From positions 64,001-128,000 of the IMG/VR virus record IMGVR_UViG_3300032282_005553: a stretch of 64,000 nt of DNA; one strand, given 5' to 3'. This document shows, one piece after another, positions 1 through 64,000 of this stretch. Position numbers and translations under genes: made by a program. This DNA is from a virus. The notes under the pieces are model-generated. The model was not told the origin of the DNA. It was given only the letters and a program-made list of their open reading frames with translations, and made no database searches. The stretch's first letter is position 1, and the number at the start of each line of letters is the position of its first letter.

Positions 1-2
1 CA

Positions 3-3000
3 CAAAGAAATGAACCCAGAGGAATAGTGCCATACCAAGCAATAAGAAGCAGTATGCTCTATTCGACTGATGCAGGCACAGAATTGAATGCCCAGAATAA
101 GATTTATGCAAGAATATACCACAATCCTGAGAAAAAAATGAATCGTGCAGTCGGCGCTGGGGCAACAAATATGCCGACATTCGAAACCGGTGGACCATTT
201 GAACCAACGCACGATGGATATTTTAACATGGAAGCAAGAACTTTCGATATAGATAAAAAGAAAGTTATCCCATCTGCTGATGCTCAAAAAATTGGTAAGT
301 ATAATCAAGATCTGTATCAAATTTTAGTAAAAACATACAAAGCCCTAGTTCCTGGGGCCGGTCAACCACGACTATCAGATCTACCTCTATCTGACAGCGG
401 TGGTAAAATTGGTGTTTTTGATAGTTTTCAAAAACAACTAGCTAATTTATATAATGGAATAACTCCTTATGAGAATTTTATTGGAGAAGCTTTAGATATT
501 CTAGATATCGATGAAAGCGCTAAGGCTAAAAACTTTACCGTAATTTCAGCTGAAGCTGCTACACAACAGATGGTCCAGGATTATATTGAGAAACAAGTAA
601 AGAATAAAGGTGGTAAACAGCCATTTTCTGGTGGAAATCCCATATCTATAGGAATAGCAGGAGCGCCACCCGGACTTGACTGGGTTACAGAAGATCTTTT
701 TGACATAAAAGAACTTGCCACAGGCAACACAAAAGAATTCCCTGTCCTTATAAATATTTTACCTTCTGAAATATCAGAAGAATTTGAAAAACGAGCAGCA
801 GAAGCGACAAAAGGCTCAAGTCCTATCAAAACATCTTTATTTAACCACGATGGTGAATTATCTTTAGATTTGGCTGGTGGCAAAAAAGCAAAATTTCCAT
901 ATTTTTCCACATACACCAAATATACTGGCCCACTTTGGGACACTGCTACTAATACATATTCTGATAAAAATAATATTAAAGATTTCTTTTTAGCTAATCC
1001 ATTAGATGGAAATACTCCAGCAAATATTTTTAAAGGATTAGATATTAGTAATAATAGATTATTTGATAAAACAAAACCAATAGATTTTGATGATCGCGGA
1101 AATGTATCACTATCATACGACCAAGCTAAACTAACAGAATTGATCGATCTATACAGAGTAGATAAAGATAAAAGAGAAGCAGACAAGATAGATGCAGCAT
1201 CAATGGCACTAAAAGCAGCATCAATAAGATTCAAATTGAATAAAGATGTTGGTCCATTAGGAGCTTTAATCAAAGCAGATGCTAAGGTTGGAGATAATGA
1301 TATTTTTTCAGGATTTACCGACCAGGCCGATAAATCCATGTCGATTGGAGATTTTCTAATAGAAGCTGCTCAAAAATATGCTGAACAAACAACAGAAGAA
1401 GCTAAAACAGCTACCGGTGAAGTTGCAGATTCTAAATTTAATAAAGAAGGATTTGCAGATCAAAAAAAGCCATTTCTTGATACATTAAAAGGATTAACGC
1501 TTGGTTCATTACGAATTTTTGGTAGAAGACCATTACCAGGATTTCCACGAGCTTGGTTTTATGCTTTAGGTGGTGGCAGGGCATACTCTTTATTAAAAAA
1601 TAATAGAATGACCCTACCAATCGGTAAAAATATAGCAACTTATTTAACTGGTATGCTAGCCATGAATTCTGGACCCGGAGCACAAGCTAGCACATTAGCT
1701 TCTATGTCAACAAATTTGAGAGCTTTTAATTATTTCGAAGATTTACGTACTTTAATTCAGGGAGCATTTTTAACCTATCAACAATTATCTCAATCTGATA
1801 CTAGTAGTATTGTTCAATTGCTTAAAAATTCTAGAGATGCTTTTGGTAATCTTGATTTGTCAACAGATGCTGTAGAAGATATATTCAGAAGCCTAGGAGC
1901 CACGCAATCTTTTAATGCTGCTGGCTCTCAGGCTTTGGGAGGAGATTATCAGAGAAATCTTGCTAATCAGCTCGCAGGATCAAAAATAAGAGTTGTAAAA
2001 CAAAGTGGAAAAATAGAAGATGTCGATGCTGCTAATATACCATACAAAAATTATACTGATCTTATGGCATTGGCACTTAATCCTTACAATGAATATACAT
2101 CTAAAGATATTAGAAGTGGAATATTTGATAAATTAACGCAAGATATATCAACGGCTACCAATCAATATGGTGGTCCGATGTTTTCTCAAAAGACAAGAGC
2201 ATTTTTACTAAATAATCTATCTACATTAAAAGATTGGTATGCTGGAAATGGTAATTGGCTAGGACAAGATTATTTATTTGATAAAGTTGCAAATCCTGAC
2301 TCCAAAGACAGAGGAGACAAATTCAAGCAAAATCTTGCCATTGGAAATAATCTATGGTCAGAGGCTAATATTGCCCATCGCAATTTAGGTGCGGCAGTTA
2401 AGTTTGGTGGAGATTTGCCACACGAAGAGTGGTTTAATAAAAGAATAGAAGCAGGAAATTTTGCTACCGGCGGTATGGTTTATGCTCAAGATGGATCTCT
2501 TATAAACTTTACTCCACGCGGCACAGACACTGTTCCGGCAATGTTGACTCCTGGAGAATTCGTTGTCAATAGAGCAGCAACCGCCAAGAATCTACCTCTC
2601 TTAAAACAAATAAATGGCAATAGAGGCTATAGCAGAGGAGGGGTTGTTAATTACCTACAAGATGGTGGCCAAGCCGAAGGCGCACCAGAATTTGATCTTG
2701 CAACTACCACCGAATATAGACCAGAAAATAGTTTTGGAAATAGAAGTATTTCAACTTTATCTAGAATACAATATGAGTCTAGATATGGTGTTCCCGGAGT
2801 CAGAGATAATGTAAAAATGATCTCTGAAGAAATATATAAAACACTCAGAGACAGATCGGCACAGGAATCAACACTAAGACAAGCTGGTACTCCAATTTTT
2901 TATGATGATAATAGTACAAGATCTAAAAGACAACAAGCAAACAAATTAAAATTAAATAAAAAAGAATATACAGAATTGTCTATTGCTGAAACCGAAAGAA

Positions 3001-6000
3001 GAATACCGCTATTTCAAAGACAAACAGAAGAATATTATCCAAATGGAACAAACTTTGATCATAGTGTTTTTGATAGAAAGATGCTAGATTTCCAAGGTTT
3101 GCCAACTATTAACTATTTAAATGCAGATATTAGATCACATGGTCAAAAAATTGCAGCAATGAAAGATGCTGTTGGAGCCAAGGAAAATGGATTCCCTGAT
3201 TTATTAGCCAAATATTTATTAGGAATGAAAGATTACGAAAGCACCTGGGCTAGTGTTGGACTAAGCTTTGCTCTAGATCTACAGAATATAATGCCAACCC
3301 TTAGTGGAGGTGCTAGTCAGGCTCTTATAGGAAAAGGTTTATCGTGGTTAGGCAAAAATACAGGACTTAAAAAGGCTATAACAATAGCTATGCAGAAAGG
3401 TAAATCAGCATTAAGTTCACTAGATAAAATTGCATTTAGACAAGTTGAAAAAGGAATAGATGAAATTCCTATTAAAGATTTGGGATTAGCAGATTTACCA
3501 GACTCTAAAACAGCACAATCGCTGTCTCCTAGTCCCACAAAGATACCCAGAGGAGGAGAAAGAATATCATTTGATGACAAAGCACTACAAATGTTTTTCC
3601 GTTCTGTTCCGACTAATGTTAAGGATTTTAAAAAGTCTTTCTGGCAAACAGTTTCTTCAAAAGGTATTTTTCAACAAGTTTCCGATTTTACCAGATTTAT
3701 TGGACTACCAGACAACGAAGCATTGCTTGGTGTTCCAGCTGCTATAGATATCAAACATCTTGAACCTGGCATCAGAGGTAGATTTGATTCTAATCTCGCC
3801 AGATTGAGTACTCAAGGGGTATCCGGAGCAGCATCAACAGGAAGAGGACTCGCTTCTGTACAACCATATGCAGAAGTAAATACTTTGTATCATGAGTTAG
3901 CTCATCAATTTTTAAATGGAATCAGAACACATCATCCTAAAGCATGGGAATTCTATCAGGAACGTGTTCAAGATATGTTTACTGATCACAGAAGTTGGAA
4001 TAATCTTGCAAATGCTTTTGATGCTATTGGAGGAAGCTATAGAAGTGAAGATGTTTTATATGGTGCTAGTTATAAGCTAAGAGATTTACAAAAAATATTA
4101 GATCAACATCCTGGAGACAAAGATCTAATAAGATTAGTTAGTAGAGCTACAAAACATAAAGATGCCGGTAGAGCTAGTTGGGCGAGCATAGATGAAGAAG
4201 TAACAGATGTATTGAGATCCAAGAGAGGATCACAGTACCTTGAGACTATGCAAAATAATGGATTAGAAGAATTCTTAACAGTAGTTGTTCAGAACGCTGG
4301 ACGACTTGACAAACAGATGAGACAAGCACTGGACACAACATTAGAAGCCATATTTCATAACTCTGGCATAGCAAGAGACAGAGGATTATTTGATAATTTT
4401 TATGCTGAACTTGATAAACCAACAATTTTCCAAAGAATAAAAACCGCAATATCTGCTAGGCTTAGTAGGCCAAAAGCAGCAACAAGGGTTCCAAAACCAC
4501 CAAGACCTCAAAAGCCAAAAACTAAAAATACTCCGGATAACGATATGATCGCTGGTCGTATTGGTCCAAAAAAATCTAAAACAAAATCAAAAAATAAAAA
4601 GGAGAAAAGAAGATGGCCGTGGATTATTCCTATTCCTATTTTTGGTTTGGGTGCGGCCGGGGTCTACGAGGCTACTAAGCAACCTTCTGCCCCTCTTTTA
4701 GAAGAAGGAGAGGGATTGGGCGGAGAATTTATTGGCGGAGGTGAAGGCGGCGGAATGATGCCAGAGATTACCTCTCCTAATCCAGCAAGAGAAGGCGCTA
4801 TGGGTGCTGCCGCGACACAACCAGGAGCAAACGGTGGACAAAATGGTGTTGGTCCTTCATTTCCGAATGAAGCCAGAAATAATGCTCAAGCAGCAGCACA
4901 AGAAGAAAAAGCTAGAAAATCCGGATGGAAAAAATCTAAAAAAGAAAAACCTTCGTCGTCACCTTTACCCGAATCTTCTGATTTTCCTGAAGCTATTCCT
5001 TTTTCTCCTTTAGAAGATACCAATGAAGAAACATCCTCTAATTTATTGAATAGACCGGGCGAGCCACTTAGAAGAGCTAAAGGAGGCATAGTTTATGCAT
5101 CAAATGGCTCATTGATTAATTTTCAACCAAGAGGCACAGATACTGTTCCGGCGATGCTAACGCCAGGAGAGTTTGTAGTTAATAAAGCAGCAACACAAAA
5201 GAATTTGCCAGCATTACAAGAAATTAATAGCAATACATATATGGCAGATGGTGGACTGTTAGGAAGACCAAAGGTCGTACAAGGGGTTACTCTAAATCCA
5301 AGAGATAAACTAACGCCAAGATTTAATAATATAGACTCTGCTATTAGTACTAGTAATAAAAACTTAAATACAGTATTACAGAATGAAAACTCACAAAATA
5401 ATAAATTAAATGAATTGCTTATAGATAGTAAAAATAACAAAAAGGTATTATCTCAAATTAATACCAAAACAGACTTTACTAATTCAAAAGTTAATGATAT
5501 AGCTAGAAACACCGGATCTTTAACAGATACGATCAATGCTTTTTGGCAAATGCTTTCCGGTCCCGGTCCTAGCGTGGAGATGCCTCCTAGGGTAATAAAT
5601 CGCAGCACGGGCGGCATAATATATGCTAGCGAAGGAACTCTTGTTCCTTATTCTCCAAAGGGAACAGATACAGTTCCTGCTATGTTAACTCCGGGAGAGT
5701 TTGTAGTAAATAGAGCTGCTACTAGCAAGAACTTGAGCCTATTAAAGAATATTAATAATGGATATAGTCAAGGTGGGATAATATATGCTGATGATGGAAT
5801 AAAAGTTCCAGGAACAGGAGACTTTACAACAACAGTAAGCGGAGCATCAACAAATAATATACAATCAAGTCAAACATTATCTGACAAAGAAATTGAATTA
5901 GAAAGACTCAGACAGTCCTTTGAACAAGCAAGAGCTAGATTCGAAAGAGAAAAAGAACAAAGAGATAGAATACAATATTCTCTCGCTTTAGTTAATGAAG

Positions 6001-9000
6001 GATTATCTAAATACAAAAATCAGAGAGGTGCTGCCTTAGATAGATTATTAGGCATAAGTAATCCATCGAACATATTAAATGATGAAAAAAGCTCGCTACA
6101 AAGAAAATTAACTTTTAATTTACTTGGTGTTGATAATGACGTCGGAGCATGGATTGCTAGAGCAGAACTTTTAAGTAAACAGCTTGCTGAAACTGGTGTT
6201 GGAATAACAGGAGCAACAGTTGCCGGATCGGCCGGTGCCGTAGCAGGCGGCGGAGTTGCTAGTCCAGTGACATCAGCAACATTGGGAACAGCGGGATATA
6301 TAGTTTCTGTAAGTGCATATAAAGATTTTCTAGGCGAACAATATAAGGAAAGAATGGATCTTTTACGACAAGCATTTCCTGGTCAATCTACGGTGACAGA
6401 TTTGGCCCCTGCTGTTATGGGAGTTTCTTCATTAGCCAAAAATGCTTATACTAACCTTGGGGCTATAGGTATAAAACAAGCCGGAAAAGAGATATCTTCG
6501 GAAGTTGCTGGAGACGCTATTGGTACAATATCAGCAGCTTTTGCAACTGGCGAACCCATCAGCTATAGTGCTCAAGATGCTATTTTGGCTTCATTAGGCA
6601 TTAAGCTTAGCGGACCGAGCAGATCAATTAGTACCACTAGATCCAGAGCATCAGAACAGCCGACAGCATCTTCTACAAAATTGTCACAACAGCCACCTCC
6701 GCTACCGAGTACTTTAGGATCCATTTTTGCTTCATATAAAAAAGCAATATCTAATAAAATAGATATGTTATTTAATAGATCTCCCGTAGCAGTACATGAT
6801 CAAGCACTTAAATATTTCAAAGAAAGAGGAGCAGTAAATTTTGATGAGATTAGAGAACACTTACGAGGAGAAGTTAAATCATCCAAAGGAGTTGCCGTTA
6901 GTGTCGGAATGATAGCTAAAATGCTCGGAGTAGAACCTAAATATCTTATAGCAGAAGATATGAGAGCGGTTAGAAAAACTATCGAAGGTGCCAGTGGATA
7001 TTATAGTGATTTTACTAGTCGTGATGCTATTAAAGTTGATGAGAACACCGGACTTGTTGCTGGAACTTTTAGTAGGGAACCGGGCGATATTGATCCGGGC
7101 GCAATATTAGCATTAAATAATGATAATAAAGTAAATAATAGTATTGTTTGGCATGAGATCATGCACTCCATGCTTACTAGAATGGGTAAAAATGGATATG
7201 GAAGATTTATCAAATTAATGCAAGATAATCAAAAATCTGTTTTGGGATATATAACTGAACGACCAGATCTATTTCGTAGTTATGGTATAACAGATATTGC
7301 AGATGGAGCACATTATGTAGGAAGAGCTCTTCAAGATATGCCACAATGGTCCTTTTTAAAGAGCGCAGCAGAGATGGCAAGTGATGATGATATTAAATAT
7401 GCCATAGCTCAAAAACAAGCTTACTTACAAAAATTAAGTACTGAAGATCCCGGTAGATTGTCTTCTCCTGATATATTTAATGATATAGTTCCAGGAACAA
7501 TGTTGAGAGTTTCACATATTACAGGCATGGAATCTGCAGAAAATCACTATGGTGGTATCAAAAATGCAATTAAATATGTTGAAGCAGTAATCAAAAGCGG
7601 TCGAGGTGTCGATCCAGCATTCCTTGCACATGCAGGGGATCATAATGCTAAAATCATGGATATATTGAGTGATCTTAATATTATTGAAGAAAGATCTGCT
7701 TTCGATTGGACGAAAGAATATGGGTATGAAGAATTTGCGACTCAACTTTTACAAAATTTTGATAGATTGGATCCAAAAGGACTGTCTTTCTTAAGTGATA
7801 TTATCTCTTCAGTATACGATGATAATAGAATCGCTGCTCTTAGGGATCCAAAAATTGTTTATGCTCAACTACAAAAAGTATTCAAGGGTTCTGGTTCAAA
7901 TATAGAGAAAGAACAATATAATGGATTAGAAACTCCTGCTTTATCTAGTGGAGGAATAATAAAATCTTTATACGCCAGTACTGGTAAATTGATTTCATAC
8001 AAGCCAATAGGTACAGATACTGTGCCAGCAATGTTGACTCCTGGCGAGTTTGTTGTTAATGCACAGGCTACAGCTAAAAATCTACCATTATTAAAATCTA
8101 TCAATGAAGGTAATTACAAGAGCAGTGGAGGAGTAGTATATCTTGACAATGGCGGAGTCGCCGACGAAAAAGATCTTGCTGCCGCTAATGGAAGAAATGG
8201 TTTCGAAAGAAAAATGGCAGTTGGAGCAAAACAGAGAAATAAACTCCAAAAAATTGCTGCAAAACCTGATGATACTGGTACTTTATGGGTATTTCTCAAT
8301 CCATCTCCTATGGTGATAGATAAAGAATTAGTTGCTTCAGGATTTACTGCTCTGAGCTTGTTGAAAAAAGATCTTACCTATACTGATGTTAATGAACCAT
8401 TAACAACACTTGATCTGGGAGCAACAATATATAGTAAAAGAGCTAGCTCACAGACAAAGGCATTGAAACATGTTAATGATAGATTAAATATCAAAGATAA
8501 AAAAGATCCCAAGAGAATTAAAAAAGCTATTACAGCAGGTGAGGCTTTGGATAGAGCTAGGAGAGAATACCAGAAACAAACAATAGGTAATAAAGTTATC
8601 TCTGAACTAGCTTATCAAATGAATATTATGCCCAAAGAATTTGAAATTTTAAATGATCAAGCCTATGAAAACCCTGACGATGTTAATAAGCATATACAAT
8701 CTATAGCGGAAGAAATTATCTTATGGAAGGATAATGATGCTAGAAAAAATAGAAATGGAATGAAAGTAGCACAAGAGTATGGTAAATATATTAATAGAAA
8801 TAGCGATATCAATGTTAAAAATAAAAACGCTTTGCAAGCCATAGCTTTGATGATGAGTGATAAAGATTTAGTTGTTCATGATATACGAGCACTTAATAAA
8901 AAATATCCTGTTTTTAAAGACACGGATCCGATAGAAATATTAAAAACTCAAACAAATGCTCAAAAAGACGAAAGAGAAAAACTAGAAGAAATTATTGATG

Positions 9001-10010
9001 GTCTTAAGAACTATGCTGCTGATGCTTATGTCAGCGATATTATTAATAGTCCTGAATTCCAATCTGGTGCTGGTATTTTATCTAGCGACGCATTTGCGGG
9101 CGTCACAGTTTCTAATTTTAGCGGAGGCAATTTTTCAGATCATGTTGTTACCACAAAACCAATAGTAAAAGCTGCTCAATTTAATAAAGGTGGTGTGGTT
9201 TACGCTGATGATGGTATGCTCATACCTTATCAGCCAAAGGGAACAGACACCGTCCCCGCAATGCTAACTCCAGGCGAGTTTGTAATAAATAGAGCTGCTA
9301 CACAACGTAATTTACCACTACTTAAAGCTATAAATAGTAACACATACGCTAATGGCGGAGTAGTATATGCTACTAAAGGACTAAATCCTCGTCAACAAGA
9401 ATATTATGATGCTAGACAAGCAAGAAAAGAAGAATACGAAAGAATGCAAGCAGAAAGACGAAGAGCATACGAGAACAAAAATAACGTAAATAGATTTAGA
9501 GATTCTCAAGGAAATCTTTTGAATCAGCAAACACGAAGAAATGTATTAATGGGCAGCAATCAGCAACAAAATATTGGTCAATCACGAAATAATACAAATA
9601 ATGTTGATCAGAACATGGGCCAATTTAGTAATAATTTACAAACTATTAATCAACTACTACAAACTTTTGGTAACAGCATCAACACATTTAATACTGTTAT
9701 ATCGCAGATAAATAGACAAATTACCGGTTCGGCTGAGCCAAGGGGTGTATCTAATAATAAAGGCACAGCGCCAAATCTGGACGGCATGGGCGGATTTGTT
9801 GCTAAATTTGATGAATTTATTAACCAACTAAAGGGTCTAAACTTGCCACCAGTAATTAATTTACAAGTTGCGCCAATTACATTGAATATAACCGGAGGAG
9901 AAGCACTTGCAAAAGCACTAGAAGGACCAATGAGTAATCAAATCAAGTCAGAAATAGCGGCAGCATTCCAAAGACTAAACGACGCTACAGAAGGCGCCAT
10001 TCAAGTTTAA
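3..10010 (+). CDS. Giant tape-measure-like polyvalent virion protein (5'-truncated) with five GTDTVPAMLTPGEFV repeats and two HExxH metallopeptidase domains
   Basis: The frame is open from position 3 (no stop upstream of the GTG at 27). FATGG...GTDTVPAMLTPGEFVVN resembles the tape-measure C-terminal motif. HELAH at 3891 and HEIMH at 7152. Lies upstream of tail genes. Confidence 0.75.
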   Translation, partial: QRNEPRGIVPYQAIRSSMLYSTDAGTELNAQNKIYARIYHNPEKKMNRAVGAGATNMPTFETGGPFEPTHDGYFNMEARTFDIDKKKVIPSADAQKIGKYNQDLYQILVKTYKALVPGAGQPRLSDLPLSDSGGKIGVFDSFQKQLANLYNGITPYENFIGEALDILDIDESAKAKNFTVISAEAATQQMVQDYIEKQVKNKGGKQPFSGGNPISIGIAGAPPGLDWVTEDLFDIKELATGNTKEFPVLINILPSEISEEFEKRAAEATKGSSPIKTSLFNHDGELSLDLAGGKKAKFPYFSTYTKYTGPLWDTATNTYSDKNNIKDFFLANPLDGNTPANIFKGLDISNNRLFDKTKPIDFDDRGNVSLSYDQAKLTELIDLYRVDKDKREADKIDAASMALKAASIRFKLNKDVGPLGALIKADAKVGDNDIFSGFTDQADKSMSIGDFLIEAAQKYAEQTTEEAKTATGEVADSKFNKEGFADQKKPFLDTLKGLTLGSLRIFGRRPLPGFPRAWFYALGGGRAYSLLKNNRMTLPIGKNIATYLTGMLAMNSGPGAQASTLASMSTNLRAFNYFEDLRTLIQGAFLTYQQLSQSDTSSIVQLLKNSRDAFGNLDLSTDAVEDIFRSLGATQSFNAAGSQALGGDYQRNLANQLAGSKIRVVKQSGKIEDVDAANIPYKNYTDLMALALNPYNEYTSKDIRSGIFDKLTQDISTATNQYGGPMFSQKTRAFLLNNLSTLKDWYAGNGNWLGQDYLFDKVANPDSKDRGDKFKQNLAIGNNLWSEANIAHRNLGAAVKFGGDLPHEEWFNKRIEAGNFATGGMVYAQDGSLINFTPRGTDTVPAMLTPGEFVVNRAATAKNLPLLKQINGNRGYSRGGVVNYLQDGGQAEGAPEFDLATTTEYRPENSFGNRSISTLSRIQYESRYGVPGVRDNVKMISEEIYKTLRDRSAQESTLRQAGTPIFYDDNSTRSKRQQANKLKLNKKEYTELSIAETERRIPLFQRQTEEYYPNGTNFDHSVFDRKMLDFQGLPTINYLNADIRSHGQKIAAMKDAVGAKENGFPDLLAKYLLGMKDYESTWASVGLSFALDLQNIMPTLSGGASQALIGKGLSWLGKNTGLKKAITIAMQKGKSALSSLDKIAFRQVEKGIDEIPIKDLGLADLPDSKTAQSLSPSPTKIPRGGERISFDDKALQMFFRSVPTNVKDFKKSFWQTVSSKGIFQQVSDFTRFIGLPDNEALLGVPAAIDIKHLEPGIRGRFDSNLARLSTQGVSGAASTGRGLASVQPYAEVNTLYHELAHQFLNGIRTHHPKAWEFYQERVQDMFTDHRSWNNLANAFDAIGGSYRSEDVLYGASYKLRDLQKILDQHPGDKDLIRLVSRATKHKDAGRASWASIDEEVTDVLRSKRGSQYLETMQNNGLEEFLTVVVQNAGRLDKQMRQALDTTLEAIFHNSGIARDRGLFDNFYAELDKPTIFQRIKTAISARLSRPKAATRVPKPPRPQKPKTKNTPDNDMIAGRIGPKKSKTKSKNKKEKRRWPWIIPIPIFGLGAAGVYEATKQPSAPLLEEGEGLGGEFIGGGEGGGMMPEITSPNPAREGAMGAAATQPGANGGQNGVGPSFPNEARNNAQAAAQEEKARKSGWKKSKKEKPSSSPLPESSDFPEAIPFSPLEDTNEETSSNLLNRPGEPLRRAKGGIVYASNGSLINFQPRGTDTVPAMLTPGEFVVNKAATQKNLPALQEINSNTYMADGGLLGRPKVVQGVTLNPRDKLTPRFNNIDSAISTSNKNLNTVLQNENSQNNKLNELLIDSKNNKKVLSQINTKTDFTNSKVNDIARNTGSLTDTINAFWQMLSGPGPSVEMPPRVINRSTGGIIYASEGTLVPYSPKGTDTVPAMLTPGEFVVNRAATSKNLSLLKNINNGYSQGGIIYADDGIKVPGTGDFTTTVSGASTNNIQSSQTLSDKEIELERLRQSFEQARARFEREKEQRDRIQYSLALVNEGLSKYKNQRGAALDRLLGISNPSNILNDEKSSLQRKLTFNLLGVDNDVGAWIARAELLSKQLAETGVGITGATVAGSAGAVAGGGVASPVTSATLGTAGYIVSVSAYKDFLGEQYKERMDLLRQAFPGQSTVTDLAPAVMGVSSLAKNAYTNLGAIGIKQAGKEISSEVAGDAIGTISAAFATGEPISYSAQDAILASLGIKLSGPSRSISTTRSRASEQPTASSTKLSQQPPPLPSTLGSIFASYKKAISNKIDMLFNRSPVAVHDQALKYFKERGAVNFDEIREHLRGEVKSSKGVAVSVGMIAKMLGVEPKYLIAEDMRAVRKTIEGASGYYSDFTSRDAIKVDENTGLVAGTFSREPGDIDPGAILALNNDNKVNNSIVWHEIMHSMLTRMGKNGYGRFIKLMQDNQKSVLGYITERPDLFRSYGITDIADGAHYVGRALQDMPQWSFLKSAAEMASDDDIKYAIAQKQAYLQKLSTEDPGRLSSPDIFNDIVPGTMLRVSHITGMESAENHYGGIKNAIKYVEAVIKSGRGVDPAFLAHAGDHNAKIMDILSDLNIIEERSAFDWTKEYGYEEFATQLLQNFDRLDPKGLSFLSDIISSVYDDNRIAALRDPKIVYAQLQKVFKGSGSNIEKEQYNGLETPALSSGGIIKSLYASTGKLISYKPIGTDTVPAMLTPGEFVVNAQATAKNLPLLKSINEGNYKSSGGVVYLDNGGVADEKDLAAANGRNGFERKMAVGAKQRNKLQKIAAKPDDTGTLWVFLNPSPMVIDKELVASGFTALSLLKKDLTYTDVNEPLTTLDLGATIYSKRASSQTKALKHVNDRLNIKDKKDPKRIKKAITAGEALDRARREYQKQTIGNKVISELAYQMNIMPKEFEILNDQAYENPDDVNKHIQSIAEEIILWKDNDARKNRNGMKVAQEYGKYINRNSDINVKNKNALQAIALMMSDKDLVVHDIRALNKKYPVFKDTDPIEILKTQTNAQKDEREKLEEIIDGLKNYAADAYVSDIINSPEFQSGAGILSSDAFAGVTVSNFSGGNFSDHVVTTKPIVKAAQFNKGGVVYADDGMLIPYQPKGTDTVPAMLTPGEFVINRAATQRNLPLLKAINSNTYANGGVVYATKGLNPRQQEYYDARQARKEEYERMQAERRRAYENKNNVNRFRDSQGNLLNQQTRRNVLMGSNQQQNIGQSRNNTNNVDQNMGQFSNNLQTINQLLQTFGNSINTFNTVISQINRQITGSAEPRGVSNNKGTAPNLDGMGGFVAKFDEFINQLKGLNLPPVINLQVAPITLNITGGEALAKALEGPMSNQIKSEIAAAFQRLNDATEGAIQV
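2520..2570 (+). repeat. Intragenic repeat copy 1 (GTDTVPAMLTPGEFVVN core)
   Basis: Core read directly; flanked by GGMVYAQDG and GGVVNYLQDGG. Confidence 0.95.
5133..5183 (+). repeat. Intragenic repeat copy 2
   Basis: GTDTVPAMLTPGEFVVN, preceded by GGIVYASNG. Confidence 0.95.
5661..5711 (+). repeat. Intragenic repeat copy 3
   Basis: GTDTVPAMLTPGEFVVN, flanked by GGIIYASEG and GGIIYADDG. Confidence 0.95.
8010..8060 (+). repeat. Intragenic repeat copy 4
   Basis: GTDTVPAMLTPGEFVVN, followed by GGVVYLDNGG. Confidence 0.95.
9240..9290 (+). repeat. Intragenic repeat copy 5
   Basis: GTDTVPAMLTPGEFVIN, flanked by GGVVYADDG and GGVVYATKG. Confidence 0.95.
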
Positions 10011-10024
10011 AAAGGTTATAAATT

Positions 10025-13000
10025 ATGTCTCAAAATATTATCGATGACTCATTAATACTAGCCACAGGTACCGTATTTGACCACTTAATTTCCGTTAGTG
10101 GTGGAATAACTACTGTATTGAATAATAACAATAGAGATATTGATTTTCAAATAAAAAGCACAGGAACTAGCTCTTCATTATACTATGATGCTTCAACAGG
10201 TCGTTTAGGAGTTGGAATTACTGGCGCCCCAGACGCTATGCTTCATGTTAGAGCCCCATGTGCTCAAGATGGTTTAATTTTAGAAAGTATTACCAATTGT
10301 CCAACGGGCGTTCAATTATTATTATTGCATAATAAAGGTATTTCTCCAACTGGTGGTGATTATCCTGCTGTTATTAATTTAGCAGGAAGGAATACCGGCG
10401 CAACTGTAACAAAGTATGCTCAAATTAAATCAAAAATTTTAGATTCAGAATCTTTAAAAACTAGCGGAGAACTTATATTCTCTGTTGATGATAAAGGCTC
10501 TCTTGAAGAAGTATTTGCTGTTAATTTATCAAAATTAGTTTTGGGAGGACTAAATAATAATCCTTCTGGGTCAGCAAACTATACTGTTATAGGTCAATCT
10601 AATTATAGTAGTGGAATATCTTATCTATTAATAGGCAATAATAATTCTGGATTACGATTAGATGATTCATTTTTGTTAGGTGACAATAATATTTATCGTG
10701 GCCCACAAATTTTTTCTTTATCTAATGACAGTAGTATAACTGGCACAAGATTATTTGTTGCCGGACTAGATAATACTGTTGTTGGAAATAGTGGTTTCAT
10801 TTGCGGAATAGATGGTCAAGTTAATGGATCATACAATTTAGTATTATTGGATAATAGCTCTATTAATTCTAATGGAATGGTTGGTATAGTAAGAAATGGT
10901 GCAGTACTCGGCAACTCTGGTATAATATTAGGATCTGATACTATTAGTAGTGGTAATCTCAATATTAATTTTGGTAATAATAATGTTTTGTATGGTAGTA
11001 GAGTAACTGCTATCGGTTCAAATATATCGTCTGAAGGTAGTCTTAATACTATATTTGGCAATTTAGTTTTAGTGAGCGGAAACAGCATTATTTCTATAGG
11101 GTCTAGTCAAAGCATCAATGGAATAACAAATGGTATATTGATTGGAAATAATATTGATTTGTCTAATACGTCTAATCTTTTATATTTAGGTTTTAATAAT
11201 CATACAGATGAAAGTTTGAACAATAGTATTGTTCTTGGTGGAAACAATATCTTAGATGCTGGAGCACTATCAGATATAATCTTAGTTGGACAAAATAATA
11301 AAACACAAGATATGGTAAATTCTGTACTTGTTGGAAACAATAATTTAGCTAGTGGTGATTTAAAAAATAATATTATTTTAGGTAGTGGAAATGCACTAAG
11401 AAATAATAGTTATAATAATATATGCCTAGGATTATTAACTAATCAAACGGGAGTTTATGTAGATTCAGACGGAGGCATTGATGGAACCCCCAGATCAATA
11501 TCTAGTAATAATATAAATTCTGTAATCGTTGGAGTACATAATCAATCATATCTAAATTTATCTAATGCTATAATTGGAAATAAAAATATTACATCTGGTT
11601 TGTATATTAATAATTTGGGATCATTTAATGACATAAGAAATACAAGTAAGGCGTATGTTCTCGGTAATTCAAATTCTGTTGAAGGAAATAATCTTTGTGT
11701 AATTGGATCAAATTCTTTAGTGATAGGAAATGATTCTATTGTTATTAGTAACAAAAATAATTCTAATATTTATGGTAGTGGAATTATATCTATTGGAAAT
11801 AACCCTTATGTAAGTAGTGGAAATGTTATAGTTGGATATGATAATACTGCTGGTATATCAGGATTGATTTATGGAATAAACAATACTCAGGGTGTTGGTG
11901 GAGATTTCTTTACATTTACTAGCGGGTCTAATACAATAACGCTTTATACAACATCGGCCCCTTACCAACTCAATGATCGCCTTTTATTACATATCAAAAA
12001 TCCTATTTCTAAAAATGGAATATTAGTATCTACTGTAACTGCTGATCCTACCATAAATAGAAATAACGGAACAACTACCATAACATTAAGTGATATTCCA
12101 GAATGGTCTAATAGATATTTATCAGTAAATAATAGTTTTGATGAAAATAATACCCCGTCAACGATTGGCAGTGGTATTATCATGCTATATTCTAGGGGTA
12201 CAAATCAGATATATTATGGCTCTAATAATATGATTCTTGGCAATAATAATAGTGTTGCTCTGAATAATAGTATTGTTGTCGGTAATAACAGCACCTCTTC
12301 CGGTATTAATAATGTTATTATTGGTAATAATATTACTGGTTTAACAAATAATACATTGAGCATTGGTACATCAAATTCTAATAAGGTAGTTATATCTGAT
12401 TCTAGTGTAATTTTTAACACAGGAACAGCTCAGCAATCAATCGTTGTTAGAGCTACAGATGGTACAATAACTCAATATAGTGACTTATCCAATAAAAGAT
12501 TAGGCATTAATACATCATCTCCAAGATCAGATCTTGATGTTAGTGGAGTAATAACATCACAACAATTAAGAATGGGACTATCTGCCGGAAGTGGGTATGT
12601 ATTAACTTCAGATATTGATGGATTTGGTTCATGGACATTGCCGGTTAGGATATCTGGAGCATCAAGTGGATTACTATTCAATTATCCAAATTCTAACAAT
12701 AAGTTAGCTATTAGCAGCACAGATATTTCATTGAATATTCAAAAAGATTTCGGTAATGCTGATACGCACTCTGTAGATTTTTATGGTAATTTTGCTATAC
12801 ATAAAACTGGTATTATTCTTAACACAAATAAAGGAAGCTCCATAACTGCTGCTAAATTTATTGTTTGGGGATCTGGTGGACCAGAATGGTCTGCTCCAAC
12901 TATTGAAATAGATCCAAACAATAATAATTTGGTTAAAATGTATAATTTATCTTCTGTTAGTGGCAAATTAAATCAATTGAATGTTGATACATATGTTATG

Positions 13001-14368
13001 TTTCCATCATCAACAACGGGTACAATTCTTTCTATTAGTGGAGACAATAGAACATTAATTGGAAAAACTTTTGACCCTCATTCAATACTATACTCTGATA
13101 TAAACAGTAGGGCTACTGGAACTAAAAACTTTAGATGGTTTGATGATGATAGAGTATTAGCCTTGGGTGGATCAGGTATTATAAATGATAATTTAAATCC
13201 AGCAAGATATGGCATAGTTCTTAGTACAAACAATACGCAAAGTACCATATTTAATAATTTTGGATTAGGAACAGATTTCTCTATTATCAAATCAGGTGAA
13301 AATGCAGTTAATGCTGGTAGTGGTTTCCACATGTTGTCAAAAAACGGCAAAGTTGGAATTAATACAACAATAAATAAATTAAATGATATATATGAGATCC
13401 CTGGCGCTTCGTTGTGTGTAGGTGGTAAAACAGTAACGGATACACTTAGAGTTACTGCATTTAGTCAAGTAGGAGACTATTTGAGAGTATCTAGTAATGG
13501 CGAAGTAGTTGCTAGTGGCGCTACTTTCGACTCAACATTTGTTGGAACACATCCGATAGATGTTGTTTCGTATGCTGGAAATTCTGATATTGAATTTAGT
13601 TTATCAAAAACAGACAACGACGGCGTTGCAGAACTTGATTCCTCCGATATAGGTCGCACAGTTGCCTTTAATGGTGTGGATTGGGCGATAGCTAGTGGAT
13701 TAAATATATATGATGTAAGTAATAAAAGAGGTATGTTAGTAGGTTATGATGGATCATTATTTAATTCAGCTGGATTAACAACTAATACAATAGGCGCTCA
13801 ATCGCATTATGTCAATGTTTTTGCTGGTGGTGGATTTAATTCTTTGGGAGCATACTCTTCTAGTAATAATGCTAACACCACTAGAGGAACATCTCAGTTT
13901 GCTCAATATTTCTTGAGAACGAGAACTAGTGGAAATGTCGTAAGGCCATTATTAATGAATTTTAATACTCTCTCTGACGGCACTATTTCGAAAACAGTTA
14001 ATAATACTATAGTTTTTCCTGATAATGCCTATGGAGTATGGACATATACAGCATATATAAATGTTATGTGGAGTGGTAACGCCACAATGGGTGGCGCTGG
14101 ATATGTAATCAATGGTTCAGTTGGTAAATTTTCTTTGAATACTAATAACCTTGTTGATCTTGGATATACTGTAGATAGTTGGACATCCAACTCACAAGTT
14201 ACACATAATATAAAACCGGAAGTTAAGCAGGATATAGGTGGTAGTAAGCAGACATTGGAATTTACTGCTTCAGGTAATCCAATGTATATCATGTTATGGT
14301 CAGCAACAGTCAATATTAATCAAACACATTGGCCAATTGGTTCAGCATTTACTTCTACAATATTATGA
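10025..14368 (+). CDS. Tail fibre / receptor-binding protein with beta-roll (YadA-head-like IGNNN) repeats
   Basis: Many ~14-aa (I/V)G(N/S)xN repeats; fibre-type motifs GRLGVG, RLGINTSSPRSDLDVSG and GKVGINT; AAGG RBS upstream. Confidence 0.7.
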   Translation: MSQNIIDDSLILATGTVFDHLISVSGGITTVLNNNNRDIDFQIKSTGTSSSLYYDASTGRLGVGITGAPDAMLHVRAPCAQDGLILESITNCPTGVQLLLLHNKGISPTGGDYPAVINLAGRNTGATVTKYAQIKSKILDSESLKTSGELIFSVDDKGSLEEVFAVNLSKLVLGGLNNNPSGSANYTVIGQSNYSSGISYLLIGNNNSGLRLDDSFLLGDNNIYRGPQIFSLSNDSSITGTRLFVAGLDNTVVGNSGFICGIDGQVNGSYNLVLLDNSSINSNGMVGIVRNGAVLGNSGIILGSDTISSGNLNINFGNNNVLYGSRVTAIGSNISSEGSLNTIFGNLVLVSGNSIISIGSSQSINGITNGILIGNNIDLSNTSNLLYLGFNNHTDESLNNSIVLGGNNILDAGALSDIILVGQNNKTQDMVNSVLVGNNNLASGDLKNNIILGSGNALRNNSYNNICLGLLTNQTGVYVDSDGGIDGTPRSISSNNINSVIVGVHNQSYLNLSNAIIGNKNITSGLYINNLGSFNDIRNTSKAYVLGNSNSVEGNNLCVIGSNSLVIGNDSIVISNKNNSNIYGSGIISIGNNPYVSSGNVIVGYDNTAGISGLIYGINNTQGVGGDFFTFTSGSNTITLYTTSAPYQLNDRLLLHIKNPISKNGILVSTVTADPTINRNNGTTTITLSDIPEWSNRYLSVNNSFDENNTPSTIGSGIIMLYSRGTNQIYYGSNNMILGNNNSVALNNSIVVGNNSTSSGINNVIIGNNITGLTNNTLSIGTSNSNKVVISDSSVIFNTGTAQQSIVVRATDGTITQYSDLSNKRLGINTSSPRSDLDVSGVITSQQLRMGLSAGSGYVLTSDIDGFGSWTLPVRISGASSGLLFNYPNSNNKLAISSTDISLNIQKDFGNADTHSVDFYGNFAIHKTGIILNTNKGSSITAAKFIVWGSGGPEWSAPTIEIDPNNNNLVKMYNLSSVSGKLNQLNVDTYVMFPSSTTGTILSISGDNRTLIGKTFDPHSILYSDINSRATGTKNFRWFDDDRVLALGGSGIINDNLNPARYGIVLSTNNTQSTIFNNFGLGTDFSIIKSGENAVNAGSGFHMLSKNGKVGINTTINKLNDIYEIPGASLCVGGKTVTDTLRVTAFSQVGDYLRVSSNGEVVASGATFDSTFVGTHPIDVVSYAGNSDIEFSLSKTDNDGVAELDSSDIGRTVAFNGVDWAIASGLNIYDVSNKRGMLVGYDGSLFNSAGLTTNTIGAQSHYVNVFAGGGFNSLGAYSSSNNANTTRGTSQFAQYFLRTRTSGNVVRPLLMNFNTLSDGTISKTVNNTIVFPDNAYGVWTYTAYINVMWSGNATMGGAGYVINGSVGKFSLNTNNLVDLGYTVDSWTSNSQVTHNIKPEVKQDIGGSKQTLEFTASGNPMYIMLWSATVNINQTHWPIGSAFTSTIL

Positions 14369-14418
14369 CATAAAAAAGGATAGATTATTTAATTTTATCA
14401 AAGGAAAAAGGATAATAT

Positions 14419-16038
14419 ATGGCAACTGGCGTCTTTATGACATATGGATCATTCAAATTTAGTCCATCAGACGGATATCCTATACCGCAAGTGTCTCTTT
14501 CTAAAGAATTTGACAGAGATCAAGCTGGAAGAATTATTGGTGGACGAACTATTGTATCGCTAGAAGGAGTAATATATAATAATATTCATGATCTAGATTT
14601 TCAAGGTTTTTTAACAAGAGAAAAAGACTTAAGAGAGGCATTTAGTAAAGACACATTTATAAAATTTGGTTGCGGTACGAATGAAAATACTCCAAGCTAT
14701 AGTGGTAATGCTAAAGTTAATAGATTATCAATTGATAAAACAGAAAATCGTTGGGTATCAACAATAGGATATAATGCAGACCTAATAGTAGAAGATGTCC
14801 CAACAATTTCTCAAGAATGTACATCAACCGGAATATATAATATAACAAGTTGTCAAGATGAATGGAACATGGAAATTATAGATGAATATAGCTATGTAAA
14901 TTCTCCGGTTGGTGCAAATGTTCTCAGAGAAGCCCTTAATTTTCCATTAGGCTCAAAATATCCAATATATCGTATCAGTAGAACCATAGGAGCTGTTGGT
15001 AAATTCATTCCAACAGGAAACAATCTTGGAATTAGTGCGATAGCTGGCGCTAAAAAATGGGTAACATGCAGATTAAGTACAGCTCCAGAATCGTCTCTTA
15101 CAGGAATGCTTAGCGGGATAGTTCTGTATAATTTTGTAAGATCGGTTGCAGTAGATGACCCAGGCGGTTCTTATAGACTAACAGATAATTGGATAGGAGT
15201 TCCAACGGGATACTCTACTTCTGGACTATATATTGAATCTTTTAATATTGATAGTTCATTAGATAGTAGTTATCTTAGAACAGTTACTATAAATGGAACA
15301 ATAAAAGGACTAGAGCCATTTGATAGTGGAAAAATTTATGATAAATCTATAATAGGTACTGGTCTAAAAGGAAGTATATCCCCAATGGCACAACTAGTAA
15401 GGAGCGACAGTGCAACTAGTAGATTTGATCAAGCATTAAGTGGTTATAATAGTATAAAAAATAGTATGTTTATGAGAGTACAATCTTTTGTAGAAAAACA
15501 GAATAATCCTAGTGGAATATTTAGAAGATTCTTTGGAAGAGATGAAAATACAGTTAATCCTTTACCCCTAAGTGTAACAGAAGGATTTAATCCAACCGAA
15601 GGTTCCGTAACCTATAGTTGGATCTATAATAATAGACCATTGAACTTAATTTCAGGATCTATTTCTGAAACACTAACAATTAATGATAGTTTTCCAACAC
15701 AGGTTGTTGCTGAACTTTTCGTATTGGGCAGGAGATTGGGGCCGGTCATGCAAAGTTTAGGCACTTATACAACAGCATCTAGAGATGTTACATTTGATGT
15801 TGTTATGCCAAGACCCACAGGATTGGCCGGTATCAAATTTCCTAAAACAGCATATATACAAATTACGGGACTAGTAGAAAGTATGAATCCGATGTTCTTA
15901 TTAGGATCAAGTGTTTGCAAATCATTTGTTAAAAATAATACAGAGAATTGGAGTGTAACAGACGGTAGATTTACTAAACAGAAAACTTGGGTATGGCAGC
16001 ATTGTTATCAAGATATAACACAAAATTCAAACATATAA
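14419..16038 (+). CDS. Putative tail structural protein (distal-tail/baseplate-like)
   Basis: 539-aa beta-rich ORF with AAGGA RBS in the tail module; function inferred from position only. Confidence 0.5.
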   Translation: MATGVFMTYGSFKFSPSDGYPIPQVSLSKEFDRDQAGRIIGGRTIVSLEGVIYNNIHDLDFQGFLTREKDLREAFSKDTFIKFGCGTNENTPSYSGNAKVNRLSIDKTENRWVSTIGYNADLIVEDVPTISQECTSTGIYNITSCQDEWNMEIIDEYSYVNSPVGANVLREALNFPLGSKYPIYRISRTIGAVGKFIPTGNNLGISAIAGAKKWVTCRLSTAPESSLTGMLSGIVLYNFVRSVAVDDPGGSYRLTDNWIGVPTGYSTSGLYIESFNIDSSLDSSYLRTVTINGTIKGLEPFDSGKIYDKSIIGTGLKGSISPMAQLVRSDSATSRFDQALSGYNSIKNSMFMRVQSFVEKQNNPSGIFRRFFGRDENTVNPLPLSVTEGFNPTEGSVTYSWIYNNRPLNLISGSISETLTINDSFPTQVVAELFVLGRRLGPVMQSLGTYTTASRDVTFDVVMPRPTGLAGIKFPKTAYIQITGLVESMNPMFLLGSSVCKSFVKNNTENWSVTDGRFTKQKTWVWQHCYQDITQNSNI

Positions 16039-16055
16039 ATTAATAGGAGTTTATT

Positions 16056-19000
16056 TTGAGTTATTGTAATTTGCCAGAAAGATTAATTGGACCATATAAT
16101 CAAACACTATTTTTAGGATGTAGCGTATCCAATTTTACATGTAATCTTGCATGGGGCGCAGAACAAAGCACATTACAGGTTAATTTAGTAGAGGATAATT
16201 GTTATCATCCACAGTCTATCTTTTATGGCTCTATGGATTTACAATTGGATAGCATAACACAACAGCCAGAAAACGCAAATAGTACAGCATTTACAAAAAA
16301 TGGAGATGTTTTTAATACAAATGATCCTGCTAAAACCGTACATAAAACCATAGCTTTTAGTGAAAAAGATAAAGAGAATGCTAGAGATCAGGAAAATGCA
16401 ACTCTATCCTATGATAATAAAGACTATGGTAAGGTTGTATATGATATAAATGGAAATAGGGGCTACTGGACAGAGCCAGATCCTTACTTTATCGGAGCCC
16501 CAGGCAATAAATTTAATAGTAACGGCTATGATATATTAGGTGTGCCAGTAAGATTCAAATTTAATGATTTTAGTTTCGGAGGAATAGTTTCTTCATGGAA
16601 ACAAGCAGGATCTCAAGGAGGATTAAGAAGTTTCGATGTAGAAATTAAAAGTTTTGCGAGCTTATTAAATGGGGTTCAATTAATTATAGGAGGTTACGGT
16701 GGAGGAATTTGTGGTATTGTTCCGAATACCAGCAATAATCCAACAGGGAAAAATATAGCGATGCCCATGCCTTATGGTGTTGATTTTTATGAAAATTCTC
16801 CACCAGTTTTTTCTTTTTTTGATTATACCGCAGATATTGCTCAAGGAAATATTCCTAATGTTATAAATATATATGGACATTTAACATATCTTGGATATAA
16901 AAATAAAGTATATGGTGGAGCAGGATTGAACCAAGAAGGGATGAGATCGCAGGATATATACGACAGCTTAGAAGCTTTGTTGGGTCTTAATAGTCATAAT
17001 AATATCGATCATATTTCTCCATTCTCACCATACGGCGCTATTATATCGAGATCTATAAGAAATAATTCTACGTCTAGTGAAGTGGATCCTTTTTCAGAAA
17101 CTTATAATAATCTTAATTTAACTCATATGGGAATATGTCCAAATTCTATAGCTATAGACGGACATCGTAGATCAAGATTGAAACTTGATCTTTCAGAAGT
17201 ACCAAGACCACCTAGATGGTTGAGAACACAAGGAGAAGTTATAAGTTTAATGCAGTTCATTTCTGATATTTGTGATGGATCTGGATTTGATTTTTTTGTT
17301 GATTTTGTTCCACCTGATTCTCAGCAGATAGCTCATAATATATCTGGAATTATAAAAATTAGAACCGTATCCAGACGTCAACAACCTAAAAAAGATCAGA
17401 TACAAGCCTTAATTAATTATCTAGTAACTAATAATGGAGTAACGTCTTATAATAAAGGAAAAGAATTTACAGATGTTAATACTAGATCAATGTATATTGG
17501 AGGAAAACAAAAAAGATTACTACAATGTAGAACAGAAAGATTTGCTTTTACTCAAAATACTTTAATATGGGATCCATGGGTCGGACAGCTTGGAGTATTT
17601 ATAGACTATAATCCAATAGGGGGTGGCACAAATGCTACTGCTGGAACAAGTGTTGCTTCGAGCATAGCTTACGGAACTAATCTTGTTAGACAACCAAATT
17701 TATTATCTACCAGAAGGTACTCTTTTAAGAGCTCTGGTGGCGCTGCTGTGGCTAGCGATTCTTATGGGTTCAATGACTCACAGGTATTCGGACAGACTAC
17801 AAATTTTTCAAGAGGAAACTATACTGATACGGCTACTCTTGGGGGAGGTCTAGGTTTTGAAAAATTTGAGTATATCTCAAAGGTATTGACGGGCTCAGAA
17901 GCAGCAGCTTCTACACGAAATTTACCAATTTATACCGACGCTATCTGCCCATATTTTGGAGTAGGGTCAAATGGATTAGTGAGACCGGTTTATTTTGATA
18001 AGAATATGGGACAAATGCAAATTATCTTTCAAATGTCCGATTTAGATGGACTAATATCTTATCCTCTTTCTAGTATACAGGGACCATATCCAGACAAACT
18101 TAGTATATTTGCAGCGCCAGTTTTCTTGGTATTGGAAAACGAAATAAGAGCAGCTGGCGGAGGATTTATGCAATGGATCACATACTGTTTCAGTAACATT
18201 TTTTCAACGGATATTTCTGAGATACTATATAAGGCTTTTAAAAATCATTTAGGTTTGGGAGGAAAACCAGCTAAAAATTTATGGCTTGCTGGTATGGATG
18301 GGATATTAAAATCTATGGGCAGACAAACTATAGGAATAGATAATAGAGTATTAGATTCTATCAACCTGTCGTCTGTGGCTCCATATTTTAGAGAATTACA
18401 TGCTGACTTAGAGAAAGTTCATGGTTTTTTTCAGGGTATTGCTAGCGAATATTATGGTAAAAAATATATGATACGAATGCCTGAATTAGCATGGTATCAA
18501 GATATTTCAGTAGCGACAGATAATAATAATAATGCTATTGTACTAGGTAATGATGAGAGTGGTAATCCGATTTATGCATTAGAAGGGACAAATACTGTTT
18601 TTACCAATTATTCTGTCTCATCGGATGGTGCTTGGGAAGAGCCCGGAAATATGATAGATGATACAATAGCAGTAGGAGGAATAAAAGCTTCATTTTTTAC
18701 AGATGAAACCGGAAAAATTGGACCAATCGTCGGATATAATGCTTCTATGGAAAAAGATACTGGAAGACTATGGGCTAGACAACAATTTTTAAGTCAAGCT
18801 ATAAGATATAGACCATATGCGGGTGCTCCATATACCGTGTTTGACTGGAGCCATGTAATGAAATTAAACTACGAAGACCCATTGCTTCAAGATAATACTC
18901 ATTGGTATATCCCGCTTAGCTATCAGATAGAAGAATCTATGATTTTGCCATATAATCATCCAGAAGTTAATGTGCCCATGGCTCATAATATGGGTATGTA

Positions 19001-20219
19001 TAGACAACCAGTGCCTTTTGATAAAAGATATAAAATGTATGCAAAAGGAACAACAGAGAGCGATCTTGTATTTCTAGCACCTAATTCTGCACAACCCAGA
19101 GCTATAGTTAGTGTCCCATCTCCGGTTTTGGTGGGAGTCGGCAGAAACGGGACAGATGATGAATTAAATGCGGTGATGGTACAAGATGCTCTGGCAAGAT
19201 TAAGATTTGGAGCTAGTGTGCCACTAGTAGTGCAGGGACTACTTACGCTTGGATCAACTCTTGGTGGAACAGGATTTGCTGCGGGATCTACTACAATTTG
19301 GGGAGGATTGGGATTGAATCCTGCTTATGAAGATGCTGCTCAAAGAAGTATGATACTGGTTGTTGTTCCGGTTGGAGAAAATACCAGAGATCCACAAAAA
19401 GGATTCAGTCCAAAATACGGATATACAAGCTACTTTTTGGGAAAAGAGGCTGGAGTAGGAGGATTTGGGGGTGTATCTTTATTGGACTATATGATTCGAG
19501 ATTTAGAATTTACTCATATGATGAGTTTTGGATACGAAAATGAAATTAAAAATTCTAATTATAGAGCACCTGTAAAATTTGACGCACAAAGAAATAGGAT
19601 GGGTGTTTCAAGCGAAGATGCTTATGAGCCGAATACTATTTTACCAAGAGCAGCATTTCCATTATTCTGTGCAATTCCACTCGAAATGAATGATGCTGTT
19701 TATGGTCCATGGATTAATCATCCAGGATTAATTAAAGACAATATTTTTCCAGATAGCAATAATTCATTATTAGATGTAGAAAATCTTGTAGGAGGAGTAA
19801 AAGTAATCGTTGATCCATCCTTGACCCCATGGAATTATGGAGGAATGGGTCCGCTTGATGATGCTGTGATGAGTAAAATTGCAGACGATGTAAATTATCA
19901 ACAGGTTCTAGAGAATGGTAGTGTACAAATACCTGGTTTTGCAAACTTTAATTTGGGTGATGCTATACAATTTTATGGTAGTCAATTTAATGGTCCGGTA
20001 TTAACTAGTATTAATGTTCAGATAGGTGAGAATGGGGTATCTTCTACATATAATTTTAGAACATATATTCGTAAAATTGGATTTTTTAACAAAGAAAATG
20101 CCGATAGAGTTAAAGCACTCAATCAGGAATCGCTCAAGAGAAACAGAGAAATTAATAATAAATTATTAAAATTGGCATCTAGGATGGGGATCTCTCCCGG
20201 ATCATTTAGGATTATATAA
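16056..20219 (+). CDS. Putative baseplate hub / tail tip protein
   Basis: 1387 aa, TTG start with AGGAG RBS. The ISLMQFISDICDGSGFDFFV segment and C-terminal LGD...LTSINVQIGENGVSSTYNFRT resemble hub (Tal/gp27-like) organisation. Confidence 0.55.
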   Translation: MSYCNLPERLIGPYNQTLFLGCSVSNFTCNLAWGAEQSTLQVNLVEDNCYHPQSIFYGSMDLQLDSITQQPENANSTAFTKNGDVFNTNDPAKTVHKTIAFSEKDKENARDQENATLSYDNKDYGKVVYDINGNRGYWTEPDPYFIGAPGNKFNSNGYDILGVPVRFKFNDFSFGGIVSSWKQAGSQGGLRSFDVEIKSFASLLNGVQLIIGGYGGGICGIVPNTSNNPTGKNIAMPMPYGVDFYENSPPVFSFFDYTADIAQGNIPNVINIYGHLTYLGYKNKVYGGAGLNQEGMRSQDIYDSLEALLGLNSHNNIDHISPFSPYGAIISRSIRNNSTSSEVDPFSETYNNLNLTHMGICPNSIAIDGHRRSRLKLDLSEVPRPPRWLRTQGEVISLMQFISDICDGSGFDFFVDFVPPDSQQIAHNISGIIKIRTVSRRQQPKKDQIQALINYLVTNNGVTSYNKGKEFTDVNTRSMYIGGKQKRLLQCRTERFAFTQNTLIWDPWVGQLGVFIDYNPIGGGTNATAGTSVASSIAYGTNLVRQPNLLSTRRYSFKSSGGAAVASDSYGFNDSQVFGQTTNFSRGNYTDTATLGGGLGFEKFEYISKVLTGSEAAASTRNLPIYTDAICPYFGVGSNGLVRPVYFDKNMGQMQIIFQMSDLDGLISYPLSSIQGPYPDKLSIFAAPVFLVLENEIRAAGGGFMQWITYCFSNIFSTDISEILYKAFKNHLGLGGKPAKNLWLAGMDGILKSMGRQTIGIDNRVLDSINLSSVAPYFRELHADLEKVHGFFQGIASEYYGKKYMIRMPELAWYQDISVATDNNNNAIVLGNDESGNPIYALEGTNTVFTNYSVSSDGAWEEPGNMIDDTIAVGGIKASFFTDETGKIGPIVGYNASMEKDTGRLWARQQFLSQAIRYRPYAGAPYTVFDWSHVMKLNYEDPLLQDNTHWYIPLSYQIEESMILPYNHPEVNVPMAHNMGMYRQPVPFDKRYKMYAKGTTESDLVFLAPNSAQPRAIVSVPSPVLVGVGRNGTDDELNAVMVQDALARLRFGASVPLVVQGLLTLGSTLGGTGFAAGSTTIWGGLGLNPAYEDAAQRSMILVVVPVGENTRDPQKGFSPKYGYTSYFLGKEAGVGGFGGVSLLDYMIRDLEFTHMMSFGYENEIKNSNYRAPVKFDAQRNRMGVSSEDAYEPNTILPRAAFPLFCAIPLEMNDAVYGPWINHPGLIKDNIFPDSNNSLLDVENLVGGVKVIVDPSLTPWNYGGMGPLDDAVMSKIADDVNYQQVLENGSVQIPGFANFNLGDAIQFYGSQFNGPVLTSINVQIGENGVSSTYNFRTYIRKIGFFNKENADRVKALNQESLKRNREINNKLLKLASRMGISPGSFRII

Positions 20220-20242
20220 ATATATATTAAGAAAGATGAATT

Positions 20243-21889
20243 ATGGGAACTCAAAATCGTTATAATTTTTTACCAAATGTTTTAGTTGGAATGAATTTTC
20301 AAAATTTTAGGAATTATGGAACACAACTACAGAGCGTCTTAGATTTTTCTCCTGCGTGGTGCGAAAGACCATATTCTTTACAGCCTAATATTAAATATGA
20401 TGTTTCAAATTATCCTAGAATGCAGTCATCTGTATTTTTAGAAACAAATAATATGCTAAAACGAGAGACTATGGATAGGTTTCAGCTGAAATCTATGATG
20501 AGTCTAGATGGATTATTCTCTCCGATATCTTTTTATCCAACTCCATACACAACAACATTTAGTATTACAAAGTATACAACAGAAAATTGTCCATTTTGTT
20601 ATGGTACAAAAATATATAATTATGTTGTCTATCCAGATAATATTGTTACTAATCTCAGAACGACTAATGCTACGTCTCTATCGAATAGTAGACAAGAAAA
20701 AACTATACCGTGTCCATTCTGCGAAACACAGTCTGTAAAAAATGATAAAGTATATAAAAGTTCTTCACCAGCCGAAGTTACTCCACCTTATATTATTGCA
20801 AGTGGAGATGATCTAAAAATAATATCAAAATTACCAGCTACAGGACTAAGCGGTAATCCTGTCATAAATTATACCACTTTAAATCCTATAGTATTATCTA
20901 TTGGTGAATTTAGTAATTTTCAAAATAAACAAATTAAAGATAGTACAGGACATTGTATCGATCTTGTTTCTAATGGAAGTGCTATTCCATACGGATTTGA
21001 TGATCTAAGACCTGGTAACTCTATTAGTATTGGAAAATCTTATATTGATTATGATCTTAATTTAAAAGAGTATGCTGATGCTGCTCGCGCTGCCGGAGTT
21101 AATATTCCTCCAGTGCCAGATCAAATACAATCTAATACCAGATTTTTTGGATTAAGAGGACCAGTAATGCTTCATGCTTGGGGATATGATTTAGAAGGAT
21201 ATCCGGTACCAAATTCTTCTGGCGAACCACTAATACGCAATGGTGCTATTACTAGGGATGCTCAAAATAATATTATTGGCAAAAATCAAAAACAAAAATC
21301 TGATGGAACTTGGACAAAACCATATAAAGAAAATACATTTTACAATGGCTGGGCTCAACAACCAGGAACGTGGCCCGTTGGGCCGATAGATTTTAGATGG
21401 GATGAAGGTGCTGGATTATGGACTGTTGGATCCAACTATAAAGATTTACATATTGTTATTGAAGAAGATATGGTTGGCACAAATCCTGTTAGAGGTCAAA
21501 TAATAGACAGTGCTTTTGATAATTCTCCACTACCAGATGATCTCAGAAGATTGGTTTTTGTAAAAGATAGTATAGGCATTTACTCTGCTCCAAGAGGTGC
21601 GGCTGTTTATTGTAAATATAATTCTAATAATGGTTTTTATGAACCAATAGGACACAGACCTTTCACAACATCTGGCACCATAACATCATCTAATACAGTA
21701 GACATATATAAGATATATACAAAACCAAATAATCCAAATATAAGACTTTCCGAAGATCCAAAACTAGAAGTATATAATACAACATTTAAAAATCCATTAA
21801 AATTTGATGTATCAATTAACGATGTAGCTTTATTCAATTTTATTGATGGTGCTTGGGTTGTGTACGCATATAATGCTGGAGCCTGCTAA
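20243..21889 (+). CDS. Putative virion structural protein with two CPFC motifs
   Basis: 548 aa; CPFC...CPFC pair; stop overlaps the next start (TAATG). Confidence 0.5.
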   Translation: MGTQNRYNFLPNVLVGMNFQNFRNYGTQLQSVLDFSPAWCERPYSLQPNIKYDVSNYPRMQSSVFLETNNMLKRETMDRFQLKSMMSLDGLFSPISFYPTPYTTTFSITKYTTENCPFCYGTKIYNYVVYPDNIVTNLRTTNATSLSNSRQEKTIPCPFCETQSVKNDKVYKSSSPAEVTPPYIIASGDDLKIISKLPATGLSGNPVINYTTLNPIVLSIGEFSNFQNKQIKDSTGHCIDLVSNGSAIPYGFDDLRPGNSISIGKSYIDYDLNLKEYADAARAAGVNIPPVPDQIQSNTRFFGLRGPVMLHAWGYDLEGYPVPNSSGEPLIRNGAITRDAQNNIIGKNQKQKSDGTWTKPYKENTFYNGWAQQPGTWPVGPIDFRWDEGAGLWTVGSNYKDLHIVIEEDMVGTNPVRGQIIDSAFDNSPLPDDLRRLVFVKDSIGIYSAPRGAAVYCKYNSNNGFYEPIGHRPFTTSGTITSSNTVDIYKIYTKPNNPNIRLSEDPKLEVYNTTFKNPLKFDVSINDVALFNFIDGAWVVYAYNAGAC

Positions 21890-24800
21890 TGGGATGCTCA
21901 TGTAGTATATATAAAAAATCTTTATTTTTAGATGCAAAAATAGAAACTTTTAATATAGAAACTTCGTGGCTAAAGAATCTTATCCCATCATTTGAGGCAA
22001 GAACCAGTGGATTATGGTTGCCTATAATTATTAAACCAAATAATTCTAATATAGAATATACAGATATTTTTACGCGAGCAGAATCTGAACAAGGATTATT
22101 TGATCCTTGTAATTGTAGCATATCTGAGAATACGGTAGACGATCCGGAAAATGACCAAACATATTGTTCATATTGTTCAACAGATATTAATAATTCTTAT
22201 TCTATTGGTACATGGAAACTAACTGATAAACTGAGTGGGAAAAACGTTAGTGTTGGTGCGGCTACTTGCTGTGATGGAGCATGTGATGTTAGAATTTCTA
22301 AAGATGATTATCTAGCCAAGTTGCCATCCATGAATTCTAGTTATCTCAAACAACCATATGACCTTAAATACAAAAAACAATTTCCAGCATGTTCAAATCT
22401 GGGATTGGGTAAAGAAAAATTTGCCTATTCTACATCATACGATTCATTTAAAGCTGAGGGACCAGAAATTGTTATAGATTGGAAAATAAAAGAAAGATTG
22501 TCTGAAATACCACCAAATGATATAGACTCATATCACAAAGATATAGACACCCATGAAAAATCATATAAGAGATCGCTGATAACAAGTAAAACATGCGGTA
22601 ATTTTATTTTGACAAAATTGAGTTCGGAGTCAGGAAACAATCCGTATTATCCATTATTTAGTGGTATTATTGGAGATATACAAACAACCGGCAATTACTC
22701 TAAACTCTTACCATCTGTTAAAAATTTTACAAAACCGTACGGGTTCAAAAACCAAGATCACTATAATATTTTTGTAAAAACAGAAAAAGTGGGTTCTCAT
22801 TGGAAATGGAATTATAGCTCCGGTGTGTTATGCTGGTATAGATATTTTGATGTTGATGCGACTGTAGATGATAGGCTAATTAGAGGTGTTGACCTGTATA
22901 TATCAGATGGCGATGTTTTTTATGCCACAAACGATGGACCAGAAAATAGCTCATCGTCGTATAATGAAAATAATCCATCAAATAATGAAATACATCAATG
23001 TCCGTCAGGATTAAAATTAGTTAAAAATTCTAGAGTAACAGGAATACTCCCTAATAATTCTGAATTCTTGTATATATCAGAAAATATTTATGGTAAATTT
23101 TATAGTATCCTTAATAAAATAGAAGATCTTGAGGTATCATTAGATATTGATAATTCAAGCAAATTAAAACCTCTGAAAAAATTGGAGCTAGCTGCACTAT
23201 TGGCAACTGGACCAAATTATCACGAAGTAACCGTCGATCTGTTAAAAACTGTACAAGACATAGATGACGCCACTAAAGATTATGAAAGAGATCCATTCAA
23301 ACAGATAATAAGCTTCAATAAGGCGATGTTGTCAAAACCACAGTATAAGTTAAATAAACTAAATATTGTAAAAACATCTGAAGATTTAGTAAATACTTTA
23401 GCTAATAAATACGGTGCTTATATATGGTTCCCGCCAAATACAGAAAAAAAGCTAGAATTATTGAAGTCATGTCAACCTCATGCCTATTTAGATCTGGATT
23501 TTGAACCAGTCGTTAAAGATAGTGATACTCGTTTTACAACAGAGTGCAAATCAAAACCACCAGAATGTGGAGAAACAGTTGTTTCGAAAACTTTCGCCTA
23601 TAACCAAGAAATAAAAGTTGGTAATTTTGTTTTTAAAACAGATGTAGATAAGCGATACAAGAGCTATGCATGTACGAGTGGTAATTTTACTATAGATAAA
23701 ACAGCAAATATTATTAGTGCTTATTTTAATAATAACTTAATTAAGGAAAGCTATTACGGTAGTGGATGTACTAGATTTTATCAAAAATATTTAAGAGTAC
23801 CATCATATGACCTAGCCTATAAAAAACTAGGAGACTCATTGTGTGAGGATAACGAACTTTGTGATAGTAGACTATCAAAAATATACAATAAGCCATCAGG
23901 AGAATTCGAAGATAAGTCTGTAATTTTAGACAGAAGATATCCAGCAAATTATTGTAACTCAAATGTTGATAGAATTAGTTTCAATAAACAAGGTGGCTTA
24001 TATTATGATAGTAATATTTTTGGATCAGATAATGTAGTCTTTGTTTCAACATATGGTTCTGAGAACGGTAATTACTCTGTGTCTTTTAAAACAAAAGACG
24101 TTGGTATTAAGTTATATAATTTAGAAATTTGTAAATTACGCGATGAAAAGAATGCTGGATGTAAAACATTTCCGCTCAACCAAGCCTGCAAATGTTTTCC
24201 ACTAAGTTATGTTGACGGATATAGATATAATTGCAATGGTACGCTAACTTTCACCAATAGTTTTAACATACTCTATACTCCAAATTTATCAACACAAAGT
24301 AGTCCTGTTATTAAAAGCTATGGAGGATTTTCTATTCAAGAAGTAGATCAAATACTGGGCTTAGGAAATAGAATACAAAACCATCCTTCACCAAATACTG
24401 ATCTATCAAAAGTAAATAGAATTATTGATCCATTGCATCCGTACGAATGTCAAGAAACTATCACAGTAAATTTTCCAAATTATATTTATACAAAATGGGG
24501 GATAACATTACCGACCCAATACAATACATCACACGCAGATATATGGATGAAAATCAATGAAACCGTTGATTTATTCAAGCCAATCAATACTTTTTTGGAC
24601 GAAGAAGATGAGTTAGTTTCTGAGCCAAATAAAAATTATCGTAGATTTACTACTAAAGTAGATATCAATAAAAGTACAATATATGGCAGTCAACAAAATA
24701 TCTTATTCTCAAAAGATACTACGCCAAGTTTTGTTAATATAGAATTTACAAATCCATTTTTATATTCATTATTGTCTCAAATATCAAGCGATATTAATAA

Positions 24801-27800
24801 AAACAAAATTCTATATACCCCATTGCCCTGCTCGTTGGATGTAAATAGGAATCAGACTCAGGATCCATTTGATTCATATTTAATAAAATCAATATCAATT
24901 ATTTTTCAAAGATTACCTAGAAAGCAATTTTTAGCATATAAATTTAAACCATTAAATTCTATCGGAACATTAAACAAAACTTTCTTCCATCCAAACAGTG
25001 GATTAGTATCAGATTTTGCAGACAACAAGACTTCGCTACTATTTAATAGTGGCATATGTACTTTTGATTTCGATTATGAAAGACAACTATTTAACAATGG
25101 TTCTACCAGGTATTCAGACAGTGGCATAATATATAGTGGTGTCATAACTACACAAGTTAAAAGAATACTGAATTCAGTTGATAATTTATTAAATCATAAA
25201 AAATTACGTTTATATATAAAATATAATAATGTTTGGTACGAATACACAAATCCACATATTTTTGGATATTATAATCAAATAAACAACACAGTTTATCCAT
25301 CCTATCCTATGTTTTTTGAGTACTCCAAAGAAGAGAAATATAAAACACAACTTAACATATCTGTACCAGTCAATAGCAGAGTATCAGATGTGACTACTCT
25401 GGTAACAACTGAACCATCAATTTTGATCCCGGCTTCGGCAAAAAAGAACATTGAATTCAAATATGTCTATAACGCATTTAACCATCAGCCAAAAATTGAA
25501 TCAAGTAATAATCAAAATATACCACTATTAAATAGTATAATTTCTGTATTGCCCAATAATAATTATCCAGTATTTGATGAAACTTTTGCAATAGACAAGA
25601 ACTCAAACAATAAAATTATTATACCTGGTACAAGAGCGTATTTTTTAATAGAGGAAGAAGACAAAGCAGAAAAAATATTGACTACTATTCAAAATATGTC
25701 AGAAACTGATCAAGAAAAAATCCATAAAAACACATTTGTCATAGATGTAAATAAAACTAGATTCAGATATAAAGGAGAAGACTCAAAAACTGACGAAAAA
25801 TCTTATGAAAAAGTTCCCCCAAGAGACTACAGAGATAATAATTTTTCTGAAGAATACATCAAATATAGTAAAACAAATAAGGCCGGATATGTAGCTAATA
25901 CTAATGTTCCTACAAAACTGACTGAAATTATCTTATTATCATTTAATAATCCATATCTATTATATAGATATAAAGTTAAAAGTAAAAAAATTATTGCTCC
26001 AAAAGGAGATAAATATGGTAATGATATCTCAATATTCGCAACATTAAAATCAAATGAATACTTAAAAACATTTACCGTTTTAGAATTGGATGGAGTCTGC
26101 GAGGAATGTGAAATACCTCTTAAGGAAGGATATGTAAAGCTTGTCGATCCCGATGGTTCAACTGCAACACCGGAATCAATTATACTATTCCAAGACTTAA
26201 AGAACTTGGTTAAGTCTGAAAATGATTCGTTTCTGAGTAATAGATTTATTCAAACCAAATGGGGAGATGTATTAAGATATGACGAAAATGTATTCCAGGA
26301 TTTAAATAATTCATTAACGGTATCGAATACAATCAAGAATTTATATCCATCTTCTTTGTATGATAATATATTTCATAATATTTCTATTAATAATACTAAC
26401 ACTGGAAACTTTAACGCTTTTATAGTAAGTAGGGGGACAGGAGACGGTTCATCGGTGAGTGGAGCATTGAATCACTCTGGATTAGTATACTATAATATGC
26501 ATCAAATATATAATATTGGATTAAATAAATATTTAGAAAATATTGTTAGTAATTATCAAAATTATCTTCCTTTTCTTGATATTAATTTTTTCAATTCTAA
26601 TTATATTAGATCTCAGTCTTGGTTTAATAATATTACGAATAACTACGAAAATAATCTTGTGAGTGCTGGAGAAATATATATCAGTGGAATAAGAGAGTAC
26701 GTGCAAACAAAAGAACTTAAAAATAATCCAGAATCAGGATCAACATTTTTCATATCTATAGATAAAAATCAATACCTACAGCCGGTATTATTCAATAATA
26801 ATTTTTATTACGATAGTTTAAGAGTTGATGACGTATATTATCGTTTAGCGTCATTATCTAAAGAAGAGGCTTATAATAACAGTGGTTGTAGATCTATTTT
26901 TAAACCTAGTATCTCTTTTGGCGCAACCACATTTCCTCATTTTTTTAATACGTCGGCATTTTGTATTAGTCCAATCACTGGTCATTATTTTGAAAATATT
27001 CCAATTTATTGTGATATGGATAAAATTGGAAAATGTGCAAATGAACAGTGCGGATTAAAAACAGTGGGATGGACAAAGCTAAGAGCAGGATATAATCATT
27101 ACGAGTATCCATTTATTACTGCCAAAGTTCTGGAATCTTCCAGTAATGTAGAGTATGCTCTATCAGTTGACGAAGGACTGTATAATGTAATCGGTAATGA
27201 TAGTATGCCATATATACAGCGTTTTGAAATAGAACCAAAATCAAATCTGTTTCCGGATACAACTCTTGATAAAAACAATACATGTATAAAAGGAAATGAT
27301 GCTCGTCCACCACGACCACAGAACTATATAGATCATGAATATCAAAATAAATTAAAAAACTATATTTTATCTGAAGATAATAAAGGAGATCTTGTAAAAA
27401 ATACTGATATATTGGCTAACGAGATGCTATTTAGAACTATTTATGGAGCCAAACAGCAAATAGAATATGATACGATTAAGAAGAAAACAGTCAAAGAAGC
27501 TATACAATATAAAACTGAAAAATCTATATCTTATCTTTTACAGTATGCCGAACCAAAAACAACACCAGATCTGATTTATAAATTAATACCATATGATTAT
27601 TCTACTCAAAGTGATACATCAAAAAGAAAAATACAAGGAACCATATCTATAGACGGAGTTTTAAAGATAGGTAAAAATGTATCAGTAAAAATTGGAAATG
27701 CTACGTTATCAGTATCTGTACAAAAAATAGAAGGTAAAATTTATGCGATAGGATCTTTGAATGGAATTACTGCTAGCGGAATGATCCATGATGAAGATAA

Positions 27801-30021
27801 TATTCAGTACGGTTTAGTTCCTTGGTCTACTAGATCATCGCCCGGAAACACAGAGAACACAAGATATAGAAAACTACAAAGATGTGATATACCAGATACA
27901 TATAGTTGGTCTAAAAGCAAACATTTTACAACAATGAAATATTCAGATGGAATTAAAACTGTAGATGTTGTTGCCGAGTATTTAAAATGCATGACTAAGC
28001 TGGTACAAGAAAAAACATGTGTAGATAGAATAGATTGGGGTGGAAATCCTCCAGATGGGTCTGTGCTATCTGGTGGAATTGTAGACTGCGTGGGTAGTCC
28101 ACCATGTGTAGGATGTTACAGTAGAGGGTATGCTCCAGGACCTGGTCAATATGTGGTATTTGGACAAGTAGAAGCAGACCCTAGAACCTCTGTACTTTCC
28201 GGTGGTTCTACGACACCACCAGTGAGCACACAACCATCAAATTTAGGGGTTAATGGAGGAGCAGCCAGAGAAGGTAGTTTAGAAATTTTTAATTCTATGT
28301 CTCCTAACTGTACGGTTATAACGACCAGAAGTTCCAAAGTTTCAGTCGGCGGATTGGGTAGGGGTAGTTTTGGTAACGGATCTATTTTTGGAGACTGTCC
28401 CGTTAGACAAAATGCATCCATAAGCACAAGCCCATGTCAATTGGGTGGGGATTTTGATAGTGTGCTTGGTGGTTTGGCTGTTATGAATCTATTTGGTCAC
28501 AGAAACTGCACTACTGCTCCCTCTCCATGCAAAGGGGCTTGCACTCCATTGGATTTTGAAGACAAATATGGAAAAGTTAATACTCCTGCAAGATATGCTA
28601 CTGGTCCAGATGGTTCAAGGTATCCGATTTGTGAATGCGCTAACTATAATTATGGGTATTGTGGTATACCTGATACGACCTGTAGTTGTCCAGAATATTA
28701 CCGTGGATTTCCAAAAATATTTGAATATGATTTTGAATATTGCAACTATAATTTCACTAAAATGAGAGGCAATATATGGAAACATGAGGACGGAGAACCT
28801 CCTGTATGGGGTGGTACACTTTTAGATATAGAATGCAAACAGGCAGACTTAGACTATGGTAACGCTACCGGAGAAGCCACGGAAGAATGCTATTGGGTAG
28901 AATGTTTATCTCCCTCAGAAAGCAAGGATATCTATGAAGCTATAACAACTAATCCAAATCCATATAAGCCATTATGTCCTACAAATTTATGTAGTATTAG
29001 TTATGATAATAATACTATTACATTAAGTTTACCAGGATCAACTACTTGTTTTAATAATAATATAAGAACAAAATGTCCTGAAATAACAATCACGCTACCT
29101 GATTCAACATTCACTTTTACGGACACTATTACTAGTGAATGTACTGAATGTAGCGTTGAAAAAAATGCAATTAAAACACCAACATCTCAAAATCCGAAAT
29201 GGGATATTATTACAGAAACTAGAACAGCTATTTTAAATTGGACATTGCCTATAGAAGGAGATAAAAATATTGACGCTATGGGCGGAGGTGGAGCCGTTTA
29301 TGTGGACAAAGACATATGTGGAGACACTGGGCCTTGTTGCTGTGATAATTGCTATAGGGGAACAGGAGGAATGATACAGTGTGGTCGATCCGCTCCGGAT
29401 AGTTGGGTTTGGTGGCATGGTTTGGCATGTAATCTAAATGGTTCTCCAGACCCCCAGTTCGCCCCATGCAAAAAAAGAGAAGGACAGGTTGGTATGAAAA
29501 ATTTACGATCAGGCATAGGCTTTTATACTGGATCAGATAATGGTAAAGTTAAAGCTAGAGTAATACAAGATTGGAAAAATCAAGTTGCTGCAATATATAA
29601 AACTTACGCGCCATGCTTTAATCATAAAGATGGCAGCATAAATGTGGAAGATTTAGTAGAGGGCGTGGTTCCTGGCTCTTGTTCTGATTTACAGTTTGCT
29701 GTAGCTAGTTATCCAATGGTGGCATGGAGAAAAACACTAGATGGAGGAGAACAATCTCAAGGAACTTATGGTGTTCATTATGCATACTTTACATATCAAT
29801 ACAGAAGACCGCGTACTATACAGGATGTATTATTAGGAGAAGAAATTAGTAATAAATGTAGTACAGCAATTCCGATACTACCTACAGATGGTTATAATAT
29901 AACAGAAAAATATGAAATAAAAAATTGTGATACTATACCAAATTGTTATGATACTAAGCCGGATGTATGCGACAAGGAACATTATTGCTGTAGAACAGGG
30001 CAAAATAGAAGGGATATTTAA
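21889..30021 (+). CDS. Giant cysteine-rich protein, probably virion-associated
   Basis: Uninterrupted 2710-aa ORF; Cys clusters at the N-terminus (MGCSCS, CNC, CSYC, CCDGAC) and dense through the last ~700 aa. Confidence 0.6.
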   Translation: MGCSCSIYKKSLFLDAKIETFNIETSWLKNLIPSFEARTSGLWLPIIIKPNNSNIEYTDIFTRAESEQGLFDPCNCSISENTVDDPENDQTYCSYCSTDINNSYSIGTWKLTDKLSGKNVSVGAATCCDGACDVRISKDDYLAKLPSMNSSYLKQPYDLKYKKQFPACSNLGLGKEKFAYSTSYDSFKAEGPEIVIDWKIKERLSEIPPNDIDSYHKDIDTHEKSYKRSLITSKTCGNFILTKLSSESGNNPYYPLFSGIIGDIQTTGNYSKLLPSVKNFTKPYGFKNQDHYNIFVKTEKVGSHWKWNYSSGVLCWYRYFDVDATVDDRLIRGVDLYISDGDVFYATNDGPENSSSSYNENNPSNNEIHQCPSGLKLVKNSRVTGILPNNSEFLYISENIYGKFYSILNKIEDLEVSLDIDNSSKLKPLKKLELAALLATGPNYHEVTVDLLKTVQDIDDATKDYERDPFKQIISFNKAMLSKPQYKLNKLNIVKTSEDLVNTLANKYGAYIWFPPNTEKKLELLKSCQPHAYLDLDFEPVVKDSDTRFTTECKSKPPECGETVVSKTFAYNQEIKVGNFVFKTDVDKRYKSYACTSGNFTIDKTANIISAYFNNNLIKESYYGSGCTRFYQKYLRVPSYDLAYKKLGDSLCEDNELCDSRLSKIYNKPSGEFEDKSVILDRRYPANYCNSNVDRISFNKQGGLYYDSNIFGSDNVVFVSTYGSENGNYSVSFKTKDVGIKLYNLEICKLRDEKNAGCKTFPLNQACKCFPLSYVDGYRYNCNGTLTFTNSFNILYTPNLSTQSSPVIKSYGGFSIQEVDQILGLGNRIQNHPSPNTDLSKVNRIIDPLHPYECQETITVNFPNYIYTKWGITLPTQYNTSHADIWMKINETVDLFKPINTFLDEEDELVSEPNKNYRRFTTKVDINKSTIYGSQQNILFSKDTTPSFVNIEFTNPFLYSLLSQISSDINKNKILYTPLPCSLDVNRNQTQDPFDSYLIKSISIIFQRLPRKQFLAYKFKPLNSIGTLNKTFFHPNSGLVSDFADNKTSLLFNSGICTFDFDYERQLFNNGSTRYSDSGIIYSGVITTQVKRILNSVDNLLNHKKLRLYIKYNNVWYEYTNPHIFGYYNQINNTVYPSYPMFFEYSKEEKYKTQLNISVPVNSRVSDVTTLVTTEPSILIPASAKKNIEFKYVYNAFNHQPKIESSNNQNIPLLNSIISVLPNNNYPVFDETFAIDKNSNNKIIIPGTRAYFLIEEEDKAEKILTTIQNMSETDQEKIHKNTFVIDVNKTRFRYKGEDSKTDEKSYEKVPPRDYRDNNFSEEYIKYSKTNKAGYVANTNVPTKLTEIILLSFNNPYLLYRYKVKSKKIIAPKGDKYGNDISIFATLKSNEYLKTFTVLELDGVCEECEIPLKEGYVKLVDPDGSTATPESIILFQDLKNLVKSENDSFLSNRFIQTKWGDVLRYDENVFQDLNNSLTVSNTIKNLYPSSLYDNIFHNISINNTNTGNFNAFIVSRGTGDGSSVSGALNHSGLVYYNMHQIYNIGLNKYLENIVSNYQNYLPFLDINFFNSNYIRSQSWFNNITNNYENNLVSAGEIYISGIREYVQTKELKNNPESGSTFFISIDKNQYLQPVLFNNNFYYDSLRVDDVYYRLASLSKEEAYNNSGCRSIFKPSISFGATTFPHFFNTSAFCISPITGHYFENIPIYCDMDKIGKCANEQCGLKTVGWTKLRAGYNHYEYPFITAKVLESSSNVEYALSVDEGLYNVIGNDSMPYIQRFEIEPKSNLFPDTTLDKNNTCIKGNDARPPRPQNYIDHEYQNKLKNYILSEDNKGDLVKNTDILANEMLFRTIYGAKQQIEYDTIKKKTVKEAIQYKTEKSISYLLQYAEPKTTPDLIYKLIPYDYSTQSDTSKRKIQGTISIDGVLKIGKNVSVKIGNATLSVSVQKIEGKIYAIGSLNGITASGMIHDEDNIQYGLVPWSTRSSPGNTENTRYRKLQRCDIPDTYSWSKSKHFTTMKYSDGIKTVDVVAEYLKCMTKLVQEKTCVDRIDWGGNPPDGSVLSGGIVDCVGSPPCVGCYSRGYAPGPGQYVVFGQVEADPRTSVLSGGSTTPPVSTQPSNLGVNGGAAREGSLEIFNSMSPNCTVITTRSSKVSVGGLGRGSFGNGSIFGDCPVRQNASISTSPCQLGGDFDSVLGGLAVMNLFGHRNCTTAPSPCKGACTPLDFEDKYGKVNTPARYATGPDGSRYPICECANYNYGYCGIPDTTCSCPEYYRGFPKIFEYDFEYCNYNFTKMRGNIWKHEDGEPPVWGGTLLDIECKQADLDYGNATGEATEECYWVECLSPSESKDIYEAITTNPNPYKPLCPTNLCSISYDNNTITLSLPGSTTCFNNNIRTKCPEITITLPDSTFTFTDTITSECTECSVEKNAIKTPTSQNPKWDIITETRTAILNWTLPIEGDKNIDAMGGGGAVYVDKDICGDTGPCCCDNCYRGTGGMIQCGRSAPDSWVWWHGLACNLNGSPDPQFAPCKKREGQVGMKNLRSGIGFYTGSDNGKVKARVIQDWKNQVAAIYKTYAPCFNHKDGSINVEDLVEGVVPGSCSDLQFAVASYPMVAWRKTLDGGEQSQGTYGVHYAYFTYQYRRPRTIQDVLLGEEISNKCSTAIPILPTDGYNITEKYEIKNCDTIPNCYDTKPDVCDKEHYCCRTGQNRRDI

Positions 30022-30023
30022 TT

Positions 30024-30494
30024 ATGAATAATAGTCCATATTGTGATCTAATAGATACAAATACTGTATTCAATAATAAAAAAGTTTATAGGTGCTCATA
30101 TTGTGGAATTCAAATTGGATTAGATAATATTGATACAAAAATGATTTGTTTTAAAAAAATGCAAGATTATTCATTGTATGTCAGACAAATTGTTCGACCA
30201 AATCAAGATGCAACAGTATCAGAATTGAAGCCCGGAGAAATTGCACAGGATTTGGTACTTAACAATCTATTGGAAAAACAAACAATAGAACAAGAAAACC
30301 AAAATAATCCATCAAATTTATGCACAGATAATGAGATAGAGAGCAGATTATCTATTTGCAGAACATGTGAATTCTATCAAGATGATACATGTTCATTATG
30401 CGGATGTCATATAGTTAGAGAAGCAAATCATATGAACAAGTTGGCGCATAAAGATCAAGCGTGTCCAGCAGGAAAATGGGGTCCAATCTACTGA
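30024..30494 (+). CDS. Small Cys-rich metal-binding protein (DUF6171-like C-terminus)
   Basis: RLSICRTC...CSLCGC...CPAGKW pattern plus N-terminal CSYCG. Confidence 0.6.
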   Translation: MNNSPYCDLIDTNTVFNNKKVYRCSYCGIQIGLDNIDTKMICFKKMQDYSLYVRQIVRPNQDATVSELKPGEIAQDLVLNNLLEKQTIEQENQNNPSNLCTDNEIESRLSICRTCEFYQDDTCSLCGCHIVREANHMNKLAHKDQACPAGKWGPIY

Positions 30495-31537
30495 TTTCTT
30501 TTATAATCAAACTGAAATACATTTACGATACCATTTTGTGGACTTATTTGTATTTGTTTGTCTGTAACTTTATCATCAACCCTTATTCTTATTCTTACTG
30601 TTGTGCTATTAATTTGACACCATTGTCTATAATGATGTACATAAACTATATAGTGTGCATCTGGTGCTCTTCCAGGTGGCCAGAAAATGTTTTCTACTGG
30701 CCTATGTGTAGTTGGCATAGCGTTCATATCTATGTCTAACATACCCATATTAGGTCCTGCTCTATTTTGAAAATTTATTGTGGCCAATGCCCCAAAATCT
30801 GTTGTCATACATACTCCAACATCTATATCATTTAAATCATCCCAAGCAATTGATATTTGTATATCTCCTGTTTTTGCACCAGCCATCGCCAATCTTTTTT
30901 CAAATTCATCACCACCTTTTCCTGCTCCACGCCCAATACCACTACTATTTCCGGTAAACTTACCTGTCTTCCCTCTCGATGGAGGAGGAGGGGCCGGTTC
31001 TCTATCTAGACCAAGTCCTTTGATCACATCGTTCAAATTATTGTCCTGATCCGATTCTGCAACACTATTTTTTGGTTGTGATGTTGTGGAATCTTCATTT
31101 TTGGATTCTTCATTTTCTTGTATAGACAAAGTTTCGTCAATCGAAGAAAGAGCATTTAAGTCTATTGGTTCCTCGGTCATTGGTTGAGCTATCGTATCGT
31201 CAACTAATTCGTTTATATCGGGTTCTAGAAGTTCTGGCTCATCAGATGCTACTTCTGTTTCTTCTGTTATTGGAGCATCGTCGATCATTTGTTCTGGAAC
31301 AAGAGAAACTTCCTCTATATTTAGAGCAATTTCTTCTGTGGCCTCAAATGACATAGTGATAGATATTGGCTTAACAGGACTTTCTGTCTTGATAAAGAGA
31401 ATAGCTAAAAATAACAAGAGTATTACATTGAAACAGAGGCTCTGTAATACGCCTGTTAGCCAAATATCTTCGCAGATTTTTATTTCTTCGTCAGTTAAGT
31501 ATTTGCTGAATCCTGATTTTTTTGCCATTTGTGCCAA
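30488..31537 (-). CDS. Membrane-anchored protein with acidic linker and YfaP/DUF2135-like C-terminal domain
   Basis: TM helix LCFNVILLLFLAILFI; acidic Pro/Gly linker; GDIQISIAWDDLNDID...LDIDMN...PVENIFWP...YIVYVHHY. Confidence 0.7.
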   Translation of the reverse strand: MAQMAKKSGFSKYLTDEEIKICEDIWLTGVLQSLCFNVILLLFLAILFIKTESPVKPISITMSFEATEEIALNIEEVSLVPEQMIDDAPITEETEVASDEPELLEPDINELVDDTIAQPMTEEPIDLNALSSIDETLSIQENEESKNEDSTTSQPKNSVAESDQDNNLNDVIKGLGLDREPAPPPPSRGKTGKFTGNSSGIGRGAGKGGDEFEKRLAMAGAKTGDIQISIAWDDLNDIDVGVCMTTDFGALATINFQNRAGPNMGMLDIDMNAMPTTHRPVENIFWPPGRAPDAHYIVYVHHYRQWCQINSTTVRIRIRVDDKVTDKQIQISPQNGIVNVFQFDYKRNQ

Positions 31538-31830
31538 CCATTATTAGGTAACCAATTATTGTTGTCATCTTTTCTTTTGGGGAAAAGAGTACCACCCTTC
31601 TTATGCTGTCCGAATGCTAAAATTGCTCCACAGTCATTGCAACGCAATTCATAATAGTCATTGCCGTCTACATTCCTGACGATATATCGAATATTATTTT
31701 TTCCACAAAGTCCGCATTTTTCTTCTCCAAAAATTTCTTGAATTAAAGCTAATTCTTTAAAAATTTCTTTTTGCCCGGATCCTTCTAATTCAAATTCTAG
31801 CTTACTATTTGGTTTGTATATTAGTTTCAT
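31495..31830 (-). CDS. Hypothetical zinc-ribbon protein
   Basis: CGLCG...CNDCG; AAGGA RBS; tightly packed with neighbours. Confidence 0.65.
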   Translation of the reverse strand: MKLIYKPNSKLEFELEGSGQKEIFKELALIQEIFGEEKCGLCGKNNIRYIVRNVDGNDYYELRCNDCGAILAFGQHKKGGTLFPKRKDDNNNWLPNNGWHKWQKNQDSANT

Positions 31831-31831
31831 A

Positions 31832-32548
31832 TCATTCCTTTCTCTGCCAGTTTGGTTGGTAGGTTAAAATATCTGATGGTATACTAGTGATGTCTTGTTG
31901 ATGTTTTGATAATTCTTTGATTATAAGTACGGCATTATCATGTGAAATTTTATCAACATTTGTTGCATCTATTCCTAGTTGAGACACAAGAGACAAAACA
32001 TTAATATTTAATCTCTTTGCCATCACATCAATAAAATTGATCTGATTACTACTAATATTTTGTTCAGAATTATTATCTGGATGATCAGCAACCTCTTTTG
32101 ATAATTCTTCCGCGGCCACAACTTTACGTAACTTAAGTGCTCGTCTTAATGCTCGTCCTTCTGCTCGTGTTTCTGCTACCGCTACTGGATGATTACGGTA
32201 AATCTTATCACAATTACCCCAATAAACGTCTGCGGCACCGCTCACCGTGCGGAATTTAGATCCATCATCAACACCACCATCATTTATAATATAGGTCAGA
32301 GAATGAACCACAGTGGCCCTACGCTCATTGTCTAGAGCCGGTGCTTGCTCCACAGAGGACTCTGCCCTGACCAGTGTGCAATTGAGGGCAACTTCAAAAA
32401 TACGACGTAACCCATCAGTTGTTGGATTACCGGCTATTTTTTCATCATCGGACAGCAAACCCAAAACATAGTCAGTCCATTCTATATCATGGATGCACGG
32501 AATTTTTTTGGTCAAATCTTCTTCTTTGGACATTTTTTCTTTAGCCAT
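31832..32548 (-). CDS. Putative Rad52/Sak-like single-strand annealing protein
   Basis: GAAD...AVAETRAEGRALRRAL resembles the Rad52-like SSAP helix; C-terminal SSNQINFI helical module. Confidence 0.45.
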   Translation of the reverse strand: MAKEKMSKEEDLTKKIPCIHDIEWTDYVLGLLSDDEKIAGNPTTDGLRRIFEVALNCTLVRAESSVEQAPALDNERRATVVHSLTYIINDGGVDDGSKFRTVSGAADVYWGNCDKIYRNHPVAVAETRAEGRALRRALKLRKVVAAEELSKEVADHPDNNSEQNISSNQINFIDVMAKRLNINVLSLVSQLGIDATNVDKISHDNAVLIIKELSKHQQDITSIPSDILTYQPNWQRKE

Positions 32549-32550
32549 AA

Positions 32551-33342
32551 TTAATCCTCTATCTCTACTGTTTTTCCTTTGGTATTTTTTAGTTCCTCAA
32601 TCGCACCCACAAGTTTGGAGTATACCATACCCGCGCGAGTTTTGGAATAGTCGTGTGTTTGTTTAATCCTAATTAACGAAAGTCCTTTACCAATAATCAG
32701 TCCTGTCTTCTTAGAATCATATTTCTTATTTCTGTTCAGAACATCCTCTCCCCAAACTGGAAGAAAATGAGATGGTCCATCAACTTCGATTGCTACACCA
32801 ATAGTAGGAAGAAACAGGTCGATTTGCAACTTTGTATTTGATAATATCTGTTCTTTATGAAATTCTACTAAATAACCATTACTTAAGAGTTCATTAAGTA
32901 GATACTTTTCTAGTTTTGAACCTAATTTACTACTCTCTCTAACAGCTTTATTTGCAGACTGTATCATATTATCTTTGTGATCTTCATCTAATGACTGCCA
33001 AGCTAATTTACTTTTATTTTTTCTTTGCTTTAGTTCTTTATCACTCAAAGAGTCCCAAGAATTCATAACGGATAGTCCTATCTTGGATTTTGTCTCATCA
33101 GATCTTTTTTTACCCTTGGTAGGATGAGAGTGCCTACCATTCTTTAAGGCATTTGATTGCGCTTCGCTCTTATCTCTAATGGCTATTCCTAGTTTTTTTG
33201 CATCTCGCCTAACCTTATTTGGATACGTATTATATGCAATAGCTATGTCAGCAAAGCTTTTTTTATTATCGATATATTCTTTAGTAAGAATATCTAATTT
33301 TTGTCTATCATTTAAATTTTCATACTTTTGATATGATGTCAT
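32551..33342 (-). CDS. NUMOD3 + DUF559/Vsr-like endonuclease (free-standing homing-endonuclease-like)
   Basis: N-terminal HTH-like segment; KGKKRSDETKSKIG (NUMOD3-like); IDLFLP...AIEVDGPSHF. Confidence 0.7.
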   Translation of the reverse strand: MTSYQKYENLNDRQKLDILTKEYIDNKKSFADIAIAYNTYPNKVRRDAKKLGIAIRDKSEAQSNALKNGRHSHPTKGKKRSDETKSKIGLSVMNSWDSLSDKELKQRKNKSKLAWQSLDEDHKDNMIQSANKAVRESSKLGSKLEKYLLNELLSNGYLVEFHKEQILSNTKLQIDLFLPTIGVAIEVDGPSHFLPVWGEDVLNRNKKYDSKKTGLIIGKGLSLIRIKQTHDYSKTRAGMVYSKLVGAIEELKNTKGKTVEIED

Positions 33343-33784
33343 ATAGTTCTCTACTATTTATGGTTTGCATTTTTGCAACAGGGGGCTTCCAACATATCTC
33401 CAATAAATCGCTGATTTTTTCGGTTTTTGCTATGCTATCTATATTTTCACTATCTAATATTGATTTCCAAAATAAAAATGGTGTTGGTTCAGTTGTATTC
33501 CAATATATTTCATCGACATAAAGAAATTGTTTTTTATTTGCTGGAAAATTTTTTGTTATCATAGCACTCTTGATGTCAAATACTATCAATATTCCTTTAA
33601 AATATTTAGCCTGATTAAGATGAATTATGGGAAATTTTTTATTTGTATCAACTCTATTGTATTGGTTATTAAATAGTATAATATTGTCGTACGGATGCTC
33701 ACTAACCATATCATTAATAGTTTCAATGATTTTGGTAGTTTTGTCAGAATGATCTGCGTTAATAAGATAAAAACCTATATCCAC
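33320..33784 (-). CDS. Stand-alone glycosyltransferase N-terminal-lobe-like protein
   Basis: GTG start; MDIGFYL...LIVFDIKSA...KKQFLYVDEIYW resembles a GT-B N-lobe; 154 aa is too short for a full GT-B. Confidence 0.4.
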   Translation of the reverse strand: MDIGFYLINADHSDKTTKIIETINDMVSEHPYDNIILFNNQYNRVDTNKKFPIIHLNQAKYFKGILIVFDIKSAMITKNFPANKKQFLYVDEIYWNTTEPTPFLFWKSILDSENIDSIAKTEKISDLLEICWKPPVAKMQTINSRELYDIISKV

Positions 33785-33786
33785 AA

Positions 33787-34536
33787 CTATGCTCCTATAA
33801 AAGATAATGCTTGAGTGTTGACAAAGTTTTTAACAGTATACTTGTCTATGTTTTGCAGAGGCGGCGTGTATTTGTGGTTTGTTATGTTTGCTAATAAATC
33901 GCCATCTAATGAGATATTATTTATACCACAAACAGATGATTCTATGTAAAAATTATTGTCTATATCAATAAATTCTGAAAATGTATTGAGAGCAGCACAC
34001 AGATCATTAGTATTTGTAACGCCAATATTTTGTTCATGTTTAAATTGATGATTATTAATTAAACATATTTTGAATTTTGTATTAGGATAAAGAATATTGT
34101 CTAATAATTTATGATTTTTATCCAGATCATTTGATAGCATAACCAGAATTTTATCATTTCTTTGTTGTTTCAAATTACTGTATGTGTTTTCATCATAAAG
34201 GTATTCATACCTTAAAACATTATTTCCATCTAATGATTGAAGTCCTGAAATGACTTTGATACCATTTTTATTAAAATAATCAAATAATTGTGGGTGATCA
34301 ATACTTCCAGCATATATTATTATATTTAATTTATCTTTGAATTGATCTATGAAATCATGAAATTCCTGTGAATATTCTTGCAAAGGCAAGATAAGAGTTT
34401 GCGGTTTTATTTTATGGTATACATCAAATATGCATTCGTGTAATACTGTTGCTATAACATTTGTCTTATCTCCAATATTTTGAAGTATTGGAAGATATAA
34501 TTTTTCATTAAGCATGTGCGCTAATATTGTGCTCAT
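33787..34536 (-). CDS. Divergent glycosyltransferase-like protein
   Basis: YLYDENTY...DLCAALNTFSEFID...IESSVCG resembles a degenerate GT-B C-lobe; located within the GT cluster. Confidence 0.45.
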   Translation of the reverse strand: MSTILAHMLNEKLYLPILQNIGDKTNVIATVLHECIFDVYHKIKPQTLILPLQEYSQEFHDFIDQFKDKLNIIIYAGSIDHPQLFDYFNKNGIKVISGLQSLDGNNVLRYEYLYDENTYSNLKQQRNDKILVMLSNDLDKNHKLLDNILYPNTKFKICLINNHQFKHEQNIGVTNTNDLCAALNTFSEFIDIDNNFYIESSVCGINNISLDGDLLANITNHKYTPPLQNIDKYTVKNFVNTQALSFIGA

Positions 34537-35228
34537 ATTTTTTCTTTTATTTTTTCTGAATCTTTACTATTAATGATTTTAACTACGTAATTTGATTTTA
34601 ATCTTATGGGTTCGTACTTTACTCCCAGTTCGATTGTTTTGTTGATAAGTTCGAATAAGAACATGTTTCTCATTGTTTTATTGTATAGATTCTTATATAT
34701 ATCAACGGTTTTTGTGTCCAAGTATACGATTTCGTTCCAAACGTTATCTGTTAAATTAAAAAACATATGTTCTATATAAGAATCATTGACGCTACAGCCT
34801 ATGTGAAAATTTGTTTTTTTATCTGTATTCTTCTTTTTGACATAAAAAATCTTTGATAAATTAATATTATCAACTATAATTTCTTTTACTATATTATTGA
34901 ATAGTATTCCATTATTAATAATAATGCATCCATCATATTTTGAGCTATCATAATTAGACAATATAAGCTCCATAGCGTATCCTTGATTAGCTATATCGTA
35001 CAGATCATTATTAATAACATTTATATTTTTGTAATCTATTTTTTTCCTTATTCTGTCATTCCCAAATCCAACAATGACAAAAATATCAATATTTTTATCT
35101 ATTATATTTGCAATTTGACAATTAATCAATTCTTTCGATTTTTTAGACTTTAGCAGTCCTTTTGGTCCGAAAGATTTCATCCCTTTTGTTATCTCATAGC
35201 ATAGTATAAAACAAGCTAATTTTTTCAT
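34533..35228 (-). CDS. Sugar/phosphocholine nucleotidyltransferase-like protein (degenerate signature)
   Basis: KGMKSFGPKGLL, IVGF and INNGILF match the NTP_transferase fold, but the LAAGxG and GD motifs are replaced. Confidence 0.65.
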   Translation of the reverse strand: MKKLACFILCYEITKGMKSFGPKGLLKSKKSKELINCQIANIIDKNIDIFVIVGFGNDRIRKKIDYKNINVINNDLYDIANQGYAMELILSNYDSSKYDGCIIINNGILFNNIVKEIIVDNINLSKIFYVKKKNTDKKTNFHIGCSVNDSYIEHMFFNLTDNVWNEIVYLDTKTVDIYKNLYNKTMRNMFLFELINKTIELGVKYEPIRLKSNYVVKIINSKDSEKIKEKI

Positions 35229-35635
35229 ATATTTTTTTGTAATACCATGACTATATATTGATTATCATTATATGATTTGTGAATAGATACATTATTAATT
35301 TGTGATAATATCTCTATCATGTCTGATTCAATAAATAGAGACTTATTTTCTAGTATAATCTTTGACATGAATTGACTATTAACATTTCCTTTAGCTACAT
35401 CCTTACATAATTTAGTAGCATTTAAAAATTTCAAAGTTATGAATCCCAAATTAGCTATCTTTTTTGATATCAAATGAACGATTGCTATTCTATCGGAATA
35501 TTCAAGTTTATCTAGAATTGTGCAAATAATCTCGTCGCATGTCCCATTCGTTATGCCTTTTAGTTCTTCTGTATTGAGATTCAAAAAACTATCAATTCTG
35601 TCTGTATCTGATTGTATTATATTAATTTTTTTCAT
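35225..35635 (-). CDS. Truncated SAM-methyltransferase-like protein
   Basis: NGTCDEIICTILDKL...SKKIANLGFITL resembles the later motifs of class I MTases; no GxG motif I. Confidence 0.4.
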   Translation of the reverse strand: MKKINIIQSDTDRIDSFLNLNTEELKGITNGTCDEIICTILDKLEYSDRIAIVHLISKKIANLGFITLKFLNATKLCKDVAKGNVNSQFMSKIILENKSLFIESDMIEILSQINNVSIHKSYNDNQYIVMVLQKNI

Positions 35636-36555
35636 AGTACAAATGCCTCATTATTAGCCGCGATGATTAATTTAGATATATTATCTTTAAAGGTGTCAAA
35701 TGAATAATTTTCATGAATATATTCTGTAGAAATAGTGACTCTATGAGATAGGGCCTGTTTAGTACTAGAAATAAGATCCTGTACTGATCTAGCAGAGAAT
35801 AGGTTGGGTGTATTGATGTAGTTATTTGATAGCATATCACCCATATAAGTTACAGCACTACAACCACAACTTATTGCACAAAGGATATTGATTATATTAT
35901 GTTCATTAAAGTCGATTACGACTTTGTATCTATTTAACAGCTCTCTTATAGCATTGAGATCGCCGGTTAAGTCTTTTATAAGATTGATTTTTATTCCATT
36001 AGACTCTAAAACACCAGCTAAAGATTCGGCATTTTGTGAGTTTTCAAAATTTAAAATTAGCACATCCTCTGTTCTTTCTTCTGTTGGTCGTGATGAATAT
36101 AGGATATCTGTTGGTATACCATATTTAATGATAACTTTGTTATTGAACATATTCCATGAATCACTTACGTCTTGTGAGAAAAATACCTTTTTTTCTCTTG
36201 ATAGATTATTACTCATCAACAATAGGTCTTCTTTTTTAATTTTACCTGGTCTATAAGAATGAGTAAAAATAAGAGTATTGAGGTGCTGAGAAGAAAAGAA
36301 TTTATTTGATGTGTATCCAATAATATTATTGGTGATCCCCACATTGTAGTTATTAAGTCCAATTGTCGAGTTGTCCAGTAAAACTATATTGTTTTTGACT
36401 GTCTCAAAGAAACCATATTGTTTGTCAAAAAATAGCGTGAATCCGCACTGGGCTAAGATAATATCAAAAAAATTTCTTTGAGGTTCATATAGAACGTTAA
36501 TTTTTTGATTATTGAATTTGTTAATCACATTACCTGTGATAGTACTTAAATACAT
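35632..36555 (-). CDS. Divergent GT-B glycosyltransferase-like protein
   Basis: IIKYGIP, LLNRYKVVID, LCAISCGCSAVT and YSFDTFKDNI mirror the GT4 C-lobe, with the usual Glu absent. Confidence 0.55.
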   Translation of the reverse strand: MYLSTITGNVINKFNNQKINVLYEPQRNFFDIILAQCGFTLFFDKQYGFFETVKNNIVLLDNSTIGLNNYNVGITNNIIGYTSNKFFSSQHLNTLIFTHSYRPGKIKKEDLLLMSNNLSREKKVFFSQDVSDSWNMFNNKVIIKYGIPTDILYSSRPTEERTEDVLILNFENSQNAESLAGVLESNGIKINLIKDLTGDLNAIRELLNRYKVVIDFNEHNIINILCAISCGCSAVTYMGDMLSNNYINTPNLFSARSVQDLISSTKQALSHRVTISTEYIHENYSFDTFKDNISKLIIAANNEAFVL

Positions 36556-37646
36556 AAATTTGAACCTATTGAATCGTATGAAAAATTATTTAAACTACTA
36601 ATACCAGCTTCTTTTTTCTTTAATAACTCTGTACTATTTTTAGTATGCATATCATATACTAATTTCATTTTTTCTACAAGATCATAAATATCTATCTTAT
36701 ACCAGTATTCATCTGCGTTGTATATGTCAAAATCTGTAGATAATGGCCTATTCTGCACTATAACAGGAGTCTTGTGACTCTTTACTAAAAACCCATTAGA
36801 GTCATTGATATAATCTTTCATTCCAGTGTTTTTATTTATGATTGGAGTTTTACCCAGAACTAAAGCCTCAGCTGCTGGTCTACAAAATGCTTCCCCATAT
36901 GATGGAGCTATAAAACAATCACAATAATTATGTAGACCTATAATATCTTTATATGACATATAGTCAGAGATTATAATTTCTTTTTTGTATCTTTTTTTAT
37001 TACCTAATCTCTTTTTTATTTCGCTAATCTCATGTTCTAGTTTTTGTTCATTATTTGTCTTAATAACTAGACACACAGGATCAGCGTAGTCAAAAGCTAA
37101 ATTAAAAGCAACAATTAAATCGGTAATATTTTTTCTATCATTATTGTCACCAATAAAATAAAACTTAAACATATTATCAATTAATGGATTCAACTTTATC
37201 TTATAGTCTTTATTCTGCTGTATAAATTCAGTATCTAGGGGCTGAGACACAACTCTAATCGGCACTTTAACGCCAGACTTTATTAAGCATTGTTCTTCTG
37301 TAGATGACGGCACCCAAACTTCATCCATCCTATTTATATTTGCTATGCAGTCCGAGCTTGAAAGATTGTTTGTTTCTAGTTCAAAGAATCCTATGTTTTT
37401 TTTGTACGATCCATTATAAAATAAGCAATGAGGAAGAGTTTTTTGTATTACTACATCATAATTGTCATAGAGTGAATTTTCATAAGATATAATCTCTTCA
37501 TCATCGAATTTTAAATCTGGAGTCGCTAAATAAACTGGTCGGGTTGTTATATTTTTATGTTTGGTTGCCAATGCTTTTATATAGCTCCTGGTAGCCATTC
37601 CCCAACCGTCTGGCTGTCTGTATGGTCCCACAAATAAAATATTCAT
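36546..37646 (-). CDS. GT4-family glycosyltransferase
   Basis: DEVWVPS, RKNI, CDCFIAPSYGEAFCRPAAEALVLGK (E-x7-E). Confidence 0.9.
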   Translation of the reverse strand: MNILFVGPYRQPDGWGMATRSYIKALATKHKNITTRPVYLATPDLKFDDEEIISYENSLYDNYDVVIQKTLPHCLFYNGSYKKNIGFFELETNNLSSSDCIANINRMDEVWVPSSTEEQCLIKSGVKVPIRVVSQPLDTEFIQQNKDYKIKLNPLIDNMFKFYFIGDNNDRKNITDLIVAFNLAFDYADPVCLVIKTNNEQKLEHEISEIKKRLGNKKRYKKEIIISDYMSYKDIIGLHNYCDCFIAPSYGEAFCRPAAEALVLGKTPIINKNTGMKDYINDSNGFLVKSHKTPVIVQNRPLSTDFDIYNADEYWYKIDIYDLVEKMKLVYDMHTKNSTELLKKKEAGISSLNNFSYDSIGSNLCI

Positions 37647-39310
37647 TTGATACTGTCCTTTATCTGCGCATATTGGATAAAATCTTCATTATTTAATTTA
37701 TCCGGCATATTTTTTGCTGTCATGGAGATGTTATGATTTTTAATAATGGTGTTTAGTGTGTCTATCACCTTTTGTCTTGGATATCCTTCTGTATTAAATC
37801 CATTTACTACGAAACCATACTCAAGATCTTTAATCATATTCAACATTATATTAGATGTACTGATCTGATGATTTGGCAAATGCTTAGAGACTAAGAATGT
37901 AACAAAGTCATATGCGTTGTTAATATTCTCAGGTATGTCTCTTATCTCTTCTATCATGGGTAGACTTTGAGACCATTTGCCCTGCAATCCTGTTAACTTT
38001 ACATTGTCAAAATAATTTTCCCATTTTTTAGCTATATCATCCCAATTATAATGTTGCTCAGTCAACTTTCTAGTCTCAAATCTTTTTTGTTCTTTTAGGA
38101 AATCTGGAGTATTGTAATACTCCTCTAAGATTTGAATAAAATGTTTATTGTCTGGATATACTCTTATTGCTTTAGTTTCGAGTTCTTTAAAGTATTGACC
38201 TACTTTTACAGGAAATCCATTAACTTTATGAACTACGTCATTCATGGCGCTATAATCTACAGCTACTAATGGCACCCCACAAGCAGACGCTTCAACCTGT
38301 GGCATACCAAAACCTTCGCAAATAGCGTATTGAACATAAAGATCAAAGGCATTCATAATGATCGCTAGGTTTTCTGATGACACCCCATTACTGACACTAG
38401 GCATACTACATGCCTTTTGACCACACCTAGGACATGTGCATACTGGATGCTGAAACAACGATGGATAGAAATAATGACAATTTTGACAATGATACGTAAA
38501 GAGGACTCTGTTACCAATCTTGTATTCTTTCAAGAGTTGAGGTATGTCCCAACCAGCATCTGGATAACTAGTATGCAAATAAAGATATAGATTTTTACCT
38601 AATGCATGGTTATTCTCTTTTTCACATTTTTCTAGCAATTTTTTAATCGAATAAAATAGATCTGGTATTAATTTTCTCTTCTGATTTCTCATTACTGATC
38701 CAACAATAAACATATCACTATGTAATCCCATAGCTTTTCTTATATGTTGTCTGTCTTGAGCAGGAGAAAAGGTTTTAAGGTCTACTCCAGGCGATGTAGT
38801 GTCTATATAATTTACTTTATTATTGCTTTGTTTTTTAACCGCATCTCTGCCAAAATCAGAATAGGTAAAAATTGCATCGGTATGTAAAAAAGTATCTATC
38901 CAATCTTCTTGTTGTGGTTCGGAGTCAACTGTTGGCATTAGTACCCAGTGAAAAAATGGTCTTAGAGGGGACATTTGCTGGTATGCACTCATCCAGTAAT
39001 CCCTAATATCAAAAACAATATCCGGTTGAAAATCTAATAGTACTCTTTCAAATCTCCATCTTCCGAACTGATTTTCTGGCGAAGAACTATATTCAGGAAA
39101 TCGTGGATCTTTATCATCTACCGCATTAGCATAGTATTTCCATTTAATACCAGTATCTTTTGGGTCATTTGTTTTGCCATATGAAGCAAATTCTGCTATC
39201 TCATATTTACCGGTATCATATAGTCTTGAAAGGATTTCTTTTGCATATGTGCCAAAACCAGAATTTAAAAAACTAGCTTCGGATGCCATTAATATTTTGA
39301 GCTTTTTCAT
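37643..39310 (-). CDS. GT4-family glycosyltransferase with Zn-ribbon insertion
   Basis: SGFG, RNQKRK, FDLYV...EGFGMPQVEASACGVP; CQNC...CPRC insert. Confidence 0.9.
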   Translation of the reverse strand: MKKLKILMASEASFLNSGFGTYAKEILSRLYDTGKYEIAEFASYGKTNDPKDTGIKWKYYANAVDDKDPRFPEYSSSPENQFGRWRFERVLLDFQPDIVFDIRDYWMSAYQQMSPLRPFFHWVLMPTVDSEPQQEDWIDTFLHTDAIFTYSDFGRDAVKKQSNNKVNYIDTTSPGVDLKTFSPAQDRQHIRKAMGLHSDMFIVGSVMRNQKRKLIPDLFYSIKKLLEKCEKENNHALGKNLYLYLHTSYPDAGWDIPQLLKEYKIGNRVLFTYHCQNCHYFYPSLFQHPVCTCPRCGQKACSMPSVSNGVSSENLAIIMNAFDLYVQYAICEGFGMPQVEASACGVPLVAVDYSAMNDVVHKVNGFPVKVGQYFKELETKAIRVYPDNKHFIQILEEYYNTPDFLKEQKRFETRKLTEQHYNWDDIAKKWENYFDNVKLTGLQGKWSQSLPMIEEIRDIPENINNAYDFVTFLVSKHLPNHQISTSNIMLNMIKDLEYGFVVNGFNTEGYPRQKVIDTLNTIIKNHNISMTAKNMPDKLNNEDFIQYAQIKDSIK

Positions 39311-39334
39311 ATATCCTTTATTGCTTTGTATAGA

Positions 39335-39376
39335 ACAACAAAAGCATGGCTACGAAACCCTCGTAGCCATACTTTG
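39335..39376 (-). terminator. Rho-independent terminator downstream of ssb
   Basis: Perfect 10-bp stem ATGGCTACGA/TCGTAGCCAT (39346-39355 and 39361-39370) with a 5-nt loop, followed on the - strand by GCTTTTGTTGTT. Confidence 0.75.
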
Positions 39377-39395
39377 TATTGTTAATGATCTATAA

Positions 39396-39770
39396 TCAGA
39401 ATGCCACAGTTTCTGCATTATCTGACTTATTTTTCTTTGAAGACAACTTTGTGATCTTCGAAAAATTATTTACTCTGACCTTTAGAGTATTATGCTTAAC
39501 TCCATCTTTTTCCCAAGAATCATTTCTTAGTGATCCTTCCACTAGAACTAAATCACCCTTCTTAAATGAATCAGCAATGATTTCCGCTCCGCTGTCCCAT
39601 GCTTCACAAGGAACAAATGTTGTTACCTTGTCCTTCTCTCCGTTTGCTTTGGTATATTCCCTAGAAACGGCAACAGTAAAATTAACCACTGTTGTTTGCT
39701 TACCGCTGCTGTTCACAACTCTAACTTCTGGATCACGAGCTAAATTACCTCTTAAGATATTAATATTCAT
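39396..39770 (-). CDS. ssb: Single-stranded DNA-binding protein
   Basis: LRGNLARDPEVR, FTVAV, CEAW, KKGDLVLVEGSL; AAGGAG RBS; C-terminus ETVAF. Confidence 0.95.
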   Translation of the reverse strand: MNINILRGNLARDPEVRVVNSSGKQTTVVNFTVAVSREYTKANGEKDKVTTFVPCEAWDSGAEIIADSFKKGDLVLVEGSLRNDSWEKDGVKHNTLKVRVNNFSKITKLSSKKNKSDNAETVAF

Positions 39771-39806
39771 TTATAACTCCTTAGAAAAGAACCAAATTAC
39801 TGACAT

Positions 39807-39835
39807 ATTATAACATCCGACCGTCGGAATGTCAA
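39807..39835 (-). promoter_or_regulatory. Consensus sigma70 promoter for ssb with a palindromic spacer
   Basis: TTGACA-N17-TATAAT on the - strand; spacer contains TCCGAC-G-GTCGGA. Confidence 0.85.
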
Positions 39836-41463
39836 GATTGTGCGATGTACGCTTTTTCTACAACTAGCGAGTCACCGGATTTCGATCTATTGCCTTTAAC
39901 AATGATAACATTATTTTGAAATAGTATATTGCGATAGCTTCTATATTGTTCTGGAAAAAAAACTACAGAATCAAGAACGCCACTATTGTCTGTAAGAGTA
40001 ACAAACGCCATCTCTAATCCTGGATTTTTTCCATTTTTAGTTTTTGTTACACTTATATTATCTACTTCGCCACATAAAATAATATTATCTCTAGTCATAT
40101 TAGTTTTAAATTCTTTACATGTAGTATTTGTCATACTTATATCATACATATCAACTTTGGAACAAGTTATAGCACACCCCAATACCTCCTCTTCTGTATC
40201 AGAAATCCATTCTGGATTATCTTCTAGAGAATATGGAGGTTTTTTATATGCATTGATTAAATTTTGTATAATAGTTAATCTATTCTTGTTAAGTTTACCA
40301 ACAGAAATTAAACCATTTATAGCTTGTAAAAAATTATCATAAAGATATATATTACATAATATAGTTCCAATTTCTTTCTTTGTTAACTCATTTATAAGAT
40401 TGAGTTCAAATAGCATACTGTTTCTGCTCTTTTTTAGATAAGATATCGCCCCGCTTTGGATAAGGGCTTTAGCTCCAATAGAATTAATGTCTGTAAGAAC
40501 TAAAAACGCAAATTGAATCCAGTTCAATTGATCTAATTTAAGATCTTTTGTTTTGACTACTGATAAGAGTTTTTTGTAAACCGATCCACCAAAACCTTTT
40601 ATATCTGTTAGTCCAAAATAAATCTTATCATTTTTTAGTATAAAATATTCGTTCAAATTTTTAATGTCTGGTATTGTAACATCTATATCCATTTCGTTGG
40701 CATTTTGTATCAATTCTTTAATCTCGGCTTTTGGATCTATTTTATCTTTAGCGAACCTTAAGTATGAAGAAAAGAATATTTTTGGAAAGTGAGCTTTTGT
40801 GTAAGCAGATAGATATGCATTGATAGCATAACTTACAGCATGGGATTTATTAAAAGAATATCTTTGGCTTTTTTCAATCCATCCGAATATTTGTTCGGCA
40901 ACATCTTCTGATACAATCTTAAGTTCTTTTGCTCCATCAATAAACTTTAATTTTACTTTTGCCATCTCTTCTGGCTTTTTCTTTCCGATAGCTTTTCTTA
41001 ACATATCAGCTTCTTGCAGATTGAATCCTGCTATAGATTTTGCTATTTCCATAGCTTGTTCCTGATAAATCATTTCGCCGTAAGTTGATTTAAGGATCAG
41101 TTCTAATGAAGGATGAAAATAGTCTATAGATTCTAGTCCATTTTTTTTATCAATATAATGATTTGTCACACTTTTTCCGTCTCTAATAGCTTCTAAACAT
41201 CCAGGTCTTAAAATACTAATAAGAGCAGATAATTCTTCTATATTTGATGGTTTTAATTTTTTGGCAATTGATCTGCCTAGGCGACTTTCAAGTTGAAAAC
41301 AACCTTTTGTATTACCATCAGATATCAAATCCCATGTTCTTTCGCATTCCAAATTTAGTTTTTCTATTTTTGGATCAAATGCTAATCGCATACTGCTATC
41401 ATCTGAGCCAGAATCCAATTTCTCAAAAGAGCATCCGCAAGAATATAAAAATTTTTGTGTCAT
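39832..41463 (-). CDS. dnaE: DNA polymerase III alpha, C-terminal part (fingers, HhH, OB)
   Basis: FQLES, ILRPG, IYQEQAM, ADMLRKAIGKKK, YSFNKSHAVSY, FGLTDIKG, MAFVTLTD. Confidence 0.95.
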   Translation of the reverse strand: MTQKFLYSCGCSFEKLDSGSDDSSMRLAFDPKIEKLNLECERTWDLISDGNTKGCFQLESRLGRSIAKKLKPSNIEELSALISILRPGCLEAIRDGKSVTNHYIDKKNGLESIDYFHPSLELILKSTYGEMIYQEQAMEIAKSIAGFNLQEADMLRKAIGKKKPEEMAKVKLKFIDGAKELKIVSEDVAEQIFGWIEKSQRYSFNKSHAVSYAINAYLSAYTKAHFPKIFFSSYLRFAKDKIDPKAEIKELIQNANEMDIDVTIPDIKNLNEYFILKNDKIYFGLTDIKGFGGSVYKKLLSVVKTKDLKLDQLNWIQFAFLVLTDINSIGAKALIQSGAISYLKKSRNSMLFELNLINELTKKEIGTILCNIYLYDNFLQAINGLISVGKLNKNRLTIIQNLINAYKKPPYSLEDNPEWISDTEEEVLGCAITCSKVDMYDISMTNTTCKEFKTNMTRDNIILCGEVDNISVTKTKNGKNPGLEMAFVTLTDNSGVLDSVVFFPEQYRSYRNILFQNNVIIVKGNRSKSGDSLVVEKAYIAQS

Positions 41464-42158
41464 TATTTATTCAGTACAAAAGAGTCCTTAAATTTGATTT
41501 TTTGGGATAAATTTCTGTGCAATTTTAAAAATCTAATAAGAATTTCTGCACAATCTTTTACATCTTTTAGGGCGTCGTGTGCTCCTTCTTTATTTATTCC
41601 AAAATAGTCTCGTAATGTATCCAAAGTATAATTTTTAAGATCATTATTGTGTTCGAACCATAAGAAAACCAAGTTCATTATATCAACAACATCTCTTGGG
41701 AAAAATACATCCGTAGTTCCCTCTTTATTTGTATTACCGTATTTTTTGCTTAATCTATCTATTATCTTTAGATCAAACCTATGTATATTATACCCAGCAG
41801 CAATCGGAGCACTAAATTGACTTTTTTTAGATGATCTAGCGTGATACATTTCAAGATAGTTTATGAATAACTTCCAAGATTGTTCTTGCTGAGGATATTC
41901 TTTCCATTGATTTAATATATCATCCTTGGAGGAGCCTCTGACTTTGGCATGAAAGTCCAAAATATCTGTAGTATATGTATAGTTAATGTTTTTTTCTAAA
42001 GTTTCTGGCTTAAAAAAGATATTAAATTCCGACTTTGGTACAACTTCCAATTTAATGGGATCAATAATCACTGCCGCAATTTGAACAGGACTACATTCTA
42101 CTGGGTTTGATCCGTCTGTTTCAAAATCGAATACGCAAATCTTGTTATAGTTAATCAT
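41463..42158 (-). CDS. DEDDh 3'-5' exonuclease (DnaQ/epsilon-like)
   Basis: ExoI FDFET, ExoII GYNIHRFD, ExoIII HDALKD. Confidence 0.9.
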   Translation of the reverse strand: MINYNKICVFDFETDGSNPVECSPVQIAAVIIDPIKLEVVPKSEFNIFFKPETLEKNINYTYTTDILDFHAKVRGSSKDDILNQWKEYPQQEQSWKLFINYLEMYHARSSKKSQFSAPIAAGYNIHRFDLKIIDRLSKKYGNTNKEGTTDVFFPRDVVDIMNLVFLWFEHNNDLKNYTLDTLRDYFGINKEGAHDALKDVKDCAEILIRFLKLHRNLSQKIKFKDSFVLNK

Positions 42159-42333
42159 TAACTTCTACTTCCGTAATTGGTGTGATCTGTATTTTTGTGC
42201 TAGGGTCTGTTACTTGCTTTGCATTATTTACTCTACAGCAACTAATTCTTTCATCGGGAATTTTTTCATATTCAATTCCGCCAGTAGTAAATTTATCGCC
42301 CACAGCTAAATCCATAAACTTTTTAAGACTCAT
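42151..42333 (-). CDS. 60-aa hypothetical protein, small beta-barrel-like
   Basis: GGAG RBS at the end of dnaE-N; overlaps the exonuclease start; exactly fills the gap. Confidence 0.7.
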   Translation of the reverse strand: MSLKKFMDLAVGDKFTTGGIEYEKIPDERISCCRVNNAKQVTDPSTKIQITPITEVEVND

Positions 42334-42335
42334 AG

Positions 42336-44210
42336 TTATTCTCCATTCTTCAGTATGTCTTTTATGGTCATAATCTTATCAAGCATTGCTACGCCAAGAA
42401 TATCGAACTTAATAACTCCGATACTCTCCAGATCTTGCATTTCCATACCAGCAATCAATTGTTCATTTTTTGAGTCATAAACCATAGGACAAGTCTCCTT
42501 TAACGGCATTGAACTAATTGCTATACCGGCTGCGTGTTTTGACTGGTTAGACTTGGTGCCCTCTAATCTTATAGCCTGCTCAAATCTTTTGGCAAGCGGA
42601 CCCTGTAATTCATTGTTTTCGTCTATAAAACACCATTCCTTAAGTTTGTCCGGATTATTCTCCAGAGCCCATCTGATTATAGATGCTTCGCCAGTTTCCT
42701 CTTTCATTTCTTGAAGTTCATCCGCTATCTTAGCTTCATCAGGTATGTTTTTTGTTATTTTATTCATTTCATCAAATGTAATATTTCCGTATACTCTTAA
42801 TACATCTTTTAATGCACCTCTTCCTTTGATAGTATTAAAGGTTACCATTTGTGAAACTTTATCGTGTCCATATTTTTGTTTTATATATTCTATAATTAGT
42901 TCTCGCTTATTAATTGGAACGTCAACATCAATATCTGGCATAGATATATGATCTTTACTATTGCGTCCAGCATTATAAAATCTATCAAACATCAGATTGT
43001 ATCTTAATGGATCAATACTTGTGATACCTATTAAATATGACACTAAACAACCAGCCGCACTACCTCTCCCCGGTCCAGGTAACCAATTATTGTGTCTGAC
43101 ATAGTTAACTATATCTTGAACAATTAAAAAGTAGCTAGATAATCCAGCCCCTTGCAAGACTTCTAGTTCGTACTTGATTCTATCGATGTACGACTGTTGA
43201 TCATCTTTTGGTATTGCATTGGCTATTTTTTCTCTCCACCCATCTCTACATAGTTGTCTTAGATATTCATCAGGATTGTATGAATCTGGGCATTCAAACG
43301 GAGGAAGATTAGGATTGCTCAAAATATTATATTCTTCACACATATCAGCAACTAAATTTGTATTTTCTATTTCTTCTTCTGTATGAAGGCTATTTATTTC
43401 TTCCTGAGATAGTATATGAAAGTTATCAGAGGTGAAAAAACAAGATAAAGGAACATCTTCTCCATTAGATATTTTTCTACTGATTTCTGGAAAAGTAGTT
43501 TTGATGTTATTGCATAATAGTATTCTTTGGTCATTAGAATCTTCTTTGCGACAATAATGAGCATCTGGTGTGCATATTACTTTGGTATTTGTAATCTTGC
43601 CCAGTTGTCTAATAACATCAGTAAGATCAACTTGAATAGGAGTATTATCTTTGTCCATCAATTGACTTTCCAAAAAAAAGTTTTCTGGTCCAAATATGTC
43701 TTTCATTTGTTTAATTAAATTAACACCTATTTTTTCCCAATCTTTGACCAATCCATCATTTTTAATAATTTTATCGGCTAAAACCGATCCTAGATGGCCA
43801 CAAATCCCTATGAGATCACCGCCAGCAAATGCTGACAGAGCCTCAAAATTGAGCCTGGGCTTGTGATAATAAAAGTCTGGTCTGTTGGACTCGGAGATCA
43901 GACGTATTAAATTTTTCCAGCCTTTGAGATTTTTGGCCAATACTATAAAATGACTTAGTTCTTTATTTTCTTTGCTTTGTATTGTTGGATCATTATTACA
44001 TATATATAGCTCACAACCTAAAATCGGTTTGATGCCTTTTGTTTTCATTTCTTTGTGAAATTTGATAGAGCCAGCAATATTTCCATGGTCGGTCAAGGCA
44101 CAAGCCCTTGCATTAATTTCAACACACCTATCTGCGATTTGTGAAGGTTTAGATAGACCATCCAACAGACTAAACATCGAATGACAATGAAGAGGAACGT
44201 AATTTTTCAT
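42336..44210 (-). CDS. dnaE: DNA polymerase III alpha, N-terminal part (PHP + palm/thumb)
   Basis: LHCHS...LDG, TDHGN, GCE, DAHY; GRGSAAG; catalytic PDIDVD; KHAAG; KFDILG. Confidence 0.95.
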   Translation of the reverse strand: MKNYVPLHCHSMFSLLDGLSKPSQIADRCVEINARACALTDHGNIAGSIKFHKEMKTKGIKPILGCELYICNNDPTIQSKENKELSHFIVLAKNLKGWKNLIRLISESNRPDFYYHKPRLNFEALSAFAGGDLIGICGHLGSVLADKIIKNDGLVKDWEKIGVNLIKQMKDIFGPENFFLESQLMDKDNTPIQVDLTDVIRQLGKITNTKVICTPDAHYCRKEDSNDQRILLCNNIKTTFPEISRKISNGEDVPLSCFFTSDNFHILSQEEINSLHTEEEIENTNLVADMCEEYNILSNPNLPPFECPDSYNPDEYLRQLCRDGWREKIANAIPKDDQQSYIDRIKYELEVLQGAGLSSYFLIVQDIVNYVRHNNWLPGPGRGSAAGCLVSYLIGITSIDPLRYNLMFDRFYNAGRNSKDHISMPDIDVDVPINKRELIIEYIKQKYGHDKVSQMVTFNTIKGRGALKDVLRVYGNITFDEMNKITKNIPDEAKIADELQEMKEETGEASIIRWALENNPDKLKEWCFIDENNELQGPLAKRFEQAIRLEGTKSNQSKHAAGIAISSMPLKETCPMVYDSKNEQLIAGMEMQDLESIGVIKFDILGVAMLDKIMTIKDILKNGE

Positions 44211-45250
44211 TCTGTGCTTCCTGGCGCCTTGTATTTTCCTATAGCATACCCCGGTATGGTATACTCGTCAACCACCGTGTCTATACCTTTTATTTCTATA
44301 TCGTGCTTAATTTGTTCACATTTCGTCATTAGTCTGTCAACTGGTGTTAGTTGATTATCTCTATATTCGCTTATAGGATGTATATGAGTGCTATCAAAAG
44401 TTGTTTTTCCAAAATGACATAATTTTGTACATTTCCAACTTTTATTTAGTTGTGGAATTTGTGTCTGTTTTATTATTTCAAATTTTTCTTTCAACATATT
44501 TTCTGTAGATATAAGATCGCTATCGTCATAGCATATTGTAAATGGGCCACCATCATTAATAAAATTTATAGTAATCATTACGTGCTTGATATCAGGATAC
44601 AGTTGACTTACGGCATAATGGTAAATTTTCAGCTGTGGATCTTTTTGTAATTTTTCTGGAGTTTTTTCTTCTCCAGTTGCCCAATCCAATCTTCTACCAG
44701 TTTTCCAGTCTATTATCTCGATAGTGTTATCGTCTACTTTTGTAATTAAGTCTATGGTGCCTTTTATAGCTAAATTTCCTTCTAAAGTTTGTCCTTGATA
44801 ATCGTATTTAAATTTTGCCCATTTTCTTTTTATCTCAATATCAAAGTGTTGTTCTGGTTGAAGTATATTTCTGTTTCTAGGATCAAACATACCTCCGTTG
44901 TAGTCCAGTGCTTTATGAACCCAGGAATGACAATCTTTGTAATCTTTTAGTTCCCATTCATGGTGAGTAAATTGACTAGTATAATAATTATATACTTTTT
45001 CAATAAGCGTATTAAGATTATATTTTTTAATGTTGATCGACCCAACAACATCGTCTACTATTTTAGTTTCGGAATTTTGTTCGGCTAACTTGATGCACGC
45101 TAGGATCTCTAATACTTTGTGTACTATTGTTCCTTTATCAGCTTTTTTATTAGATGGCGATCTTATACCCAATACATATTCTATAAAGTATTGTTGTGGA
45201 CACATGCAATGCGTCCCATAAGAACTGCTTCTTAAGTATGTTATTATGAT
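44207..45250 (-). CDS. PD-(D/E)xK exonuclease, Cas4/AddB-like, probable Fe-S cluster; likely non-canonical start upstream of the ATG at 45205
   Basis: SSSY...CP, GTIVHKVLE, E...KGTIDL...IIDWKTG, QLKIY; C-terminal CTKLC...C. Start extended to ATC at 45250 by inference. Confidence 0.85.
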   Translation of the reverse strand: MIITYLRSSSYGTHCMCPQQYFIEYVLGIRSPSNKKADKGTIVHKVLEILACIKLAEQNSETKIVDDVVGSINIKKYNLNTLIEKVYNYYTSQFTHHEWELKDYKDCHSWVHKALDYNGGMFDPRNRNILQPEQHFDIEIKRKWAKFKYDYQGQTLEGNLAIKGTIDLITKVDDNTIEIIDWKTGRRLDWATGEEKTPEKLQKDPQLKIYHYAVSQLYPDIKHVMITINFINDGGPFTICYDDSDLISTENMLKEKFEIIKQTQIPQLNKSWKCTKLCHFGKTTFDSTHIHPISEYRDNQLTPVDRLMTKCEQIKHDIEIKGIDTVVDEYTIPGYAIGKYKAPGSTE

Positions 45251-45885
45251 AGTATCATTCCTTTATTTTTAAGAAATTGAACAATAGCATTGTTTCGCTC
45301 ATCGATTCCTAGGCTCTCATTATCTATGACTAAATCAAAATTATTGGGATCATATCTTTCTGGATCCAATGCAATTTCGCTTAAATGGGTAGAATTAAAC
45401 GGATTACGAGTTAGTCTAATTATAAAACCACCAGCATTGCGTATGGCCTCTAATTCATTTGGGAACCGACAATCAGCTATAATAGCAAAATCTAGATTTT
45501 CATTCTTTATTTTTTTGATCGTGGCATTAGTCCATACTTGATTTAGCATTTTGCGAAAAATATCGGTACCAACAACTTGCATGACTTGTCTCGCTGTCAT
45601 AAAACCGCTTGGATCATAATCTGGTTGTTCAGTATAGTTATTTTCGTATCCTACCACATTTTCCCATCTGATATTAGTCAATGAATTTTTTTGATCATCG
45701 TCGCCATAACATTGTTCTTCTGTTAATCCCAATATATTCATGCATATGTCTTGTTTTAACGGGTCTGCAAAATTATAGATTTTGGATGTGCCGGTTGTAT
45801 ACTGGGAAAATAAAGACTGCATGAATTGAGAACTAGTAGTTTTACCAGATTGTTTTCTTCCAGAAAATGCTATAATTAGTGTCAT
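45244..45885 (-). CDS. Deoxynucleoside monophosphate kinase (T4 gp1-like)
   Basis: GRKQSGKT, FADPLK, RQVMQVVGTD, DCRFPNE, HLSE. Confidence 0.9.
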   Translation of the reverse strand: MTLIIAFSGRKQSGKTTSSQFMQSLFSQYTTGTSKIYNFADPLKQDICMNILGLTEEQCYGDDDQKNSLTNIRWENVVGYENNYTEQPDYDPSGFMTARQVMQVVGTDIFRKMLNQVWTNATIKKIKNENLDFAIIADCRFPNELEAIRNAGGFIIRLTRNPFNSTHLSEIALDPERYDPNNFDLVIDNESLGIDERNNAIVQFLKNKGMILS

Positions 45886-47042
45886 ATTATTTTTCCTAAG
45901 TACTCTTTGATTTCTTTATTTATTTCTTCTGTTGTCATATCAGCAATATCTGGTTTGGATATTTCTGGTATAAAAATTCTATATGTATTTTGGCATTTAT
46001 TTTTTATCTGTTGTGCGGCTTTTTTGCCTGCCTCATCATTATCTGTTAATATAACTATATTCATCGCTCCGCTAGAATCAAGTATGATTTTTTGTCTATC
46101 GCTAAGTGAGGATCCAAAGATTGCTACGCTATTATGAATATTATTTTCTTCTAATTTCCACACGTTGCCGGGACTTTCAACAACAATAACAGTATGATTT
46201 TTTAGTATATGTTCTTTTGCAAGCCAAAAATTATACAAATGATTTTGGCTTTTAAATTCGTGATTATGCTTCCACTTGGGGAACTTCCATCTATCTGACT
46301 CATTGGGGCATTTGGTTGTAGGGTTGTGAAAACATCCACATTGTGTACATTTTTCAAAAATGGATCTGCCAGTGCATCCGACAAGATAATGATAATTGTT
46401 GTCGTATATTGGTGCAACTGCCCTGTTGTACATCTCCTTATCTACTCTATCACAAACTCCGACATCATATTTATCTAATATCTCTTTAGAAAAGCCTCTA
46501 TTCATAAAGTAATCTGCTGGAATATTTAAAGATTTTCTAACCATCTCTCTTGTGATTAGAGATTTATTTTCTATTGGAATAGTTTTTTTTACATGATTAA
46601 CTACATTTGCAAATAGAGCTTTATTTTTATCGGATTTAGATATTTTGATACTCTTTAAGTCTTTGTTTAAAAAAGATAAACAGTACTTTAGGGCTTCATC
46701 AAATGAGCAATTTTCATCACCAGCTTTTGACCAACCATATTTTTTACTAGATAAAACTCCTCTAACAAACCCTATTATTGATCCTTTAAAAAATTGTTCA
46801 CAATTATGGGTTCTACATTTCCAGTTGCCTCTATATGTTTCACCTTGATGATATATATTTACTGCCGATTGGTTGTCTCCATTATGGATTGGACAACACA
46901 TTGATACCATCTTTGAAGACATAGAATATTCAATGTCCAAAGACTGCAATAATGATTCTATATTATCGCATAAATCATCACAAACTACTTTTAGTTTGGA
47001 TTGATCAAGCGAAGGGGATTTCTTGTTCATTGTCCTTGTCAT
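45882..47042 (-). CDS. dnaG: DNA primase (Zn finger + TOPRIM)
   Basis: CPIH...WKC...C zinc-binding domain; GR; VVESP; LTDNDEAG. The start may be the Met at 47030. Confidence 0.85.
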   Translation of the reverse strand: MTRTMNKKSPSLDQSKLKVVCDDLCDNIESLLQSLDIEYSMSSKMVSMCCPIHNGDNQSAVNIYHQGETYRGNWKCRTHNCEQFFKGSIIGFVRGVLSSKKYGWSKAGDENCSFDEALKYCLSFLNKDLKSIKISKSDKNKALFANVVNHVKKTIPIENKSLITREMVRKSLNIPADYFMNRGFSKEILDKYDVGVCDRVDKEMYNRAVAPIYDNNYHYLVGCTGRSIFEKCTQCGCFHNPTTKCPNESDRWKFPKWKHNHEFKSQNHLYNFWLAKEHILKNHTVIVVESPGNVWKLEENNIHNSVAIFGSSLSDRQKIILDSSGAMNIVILTDNDEAGKKAAQQIKNKCQNTYRIFIPEISKPDIADMTTEEINKEIKEYLGKII

Positions 47043-48465
47043 CTACTATTTTAAATCCTTTATCAGATCCTGTTTTGTTATTTACTACATCTAGACGCGT
47101 TCTTCCTTCTGTTATTTTTGCACACCAACCTTTCATGTAGCAATTAATATAATCATTATCGTCTAATCCTCCACCGTGGCGACTAATGAGTGGGACCAAT
47201 TTTCTGTTACCGTTATTTGGTCCATCTTCTGCAATTTCTTCGTCACTCTTTCTTTTGAATATGGTAAAGTTGCTACACAGCCAAATGATTCTATCTGAGC
47301 CAGAAGCGGTGTCTGTACTTTCTTTTGTAATCCCGTCTCTATTTAATTGTACGAAAGCTACAATAGGTACTTTATATCTTATTGCAAAATTATGCAGACT
47401 TGTCATCATGAATCCAAGAACCTGGTATTCTTTCATATCTTGTGATATCCCAACACTATCCATAAGTTTTAAATAATCATAAAAAATTACGCAGTCTTTT
47501 GCTGTGCCGTCATCATTTAATCCAACTTCTTTAACTAGCCATCTTCTCATTATTGCCAATTGATCTTCGAAAGGTTTCCCCGCAATGCTTTTGTGATAAA
47601 TCTGCATTGTTTTAACTGATGATACTGCTTCTGTTATTTTTGTTTTTTTGTCTATTGATTCAGAGAATCTGCCTGTCTCTATATCATTGATCTCTATCTC
47701 TGTCATCATTGCCAATATTCTATTAATATGATCCTCTTTAGTCATCTCGGTATCCATATTTAGTATTGGTATACCAAGTTTAGCTATATTTGTGCTCATA
47801 TTATCTGATAATAATGTTTTGCCTGTTTTTGGTCGTGCGGCAATAACATTAACAGTTCCTTTTCTTAATCCTCCACCGATAGATTGATCATATATCGGAA
47901 AACCAGTCGGTATACCAATTTGATCAACCTTGTTAGTTTCTAGATTTTTTATGTAATCATCTAGTGATTTGCCTATTTTTTCTGGAGAGTTATCGGTATC
48001 ATTCAGTAACGAAGTGAAATTAAAAATACTATCTTCAGCTAATCCTATGATCGATGATATAGGCTCACTACCTGTTACATCCAGAATTTTATCTTGAGCT
48101 AATTCTAGTTGTTGTCTAAGTAATCTTGCTATTTCTAGTTTTCTTATCTTGGCAGCAAATTTTCTAACATTTTCTTGGCTAACAGGAAAATCCATGATAG
48201 CTTTTAGGTGTTGTGCTTCTTCTTTCTTTAGCAGAACATGGTCCAGACTTAATTCTTTTGCAGCAGAATAGATCGAGGCTATGTCTATTGCATTATTTGT
48301 TCCAGATTCGCATATTCTTTTCAAGCACTTGAAAATAATAGAATTACTGTCGATTGTAAACGATGTCTCTTGAATAATATCTGCGACATCATAATATGCC
48401 TCATCATTATAAGAGCATATACCAGCCAAAACTGCTCTTTCGGCAGCGGGATCACTTAGAATCAT
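47005..48465 (-). CDS. dnaB: Replicative DNA helicase
   Basis: AERAVLAG, TGF, AARPKTGKT, DTEM, DYLKLM, QLNR. Confidence 0.95.
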   Translation of the reverse strand: MILSDPAAERAVLAGICSYNDEAYYDVADIIQETSFTIDSNSIIFKCLKRICESGTNNAIDIASIYSAAKELSLDHVLLKKEEAQHLKAIMDFPVSQENVRKFAAKIRKLEIARLLRQQLELAQDKILDVTGSEPISSIIGLAEDSIFNFTSLLNDTDNSPEKIGKSLDDYIKNLETNKVDQIGIPTGFPIYDQSIGGGLRKGTVNVIAARPKTGKTLLSDNMSTNIAKLGIPILNMDTEMTKEDHINRILAMMTEIEINDIETGRFSESIDKKTKITEAVSSVKTMQIYHKSIAGKPFEDQLAIMRRWLVKEVGLNDDGTAKDCVIFYDYLKLMDSVGISQDMKEYQVLGFMMTSLHNFAIRYKVPIVAFVQLNRDGITKESTDTASGSDRIIWLCSNFTIFKRKSDEEIAEDGPNNGNRKLVPLISRHGGGLDDNDYINCYMKGWCAKITEGRTRLDVVNNKTGSDKGFKIVDDKDNEQEIPFA

Positions 48466-48468
48466 TTT

Positions 48469-48870
48469 TCATCCAGCGGAGGTAGAACACTTGTTACATT
48501 TATATCTATCGACAGAATCCTGAATAAGTCCAGGACTCACTTCTTCACGCCTTCCACAAACCCTGCACACAACTTTGATCATGCTGAACTTTCTTGCTCT
48601 AGGCACAGAAGGTTGAGTTCTAAGTTTTTTATCAATAATTGTATCCTCTTTATGAAGATTTTTTTCTGGCATTGAATTAAACTTGTTTGTATGTTTTTCT
48701 TTTTTGTGTCGTCTTTTTGTTTTAATAGATTTGACGACAAAGTCTTCATCATCAGTTTCTTGATGGTTATTCGTATCCGTATTCTCGATTTGAGTTTTTT
48801 GTACAGAGGGAAGCATCCCTTGGAGCATCTGTATCATAGCCTGTATTTGTTCTGGTGTCAGATTATCCAT
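48469..48870 (-). CDS. Hypothetical protein with C-terminal Zn ribbon
   Basis: CRVCG...CNKC; packed in the operon. Confidence 0.65.
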   Translation of the reverse strand: MDNLTPEQIQAMIQMLQGMLPSVQKTQIENTDTNNHQETDDEDFVVKSIKTKRRHKKEKHTNKFNSMPEKNLHKEDTIIDKKLRTQPSVPRARKFSMIKVVCRVCGRREEVSPGLIQDSVDRYKCNKCSTSAG

Positions 48871-49354
48871 TTTTGATTACCTTTATTTTCTGTATAGACA
48901 ATAAAATGTCTGATAAATTTTTGATACCATTAGCTAAATATGATAGTCTATCACTTCTTTGCTTAGCATACTTCTTGATTTTGTTTAAAGATATAGCTCT
49001 ATCATTATGTTTTATCGCTTGATAAGATTTTTCAATATAGCCATACCCTTTATAATTATTTACTTCATCCGATATAACTTCTTTGATGGTCTCTTCGACC
49101 CAATTGTATCTTGCTATTTCTCTATTTATCGTTCGTTGAATATGAAAAGAAAATTGACCTAATCTATAAGATATTTGGGCACAATCTTCTGGAGTTAATT
49201 TTTCTAATTGATCTCTGCTCATGTGCAGATATTCATTTAATTCATTTTCTGGTAAACAATTGTTACTATACTTCGGTAGACCAAGTCCATTCTCATATTC
49301 ATCTAGAAGATTATCCCACTCATTAAGTTCTTCTTTAGACGTTTTGGTTGTCAT
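48863..49354 (-). CDS. Helical protein, possibly UvsY-like recombination mediator
   Basis: All-helical 163 aa close to recA; function is an inference from size and context. Confidence 0.4.
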   Translation of the reverse strand: MTTKTSKEELNEWDNLLDEYENGLGLPKYSNNCLPENELNEYLHMSRDQLEKLTPEDCAQISYRLGQFSFHIQRTINREIARYNWVEETIKEVISDEVNNYKGYGYIEKSYQAIKHNDRAISLNKIKKYAKQRSDRLSYLANGIKNLSDILLSIQKIKVIKNG

Positions 49355-49754
49355 GTTCTATTCTTTCTTTCCATTGATCTGTGTTTTCATTGTATGGTAA
49401 TTCAACATATTTAATATTGTTTATTTCGCACCATTCTTGCTTTTCTCTGTCTCTTTTTTGAGACTTTAAGAAGTTCAATATCGTGCTATGATAAAATGGA
49501 ATAAATTTATAGTGCTGTTCTCCATGTACCTCTATACATACTTTTTTTAATGGTATGTAGAAATCTAAATATAGTGTTTCTCCTTTTCTCAATTGAATAG
49601 GAACTTCTTCCAAAATTTGCATTGTAGGATACAATTTATTAATCATGGATCTTGCTTGAAGATGAAAACTAGATTTATTTATTATTTTTCCTTTTGCAAT
49701 GTGTCCTGTTAGTGTCCAGTTAACATTGTTCCCATCCAAGTCCTTGATTAGCAT
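49335..49754 (-). CDS. DUF559/Vsr-like endonuclease
   Basis: LDFYIP...IEVHGEQHY...RDREKQEWC. Confidence 0.75.
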   Translation of the reverse strand: MLIKDLDGNNVNWTLTGHIAKGKIINKSSFHLQARSMINKLYPTMQILEEVPIQLRKGETLYLDFYIPLKKVCIEVHGEQHYKFIPFYHSTILNFLKSQKRDREKQEWCEINNIKYVELPYNENTDQWKERIEHDNQNV

Positions 49755-50761
49755 TTTAGGCCCATTGTATCTTTTATGTTCTTTACCAAAGAGGTGTATG
49801 CCTTTTGGTTTTCCAATAAGTAGTTTCTAACTTTTTCAGTACCTTGAAACTTGGGTTTATCTTCGAGAGAGGTAAGGGTATACCAAGCGCCTCCTTTATG
49901 AATCAAACCCATATCAGAAGCTAAAACTATTGCCTCGGTATATTTATCTATACCTTCTCCATATCTCAGATAGCTAGTAATATTTCCTCCCGGTGGACCG
50001 AGAGCGGAGCATATCACTTGCCATTCAATTTCTTGGCCTATTTGTGTACTATCAGCACTCAATGTCCAAGGCTTAAAGGTTTTGGCTCTTAACTTTATAT
50101 CTGTTTGATACGCTATCGCCTGTCCGCTTTTCTCTTTAAATTCTGCACCATATCCGGTTGGATTACCCATCAAGTGTGTGATTCCTATTACTATATTTTT
50201 ATTAACAGGAATTACATTTGCTACCTTACGACAAAATTTTGCTAACAGTTTGGCACCATCTGCACGTTGCATCTTATCCATTTCGCTAGTAATTTCTGCT
50301 TCTGTGCATAATGCAGAATAAGAATCTATAATCAGAACAGACCCTGGAACCTCATTGATGATTTTTTCAGCAATTTGTAGATACTCTTCTGCGTGTAAAA
50401 TTTTACCCTGTTGACTTCCTATTACATGAAATTTATCTAAATTAATTCCTGGTATTCCTTCTAAATCACGTTTTTTCAATCTACCCTCGATGTTCAGGTA
50501 GTACACTTCTCTTGTCTCTTTCAGATCTCCTTTGTATTCTGCTCTTTGTGCTGTAGCCGCAAAATCTAGTGAAGTTGTTGTTTTTCCGCACTTTGGTTGG
50601 CCCGTTAACACTACGAAACTACCTTCTGGTATTCCTCCATTAAGTATAATATCTAATGATGGACTTACCGGTATCACTGTATTTTTTCTATCAACTATGG
50701 CATTACCACTAAGAATGATATCGTCACCAAAATTTTTCACTACATCTTCTTTAAGACTCAT
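49748..50761 (-). CDS. recA: RecA/UvsX-like recombinase
   Basis: SLDIILNGGIPEG, GQPKCGKTT, IIDSYSAL, SGQAIAY, GGAWY. Confidence 0.9.
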   Translation of the reverse strand: MSLKEDVVKNFGDDIILSGNAIVDRKNTVIPVSPSLDIILNGGIPEGSFVVLTGQPKCGKTTTSLDFAATAQRAEYKGDLKETREVYYLNIEGRLKKRDLEGIPGINLDKFHVIGSQQGKILHAEEYLQIAEKIINEVPGSVLIIDSYSALCTEAEITSEMDKMQRADGAKLLAKFCRKVANVIPVNKNIVIGITHLMGNPTGYGAEFKEKSGQAIAYQTDIKLRAKTFKPWTLSADSTQIGQEIEWQVICSALGPPGGNITSYLRYGEGIDKYTEAIVLASDMGLIHKGGAWYTLTSLEDKPKFQGTEKVRNYLLENQKAYTSLVKNIKDTMGLKC

Positions 50762-51191
50762 TATCTAATTCCTTGAGTTTTGATAAAATATTTTTCTTTC
50801 CGATATTGTTTTGAAAAACAACATCTTTTGATTCCTTAATATCCATCTTTTTTGATATGGATGCATTCTTACTTTGATTTGCAGCAATGATTTTGACTTG
50901 CTGCTCTATCATACCGACAAGGTGTGGTGCTCGCAAAGAATAGATTTTTCTTCCTACGTCGCTATTTAAAGCTTTTATAATGGCTTGAGGAGGATATTGT
51001 TTTACTAATTTATTGGCTGATGCAATTTGATTTCTATAAAACATCGCCCAACTTTTTTGTAACCAAAATCTATAATGCAAATCTAATTTGTCTTTGGTTG
51101 CTTTTCTTTCACATATAATTTCTGTAATATATTGTGCTGCTGATACAGTTTTTCCATTTGAGTACTTGGAGTAATATTTTTCATCCATCAT
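50751..51191 (-). CDS. Hypothetical protein
   Basis: 146-aa ORF overlapping both neighbours. Confidence 0.7.
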   Translation of the reverse strand: MMDEKYYSKYSNGKTVSAAQYITEIICERKATKDKLDLHYRFWLQKSWAMFYRNQIASANKLVKQYPPQAIIKALNSDVGRKIYSLRAPHLVGMIEQQVKIIAANQSKNASISKKMDIKESKDVVFQNNIGKKNILSKLKELDNES

Positions 51192-51591
51192 ATTCTTGTT
51201 TAGTAAATGTTTCTTGACATGTCTCTGTCAATTTTTGTTGAAAACGACTAGTAAACTTTTGTACATATGTGTTATAGTCTTTTTGAGCTGGTACTGGGAT
51301 ATGATAATTTTTCTTTATCATTTCTTTTGTTTCTTTGAGATATCCTTTTTCATCTACTTCACTGATCTCTATGGTCATTGAAACTCTTATTTCGTGAGGA
51401 TTTTTGCCTATATGTACTGGTTCGATAACTTCTGGATGTTTTTGGGAAAAATCTAATGGCTGATCCTGATTTAATTCATCGAACTTAGCCTCTCGTGCAG
51501 CATCAAATTTTTCTTTTATCCTATTTTCTATTTTAGAAAGAAGTTTTTTTTCTTCTTCAGATAATGTTTCTAGTATGTCATTAGTTTCCAT
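51181..51591 (-). CDS. Hypothetical protein
   Basis: 136-aa ORF overlapping both neighbours. Confidence 0.65.
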   Translation of the reverse strand: METNDILETLSEEEKKLLSKIENRIKEKFDAAREAKFDELNQDQPLDFSQKHPEVIEPVHIGKNPHEIRVSMTIEISEVDEKGYLKETKEMIKKNYHIPVPAQKDYNTYVQKFTSRFQQKLTETCQETFTKQEYDG

Positions 51592-51916
51592 TTGGTCTAT
51601 ATATTCCTGGGGTGTCTTGTTTTACGGTACTGGTTCTTTTTTTCTTTGCTTCATCATTGATCATAGATGATTCTTTGGTCATTATAGCAACATGAGATTT
51701 TTTGTTTGCTGTTTCTCTTATCATCATGTTTTTAGACTGAGAATTGCCTACTGGTTCTGATTTAGTTTTTACCTTGTTTGTATTGTCTACAGACGATATT
51801 GCAGTTTGTACCTGTTTTTCTGGTATGTCTAGTTCTTCGGCAATTTTTTCTGTTGACCAACTACTATGGTTTAGCCATAGAATAGCGTACTTTTGTATTT
51901 TATTTAATTTAGCCAT
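51581..51916 (-). CDS. Putative HTH DNA-binding protein
   Basis: WSTEKIAEELDIPEKQVQTAI matches an HTH pattern. Confidence 0.55.
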   Translation of the reverse strand: MAKLNKIQKYAILWLNHSSWSTEKIAEELDIPEKQVQTAISSVDNTNKVKTKSEPVGNSQSKNMMIRETANKKSHVAIMTKESSMINDEAKKKRTSTVKQDTPGIYRPNGN

Positions 51917-51919
51917 GAT

Positions 51920-52315
51920 CTATTCAGTCTCCCTTTCTGCATTAAAAAGCCATGAAGTATTTTTTGTATTCAAAAATTTTATATACCAAGCAAATGTTTT
52001 TTCATTAACTTCTTTAAATTTTTTATTCCCTCTACAGATTCTATTTAAAAATGTTATTTCGTTTTCTGATCCATATATAGAAATTGGATTATAAAATTTA
52101 CCACTATTTGATAGTCTTATAGTATATTTGACTGATCCGTCTTTTCTAAGACTTTTTTTAGCAAAAACTTTATCTCCGTCTTTATTTTTTTTTGCAGAAC
52201 CTTCGTCATCGATGAAATCTTCTTGACCTACCAAAGTATAGTAGTCATTAGTTTCGGTTTCTTTTTCTGTCTTACCAGAAAAAACACTTCTTGGGTTAAA
52301 AATAAAATTGCTCAT
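51920..52315 (-). CDS. Hypothetical protein (start re-assigned to MSNFIFNP)
   Basis: ATG at 52315 lies immediately after the stop of the upstream gene, avoiding a 150-nt overlap. Confidence 0.65.
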   Translation of the reverse strand: MSNFIFNPRSVFSGKTEKETETNDYYTLVGQEDFIDDEGSAKKNKDGDKVFAKKSLRKDGSVKYTIRLSNSGKFYNPISIYGSENEITFLNRICRGNKKFKEVNEKTFAWYIKFLNTKNTSWLFNAERETE

Positions 52316-52316
52316 A

Positions 52317-52661
52317 TTATGTCCATTTTGGTTTTTGTTTAGGTTTCTTAATTCTTGACATGCCTTTAGGTAATTCTTTTTCAGATGCTGTTTCTTTATA
52401 TGAATTATGTTTGATATGTAATGCTTCTGCTTGATCTTCTGACATACGATCTCTATTTCTGTTTGCAAGATCTCCTATTGTTTTAAGCTCACTGTCAGAC
52501 TTTTTAACAGATCCCATTATCGATGAGACATCCTGAATATAATCTCTTTCAGTGTTTTTGCTGCCGCATTCGCATATGGGATTAGAAATATAGTCTTTAA
52601 TATAAAAAAATAATTCAAAATATGAATTACACTTATTGCAATAATATGAATATGTTGGCAT
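52317..52661 (-). CDS. FmdB-family zinc ribbon protein
   Basis: MPTYSYYCNKC...CECGS; TAATG overlap with the HNH gene. Confidence 0.8.
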   Translation of the reverse strand: MPTYSYYCNKCNSYFELFFYIKDYISNPICECGSKNTERDYIQDVSSIMGSVKKSDSELKTIGDLANRNRDRMSEDQAEALHIKHNSYKETASEKELPKGMSRIKKPKQKPKWT

Positions 52662-53245
52662 TATGAAAAATAAGATTTTGGTAAATAAATCGCCCACTCA
52701 TCGGGTATATCCTGTATTATTCTAGAGATGAACATGGTCACTGGCAAGTACTTGATATTTTTCATGGGCTCTTGCGGTAATTTAATAAGAGGCATTTTAG
52801 CTTGTTTTGGAGTTTTGTTACTTTTTTTTCTATTACATCTGACGCAAGCGGTTACGATATTTGTCCAGTTTGTTGGAGATCCATTCTCATATGACCATAT
52901 TGATTTTGGAATTACATGATCATAGGTTAATTCATCTATATTTTTTACAATTCCACAGTATTGACATGTATAATTATCTCTAATAAATAGATTTTGTCTA
53001 CAAAAATTAACCCGTTTGTTGCTCAACTTCAAATATTTGATAATCTTTGCAACAGCAGGAACAGGAAATTTTTTACCATTCGGTCCTAATATATGATCAT
53101 TTTTATAGAAATCTATAATTTCGATTCCCATATTTGGATTATCTTGATATCTAATAGACCATACAAGTGCCCTCTTCCAATTTATTACTGTTAAAGGCGT
53201 ATAGTCAGAATTTAATACTAAACATCTACTATTTTTCTGATCCAT
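52661..53245 (-). CDS. HNH endonuclease (McrA-like)
   Basis: LVLNSDY, RDNYTCQYCG, TYDHVIP, WTNIVTACVRCNRKK. Confidence 0.9.
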   Translation of the reverse strand: MDQKNSRCLVLNSDYTPLTVINWKRALVWSIRYQDNPNMGIEIIDFYKNDHILGPNGKKFPVPAVAKIIKYLKLSNKRVNFCRQNLFIRDNYTCQYCGIVKNIDELTYDHVIPKSIWSYENGSPTNWTNIVTACVRCNRKKSNKTPKQAKMPLIKLPQEPMKNIKYLPVTMFISRIIQDIPDEWAIYLPKSYFS

Positions 53246-53969
53246 TTTGACGTTCCAGATACTCTAATCTAGATAATATTTTAGCTATAATAGGATTACG
53301 TACAATATCTGAAAAGTCAAGTTTAGAAATGCCTATTCCTGGCACATTATCAAGAGCATTGCTCATGTCGTAAAACCCGCCCTGAGCATGTCTGTGAAGA
53401 TCAGACTGTGTAGTATCACCCGTAAGGACCATTTTACTATCTGTACCTAACCTAGTCAATAACATCTTTATTTGCTCATAGGAGGCGTTTTGGCATTCGT
53501 CTGCTACTATAAATGAATGATGAAAATTTCTGCCTCTCATCAGTCCTAATGGTACGATTTCAATCTTGTTATTAAGTTTTAATGAAACAAATTGTGCTGT
53601 ACTTATAAAATAATTTACCTCATCTAATAAGGGTAATAAATATGGATGCAATTTCTCTTCTGCTGTACCAGGAAGATATCCAATCTTTTCTCCGCTTTCT
53701 ACTACTGGTCTGGTAATAACAATTTTTTTGACTTTATTATCTAATAGATATTCCAAAGCCATACCAATAGCAATATGTGTTTTACCGCTTCCAGCAACAC
53801 CATGACAGAATGTAATGTCATTTTCTGCCACAGTTCTGATGTAGTTTTTTTGGTTTTCTGTTCTTGGCCTTAATCTATTTTTATAGCCGGGCTCTAAAAC
53901 TTCATCGCCAAGTGGATTTGTAGCATCAATAATTCTTTTCTTTTTGTTATTTTTAGAATTTTTTCTCAA
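53229..53969 (-). CDS. phoH: PhoH-like ATPase
   Basis: GVAGSGKT, RPVVE, GYLPG, MRGRNF, DECQN, GDTTQSD. Confidence 0.95.
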   Translation of the reverse strand: MRKNSKNNKKKRIIDATNPLGDEVLEPGYKNRLRPRTENQKNYIRTVAENDITFCHGVAGSGKTHIAIGMALEYLLDNKVKKIVITRPVVESGEKIGYLPGTAEEKLHPYLLPLLDEVNYFISTAQFVSLKLNNKIEIVPLGLMRGRNFHHSFIVADECQNASYEQIKMLLTRLGTDSKMVLTGDTTQSDLHRHAQGGFYDMSNALDNVPGIGISKLDFSDIVRNPIIAKILSRLEYLERQNGSEK

Positions 53970-53992
53970 TGTTTACCCTTTGCTTAATAGAG

Positions 53993-56188
53993 TTAAATTA
54001 GACACGCGCCACCAGCACAACTAATTTCCTCTATACCAGCAGTATTATCCTCTGTCTCAGATAGTTGTGTATAATCGACTTTCTTAAAACTATTGAACAG
54101 ATCACAGTAGATCTTCCAATTGTATACGTCTTTCATACAATAGGTTAATCTCTTAACATCACCATCAAAATATTTTCCTGAAAAGTTTTTCATCTTTGTT
54201 ACAAAGACGAGCTTATTCTCATTATGATCTTTATTTGCTTGGTTTAATGTCACATAATCGCAGGCCGCCCACAAATTATTATCGAATGCATTGAGGGCTA
54301 ATTCGATTAATCCAGAGCACCATAGTGCAGCATCTCCGTATTCTTTAACGATTTCACGACTAGTGTAAACAGTAGTAAAAGGAGCCTGTGGATAATCCTT
54401 ATCTCCGCTTTGGGGGATAAGGCTTATACCAGCAAAATATTTACGATTATTATAGATATATTTTGTAACATCATCCCATTCGTCTGGTTTTACGGTAACT
54501 GTATTGCTAACATTATGACTAAGATAATCTTGTGTGCATAATGCTCTATTTTTACCAGAATTAACCCAATTTTTTTGTGTATCTTTTACTATTGATAACA
54601 TTTCTACTGCTGGTAATTGATTTTTAGTTTTTGCTCCATCGGGAACTTCAACTGGAAATTTTATTATTTCATCGGTATTATTCGCTGACCATGCTGATTT
54701 GTCGCAAGCCTGCGGGTTATATTTCTTAAAGTGTTGGTATGGTGCCTCTAAAACATTGGCCTGTACGTGGCGTATGTAGCGTTTGGCGTGATGAGGATGA
54801 ATACCGGAGCTAGTTCCCAACATACTGCTACTGGTGCCTTCTGGTTTTAAACAGGTTACTCTTGCAGCCTGATTAATTTTTATTTTTTTGGCTATTTCTT
54901 TGTTAGTTTCAACTGCTATTTTGGCACCTTTTGTTAATACTTTTTCGGTCAATACTAGATCATGCTTTTCCATGATGCCAGTTAATGAAACTCCTAATAA
55001 AGCTTCTCTTTCGAATATTTTTTGACTTATTTCTCCAAGGTATTCTAATGTTGTAAATCCAGCCTGTAGAGTACCTATAATAGCAGCAGCACGGCATCTT
55101 TCAAAGAAATCATCTTCGTCTTCGACACTGGAACAATTGATGGTGGATAAATTACATCCTTGCCATCCGCTTTTGCCGCTTTCTTCGTCAACAGGCCACA
55201 TTCCAATTTCAACGCATGGATTGAAAATCATTTCTGTTGATTCACTCCAAATGAATCCAGGTTCTCCAAACTCTTTCACACTTTCCATCAATGTTTGAAA
55301 TTCTTCAAATGTTGTTTCGTCTTTGAGTAATAGGGCGGAGTTATTACTACGTGCTCTTTGTGGATTTTCAATATACCAATTTCCTGTTTTAGCTTTTGCC
55401 ATTTCTTCATCATCCGGACTGAATAACGCAAGGCTAGCAGAGCGACGTACTCCGCCACTAAGTACAGCATCACTACTATGCATGACTATATCATAGGCAT
55501 CTATTGGTCTTAGTTTTTTTTGTCCACTAGAAATATAACGATCTAGTAAACCACGAATTTTTTCTAGACCATTTTGTAATGGTTCAAATCCTGGTGCTTT
55601 TCCTACTCCAGAACTTAGTGCTGTGCCTTTTTGTCTTATTTGAGAGTAATCAAATACAACATAGCTATTTTTGTACATTTTGAATTCTTCGATTGGTTTA
55701 CTGAAATAGCTACTCAATAGTACTCCGAGAGCATCGGCCCATCCTTCTATGCTATCTTCTATTGTGTATTTGATACCTATTGCATTTTCATCGATTTCGT
55801 GTTCTAGTGTTGGTAATTTACTTACGTGGTGTTTTTGCACACTAAAACCGGTACCACTACCGCAAAGAAGCAACCAAAAGCATTCTTGGAAAAAGCGTAA
55901 TCTATCACAGTAAGAACTTGTGCAATTATAGATTTTTGCGTGTCTTTTTAAAATTGGGTCACCACCAAACTGCAATGCTCTTTGACTACCTAGAACCTTT
56001 TTCTTATACATCACATCGTATGCCCAATCTATCTCTTCAGAAATTCCAAAATCAGCATACTTGGTATGCATCATATTGCGAACTCTGTCCACCGCTTCTT
56101 TCCAAGTTTCTCTTCTATTTTTATTTTCTAACCAACGAGCATATTTGCTTACGAATGTATAATTTTGAAGTTCTTGAAGAGCGGACAT
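53993..56188 (-). CDS. nrdJ: Class II (AdoCbl-dependent) ribonucleoside-triphosphate reductase
   Basis: YNC, GSGTGFSV, GGVRRSA, NPCVEI, CNL, TCLKPEGTSS, C-terminal CAGGAC; AGGAG RBS. Confidence 0.92.
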   Translation of the reverse strand: MSALQELQNYTFVSKYARWLENKNRRETWKEAVDRVRNMMHTKYADFGISEEIDWAYDVMYKKKVLGSQRALQFGGDPILKRHAKIYNCTSSYCDRLRFFQECFWLLLCGSGTGFSVQKHHVSKLPTLEHEIDENAIGIKYTIEDSIEGWADALGVLLSSYFSKPIEEFKMYKNSYVVFDYSQIRQKGTALSSGVGKAPGFEPLQNGLEKIRGLLDRYISSGQKKLRPIDAYDIVMHSSDAVLSGGVRRSASLALFSPDDEEMAKAKTGNWYIENPQRARSNNSALLLKDETTFEEFQTLMESVKEFGEPGFIWSESTEMIFNPCVEIGMWPVDEESGKSGWQGCNLSTINCSSVEDEDDFFERCRAAAIIGTLQAGFTTLEYLGEISQKIFEREALLGVSLTGIMEKHDLVLTEKVLTKGAKIAVETNKEIAKKIKINQAARVTCLKPEGTSSSMLGTSSGIHPHHAKRYIRHVQANVLEAPYQHFKKYNPQACDKSAWSANNTDEIIKFPVEVPDGAKTKNQLPAVEMLSIVKDTQKNWVNSGKNRALCTQDYLSHNVSNTVTVKPDEWDDVTKYIYNNRKYFAGISLIPQSGDKDYPQAPFTTVYTSREIVKEYGDAALWCSGLIELALNAFDNNLWAACDYVTLNQANKDHNENKLVFVTKMKNFSGKYFDGDVKRLTYCMKDVYNWKIYCDLFNSFKKVDYTQLSETEDNTAGIEEISCAGGACLI

Positions 56189-56189
56189 A

Positions 56190-56351
56190 CTATCTCCTGT
56201 TATGGTATAAATTATCTATAAGACTAAAAGTAGTTAAGAATCCGAGTATTACTATTCCTTTAAAAGACTTTTCTATCATCGGTAAATTACCAGTAATACT
56301 ATAAAAAATAAAAACGCACAATACGATAAAGAATATTATTCTGTATGTCAA
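56190..56351 (-). CDS. Possible 53-aa two-TM membrane peptide (not in the ORF track)
   Basis: TTG...TAG frame gives MTYRIIFFIVLCVFIFYSITGNLPMIEKSFKGIVILGFLTTFSLIDNLYHNRR and ends next to the nrdJ ATG; no clear RBS. Confidence 0.35.
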   Translation of the reverse strand: MTYRIIFFIVLCVFIFYSITGNLPMIEKSFKGIVILGFLTTFSLIDNLYHNRR

Positions 56352-56401
56352 TATACACCATTTATCACTGTTGTGATTTGTATTTGTTTGAGATGTATAT
56401 T

Positions 56402-56429
56402 GTTATATTGATCAAAAAAGTGTTGTCAA
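56402..56429 (-). promoter_or_regulatory. Sigma70-like promoter upstream of nrdJ
   Basis: TTGACA-N16-TATAAC in the largest intergenic gap. Confidence 0.55.
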
Positions 56430-56445
56430 TCAATGGAAATTTAGA

Positions 56446-57216
56446 TCAAATATATTTTTGGTTATTGATCGGATTATGTTTTATGTACGATCCCCATTTG
56501 TATCTGCCGTACTCATGACAAAGACGTTCGTATTGCTGGGCTTTTGATTCCTGTTCCTTCGATTTGGCTGAAAGTGAAACGAAGTGATAGAAATGACATT
56601 TATAACTTCTTATCATTTTCATATTGTTTAATAAGCATTTTAGGAAAAAATCCCAATCAGAAACAAATCCAGATGGCGAAGGATAGTTTTCATCAAATCC
56701 TCCTATTTTAAGATAGTTAATTTTTGAAATCAAGAATGGAAAAGCACAACCATTGTTATCTATTAAATTTTTAGAAATATCTTTTGCATAATTCCAAAAA
56801 CCTAATAAATCAAATGTCTTAGGATCTCTACCCATATTATGTATATGTATCTGATGAAAAATTGATGGGAATGGTTCTATTTGATTAGGAGTCAATACAC
56901 TGTTGGGATCATAGTCTTTTTCTAGGATTTCATCCCATTTTTCAGGAAAAACATTGTCATCATTTACTATTAATATTTTGTCATAAATAGCATGATACAC
57001 ACCAATATTCGTTGCTCTACAGGTGCCTACATTTTGTTCTATATTAACGACCAAAATTTTATTTAAATATTTTTCTATTACAGATCTATTGATGTCTAAA
57101 AATCCATCTACAACAACAATAATTTGATTATTATTTATTTGTCCTTTAATAGCGGAATCTAAACATAAATCCAGAGCTTCTGGTGTTTTATATGTTGGTA
57201 TAATTACACTAATCAT
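56446..57216 (-). CDS. GT2-family glycosyltransferase
   Basis: ISVIIPTY, VVVDG, NIG, VNDDNV, GGFDE, DWDF. Confidence 0.9.
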   Translation of the reverse strand: MISVIIPTYKTPEALDLCLDSAIKGQINNNQIIVVVDGFLDINRSVIEKYLNKILVVNIEQNVGTCRATNIGVYHAIYDKILIVNDDNVFPEKWDEILEKDYDPNSVLTPNQIEPFPSIFHQIHIHNMGRDPKTFDLLGFWNYAKDISKNLIDNNGCAFPFLISKINYLKIGGFDENYPSPSGFVSDWDFFLKCLLNNMKMIRSYKCHFYHFVSLSAKSKEQESKAQQYERLCHEYGRYKWGSYIKHNPINNQKYI

Positions 57217-57848
57217 ATTAGTTTATAATATTCCCCTATCTGGAATTTAGATTTTGTATTCATTGATCCATGTTCACTTGGTATATAATTAGAAGATTTT
57301 ATAACTCTGAAGTCAACACTGACTCTGGCTTTTCCTGTAAGATTTGTCTTATTACCATGCATAAGATTTGAACCATCCCATTGTATAAATTCGCCATACA
57401 AACAGTTCATTGGAGAAAAATCTCCTTTATCTTCTTCTGATTCCACCCATATTGTATTGGTATCAAATGCATTGGTGAATGGCAAATAAAAATTATCTTC
57501 TTTGACATATTCTGCCCATGATTGATCTCTATAAAATTTATCTTTATGAAATTCTCCAACAGCTATATTGTTTGGATATGCCACTCTAAATGTTGGTATT
57601 TTTTGACAAACGATTTCTTCATTATATATAGGTTTTATGTAATGCAAAATAAAATTATCATATAGAGAGGAAAATTCTTGTGATCTTGACCATTCATAGT
57701 ATAATTTATGCCAATGTGTTTTTTGATCATTTTCTCTTGTAAAAATTTTTATATCATCATTTAATGATGCTAACTCTTCAATGTCAAAAATTTTTTCTAG
57801 TTTAGATTTAAAATTATATTTATCTGTATCGTAGTTAAATTTTTTCAT
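57213..57848 (-). CDS. 2OG-Fe(II) dioxygenase-like protein (StrG-like)
   Basis: HKD (HxD), LMHGN, RVSVDFR. Confidence 0.75.
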   Translation of the reverse strand: MKKFNYDTDKYNFKSKLEKIFDIEELASLNDDIKIFTRENDQKTHWHKLYYEWSRSQEFSSLYDNFILHYIKPIYNEEIVCQKIPTFRVAYPNNIAVGEFHKDKFYRDQSWAEYVKEDNFYLPFTNAFDTNTIWVESEEDKGDFSPMNCLYGEFIQWDGSNLMHGNKTNLTGKARVSVDFRVIKSSNYIPSEHGSMNTKSKFQIGEYYKLI

Positions 57849-58537
57849 ATACTACTCCAGTCTGTTAGTGGTGCTAGAAATTCAGTTTCTCCATGAGTAC
57901 AAAATCCGGGAACAGCGGTTATTAAAAATTCACGATTATCTCTAAGCTCAAGGAACATATTAAAGTCATGGGGATAATCATTGATATTTGTCCATTTCCT
58001 TAGAAATCTTTCAGATCTTTTAAGAGTGGAAACTTTAGATGCAAAAGTCATTGTTGTAGAATTCGTAAGTTTCCAATGAGAAGATCTAGTAAGAAATAAC
58101 CTAGTAAGTTCAGATCCTCCGGAACAATATGGATTTCCTCCATTAGAAGGGTCTTTGTATTTGTCTGGATGATCATATAAAGAAACAAAAGAAAAGCCTA
58201 AATCAAAACCTTCTTTTAAGATCACATCAGATCCTTGCTTATGAACATAATCATTTTCAACAAAATAAATGATTTCATCATTATCATATTGTAGGGCTTG
58301 ATTAAGAGCTAAATTAAATGTTCCCGCTCCATGTCCGACAGAAACAGATTCTATTTTTGAACTGTCAATATATTGCAATATCATTTGATATGTATTATTA
58401 CAAACATTATCTGCAATAATCATAATATCAGAATTTGAGAATACATCACAAAAATTTTTAAGACAATTTTCGTTATTTATATAGTCTGGTTTAATTTTTT
58501 TATATCCAGAATCAGAAATACGATAGATAATTTTCAT
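57845..58537 (-). CDS. GT-A fold glycosyltransferase-like protein
   Basis: IIADN, YFVENDYVH (DxD-like), SLYDHPDKY, STTMTF, TH. Confidence 0.7.
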   Translation of the reverse strand: MKIIYRISDSGYKKIKPDYINNENCLKNFCDVFSNSDIMIIADNVCNNTYQMILQYIDSSKIESVSVGHGAGTFNLALNQALQYDNDEIIYFVENDYVHKQGSDVILKEGFDLGFSFVSLYDHPDKYKDPSNGGNPYCSGGSELTRLFLTRSSHWKLTNSTTMTFASKVSTLKRSERFLRKWTNINDYPHDFNMFLELRDNREFLITAVPGFCTHGETEFLAPLTDWSSI

Positions 58538-59190
58538 TTTTGAGTATCGGCTAAAACCTTATCGTATAATTCATTTTGATCTCGTTGTCTTGCAATATCT
58601 TTTTTATGAATAATTGCAAAATTTTCTAATGAATCTAGACCAACAACATCTGATGCTCCAATCACACCACAATGAGGTCCACCAGTCCATTGAATATTTT
58701 TTGTATTTTTATATAGTCTTGGTTGATAGTCTGGCCAATTTATCCAACCAAATTCATTGACATGCCAATTCCATTTTTTGATATCCTCATCAGTTAAACC
58801 ATCTACTGTATTAATTCTTGGTATATATACGAGACCAAAATTATTTTTGCGCACAATATCTCTTAGTATATCAAAAGACTCCTCTGGATAATCTTCATCA
58901 GAATCTAAATTAAATATATATGGTTTTGTAGCAAATGTATTCATATGATTCTTTAGGGAAGGAAAAGCATCATAGTTATTTTGCATAAAATGATATGTTC
59001 CATAGATAATTGGATAAGATTTAACGATTTCTGTTATTTCTTTATACCAATTTTCTTTTTGTTCAGAAATTTCTCTATATGTTTGTATAACAACTATTTC
59101 TTCGTCTTCTTGTAGGACTTTTGTAAATTTGTCTAGTAAAGTTTTGATATATTCTTTTTCATTATATACTGTTGTGCAATACGATATCAT
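58534..59190 (-). CDS. GT2-family glycosyltransferase
   Basis: TVYNE, KN, NLDSDE, PRIN, WPDYQPRLY. Confidence 0.85.
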   Translation of the reverse strand: MISYCTTVYNEKEYIKTLLDKFTKVLQEDEEIVVIQTYREISEQKENWYKEITEIVKSYPIIYGTYHFMQNNYDAFPSLKNHMNTFATKPYIFNLDSDEDYPEESFDILRDIVRKNNFGLVYIPRINTVDGLTDEDIKKWNWHVNEFGWINWPDYQPRLYKNTKNIQWTGGPHCGVIGASDVVGLDSLENFAIIHKKDIARQRDQNELYDKVLADTQK

Positions 59191-59651
59191 GTTTTTAGTC
59201 TCTCAAGCCAGGTTAATTCTGTTTCTATATATTCTATACTTAAGCCACTCATCTCTATAAATAGATCGAATCTAGATTTACTATTTTCGTCAAATAAATG
59301 AGTACCATGTGATTTGTGCATGTAAACTTTTTTAATTCCTTCTTGCCACAGAGCCATTATACAATCGTTACATGATTGTCCCGTGATATAAGCTATTCCG
59401 TTATCTGGACGTATGACACAATTTGATAGAGCATTTCGTTCTGCATGAATCATCCAAGGGTATTTATCTGGTCGAGTATTTGGAAGTTTAGAATCGTCTA
59501 GTCCTTTTGGAAAACCATTATATCCAACGCCAAGAATTCTGTGATTATTATCTGTTATAATGCATCCATGCTGTGTCTGAATATCGTGACTCCTAAGAGA
59601 CACGACTTTTGCCAAGCCTAAAAAATATTCGGTCCACGATGGTCTGTCCAT
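59187..59651 (-). CDS. dCMP deaminase (start re-assigned to MDRPSW)
   Basis: RPSWTEYF, GYNG, HAERNA, CNDC. Confidence 0.9.
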   Translation of the reverse strand: MDRPSWTEYFLGLAKVVSLRSHDIQTQHGCIITDNNHRILGVGYNGFPKGLDDSKLPNTRPDKYPWMIHAERNALSNCVIRPDNGIAYITGQSCNDCIMALWQEGIKKVYMHKSHGTHLFDENSKSRFDLFIEMSGLSIEYIETELTWLERLKT

Positions 59652-59657
59652 AACTGT

Positions 59658-59685
59658 ATTATATTGAATCCGGGATAGGTCGCAA
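59658..59685 (-). promoter_or_regulatory. Sigma70-like promoter, possibly giving a leaderless dCMP deaminase mRNA
   Basis: TTGCGA-N16-TATAAT followed 6 nt later by the ATG at 59651. Confidence 0.45.
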
Positions 59686-59686
59686 G

Positions 59687-62600
59687 TCATGGACAACCTA
59701 ATCCACTACATCTACCAATGACCGTGCCCTCATTATATGACGGAGGAAAGAAATATGCATCACCGTATACTGTTCCTCTGTTTATTGATGGTATCAAAGA
59801 CCCATTTGCTCCATCTGTATTTTTAAAATAGCCATTGCCTTGAATTATACCATCATTGTAAGATCCATAAAATGTTCCACTACTCATTAATATTCCTTGG
59901 TTAATTGATGAACCAATAAATATGGCATGTCCGGCCACTACTCCTGTCATTGGTTGCTGCTGGTTTCCATATTGATCTATATTGGATTTTAGTCCATTAA
60001 TTGATTCTTCTTTGAATTCACAATTATTGGTAACCGATCCGTAATTGGTTGAACTAATAAATAATCCACTACCATCTATTATTCCACTATTTATTGATTG
60101 ATTAATAAATTCAGCATATATATTTATAATCGCAGATTCACCATTAAAAGAAAAATATGACAAAAATGCTCCTTTTGCTAAGGTTCCTTGGTTTTTTGAT
60201 TCTGTCATAACAGAATAGCCATCCACGGTTCCATAATTAATGCTTTCAGAAAATAAAATAGAATTAATATCATTTTTTATAGTTCCAAAATTTATTCCAC
60301 CAAAAGTTATAATTCCACCATAATTGCTTGTTGAGCTAGATACTTCTATATTTCCAGAATTGACACCCGTAAAATCAATGTCACTATCAATTAAAGAGAT
60401 AAGACCCATATTTATGTTTGTAAAACTAAAATCAATTCCACTAGATTTTATTACTCCACTATTTACTGAATCTGAGAAATTTATACTTTCTTTAATATCT
60501 TTAATATAACCATGGTTATCAGAGTATGTAAATACAACATTCTCTGTACTATCAATTATTCCTTTATTTGTTGATCGACCAATAGTAGGATGAAATTGAT
60601 TAAAATAATTTTTGACCCCTATAAAAGAACAATTAGATCCACTTAGAAGAATGCCATTATTTACAGTATAATAATTTCTAAAAAATTGCTCCCCAATAGA
60701 GGCTGAGAATAAAGTATTTCCTATTATAAATCCATTATTAATTGCGTTATCAAAAAAATATCCCCCAGATAATGGACTATTGTTTATGCTTCCTTGCATA
60801 AAAGTGAAATTTATTCCAGTATACATAGAATTATTTATACTTGATCCATAAAATCCTGCTCCTCCATCGCATTGACCAATGTTAACGGCACTATCAAAAA
60901 AAGATCCTGAGCCCAAAACGTGCCCCATATTTTTTGACCAATTAGCAAAGACAGGATTTTCAGTTATAATACCATAATTAATAGAACCTGATTCAAATAA
61001 TGCCCCAGTTTGTATGACTCCGAAATTTTTTGCGTCTTCACTGAATGTTGGTATTTTTTTGCAAATTCCACTTAGTGTATTTTGAGAATTACATGTAAAT
61101 AATATTGTATTACAATCTAGCAGTCTTTCATTTTTAGAGTTATCACAAAAAGTTGCAGAATTTATACACTCTCCTCTATTTATGGATCTACTATAAAATT
61201 CACCATTGCTCACCGTACCAGAAATAGAATTTTCTGATTGATCATAAAATGAAGCATTAGTAATTTTTCCATGATTTTTAGATTCATTGAATAAAAAACC
61301 ATAATTTATATCTGTTAATTCAAGAGAATAATTTATTGTAGAATCATATAGTGCTACTATATAAACTTTACCTAGATTAATACTTTTATTTTTAAAAATA
61401 CCATAATTTACAGTACTATTTAATCCACTGCTATTAATGCTATAATTATTGAATACTGCCTTATCAGAAACTATGCCTGAATTAATAGTTCTATTATTAA
61501 AAATAGCATAATTAATTGTGCCTTTATTAACTGACTGATCTTCCAATATTATAAATCCGCTAGAAGTACCTAGACATATTCCATTATTTATCGCATTTTT
61601 ATTAAAAGTTGTTGATCCACTTGTAAACGAAATTGTTCCAACGTTAACTGAATCTAATCCAAATGACGTATTGGATTGTGATATACTTGCAGAATTATAT
61701 CCTGTTAAGTTAAAAGTAATGGTAGATAAATTAATATTTCCATAATTTATAGATGTATTGAAGTTATATGTTCCATTACTAAGATTACCATAGTTTGTGG
61801 ATTTATTAAATACTATGCTTCCACTATACATATCTCCATAGTTATTGCTATATTGATTAAATGTTGCAGATCCGTCTAGTCCTCCGTTATTGTCGGAATA
61901 ATTGTCGAATGTCGAGGTTCCTGATAGTGTTCCGACATTAGTTGAATATATAAATTTTGAATTACCAATTACATTACCATTATTTATCCCACTAGTACAC
62001 TGTAAACTACCAGAAACATTTCCATCATTAGTGGATTGAGTATATATACTAATATTTCCTACAACATCACTAGAGTTTGTGGAGTTACTATGTAGTATTA
62101 CTGTTCCAAGAATTCTATTATTGTTAGTGCTATTACCACTAAAATAATAAAATGATCCAGAATTTATACCATTGTTAGTACTGTTGTCTATGAAATATCC
62201 TTCTGAAAAAGTTATACCATTATTGATTGATGAACCACTAAAAATACATCTACCATAAAGTTTGGATTGCTGTGAACTTGTTGATTCATTATAGAAAGAA
62301 CTATTTCCATAGCATTTTCCATTATTTTCACTATTAAAAAACTGACTCTCTGATTGCAATAATCCATTGTTAATTGCAGAATTTTTAAATATACATAGAC
62401 CTTCCATAGTACCATTGTTGGTGCTGTCATCCAATATTGACGATGGTGCTGTTATACTACAATTTTTTGTGATTATACTCTTATTATTAAAATGCACTCC
62501 AAGCGGAACTTTTTTGATAGAGCTTGGATCATCTGTTGCTATATCTTCTATAGCAGAGGACACTTCATCTGCATTTGAGGCACCACCAACAGTTATAGTA

Positions 62601-63028
62601 GTAGTTATTTGACTAATATTATATGGTAGTATATTGCTATATAATATAGATGCGTTCGAAATAAATCTTTTTGATGTATTTATTTGAATAAATGGTGAGG
62701 TTTTTTGGCTTTGGGAATATAAATCAACCTTATACAAATAAATATTTTTTGCTATAATTTCACCAAAATTCATAAGCTTACGAGGCTCATTGTCATTATT
62801 TGCCCCTATCAGAAATAAAGTATTTTTTACATTCAAAGATTTTATCCCATCCAAAGATTTATCTCTTGTTGGCAATAAACATGCGTTGATTTGGCCATAT
62901 CCTGCAGGATCAAGGGATACAGTGGGCGGCTTGACTACTATTATATCTGTTTCGTGTGTTGGCAATGAGTCTGATTGATCAGATAAGTTAGAATTAGTAA
63001 ACCATTTTGATAGATCGCAATACGACAT
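59687..63028 (-). CDS. Long beta-solenoid repeat protein (FxxxSxNxGxI repeats)
   Basis: Dozens of ~15-17-aa repeats over most of the 1113-aa protein; AGGGTG RBS. Confidence 0.75.
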   Translation of the reverse strand: MSYCDLSKWFTNSNLSDQSDSLPTHETDIIVVKPPTVSLDPAGYGQINACLLPTRDKSLDGIKSLNVKNTLFLIGANNDNEPRKLMNFGEIIAKNIYLYKVDLYSQSQKTSPFIQINTSKRFISNASILYSNILPYNISQITTTITVGGASNADEVSSAIEDIATDDPSSIKKVPLGVHFNNKSIITKNCSITAPSSILDDSTNNGTMEGLCIFKNSAINNGLLQSESQFFNSENNGKCYGNSSFYNESTSSQQSKLYGRCIFSGSSINNGITFSEGYFIDNSTNNGINSGSFYYFSGNSTNNNRILGTVILHSNSTNSSDVVGNISIYTQSTNDGNVSGSLQCTSGINNGNVIGNSKFIYSTNVGTLSGTSTFDNYSDNNGGLDGSATFNQYSNNYGDMYSGSIVFNKSTNYGNLSNGTYNFNTSINYGNINLSTITFNLTGYNSASISQSNTSFGLDSVNVGTISFTSGSTTFNKNAINNGICLGTSSGFIILEDQSVNKGTINYAIFNNRTINSGIVSDKAVFNNYSINSSGLNSTVNYGIFKNKSINLGKVYIVALYDSTINYSLELTDINYGFLFNESKNHGKITNASFYDQSENSISGTVSNGEFYSRSINRGECINSATFCDNSKNERLLDCNTILFTCNSQNTLSGICKKIPTFSEDAKNFGVIQTGALFESGSINYGIITENPVFANWSKNMGHVLGSGSFFDSAVNIGQCDGGAGFYGSSINNSMYTGINFTFMQGSINNSPLSGGYFFDNAINNGFIIGNTLFSASIGEQFFRNYYTVNNGILLSGSNCSFIGVKNYFNQFHPTIGRSTNKGIIDSTENVVFTYSDNHGYIKDIKESINFSDSVNSGVIKSSGIDFSFTNINMGLISLIDSDIDFTGVNSGNIEVSSSTSNYGGIITFGGINFGTIKNDINSILFSESINYGTVDGYSVMTESKNQGTLAKGAFLSYFSFNGESAIINIYAEFINQSINSGIIDGSGLFISSTNYGSVTNNCEFKEESINGLKSNIDQYGNQQQPMTGVVAGHAIFIGSSINQGILMSSGTFYGSYNDGIIQGNGYFKNTDGANGSLIPSINRGTVYGDAYFFPPSYNEGTVIGRCSGLGCP

Positions 63029-63041
63029 AAATCACCCTGTA

Positions 63042-63998
63042 TTAGTCTGCTGCTTGGGTGCCATCAAGATACAAGACCAATTCTTCTTCATACGAGTTTT
63101 CTCTGACTTTATAGAATTGAGTATAATTCAATTCATTTTTTGGAAATCCGTCATACAAAGATAGGGCAAAAACCATTCCTAGTGCTTTTTGTTTTGTGTC
63201 GCAAGACCACGGAGAACATAATGTGTCTCCTATATCTGAATTAACGCATCCTTTAACCTCCGGTTCAGCAGGATCAGCAGGCTTATATCCTTTGCATGAT
63301 TTTTGATCAGTCCTCAACAATTTTAGCATACATTTCAAATGAGATTCTGTAACTAAAAAACTGCCATCTGGAATCGGTCCCCACGTAGGATGTCCGCCAT
63401 CGTTCCATTTTCCCCAGCTATTGGCTAATAAAAATACGCATTCATTATAGTCTACTTTTCGATCATCATATCCTATTATTGCATATGAATGATACCATAT
63501 TCTATCGGGATATGACAGACCAGAAGAATCTCTAACATTAGAAAAACCAACATTGGTCATTATAACAACACCGTAACCATTATAACACAAATCTTTAATA
63601 GATTGCATCATATCTTCGGACGATCTGGAATGTAAAAGAGATATTGTTTTTACTCTCTGTATTCCAGGAATATTATTATTTTTACAATTTTTTAAGGGAG
63701 AACTACTGTATTCTATATTTGTGTGCGTTATATAATTGTATCCATTAATTTTTTGGAAATATTTCAGTAGTAAATCACCTGGACAACTATAGAAATTTGG
63801 TCCACTATTATTTAATAAATTTACATATCCTCCATATGATTTACGTTTTAATATTCCAATATGTATTAATGGATATTCTTCTACTGGTAAATTAATCTCA
63901 TCTTGTGTGATGTCGTAATATCTTCTTGAGCCAAGACCCACCCTAAACTGACCATCTCTTTCTCCGGTAACATCATCACAGCAGAGATTCATTTGTTG
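63042..63998 (-). CDS. Papain-like (C1) cysteine peptidase, probably 5'-truncated by the window
   Basis: HSYAIIGYD and LANSWG catalytic His/Asn motifs. The frame stays open past 63992 to the window edge; the catalytic Cys motif is not seen. Confidence 0.75.
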   Translation of the reverse strand, partial: QQMNLCCDDVTGERDGQFRVGLGSRRYYDITQDEINLPVEEYPLIHIGILKRKSYGGYVNLLNNSGPNFYSCPGDLLLKYFQKINGYNYITHTNIEYSSSPLKNCKNNNIPGIQRVKTISLLHSRSSEDMMQSIKDLCYNGYGVVIMTNVGFSNVRDSSGLSYPDRIWYHSYAIIGYDDRKVDYNECVFLLANSWGKWNDGGHPTWGPIPDGSFLVTESHLKCMLKLLRTDQKSCKGYKPADPAEPEVKGCVNSDIGDTLCSPWSCDTKQKALGMVFALSLYDGFPKNELNYTQFYKVRENSYEEELVLYLDGTQAAD

Positions 63999-64000
63999 GA

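Follow-up and report, generated by a model that had tools for sequence, protein, structure and literature searches.

A giant phage tape measure protein with a reiterated lambda-type module and a mosaic of distal cassettes

Introduction

Why does a phage tape measure protein (TMP) carry one short module many times over, and what lies between the copies? The question is raised by IMG/VR record IMGVR_UViG_3300032282_005553, of which we analysed positions 64,001 to 128,000 on one strand (64,000 nucleotides, hereafter the window). An earlier note, made from the letters alone, had described a tape-measure-like protein at the start of this window in which five conserved repeats delimit distinct cargo segments, and had proposed that the repeat is a processing or docking module, that the protein is a multi-effector polyprotein and that the repeats may also anchor cargo swapping as in polymorphic toxin loci. 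That interpretation is partly supported by the analysis below.

According to the accounts that we draw on, the TMPs of lambda and T5 are the only ones known to be cleaved. Lambda gpH is matured to gpH* and gpHC (PDB 8IYK; PMC10721106, PMC12617516), gpHC being described as spanning approximately residues 690-817 plus the resolved residues 818-849, and a piece of about 14 kDa as being cut from the Gly-rich region (PMC12617516). In T5, cleavage of pb2 after R1127 yields pb2* and pb2C (PMC10038345).

Results

The source of the window is an uncultured phage with a genome of about 137 kb. The tape measure gene occupies genome positions 54412-74010 and encodes 6,532 aa; its start lies 9,588 nt upstream of the window, its ORF is still open at the 5' edge and the window holds only its second half. 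Translation of positions 3-10010 and a scan of the whole ORF for the motif place this 3' half (aa 3198-6532 and the stop codon) at 1..10010 on the plus strand, on which all features described here lie. The protein matches PF10145 (PhageMin_Tail) at aa 191-395 (83.8 bits against a cutoff of 33.2, E 2e-23) and TIGR01760 at aa 154-447 (87.3 bits against 28.8). Both regions are N-terminal and lie outside the window, and by these profiles we identify the product as a phage tail TMP, the assignment that had first been made from the second half. A search of 16 neighbouring proteins with PHROG and Pfam gave almost no matches and left the flanking tail genes unrecognisable; tail-fibre-like N-termini 7-10 kb upstream were the sole recognisable tail parts among the ORFs flanking the TMP.

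The module core, GTDTVPAMLTPGEFV(V/I)N, was found by translation and motif scan at the five window positions already listed in the earlier note, 2520, 5133, 5661, 8010 and 9240. Four of these five 17-codon cores read GTDTVPAMLTPGEFVVN and the remaining copy ends in ...FVIN. The core-to-core spacings of 2613, 528, 2349 and 1230 nt agree with the segment range of about 0.5-2.6 kb given before. The whole gene has eight modules (R1-R8), three upstream of the window and five inside; R1 and R2 are of a shorter form, type A, and the other six are of a longer form, type B. The GG-type brackets described for most copies were found as well: the in-window modules open with GG(M/I/V)(V/I)YA except at 8010, where the opening is GGIIKSLYA, and they close with GG(V/I)(V/I)-type strands in R4, R6, R7 and R8 and with ADGGLLG in R5.

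Over the ten pairs of in-window cores, mean pS was 0.73 and mean pN 0.011, with synonymous sites near saturation, and 38-43 of the 51 nucleotides (75-84%) were identical between copies. The peptide is therefore conserved while the DNA is not, bearing out the near-invariant protein and variable synonymous positions reported earlier, and comparison of these coding sequences indicates purifying selection on the core at the protein level. The core is likewise invariant or nearly so across 46 type-B modules from 14 TMPs. In a module tree the copies cluster by position and not by genome, which argues against homogenisation; together with the synonymous saturation this led us to reject concerted evolution, and the phylogeny identifies the modules as old orthologues by position and not as copies that were homogenised recently. 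A single module modelled alone reached a pLDDT of 51.6 and shows no autonomous fold; the module is a strongly constrained linear element. The score for a module homotrimer (0.01 against a mark of 0.42) speaks neither for nor against self-association.

Two parts of the TMP upstream of the window set the context for the rest: segment S1, a cassette with a P-loop and a HIGH-nucleotidyltransferase (kinase-nucleotidyltransferase), and S2, a backbone segment that carries the main hydrophobic stretch. The window itself opens in the distal part of the backbone segment S3 (aa 2993-4012; 1..2447), which is colinear in all five giant relatives described below, with 25-33% identity to them. Module R4 follows at 2448..2672 (HMM envelope aa 4013-4087, E 5e-39); in the tree it groups with R4 of the relative G001 with support 95/88. 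Cassette S4 (aa 4088-4885; 2673..5066), delimited by sequence, consists of a helical N-terminal part, a first zincin, a basic stretch, a short hydrophobic stretch (WPWIIPIPIFGLGAAGV) and a Gly-rich low-complexity tail, and among the 17 other complete TMPs its only homologue is in G005, in a different slot. Module R5 (5067..5282, E 6e-38) is sister to the pair formed by our R4 and that of G001 (support 93/75), and from this placement R5 is probably a duplicate of R4. The 103-aa segment S5 (5283..5591) is homologous only to S4 of G001 (E 7e-5). Between modules R6 (5592..5804, E 5e-37) and R7 (7932..8156, E 5e-35) lies cassette S6 (aa 5132-5840; 5805..7931), in which a coil and a Gly/Ala-rich hydrophobic stretch precede a second zincin. 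No homologue of S6 was found in the 17 other complete TMPs, and there is one partial relative, L028; the same slot in G001 holds an unrelated segment of 745 aa. The 337-aa cassette S7 (8157..9167) is weakly homologous to S6 of G001 only (23%, E 3e-6). The last module, R8 (9168..9386, E 5e-39), is followed by the C-terminal segment S8 and the stop codon (9387..10010). Conservation of the final ~80 aa extends to all five giant relatives (E 4e-16 in G002, 4e-13 in G004, 1e-12 in G001, 5e-10 in G003 and 2e-6 in G005), and from the analogous ends in lambda, T5, JBD30 and Douge this stretch is presumed to be the end that binds the tail tip.

The zincins of S4 and S6 are paralogous by pairwise and family alignment; a BLASTP comparison of the inter-module segments of this TMP with each other gave nothing at E <= 0.01. 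The HExxH motif reads HELAH in zincin-1 (3891-3905) and HEIMH in zincin-2 (7152-7166), and in an alignment of 10 sequences neither HExxH nor a downstream EEF varies. The zincin-1 domain (3549..4475) was modelled by AF2 with a pLDDT of 78.2, residues 21-329 being confident. The model has strands at 85-88, 97-100 and 121-124 followed by the HExxH helix at 133-148, and the helix with EEF as third ligand lies about 125 aa downstream of the motif; it thus contains the HExxH helix, the downstream Glu helix, the three-stranded sheet and the helices that define a gluzincin-like zincin. Its best fold match was the catalytic domain of anthrax lethal factor (1yqy_A, VIA-align Z 6.2, rmsd 5.3 Å over 155 residues), followed by PPEP-2, PPEP-3, ERAP1, PepO and others at Z 3.8-4.9. 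Zincin peptidases dominate this list at Z 4-6, all values being under the tool's noise guide of Z 7-8. Foldseek of the model against the PDB gave nothing at E <= 0.001, a search of PDB sequences with a zincin profile yielded a single row at chance level, and Pfam SprT-like scored 16.5 bits, under its cutoff of 25.6. In the Atlas we found unnamed viral clusters and weak leads to LPD23 (18% share) and LPD1. By the conserved motifs, the zincin-1 model and its fold matches, at least two in-window segments, S4 and S6, are predicted to be folded and enzyme-like and not plain coiled-coil spacer, in line with the distinct cargo that had been postulated, and both zincins are candidate metallopeptidases that may be active.

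The zincin family comprises 67 representatives in 1.84 billion proteins, all of them within this TMP clade, and this confinement is more in keeping with a housekeeping part than with an effector that is traded. We considered the embedded zincin as a general protease for cutting the modules and rejected it: HExxH is absent anywhere in four of the six giants (G001-G004), each of which has 7-9 modules, so that a protease in cis is not generally available.

Zincin-like MPTase domains, proposed to autoprocess, are also interspersed in the polyvalent proteins that phages and conjugative elements encode, which are very large and multidomain (Iyer et al. 2017, PMC5512222). As described there, these proteins resemble our TMP in having such domains and in counting nucleotidyltransferases and kinases among their domains, and anthrax lethal factor, our best fold match, serves as a reference structure in that work. 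They differ in being packaged in the head or delivered by conjugation; the term "tape measure" has 0 occurrences in that paper, and no LPD Pfam family scores in this TMP.

Relatives of the TMP were found at 49 loci. In five complete giant genomes (G001-G005) the ORFs run to 5,391-7,737 aa without interruption or internal stop and contain 7-9 modules. These ORFs bear on the suspicion that our giant ORF arose by repeat-driven misassembly or is several genes read through. Repeats can indeed mislead assemblers and the record is one metagenomic contig, but the core DNA is too diverged between copies to fit such an error, the five genomes are independent and complete, and the 1.84-billion-protein library contains a protein of exactly this length (P0009, 6,532 aa) as well as dozens of proteins of 3,000-7,279 aa that carry the zincin. 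An artefact is therefore extremely improbable.

We compared 18 distinct complete TMPs of 2,329-7,737 aa (this TMP and 17 relatives), whose module count ranges from 2 to 9. Among relatives, colinearity holds for the N-terminal core, S2, S3 and the C-terminal end, whereas S4-S7 form a mosaic that is mostly private to this TMP; a query with R8 and S8 found no relative among viral contigs. The expectation that repeat number and cargo vary between conserved flanks thus held for the module count and for S4-S7, but S2 and S3 are a colinear backbone and not swappable cargo. Distal cassette families appear in different orders and slots in different genomes, and their sharing cuts across genomes. A comparison with G001 provides a worked example, with a replacement between two modules and an insertion, the junctions lying 25-70 aa off the modules. 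Overall, 444 of 1,069 HSP ends (42%) fell within 25 aa of a module against 13% in the null (200 randomisations, maximum 16%), an enrichment of about three-fold; the remaining 58% of homology ends lie away from modules and some mosaic joints are inside segments.

These patterns raise the possibility that the modules are mainly recombination joints, at which co-infecting relatives exchange segments as in polymorphic toxin loci, the conservation of the peptide being secondary. The cassette families that cut across genomes and change slots, the enrichment of homology ends, the clean between-module replacement relative to G001 and exact DNA runs of up to 38 nt between genomes are all what such joints would leave. 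Against it, exact runs between module copies have a median of 9-11 nt with a maximum of 24 nt within the TMP gene, and the copies share too little DNA identity to form a strong recombination anchor. A 17-aa peptide that stays invariant while its third codon positions are free speaks for selection at the protein level, clustering by position excludes homogenisation, more than half of the breakpoints are elsewhere, and the module profile has 8 of 8 matches inside the TMP and none elsewhere on this genome, leaving no orphan module-bearing cassettes. We consider this account quite improbable. Of the earlier proposals, cargo exchange at the repeats survives as the excess of homology ends at modules and fails for the majority of ends, the homology anchor is weak at the level of DNA, and the likeness to polymorphic toxin loci does not extend to a locus whose variable parts are internal, whose C-terminus is conserved and which lacks orphan cassettes.

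The earlier remark that TMPs usually have a related motif once, close to the C-terminus, fits our results: matches to PHROG TMP profiles fall at 80-95% of profile length, and two scans found the motif at 199 places in 177 phage records and at 150 places in 149 records. We searched known TMPs with three profiles, built from all eight modules of this TMP (A1), from type B only (A3) and from 27 type-A modules (A4). A4 matched lambda gpH at residues 731-789 with E 1.6e-8 and A1 matched gpH with E 0.015, and A3 found no solved TMP in the PDB, giving chance-level rows only; type B is therefore tied to lambda only through type A. In lambda the module is part of gpHC and follows closely on the Gly-rich region where gpH is cleaved. 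Like our TMP, gpH has the FAxGG...GEFV...IG..L...GG module with a Gly/Ala-rich hydrophobic stretch before it and a tip-binding C-terminal helix after it; it differs in having a single copy in its 853 aa and in lacking enzyme domains, against eight copies in 6,532 aa, and the type-B form, six of the eight here, is longer and finds no match in the lambda sequence on its own. A4 also matched the TMP of the cultured mycobacteriophage Douge (gp16, PDB 8ZDO; PMC13033339) at 962-1035 and 1410-1459 (E 5e-10), so that a homologous module occurs twice in 1,699 aa there against eight times here; the Douge paper, in the part on which we draw, leaves the module unmentioned and resolves the TMP only at 1658-1699. 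The literature searched led to P23-45, the polyvalent proteins and the structural papers cited here, and yielded no published account of reiterated modules in a TMP.

The T5 cleavage site, ...VPR|AEGGMMYP, resembles the head of the type-B module, (K/R)(A/S)xGGφ(I/V)YA. With a 9-column PSSM of this head, the R1127 site ranks first among 1,211 positions of pb2 (9.4 bits, the next scoring 0.1), and shuffled pb2 reaches that score in 880 of 20,000 trials. A regular expression found the site "unique in 413,000 residues", a figure biased by allowing M at +3, which is absent in the 46 modules and was informed by T5; the PSSM is the fair version. The module HMM scored pb2 at -4 to +1 bits, which is not significant. 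T5 pb2 thus lacks a recognisable rest of the module, and the short likeness, marginally above shuffles, is a lead from sequence and not proof.

In JBD30, A4 gave a weak match at 1015-1066 (E 0.39). The JBD30 authors predict that region 1022-1066 is a hook anchoring the TMP in the baseplate, and they speculate that cleavage takes place after, not before, the region equivalent to the module; the analogies therefore disagree on the side of the cut. The predicted hook, weak though the profile match is, favours the alternative that our modules are purely structural or assembly elements that are never cut, acting as pegs or hooks for the lumen of the tube, distal tail or hub, or for the tail assembly chaperone, spaced out along a very long ruler, or refolding into a conduit across the envelope, with the segments mainly providing length and channel material. 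A module without its own fold, as expected of a partner-dependent peptide, backbone modules long kept as positional orthologues, the missing protease domain in most giants and the rarity of known TMP cleavage would fit it too. On the other hand, the one module of lambda sits next to the cleavage region, within the gpHC piece that is cut off, no position in pb2 matches the type-B head better than the T5 cleavage site, and folded zincin domains are poorly explained as ruler filling. We regard this structural account as possible and somewhat unlikely.

Enzyme delivery by a TMP has a precedent in gp96 of Thermus phage P23-45, described as a 5,002-aa TMP with a fused virion RNA polymerase (PMC10770324). 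As described there, gp96 is like our TMP in being giant and carrying an enzyme that acts in the host, along with a metallopeptidase and membrane regions; it differs in having a single N-terminal enzyme and no cassette array. Three profiles found nothing in gp96 at E <= 10 and it has no GE[FYW][VI] motif, so that gp96 is a functional analogue only, without homology to this TMP.

Discussion

The reading we prefer, and hold to be evenly poised between right and wrong, is that of a cassette-stretched TMP whose modules serve as processing or holding junctions and whose segments, some of them enzymatic, leave the tail before the DNA. The starting point would be the ordinary TMP plan, in which a hydrophobic stretch and then one lambda-type "FAxGG...GEFV...GG" module lie between the N-terminal core and the C-terminal end that binds the tip. 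The clade would have stretched this plan by inserting units, each closed by another copy of the module, the added length being in part conserved backbone (S2, S3) and in the distal third a mosaic of lineage-specific cassettes. In each unit the module would most likely act as the single copy of lambda gpH does, as a junction for processing, for holding in the lumen, or both, and the ruler would exit the tail as a train of segments, some of them enzymatic, ahead of the DNA. We infer cleavage at the modules, docking in the lumen, and delivery and activity of the cassettes from the evidence above; that this phage in particular cleaves and ejects its TMP is purely our conjecture.

A bolder version would take the head (K/R)|(A/S)xGGφ(I/V)YA as a general processing signal like that at T5 R1127. 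The polyprotein would be cut before each type-B module, and the module-capped pieces, among them the zincins, the kinase-nucleotidyltransferase and other domains, would be stored unfolded in a tail of about a micrometre and injected before the DNA as ready-made enzymes. We consider this version doubtful and unlikely to hold as a whole.

How, by what and why TMPs are cleaved is described as open even in lambda and T5 (PMC12617516), and a lambda-type junction reiterated 7-9-fold offers natural replicates. The dozens of module copies, the invariant core of 17 aa and a head motif that can be defined together lead to concrete predictions of cleavage sites that mass spectrometry could read out. Without delivery of the cassettes, the clade would still be informative on how a tail tube accommodates a ruler that exceeds 6,000 residues and contains folded domains. 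With delivery, the tail lumen would stand next to the capsid as a route by which phages supply enzymes made beforehand, of which P23-45 is one existing case, and the distal mosaic would record adaptation to particular hosts.

Results

The tape measure protein (TMP) gene is a very long ORF, in translation already open at the start of the window, that spans genome positions 54412-74010 (+ strand; 6,532 aa) of a single 136,889-bp viral contig with an estimated completeness of 92%. The window covers bases 64001-128000 of this contig. Its N-terminus matches the curated tape-measure domain PF10145 (aa 191-395, 83.8 bits) and TIGR01760 (87.3 bits). An earlier note had placed the core GTDTVPAMLTPGEFV(V/I)N at window positions 2520, 5133, 5661, 8010 and 9240; all five copies were found in the translated ORF and a further three, at aa 539, 1731 and 2945, precede the window, making eight modules (R1-R8). 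A profile of the eight searched against the whole genome gave eight matches inside the TMP ORF and none elsewhere. That the peptide is near-invariant while synonymous positions vary, as the note had observed, was confirmed by a mean pS of 0.73 against a mean pN of 0.011 (ten pairs among the five in-window copies, 17 codons).

The modules take two forms. Type A (R1 and R2) reads FAxGGxVPGxGxxDTVPAxLTPGEFVIxKKAVxxIG..L..N...GG and type B (R3-R8) is longer, with the pattern GGφ(I/V)YAxxGxLxxFxP(R/K)GTDTVPAMLTPGEFVVN..AT..NLPLL..IN...Y..GGxVxY; neither Pfam nor NCBIfam has a model that spans the module. AlphaFold2 prediction of a single type-B module from a 46-row alignment gave a mean pLDDT of 51.6 with a sole helix over AT..NLPLLKAIN, and for this reason the module is not an autonomous domain. 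Its extreme sequence conservation suggests a linear element that depends on a partner or on an oligomer. Own-gene φxxGG motifs number 26 compared with 11.4 +/- 3.3 in shuffled sequences, 16 of them within modules. Mini-motifs of this kind without the rest of the module occur at domain borders (aa 898-911, 3996 and 4378, the last two at window 2397 and 3543), for example directly before the kinase and before the first zincin domain. Two module heads GGφIYA... without the DTVPAMLTPGEFV core are found in the giant relative G004 (aa 5196-5224 and 5958-5988; L054/L055), and look like decayed or half modules.

The whole TMP (window 1-10010 plus 9.6 kb upstream) has no cysteine in its 6,532 residues, which is unusual at such a size and might fit passage through an oxidising periplasm or unfolded storage. 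About 15 kb upstream, within the same structural block, lies a second giant ORF (genome 29307-39629, +, 3,440 aa). Just downstream are five large ORFs (window 10025-30021; 1447, 539, 1387, 548 and 2710 aa), none with a PHROG match at E <= 0.001 and the first three with nothing above cutoff in Pfam; they presumably encode tail-tip and fibre proteins, of a type not yet described.

Solved TMP sequences were searched with a profile built on 27 type-A modules of this TMP clade, and three matched: mycobacteriophage Douge gp16 (1,699 aa), where the module occurs twice (962-1035 and 1410-1459, E 5e-10), lambda gpH, where it occurs once (731-789, E 1.6e-8), and more weakly JBD30 gp46 (1015-1066, E 0.39). 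In lambda gpH the matched segment has the sequence ...AAAKFHFATGGFTGTGGKYEPAGIVHRGEFVFTKEATSRIGVGNLYRLMRGYATGGYVG... and is preceded by a Gly/Ala-rich hydrophobic stretch. According to the available text of PMC12617516, a piece of ~14 kDa is removed from the Gly-rich region of gpH, gpH* corresponds to residues ~1-710, and gpHC is unresolved over residues ~690-817 and seated on gpI over 818-849; the module therefore falls inside the unresolved N-terminal part of gpHC. The earlier note's statement that a related motif usually occurs once in TMPs agrees with GenBank phages, where a record almost always holds one module, in a gene with TMP annotation (type-B query, 177 records and 199 places; type-A query, 149 records with 150 places, some of them from T4-like cyanophages and from Pelagibacter phages). 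In the T4-like cyanomyoviruses S-SM2, P-TIM68, Bellamy and S-SCSM1 and in Pelagibacter phages (records H62-H68 and H73) a single type-A module sits in a gene at the ~7.5-kb position, annotated in H62-H68 and H73 as hypothetical, endolysin or transmembrane protein.

A possible cleavage site came from T5, whose pb2 is cut after R1127 by the account available in PMC10038345; pb2 reads ...NSFVPR before the cut and AEGGMMYPGVSYQMGEHGTEVVTPM after it. The residue at position -3 relative to GG is K/R in 27 and F/L/M in 15 of 46 type-B modules; position -2 is A/S in 37, and GGφ(I/V)YA follows. A 9-column PSSM made from these 46 modules alone ranked position 1127 first of 1,211 in pb2 (9.4 bits; next 0.1), a score reached by shuffled pb2 in 880 of 20,000 trials; full-module HMMs gave pb2 no significant score. 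Cleavage just before the module head is a testable lead. For JBD30 the authors predict residues 1022-1066 as a 'hook' and speculate on cleavage at 1066, which would put the cut on the opposite, far side of the module.

A search with the N-terminal 589 aa returned 49 viral loci, 49-68% identical to the query. Five complete genomes of 187-230 kb carry unbroken TMP frames of 5,391, 5,682, 5,863, 6,900 and 7,737 aa with 7, 9, 7, 8 and 9 module matches, respectively. These giants (G001-G005), the own gene and 12 closed shorter genes (2,329-3,829 aa) gave 18 distinct complete TMPs, the duplicate rows L012, L041, L042 and L049 being left out. The variable cargo between kept flanks anticipated by the earlier note was found in part: module number varies from 2 to 9, segments S4-S7 vary, and the ends are kept (N-terminal core and R1 in all complete TMPs compared; last ~80 aa in all five giants), but S2 is homologous to 16 of the 17 others and S3 to the five giants only. 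S4 matches G005 alone, where the homologous segment occupies a position upstream of S2; S5 and S7 are homologous only to G001, and S6 to none of the 17, its sole match being the partial locus L028. Other cassette families show conflicting sharing patterns across genomes, G002, for example, having blocks in common with G005, with G003 and with G004. Against G001, own residues 4889-5155 align with 3698-3978 (45% identity) and 5815-6528 with 4658-5390 (31%); between these blocks own S6 (709 aa) and a 745-aa G001 segment are unrelated (best E 1.3), and the junctions lie 25-70 aa off the module edges. Own R4 and own R5 both align with R4 of G001, which means that the own gene has an extra unit of zincin cassette plus module.

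HExxH is present in both S4 (zincin-1) and S6 (zincin-2); the two segments match over the EEF helix (pairwise BLASTP, E 5e-4), and H-E-x-x-H and E-E-F are among the invariant columns of a 10-sequence alignment. S4 is not the plain spacer that would have spoken against cargo: AlphaFold2 of aa 4360-4730 (pLDDT 78.2, pTM 0.76) folds residues 21-329, with a sheet of three strands preceding the HExxH helix and a bundle of helices. Foldseek gave no match to this model at E <= 0.001. VIA-align placed the anthrax lethal factor catalytic domain on top (Z 6.2, rmsd 5.3 A, 155 residues), followed at Z 3.8-6.0 by the lethal factor N-domain, Pro-Pro endopeptidases, putative Zn peptidases, ERAP1, PepO, ACE and others; for the predicted zincin fold these scores are middling and the family of matches is consistent. 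The zincin profile found only 67 representatives at E <= 1e-3 (33 at <= 1e-30) among 1.84 billion proteins, nearly all of 2,700-7,279 aa, some perhaps truncated, with domain starts from residue 1 to ~4,540. Six distinct partial relatives have an S4-type zincin within the first third of the protein (L004, of which L005 is an uncounted duplicate, L014, L015, L044, L045 and L047), and in all but L004 it directly precedes a kinase-nucleotidyltransferase. The own gene has the latter in S1, upstream of and outside the window (L001:2850-4472; genome ~57050-58670), as a Walker A P-loop, GLPGAGKST, ahead of a HIGH-type nucleotidyltransferase (TxGH and ISGTK motifs), with a sub-threshold PF16581 hit and a weak match to MJ0951 (E 0.006); this cassette is common to G003, G005 and many partial relatives. 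A general role of the zincin as an enzyme acting on modules was ruled out, since G001-G004 show neither HExxH nor a zincin match though they carry 7-9 modules each.

The modules had also been proposed as homology anchors for cargo swapping. Ends of alignments (HSPs) are indeed enriched there, 444 of 1,069 internal ends in the 18 TMPs (42%) lying <=25 aa from a module against 13% when positions are drawn at random (at most 16% over 200 trials), a rough measure because pairs are non-independent and conserved islands attract HSP ends; the other 58% lie elsewhere. Exact DNA runs between copies are short (median 9-11 nt; maximum 24 nt in the own gene and 38 nt across genomes), and a tree of 33 type-B modules groups them by position, not genome (post-S2 clade 98/89; own R4 with G001 R4 95/88; own R5 sister to that pair 93/75; most other forks weak). 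It follows that each copy is old and has been inherited individually, and that for homologous exchange the copies are weak substrates at best.

Discussion

We found no published description of such a module-reiterating TMP in the literature. New here are the two module types, the double copy in Douge, the positional orthology of modules, a zincin family restricted to this TMP clade and missing from most giants, and the T5 head-motif lead. A precedent for a giant TMP that delivers an active enzyme is P23-45 gp96 (in the available text of PMC10770324), but profile searches found no module in gp96. Zincin-interspersed multidomain logic is shared with polyvalent proteins, which were never described in a TMP (Iyer et al. 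2017, PMC5512222). For the present protein we infer all four of cleavage, docking, delivery and activity. The most economical reading is a stretched lambda-type TMP, in which each added unit would end in the junction element found singly in lambda next to the region of cleavage, and the distal units would carry lineage-specific, partly enzymatic passengers.
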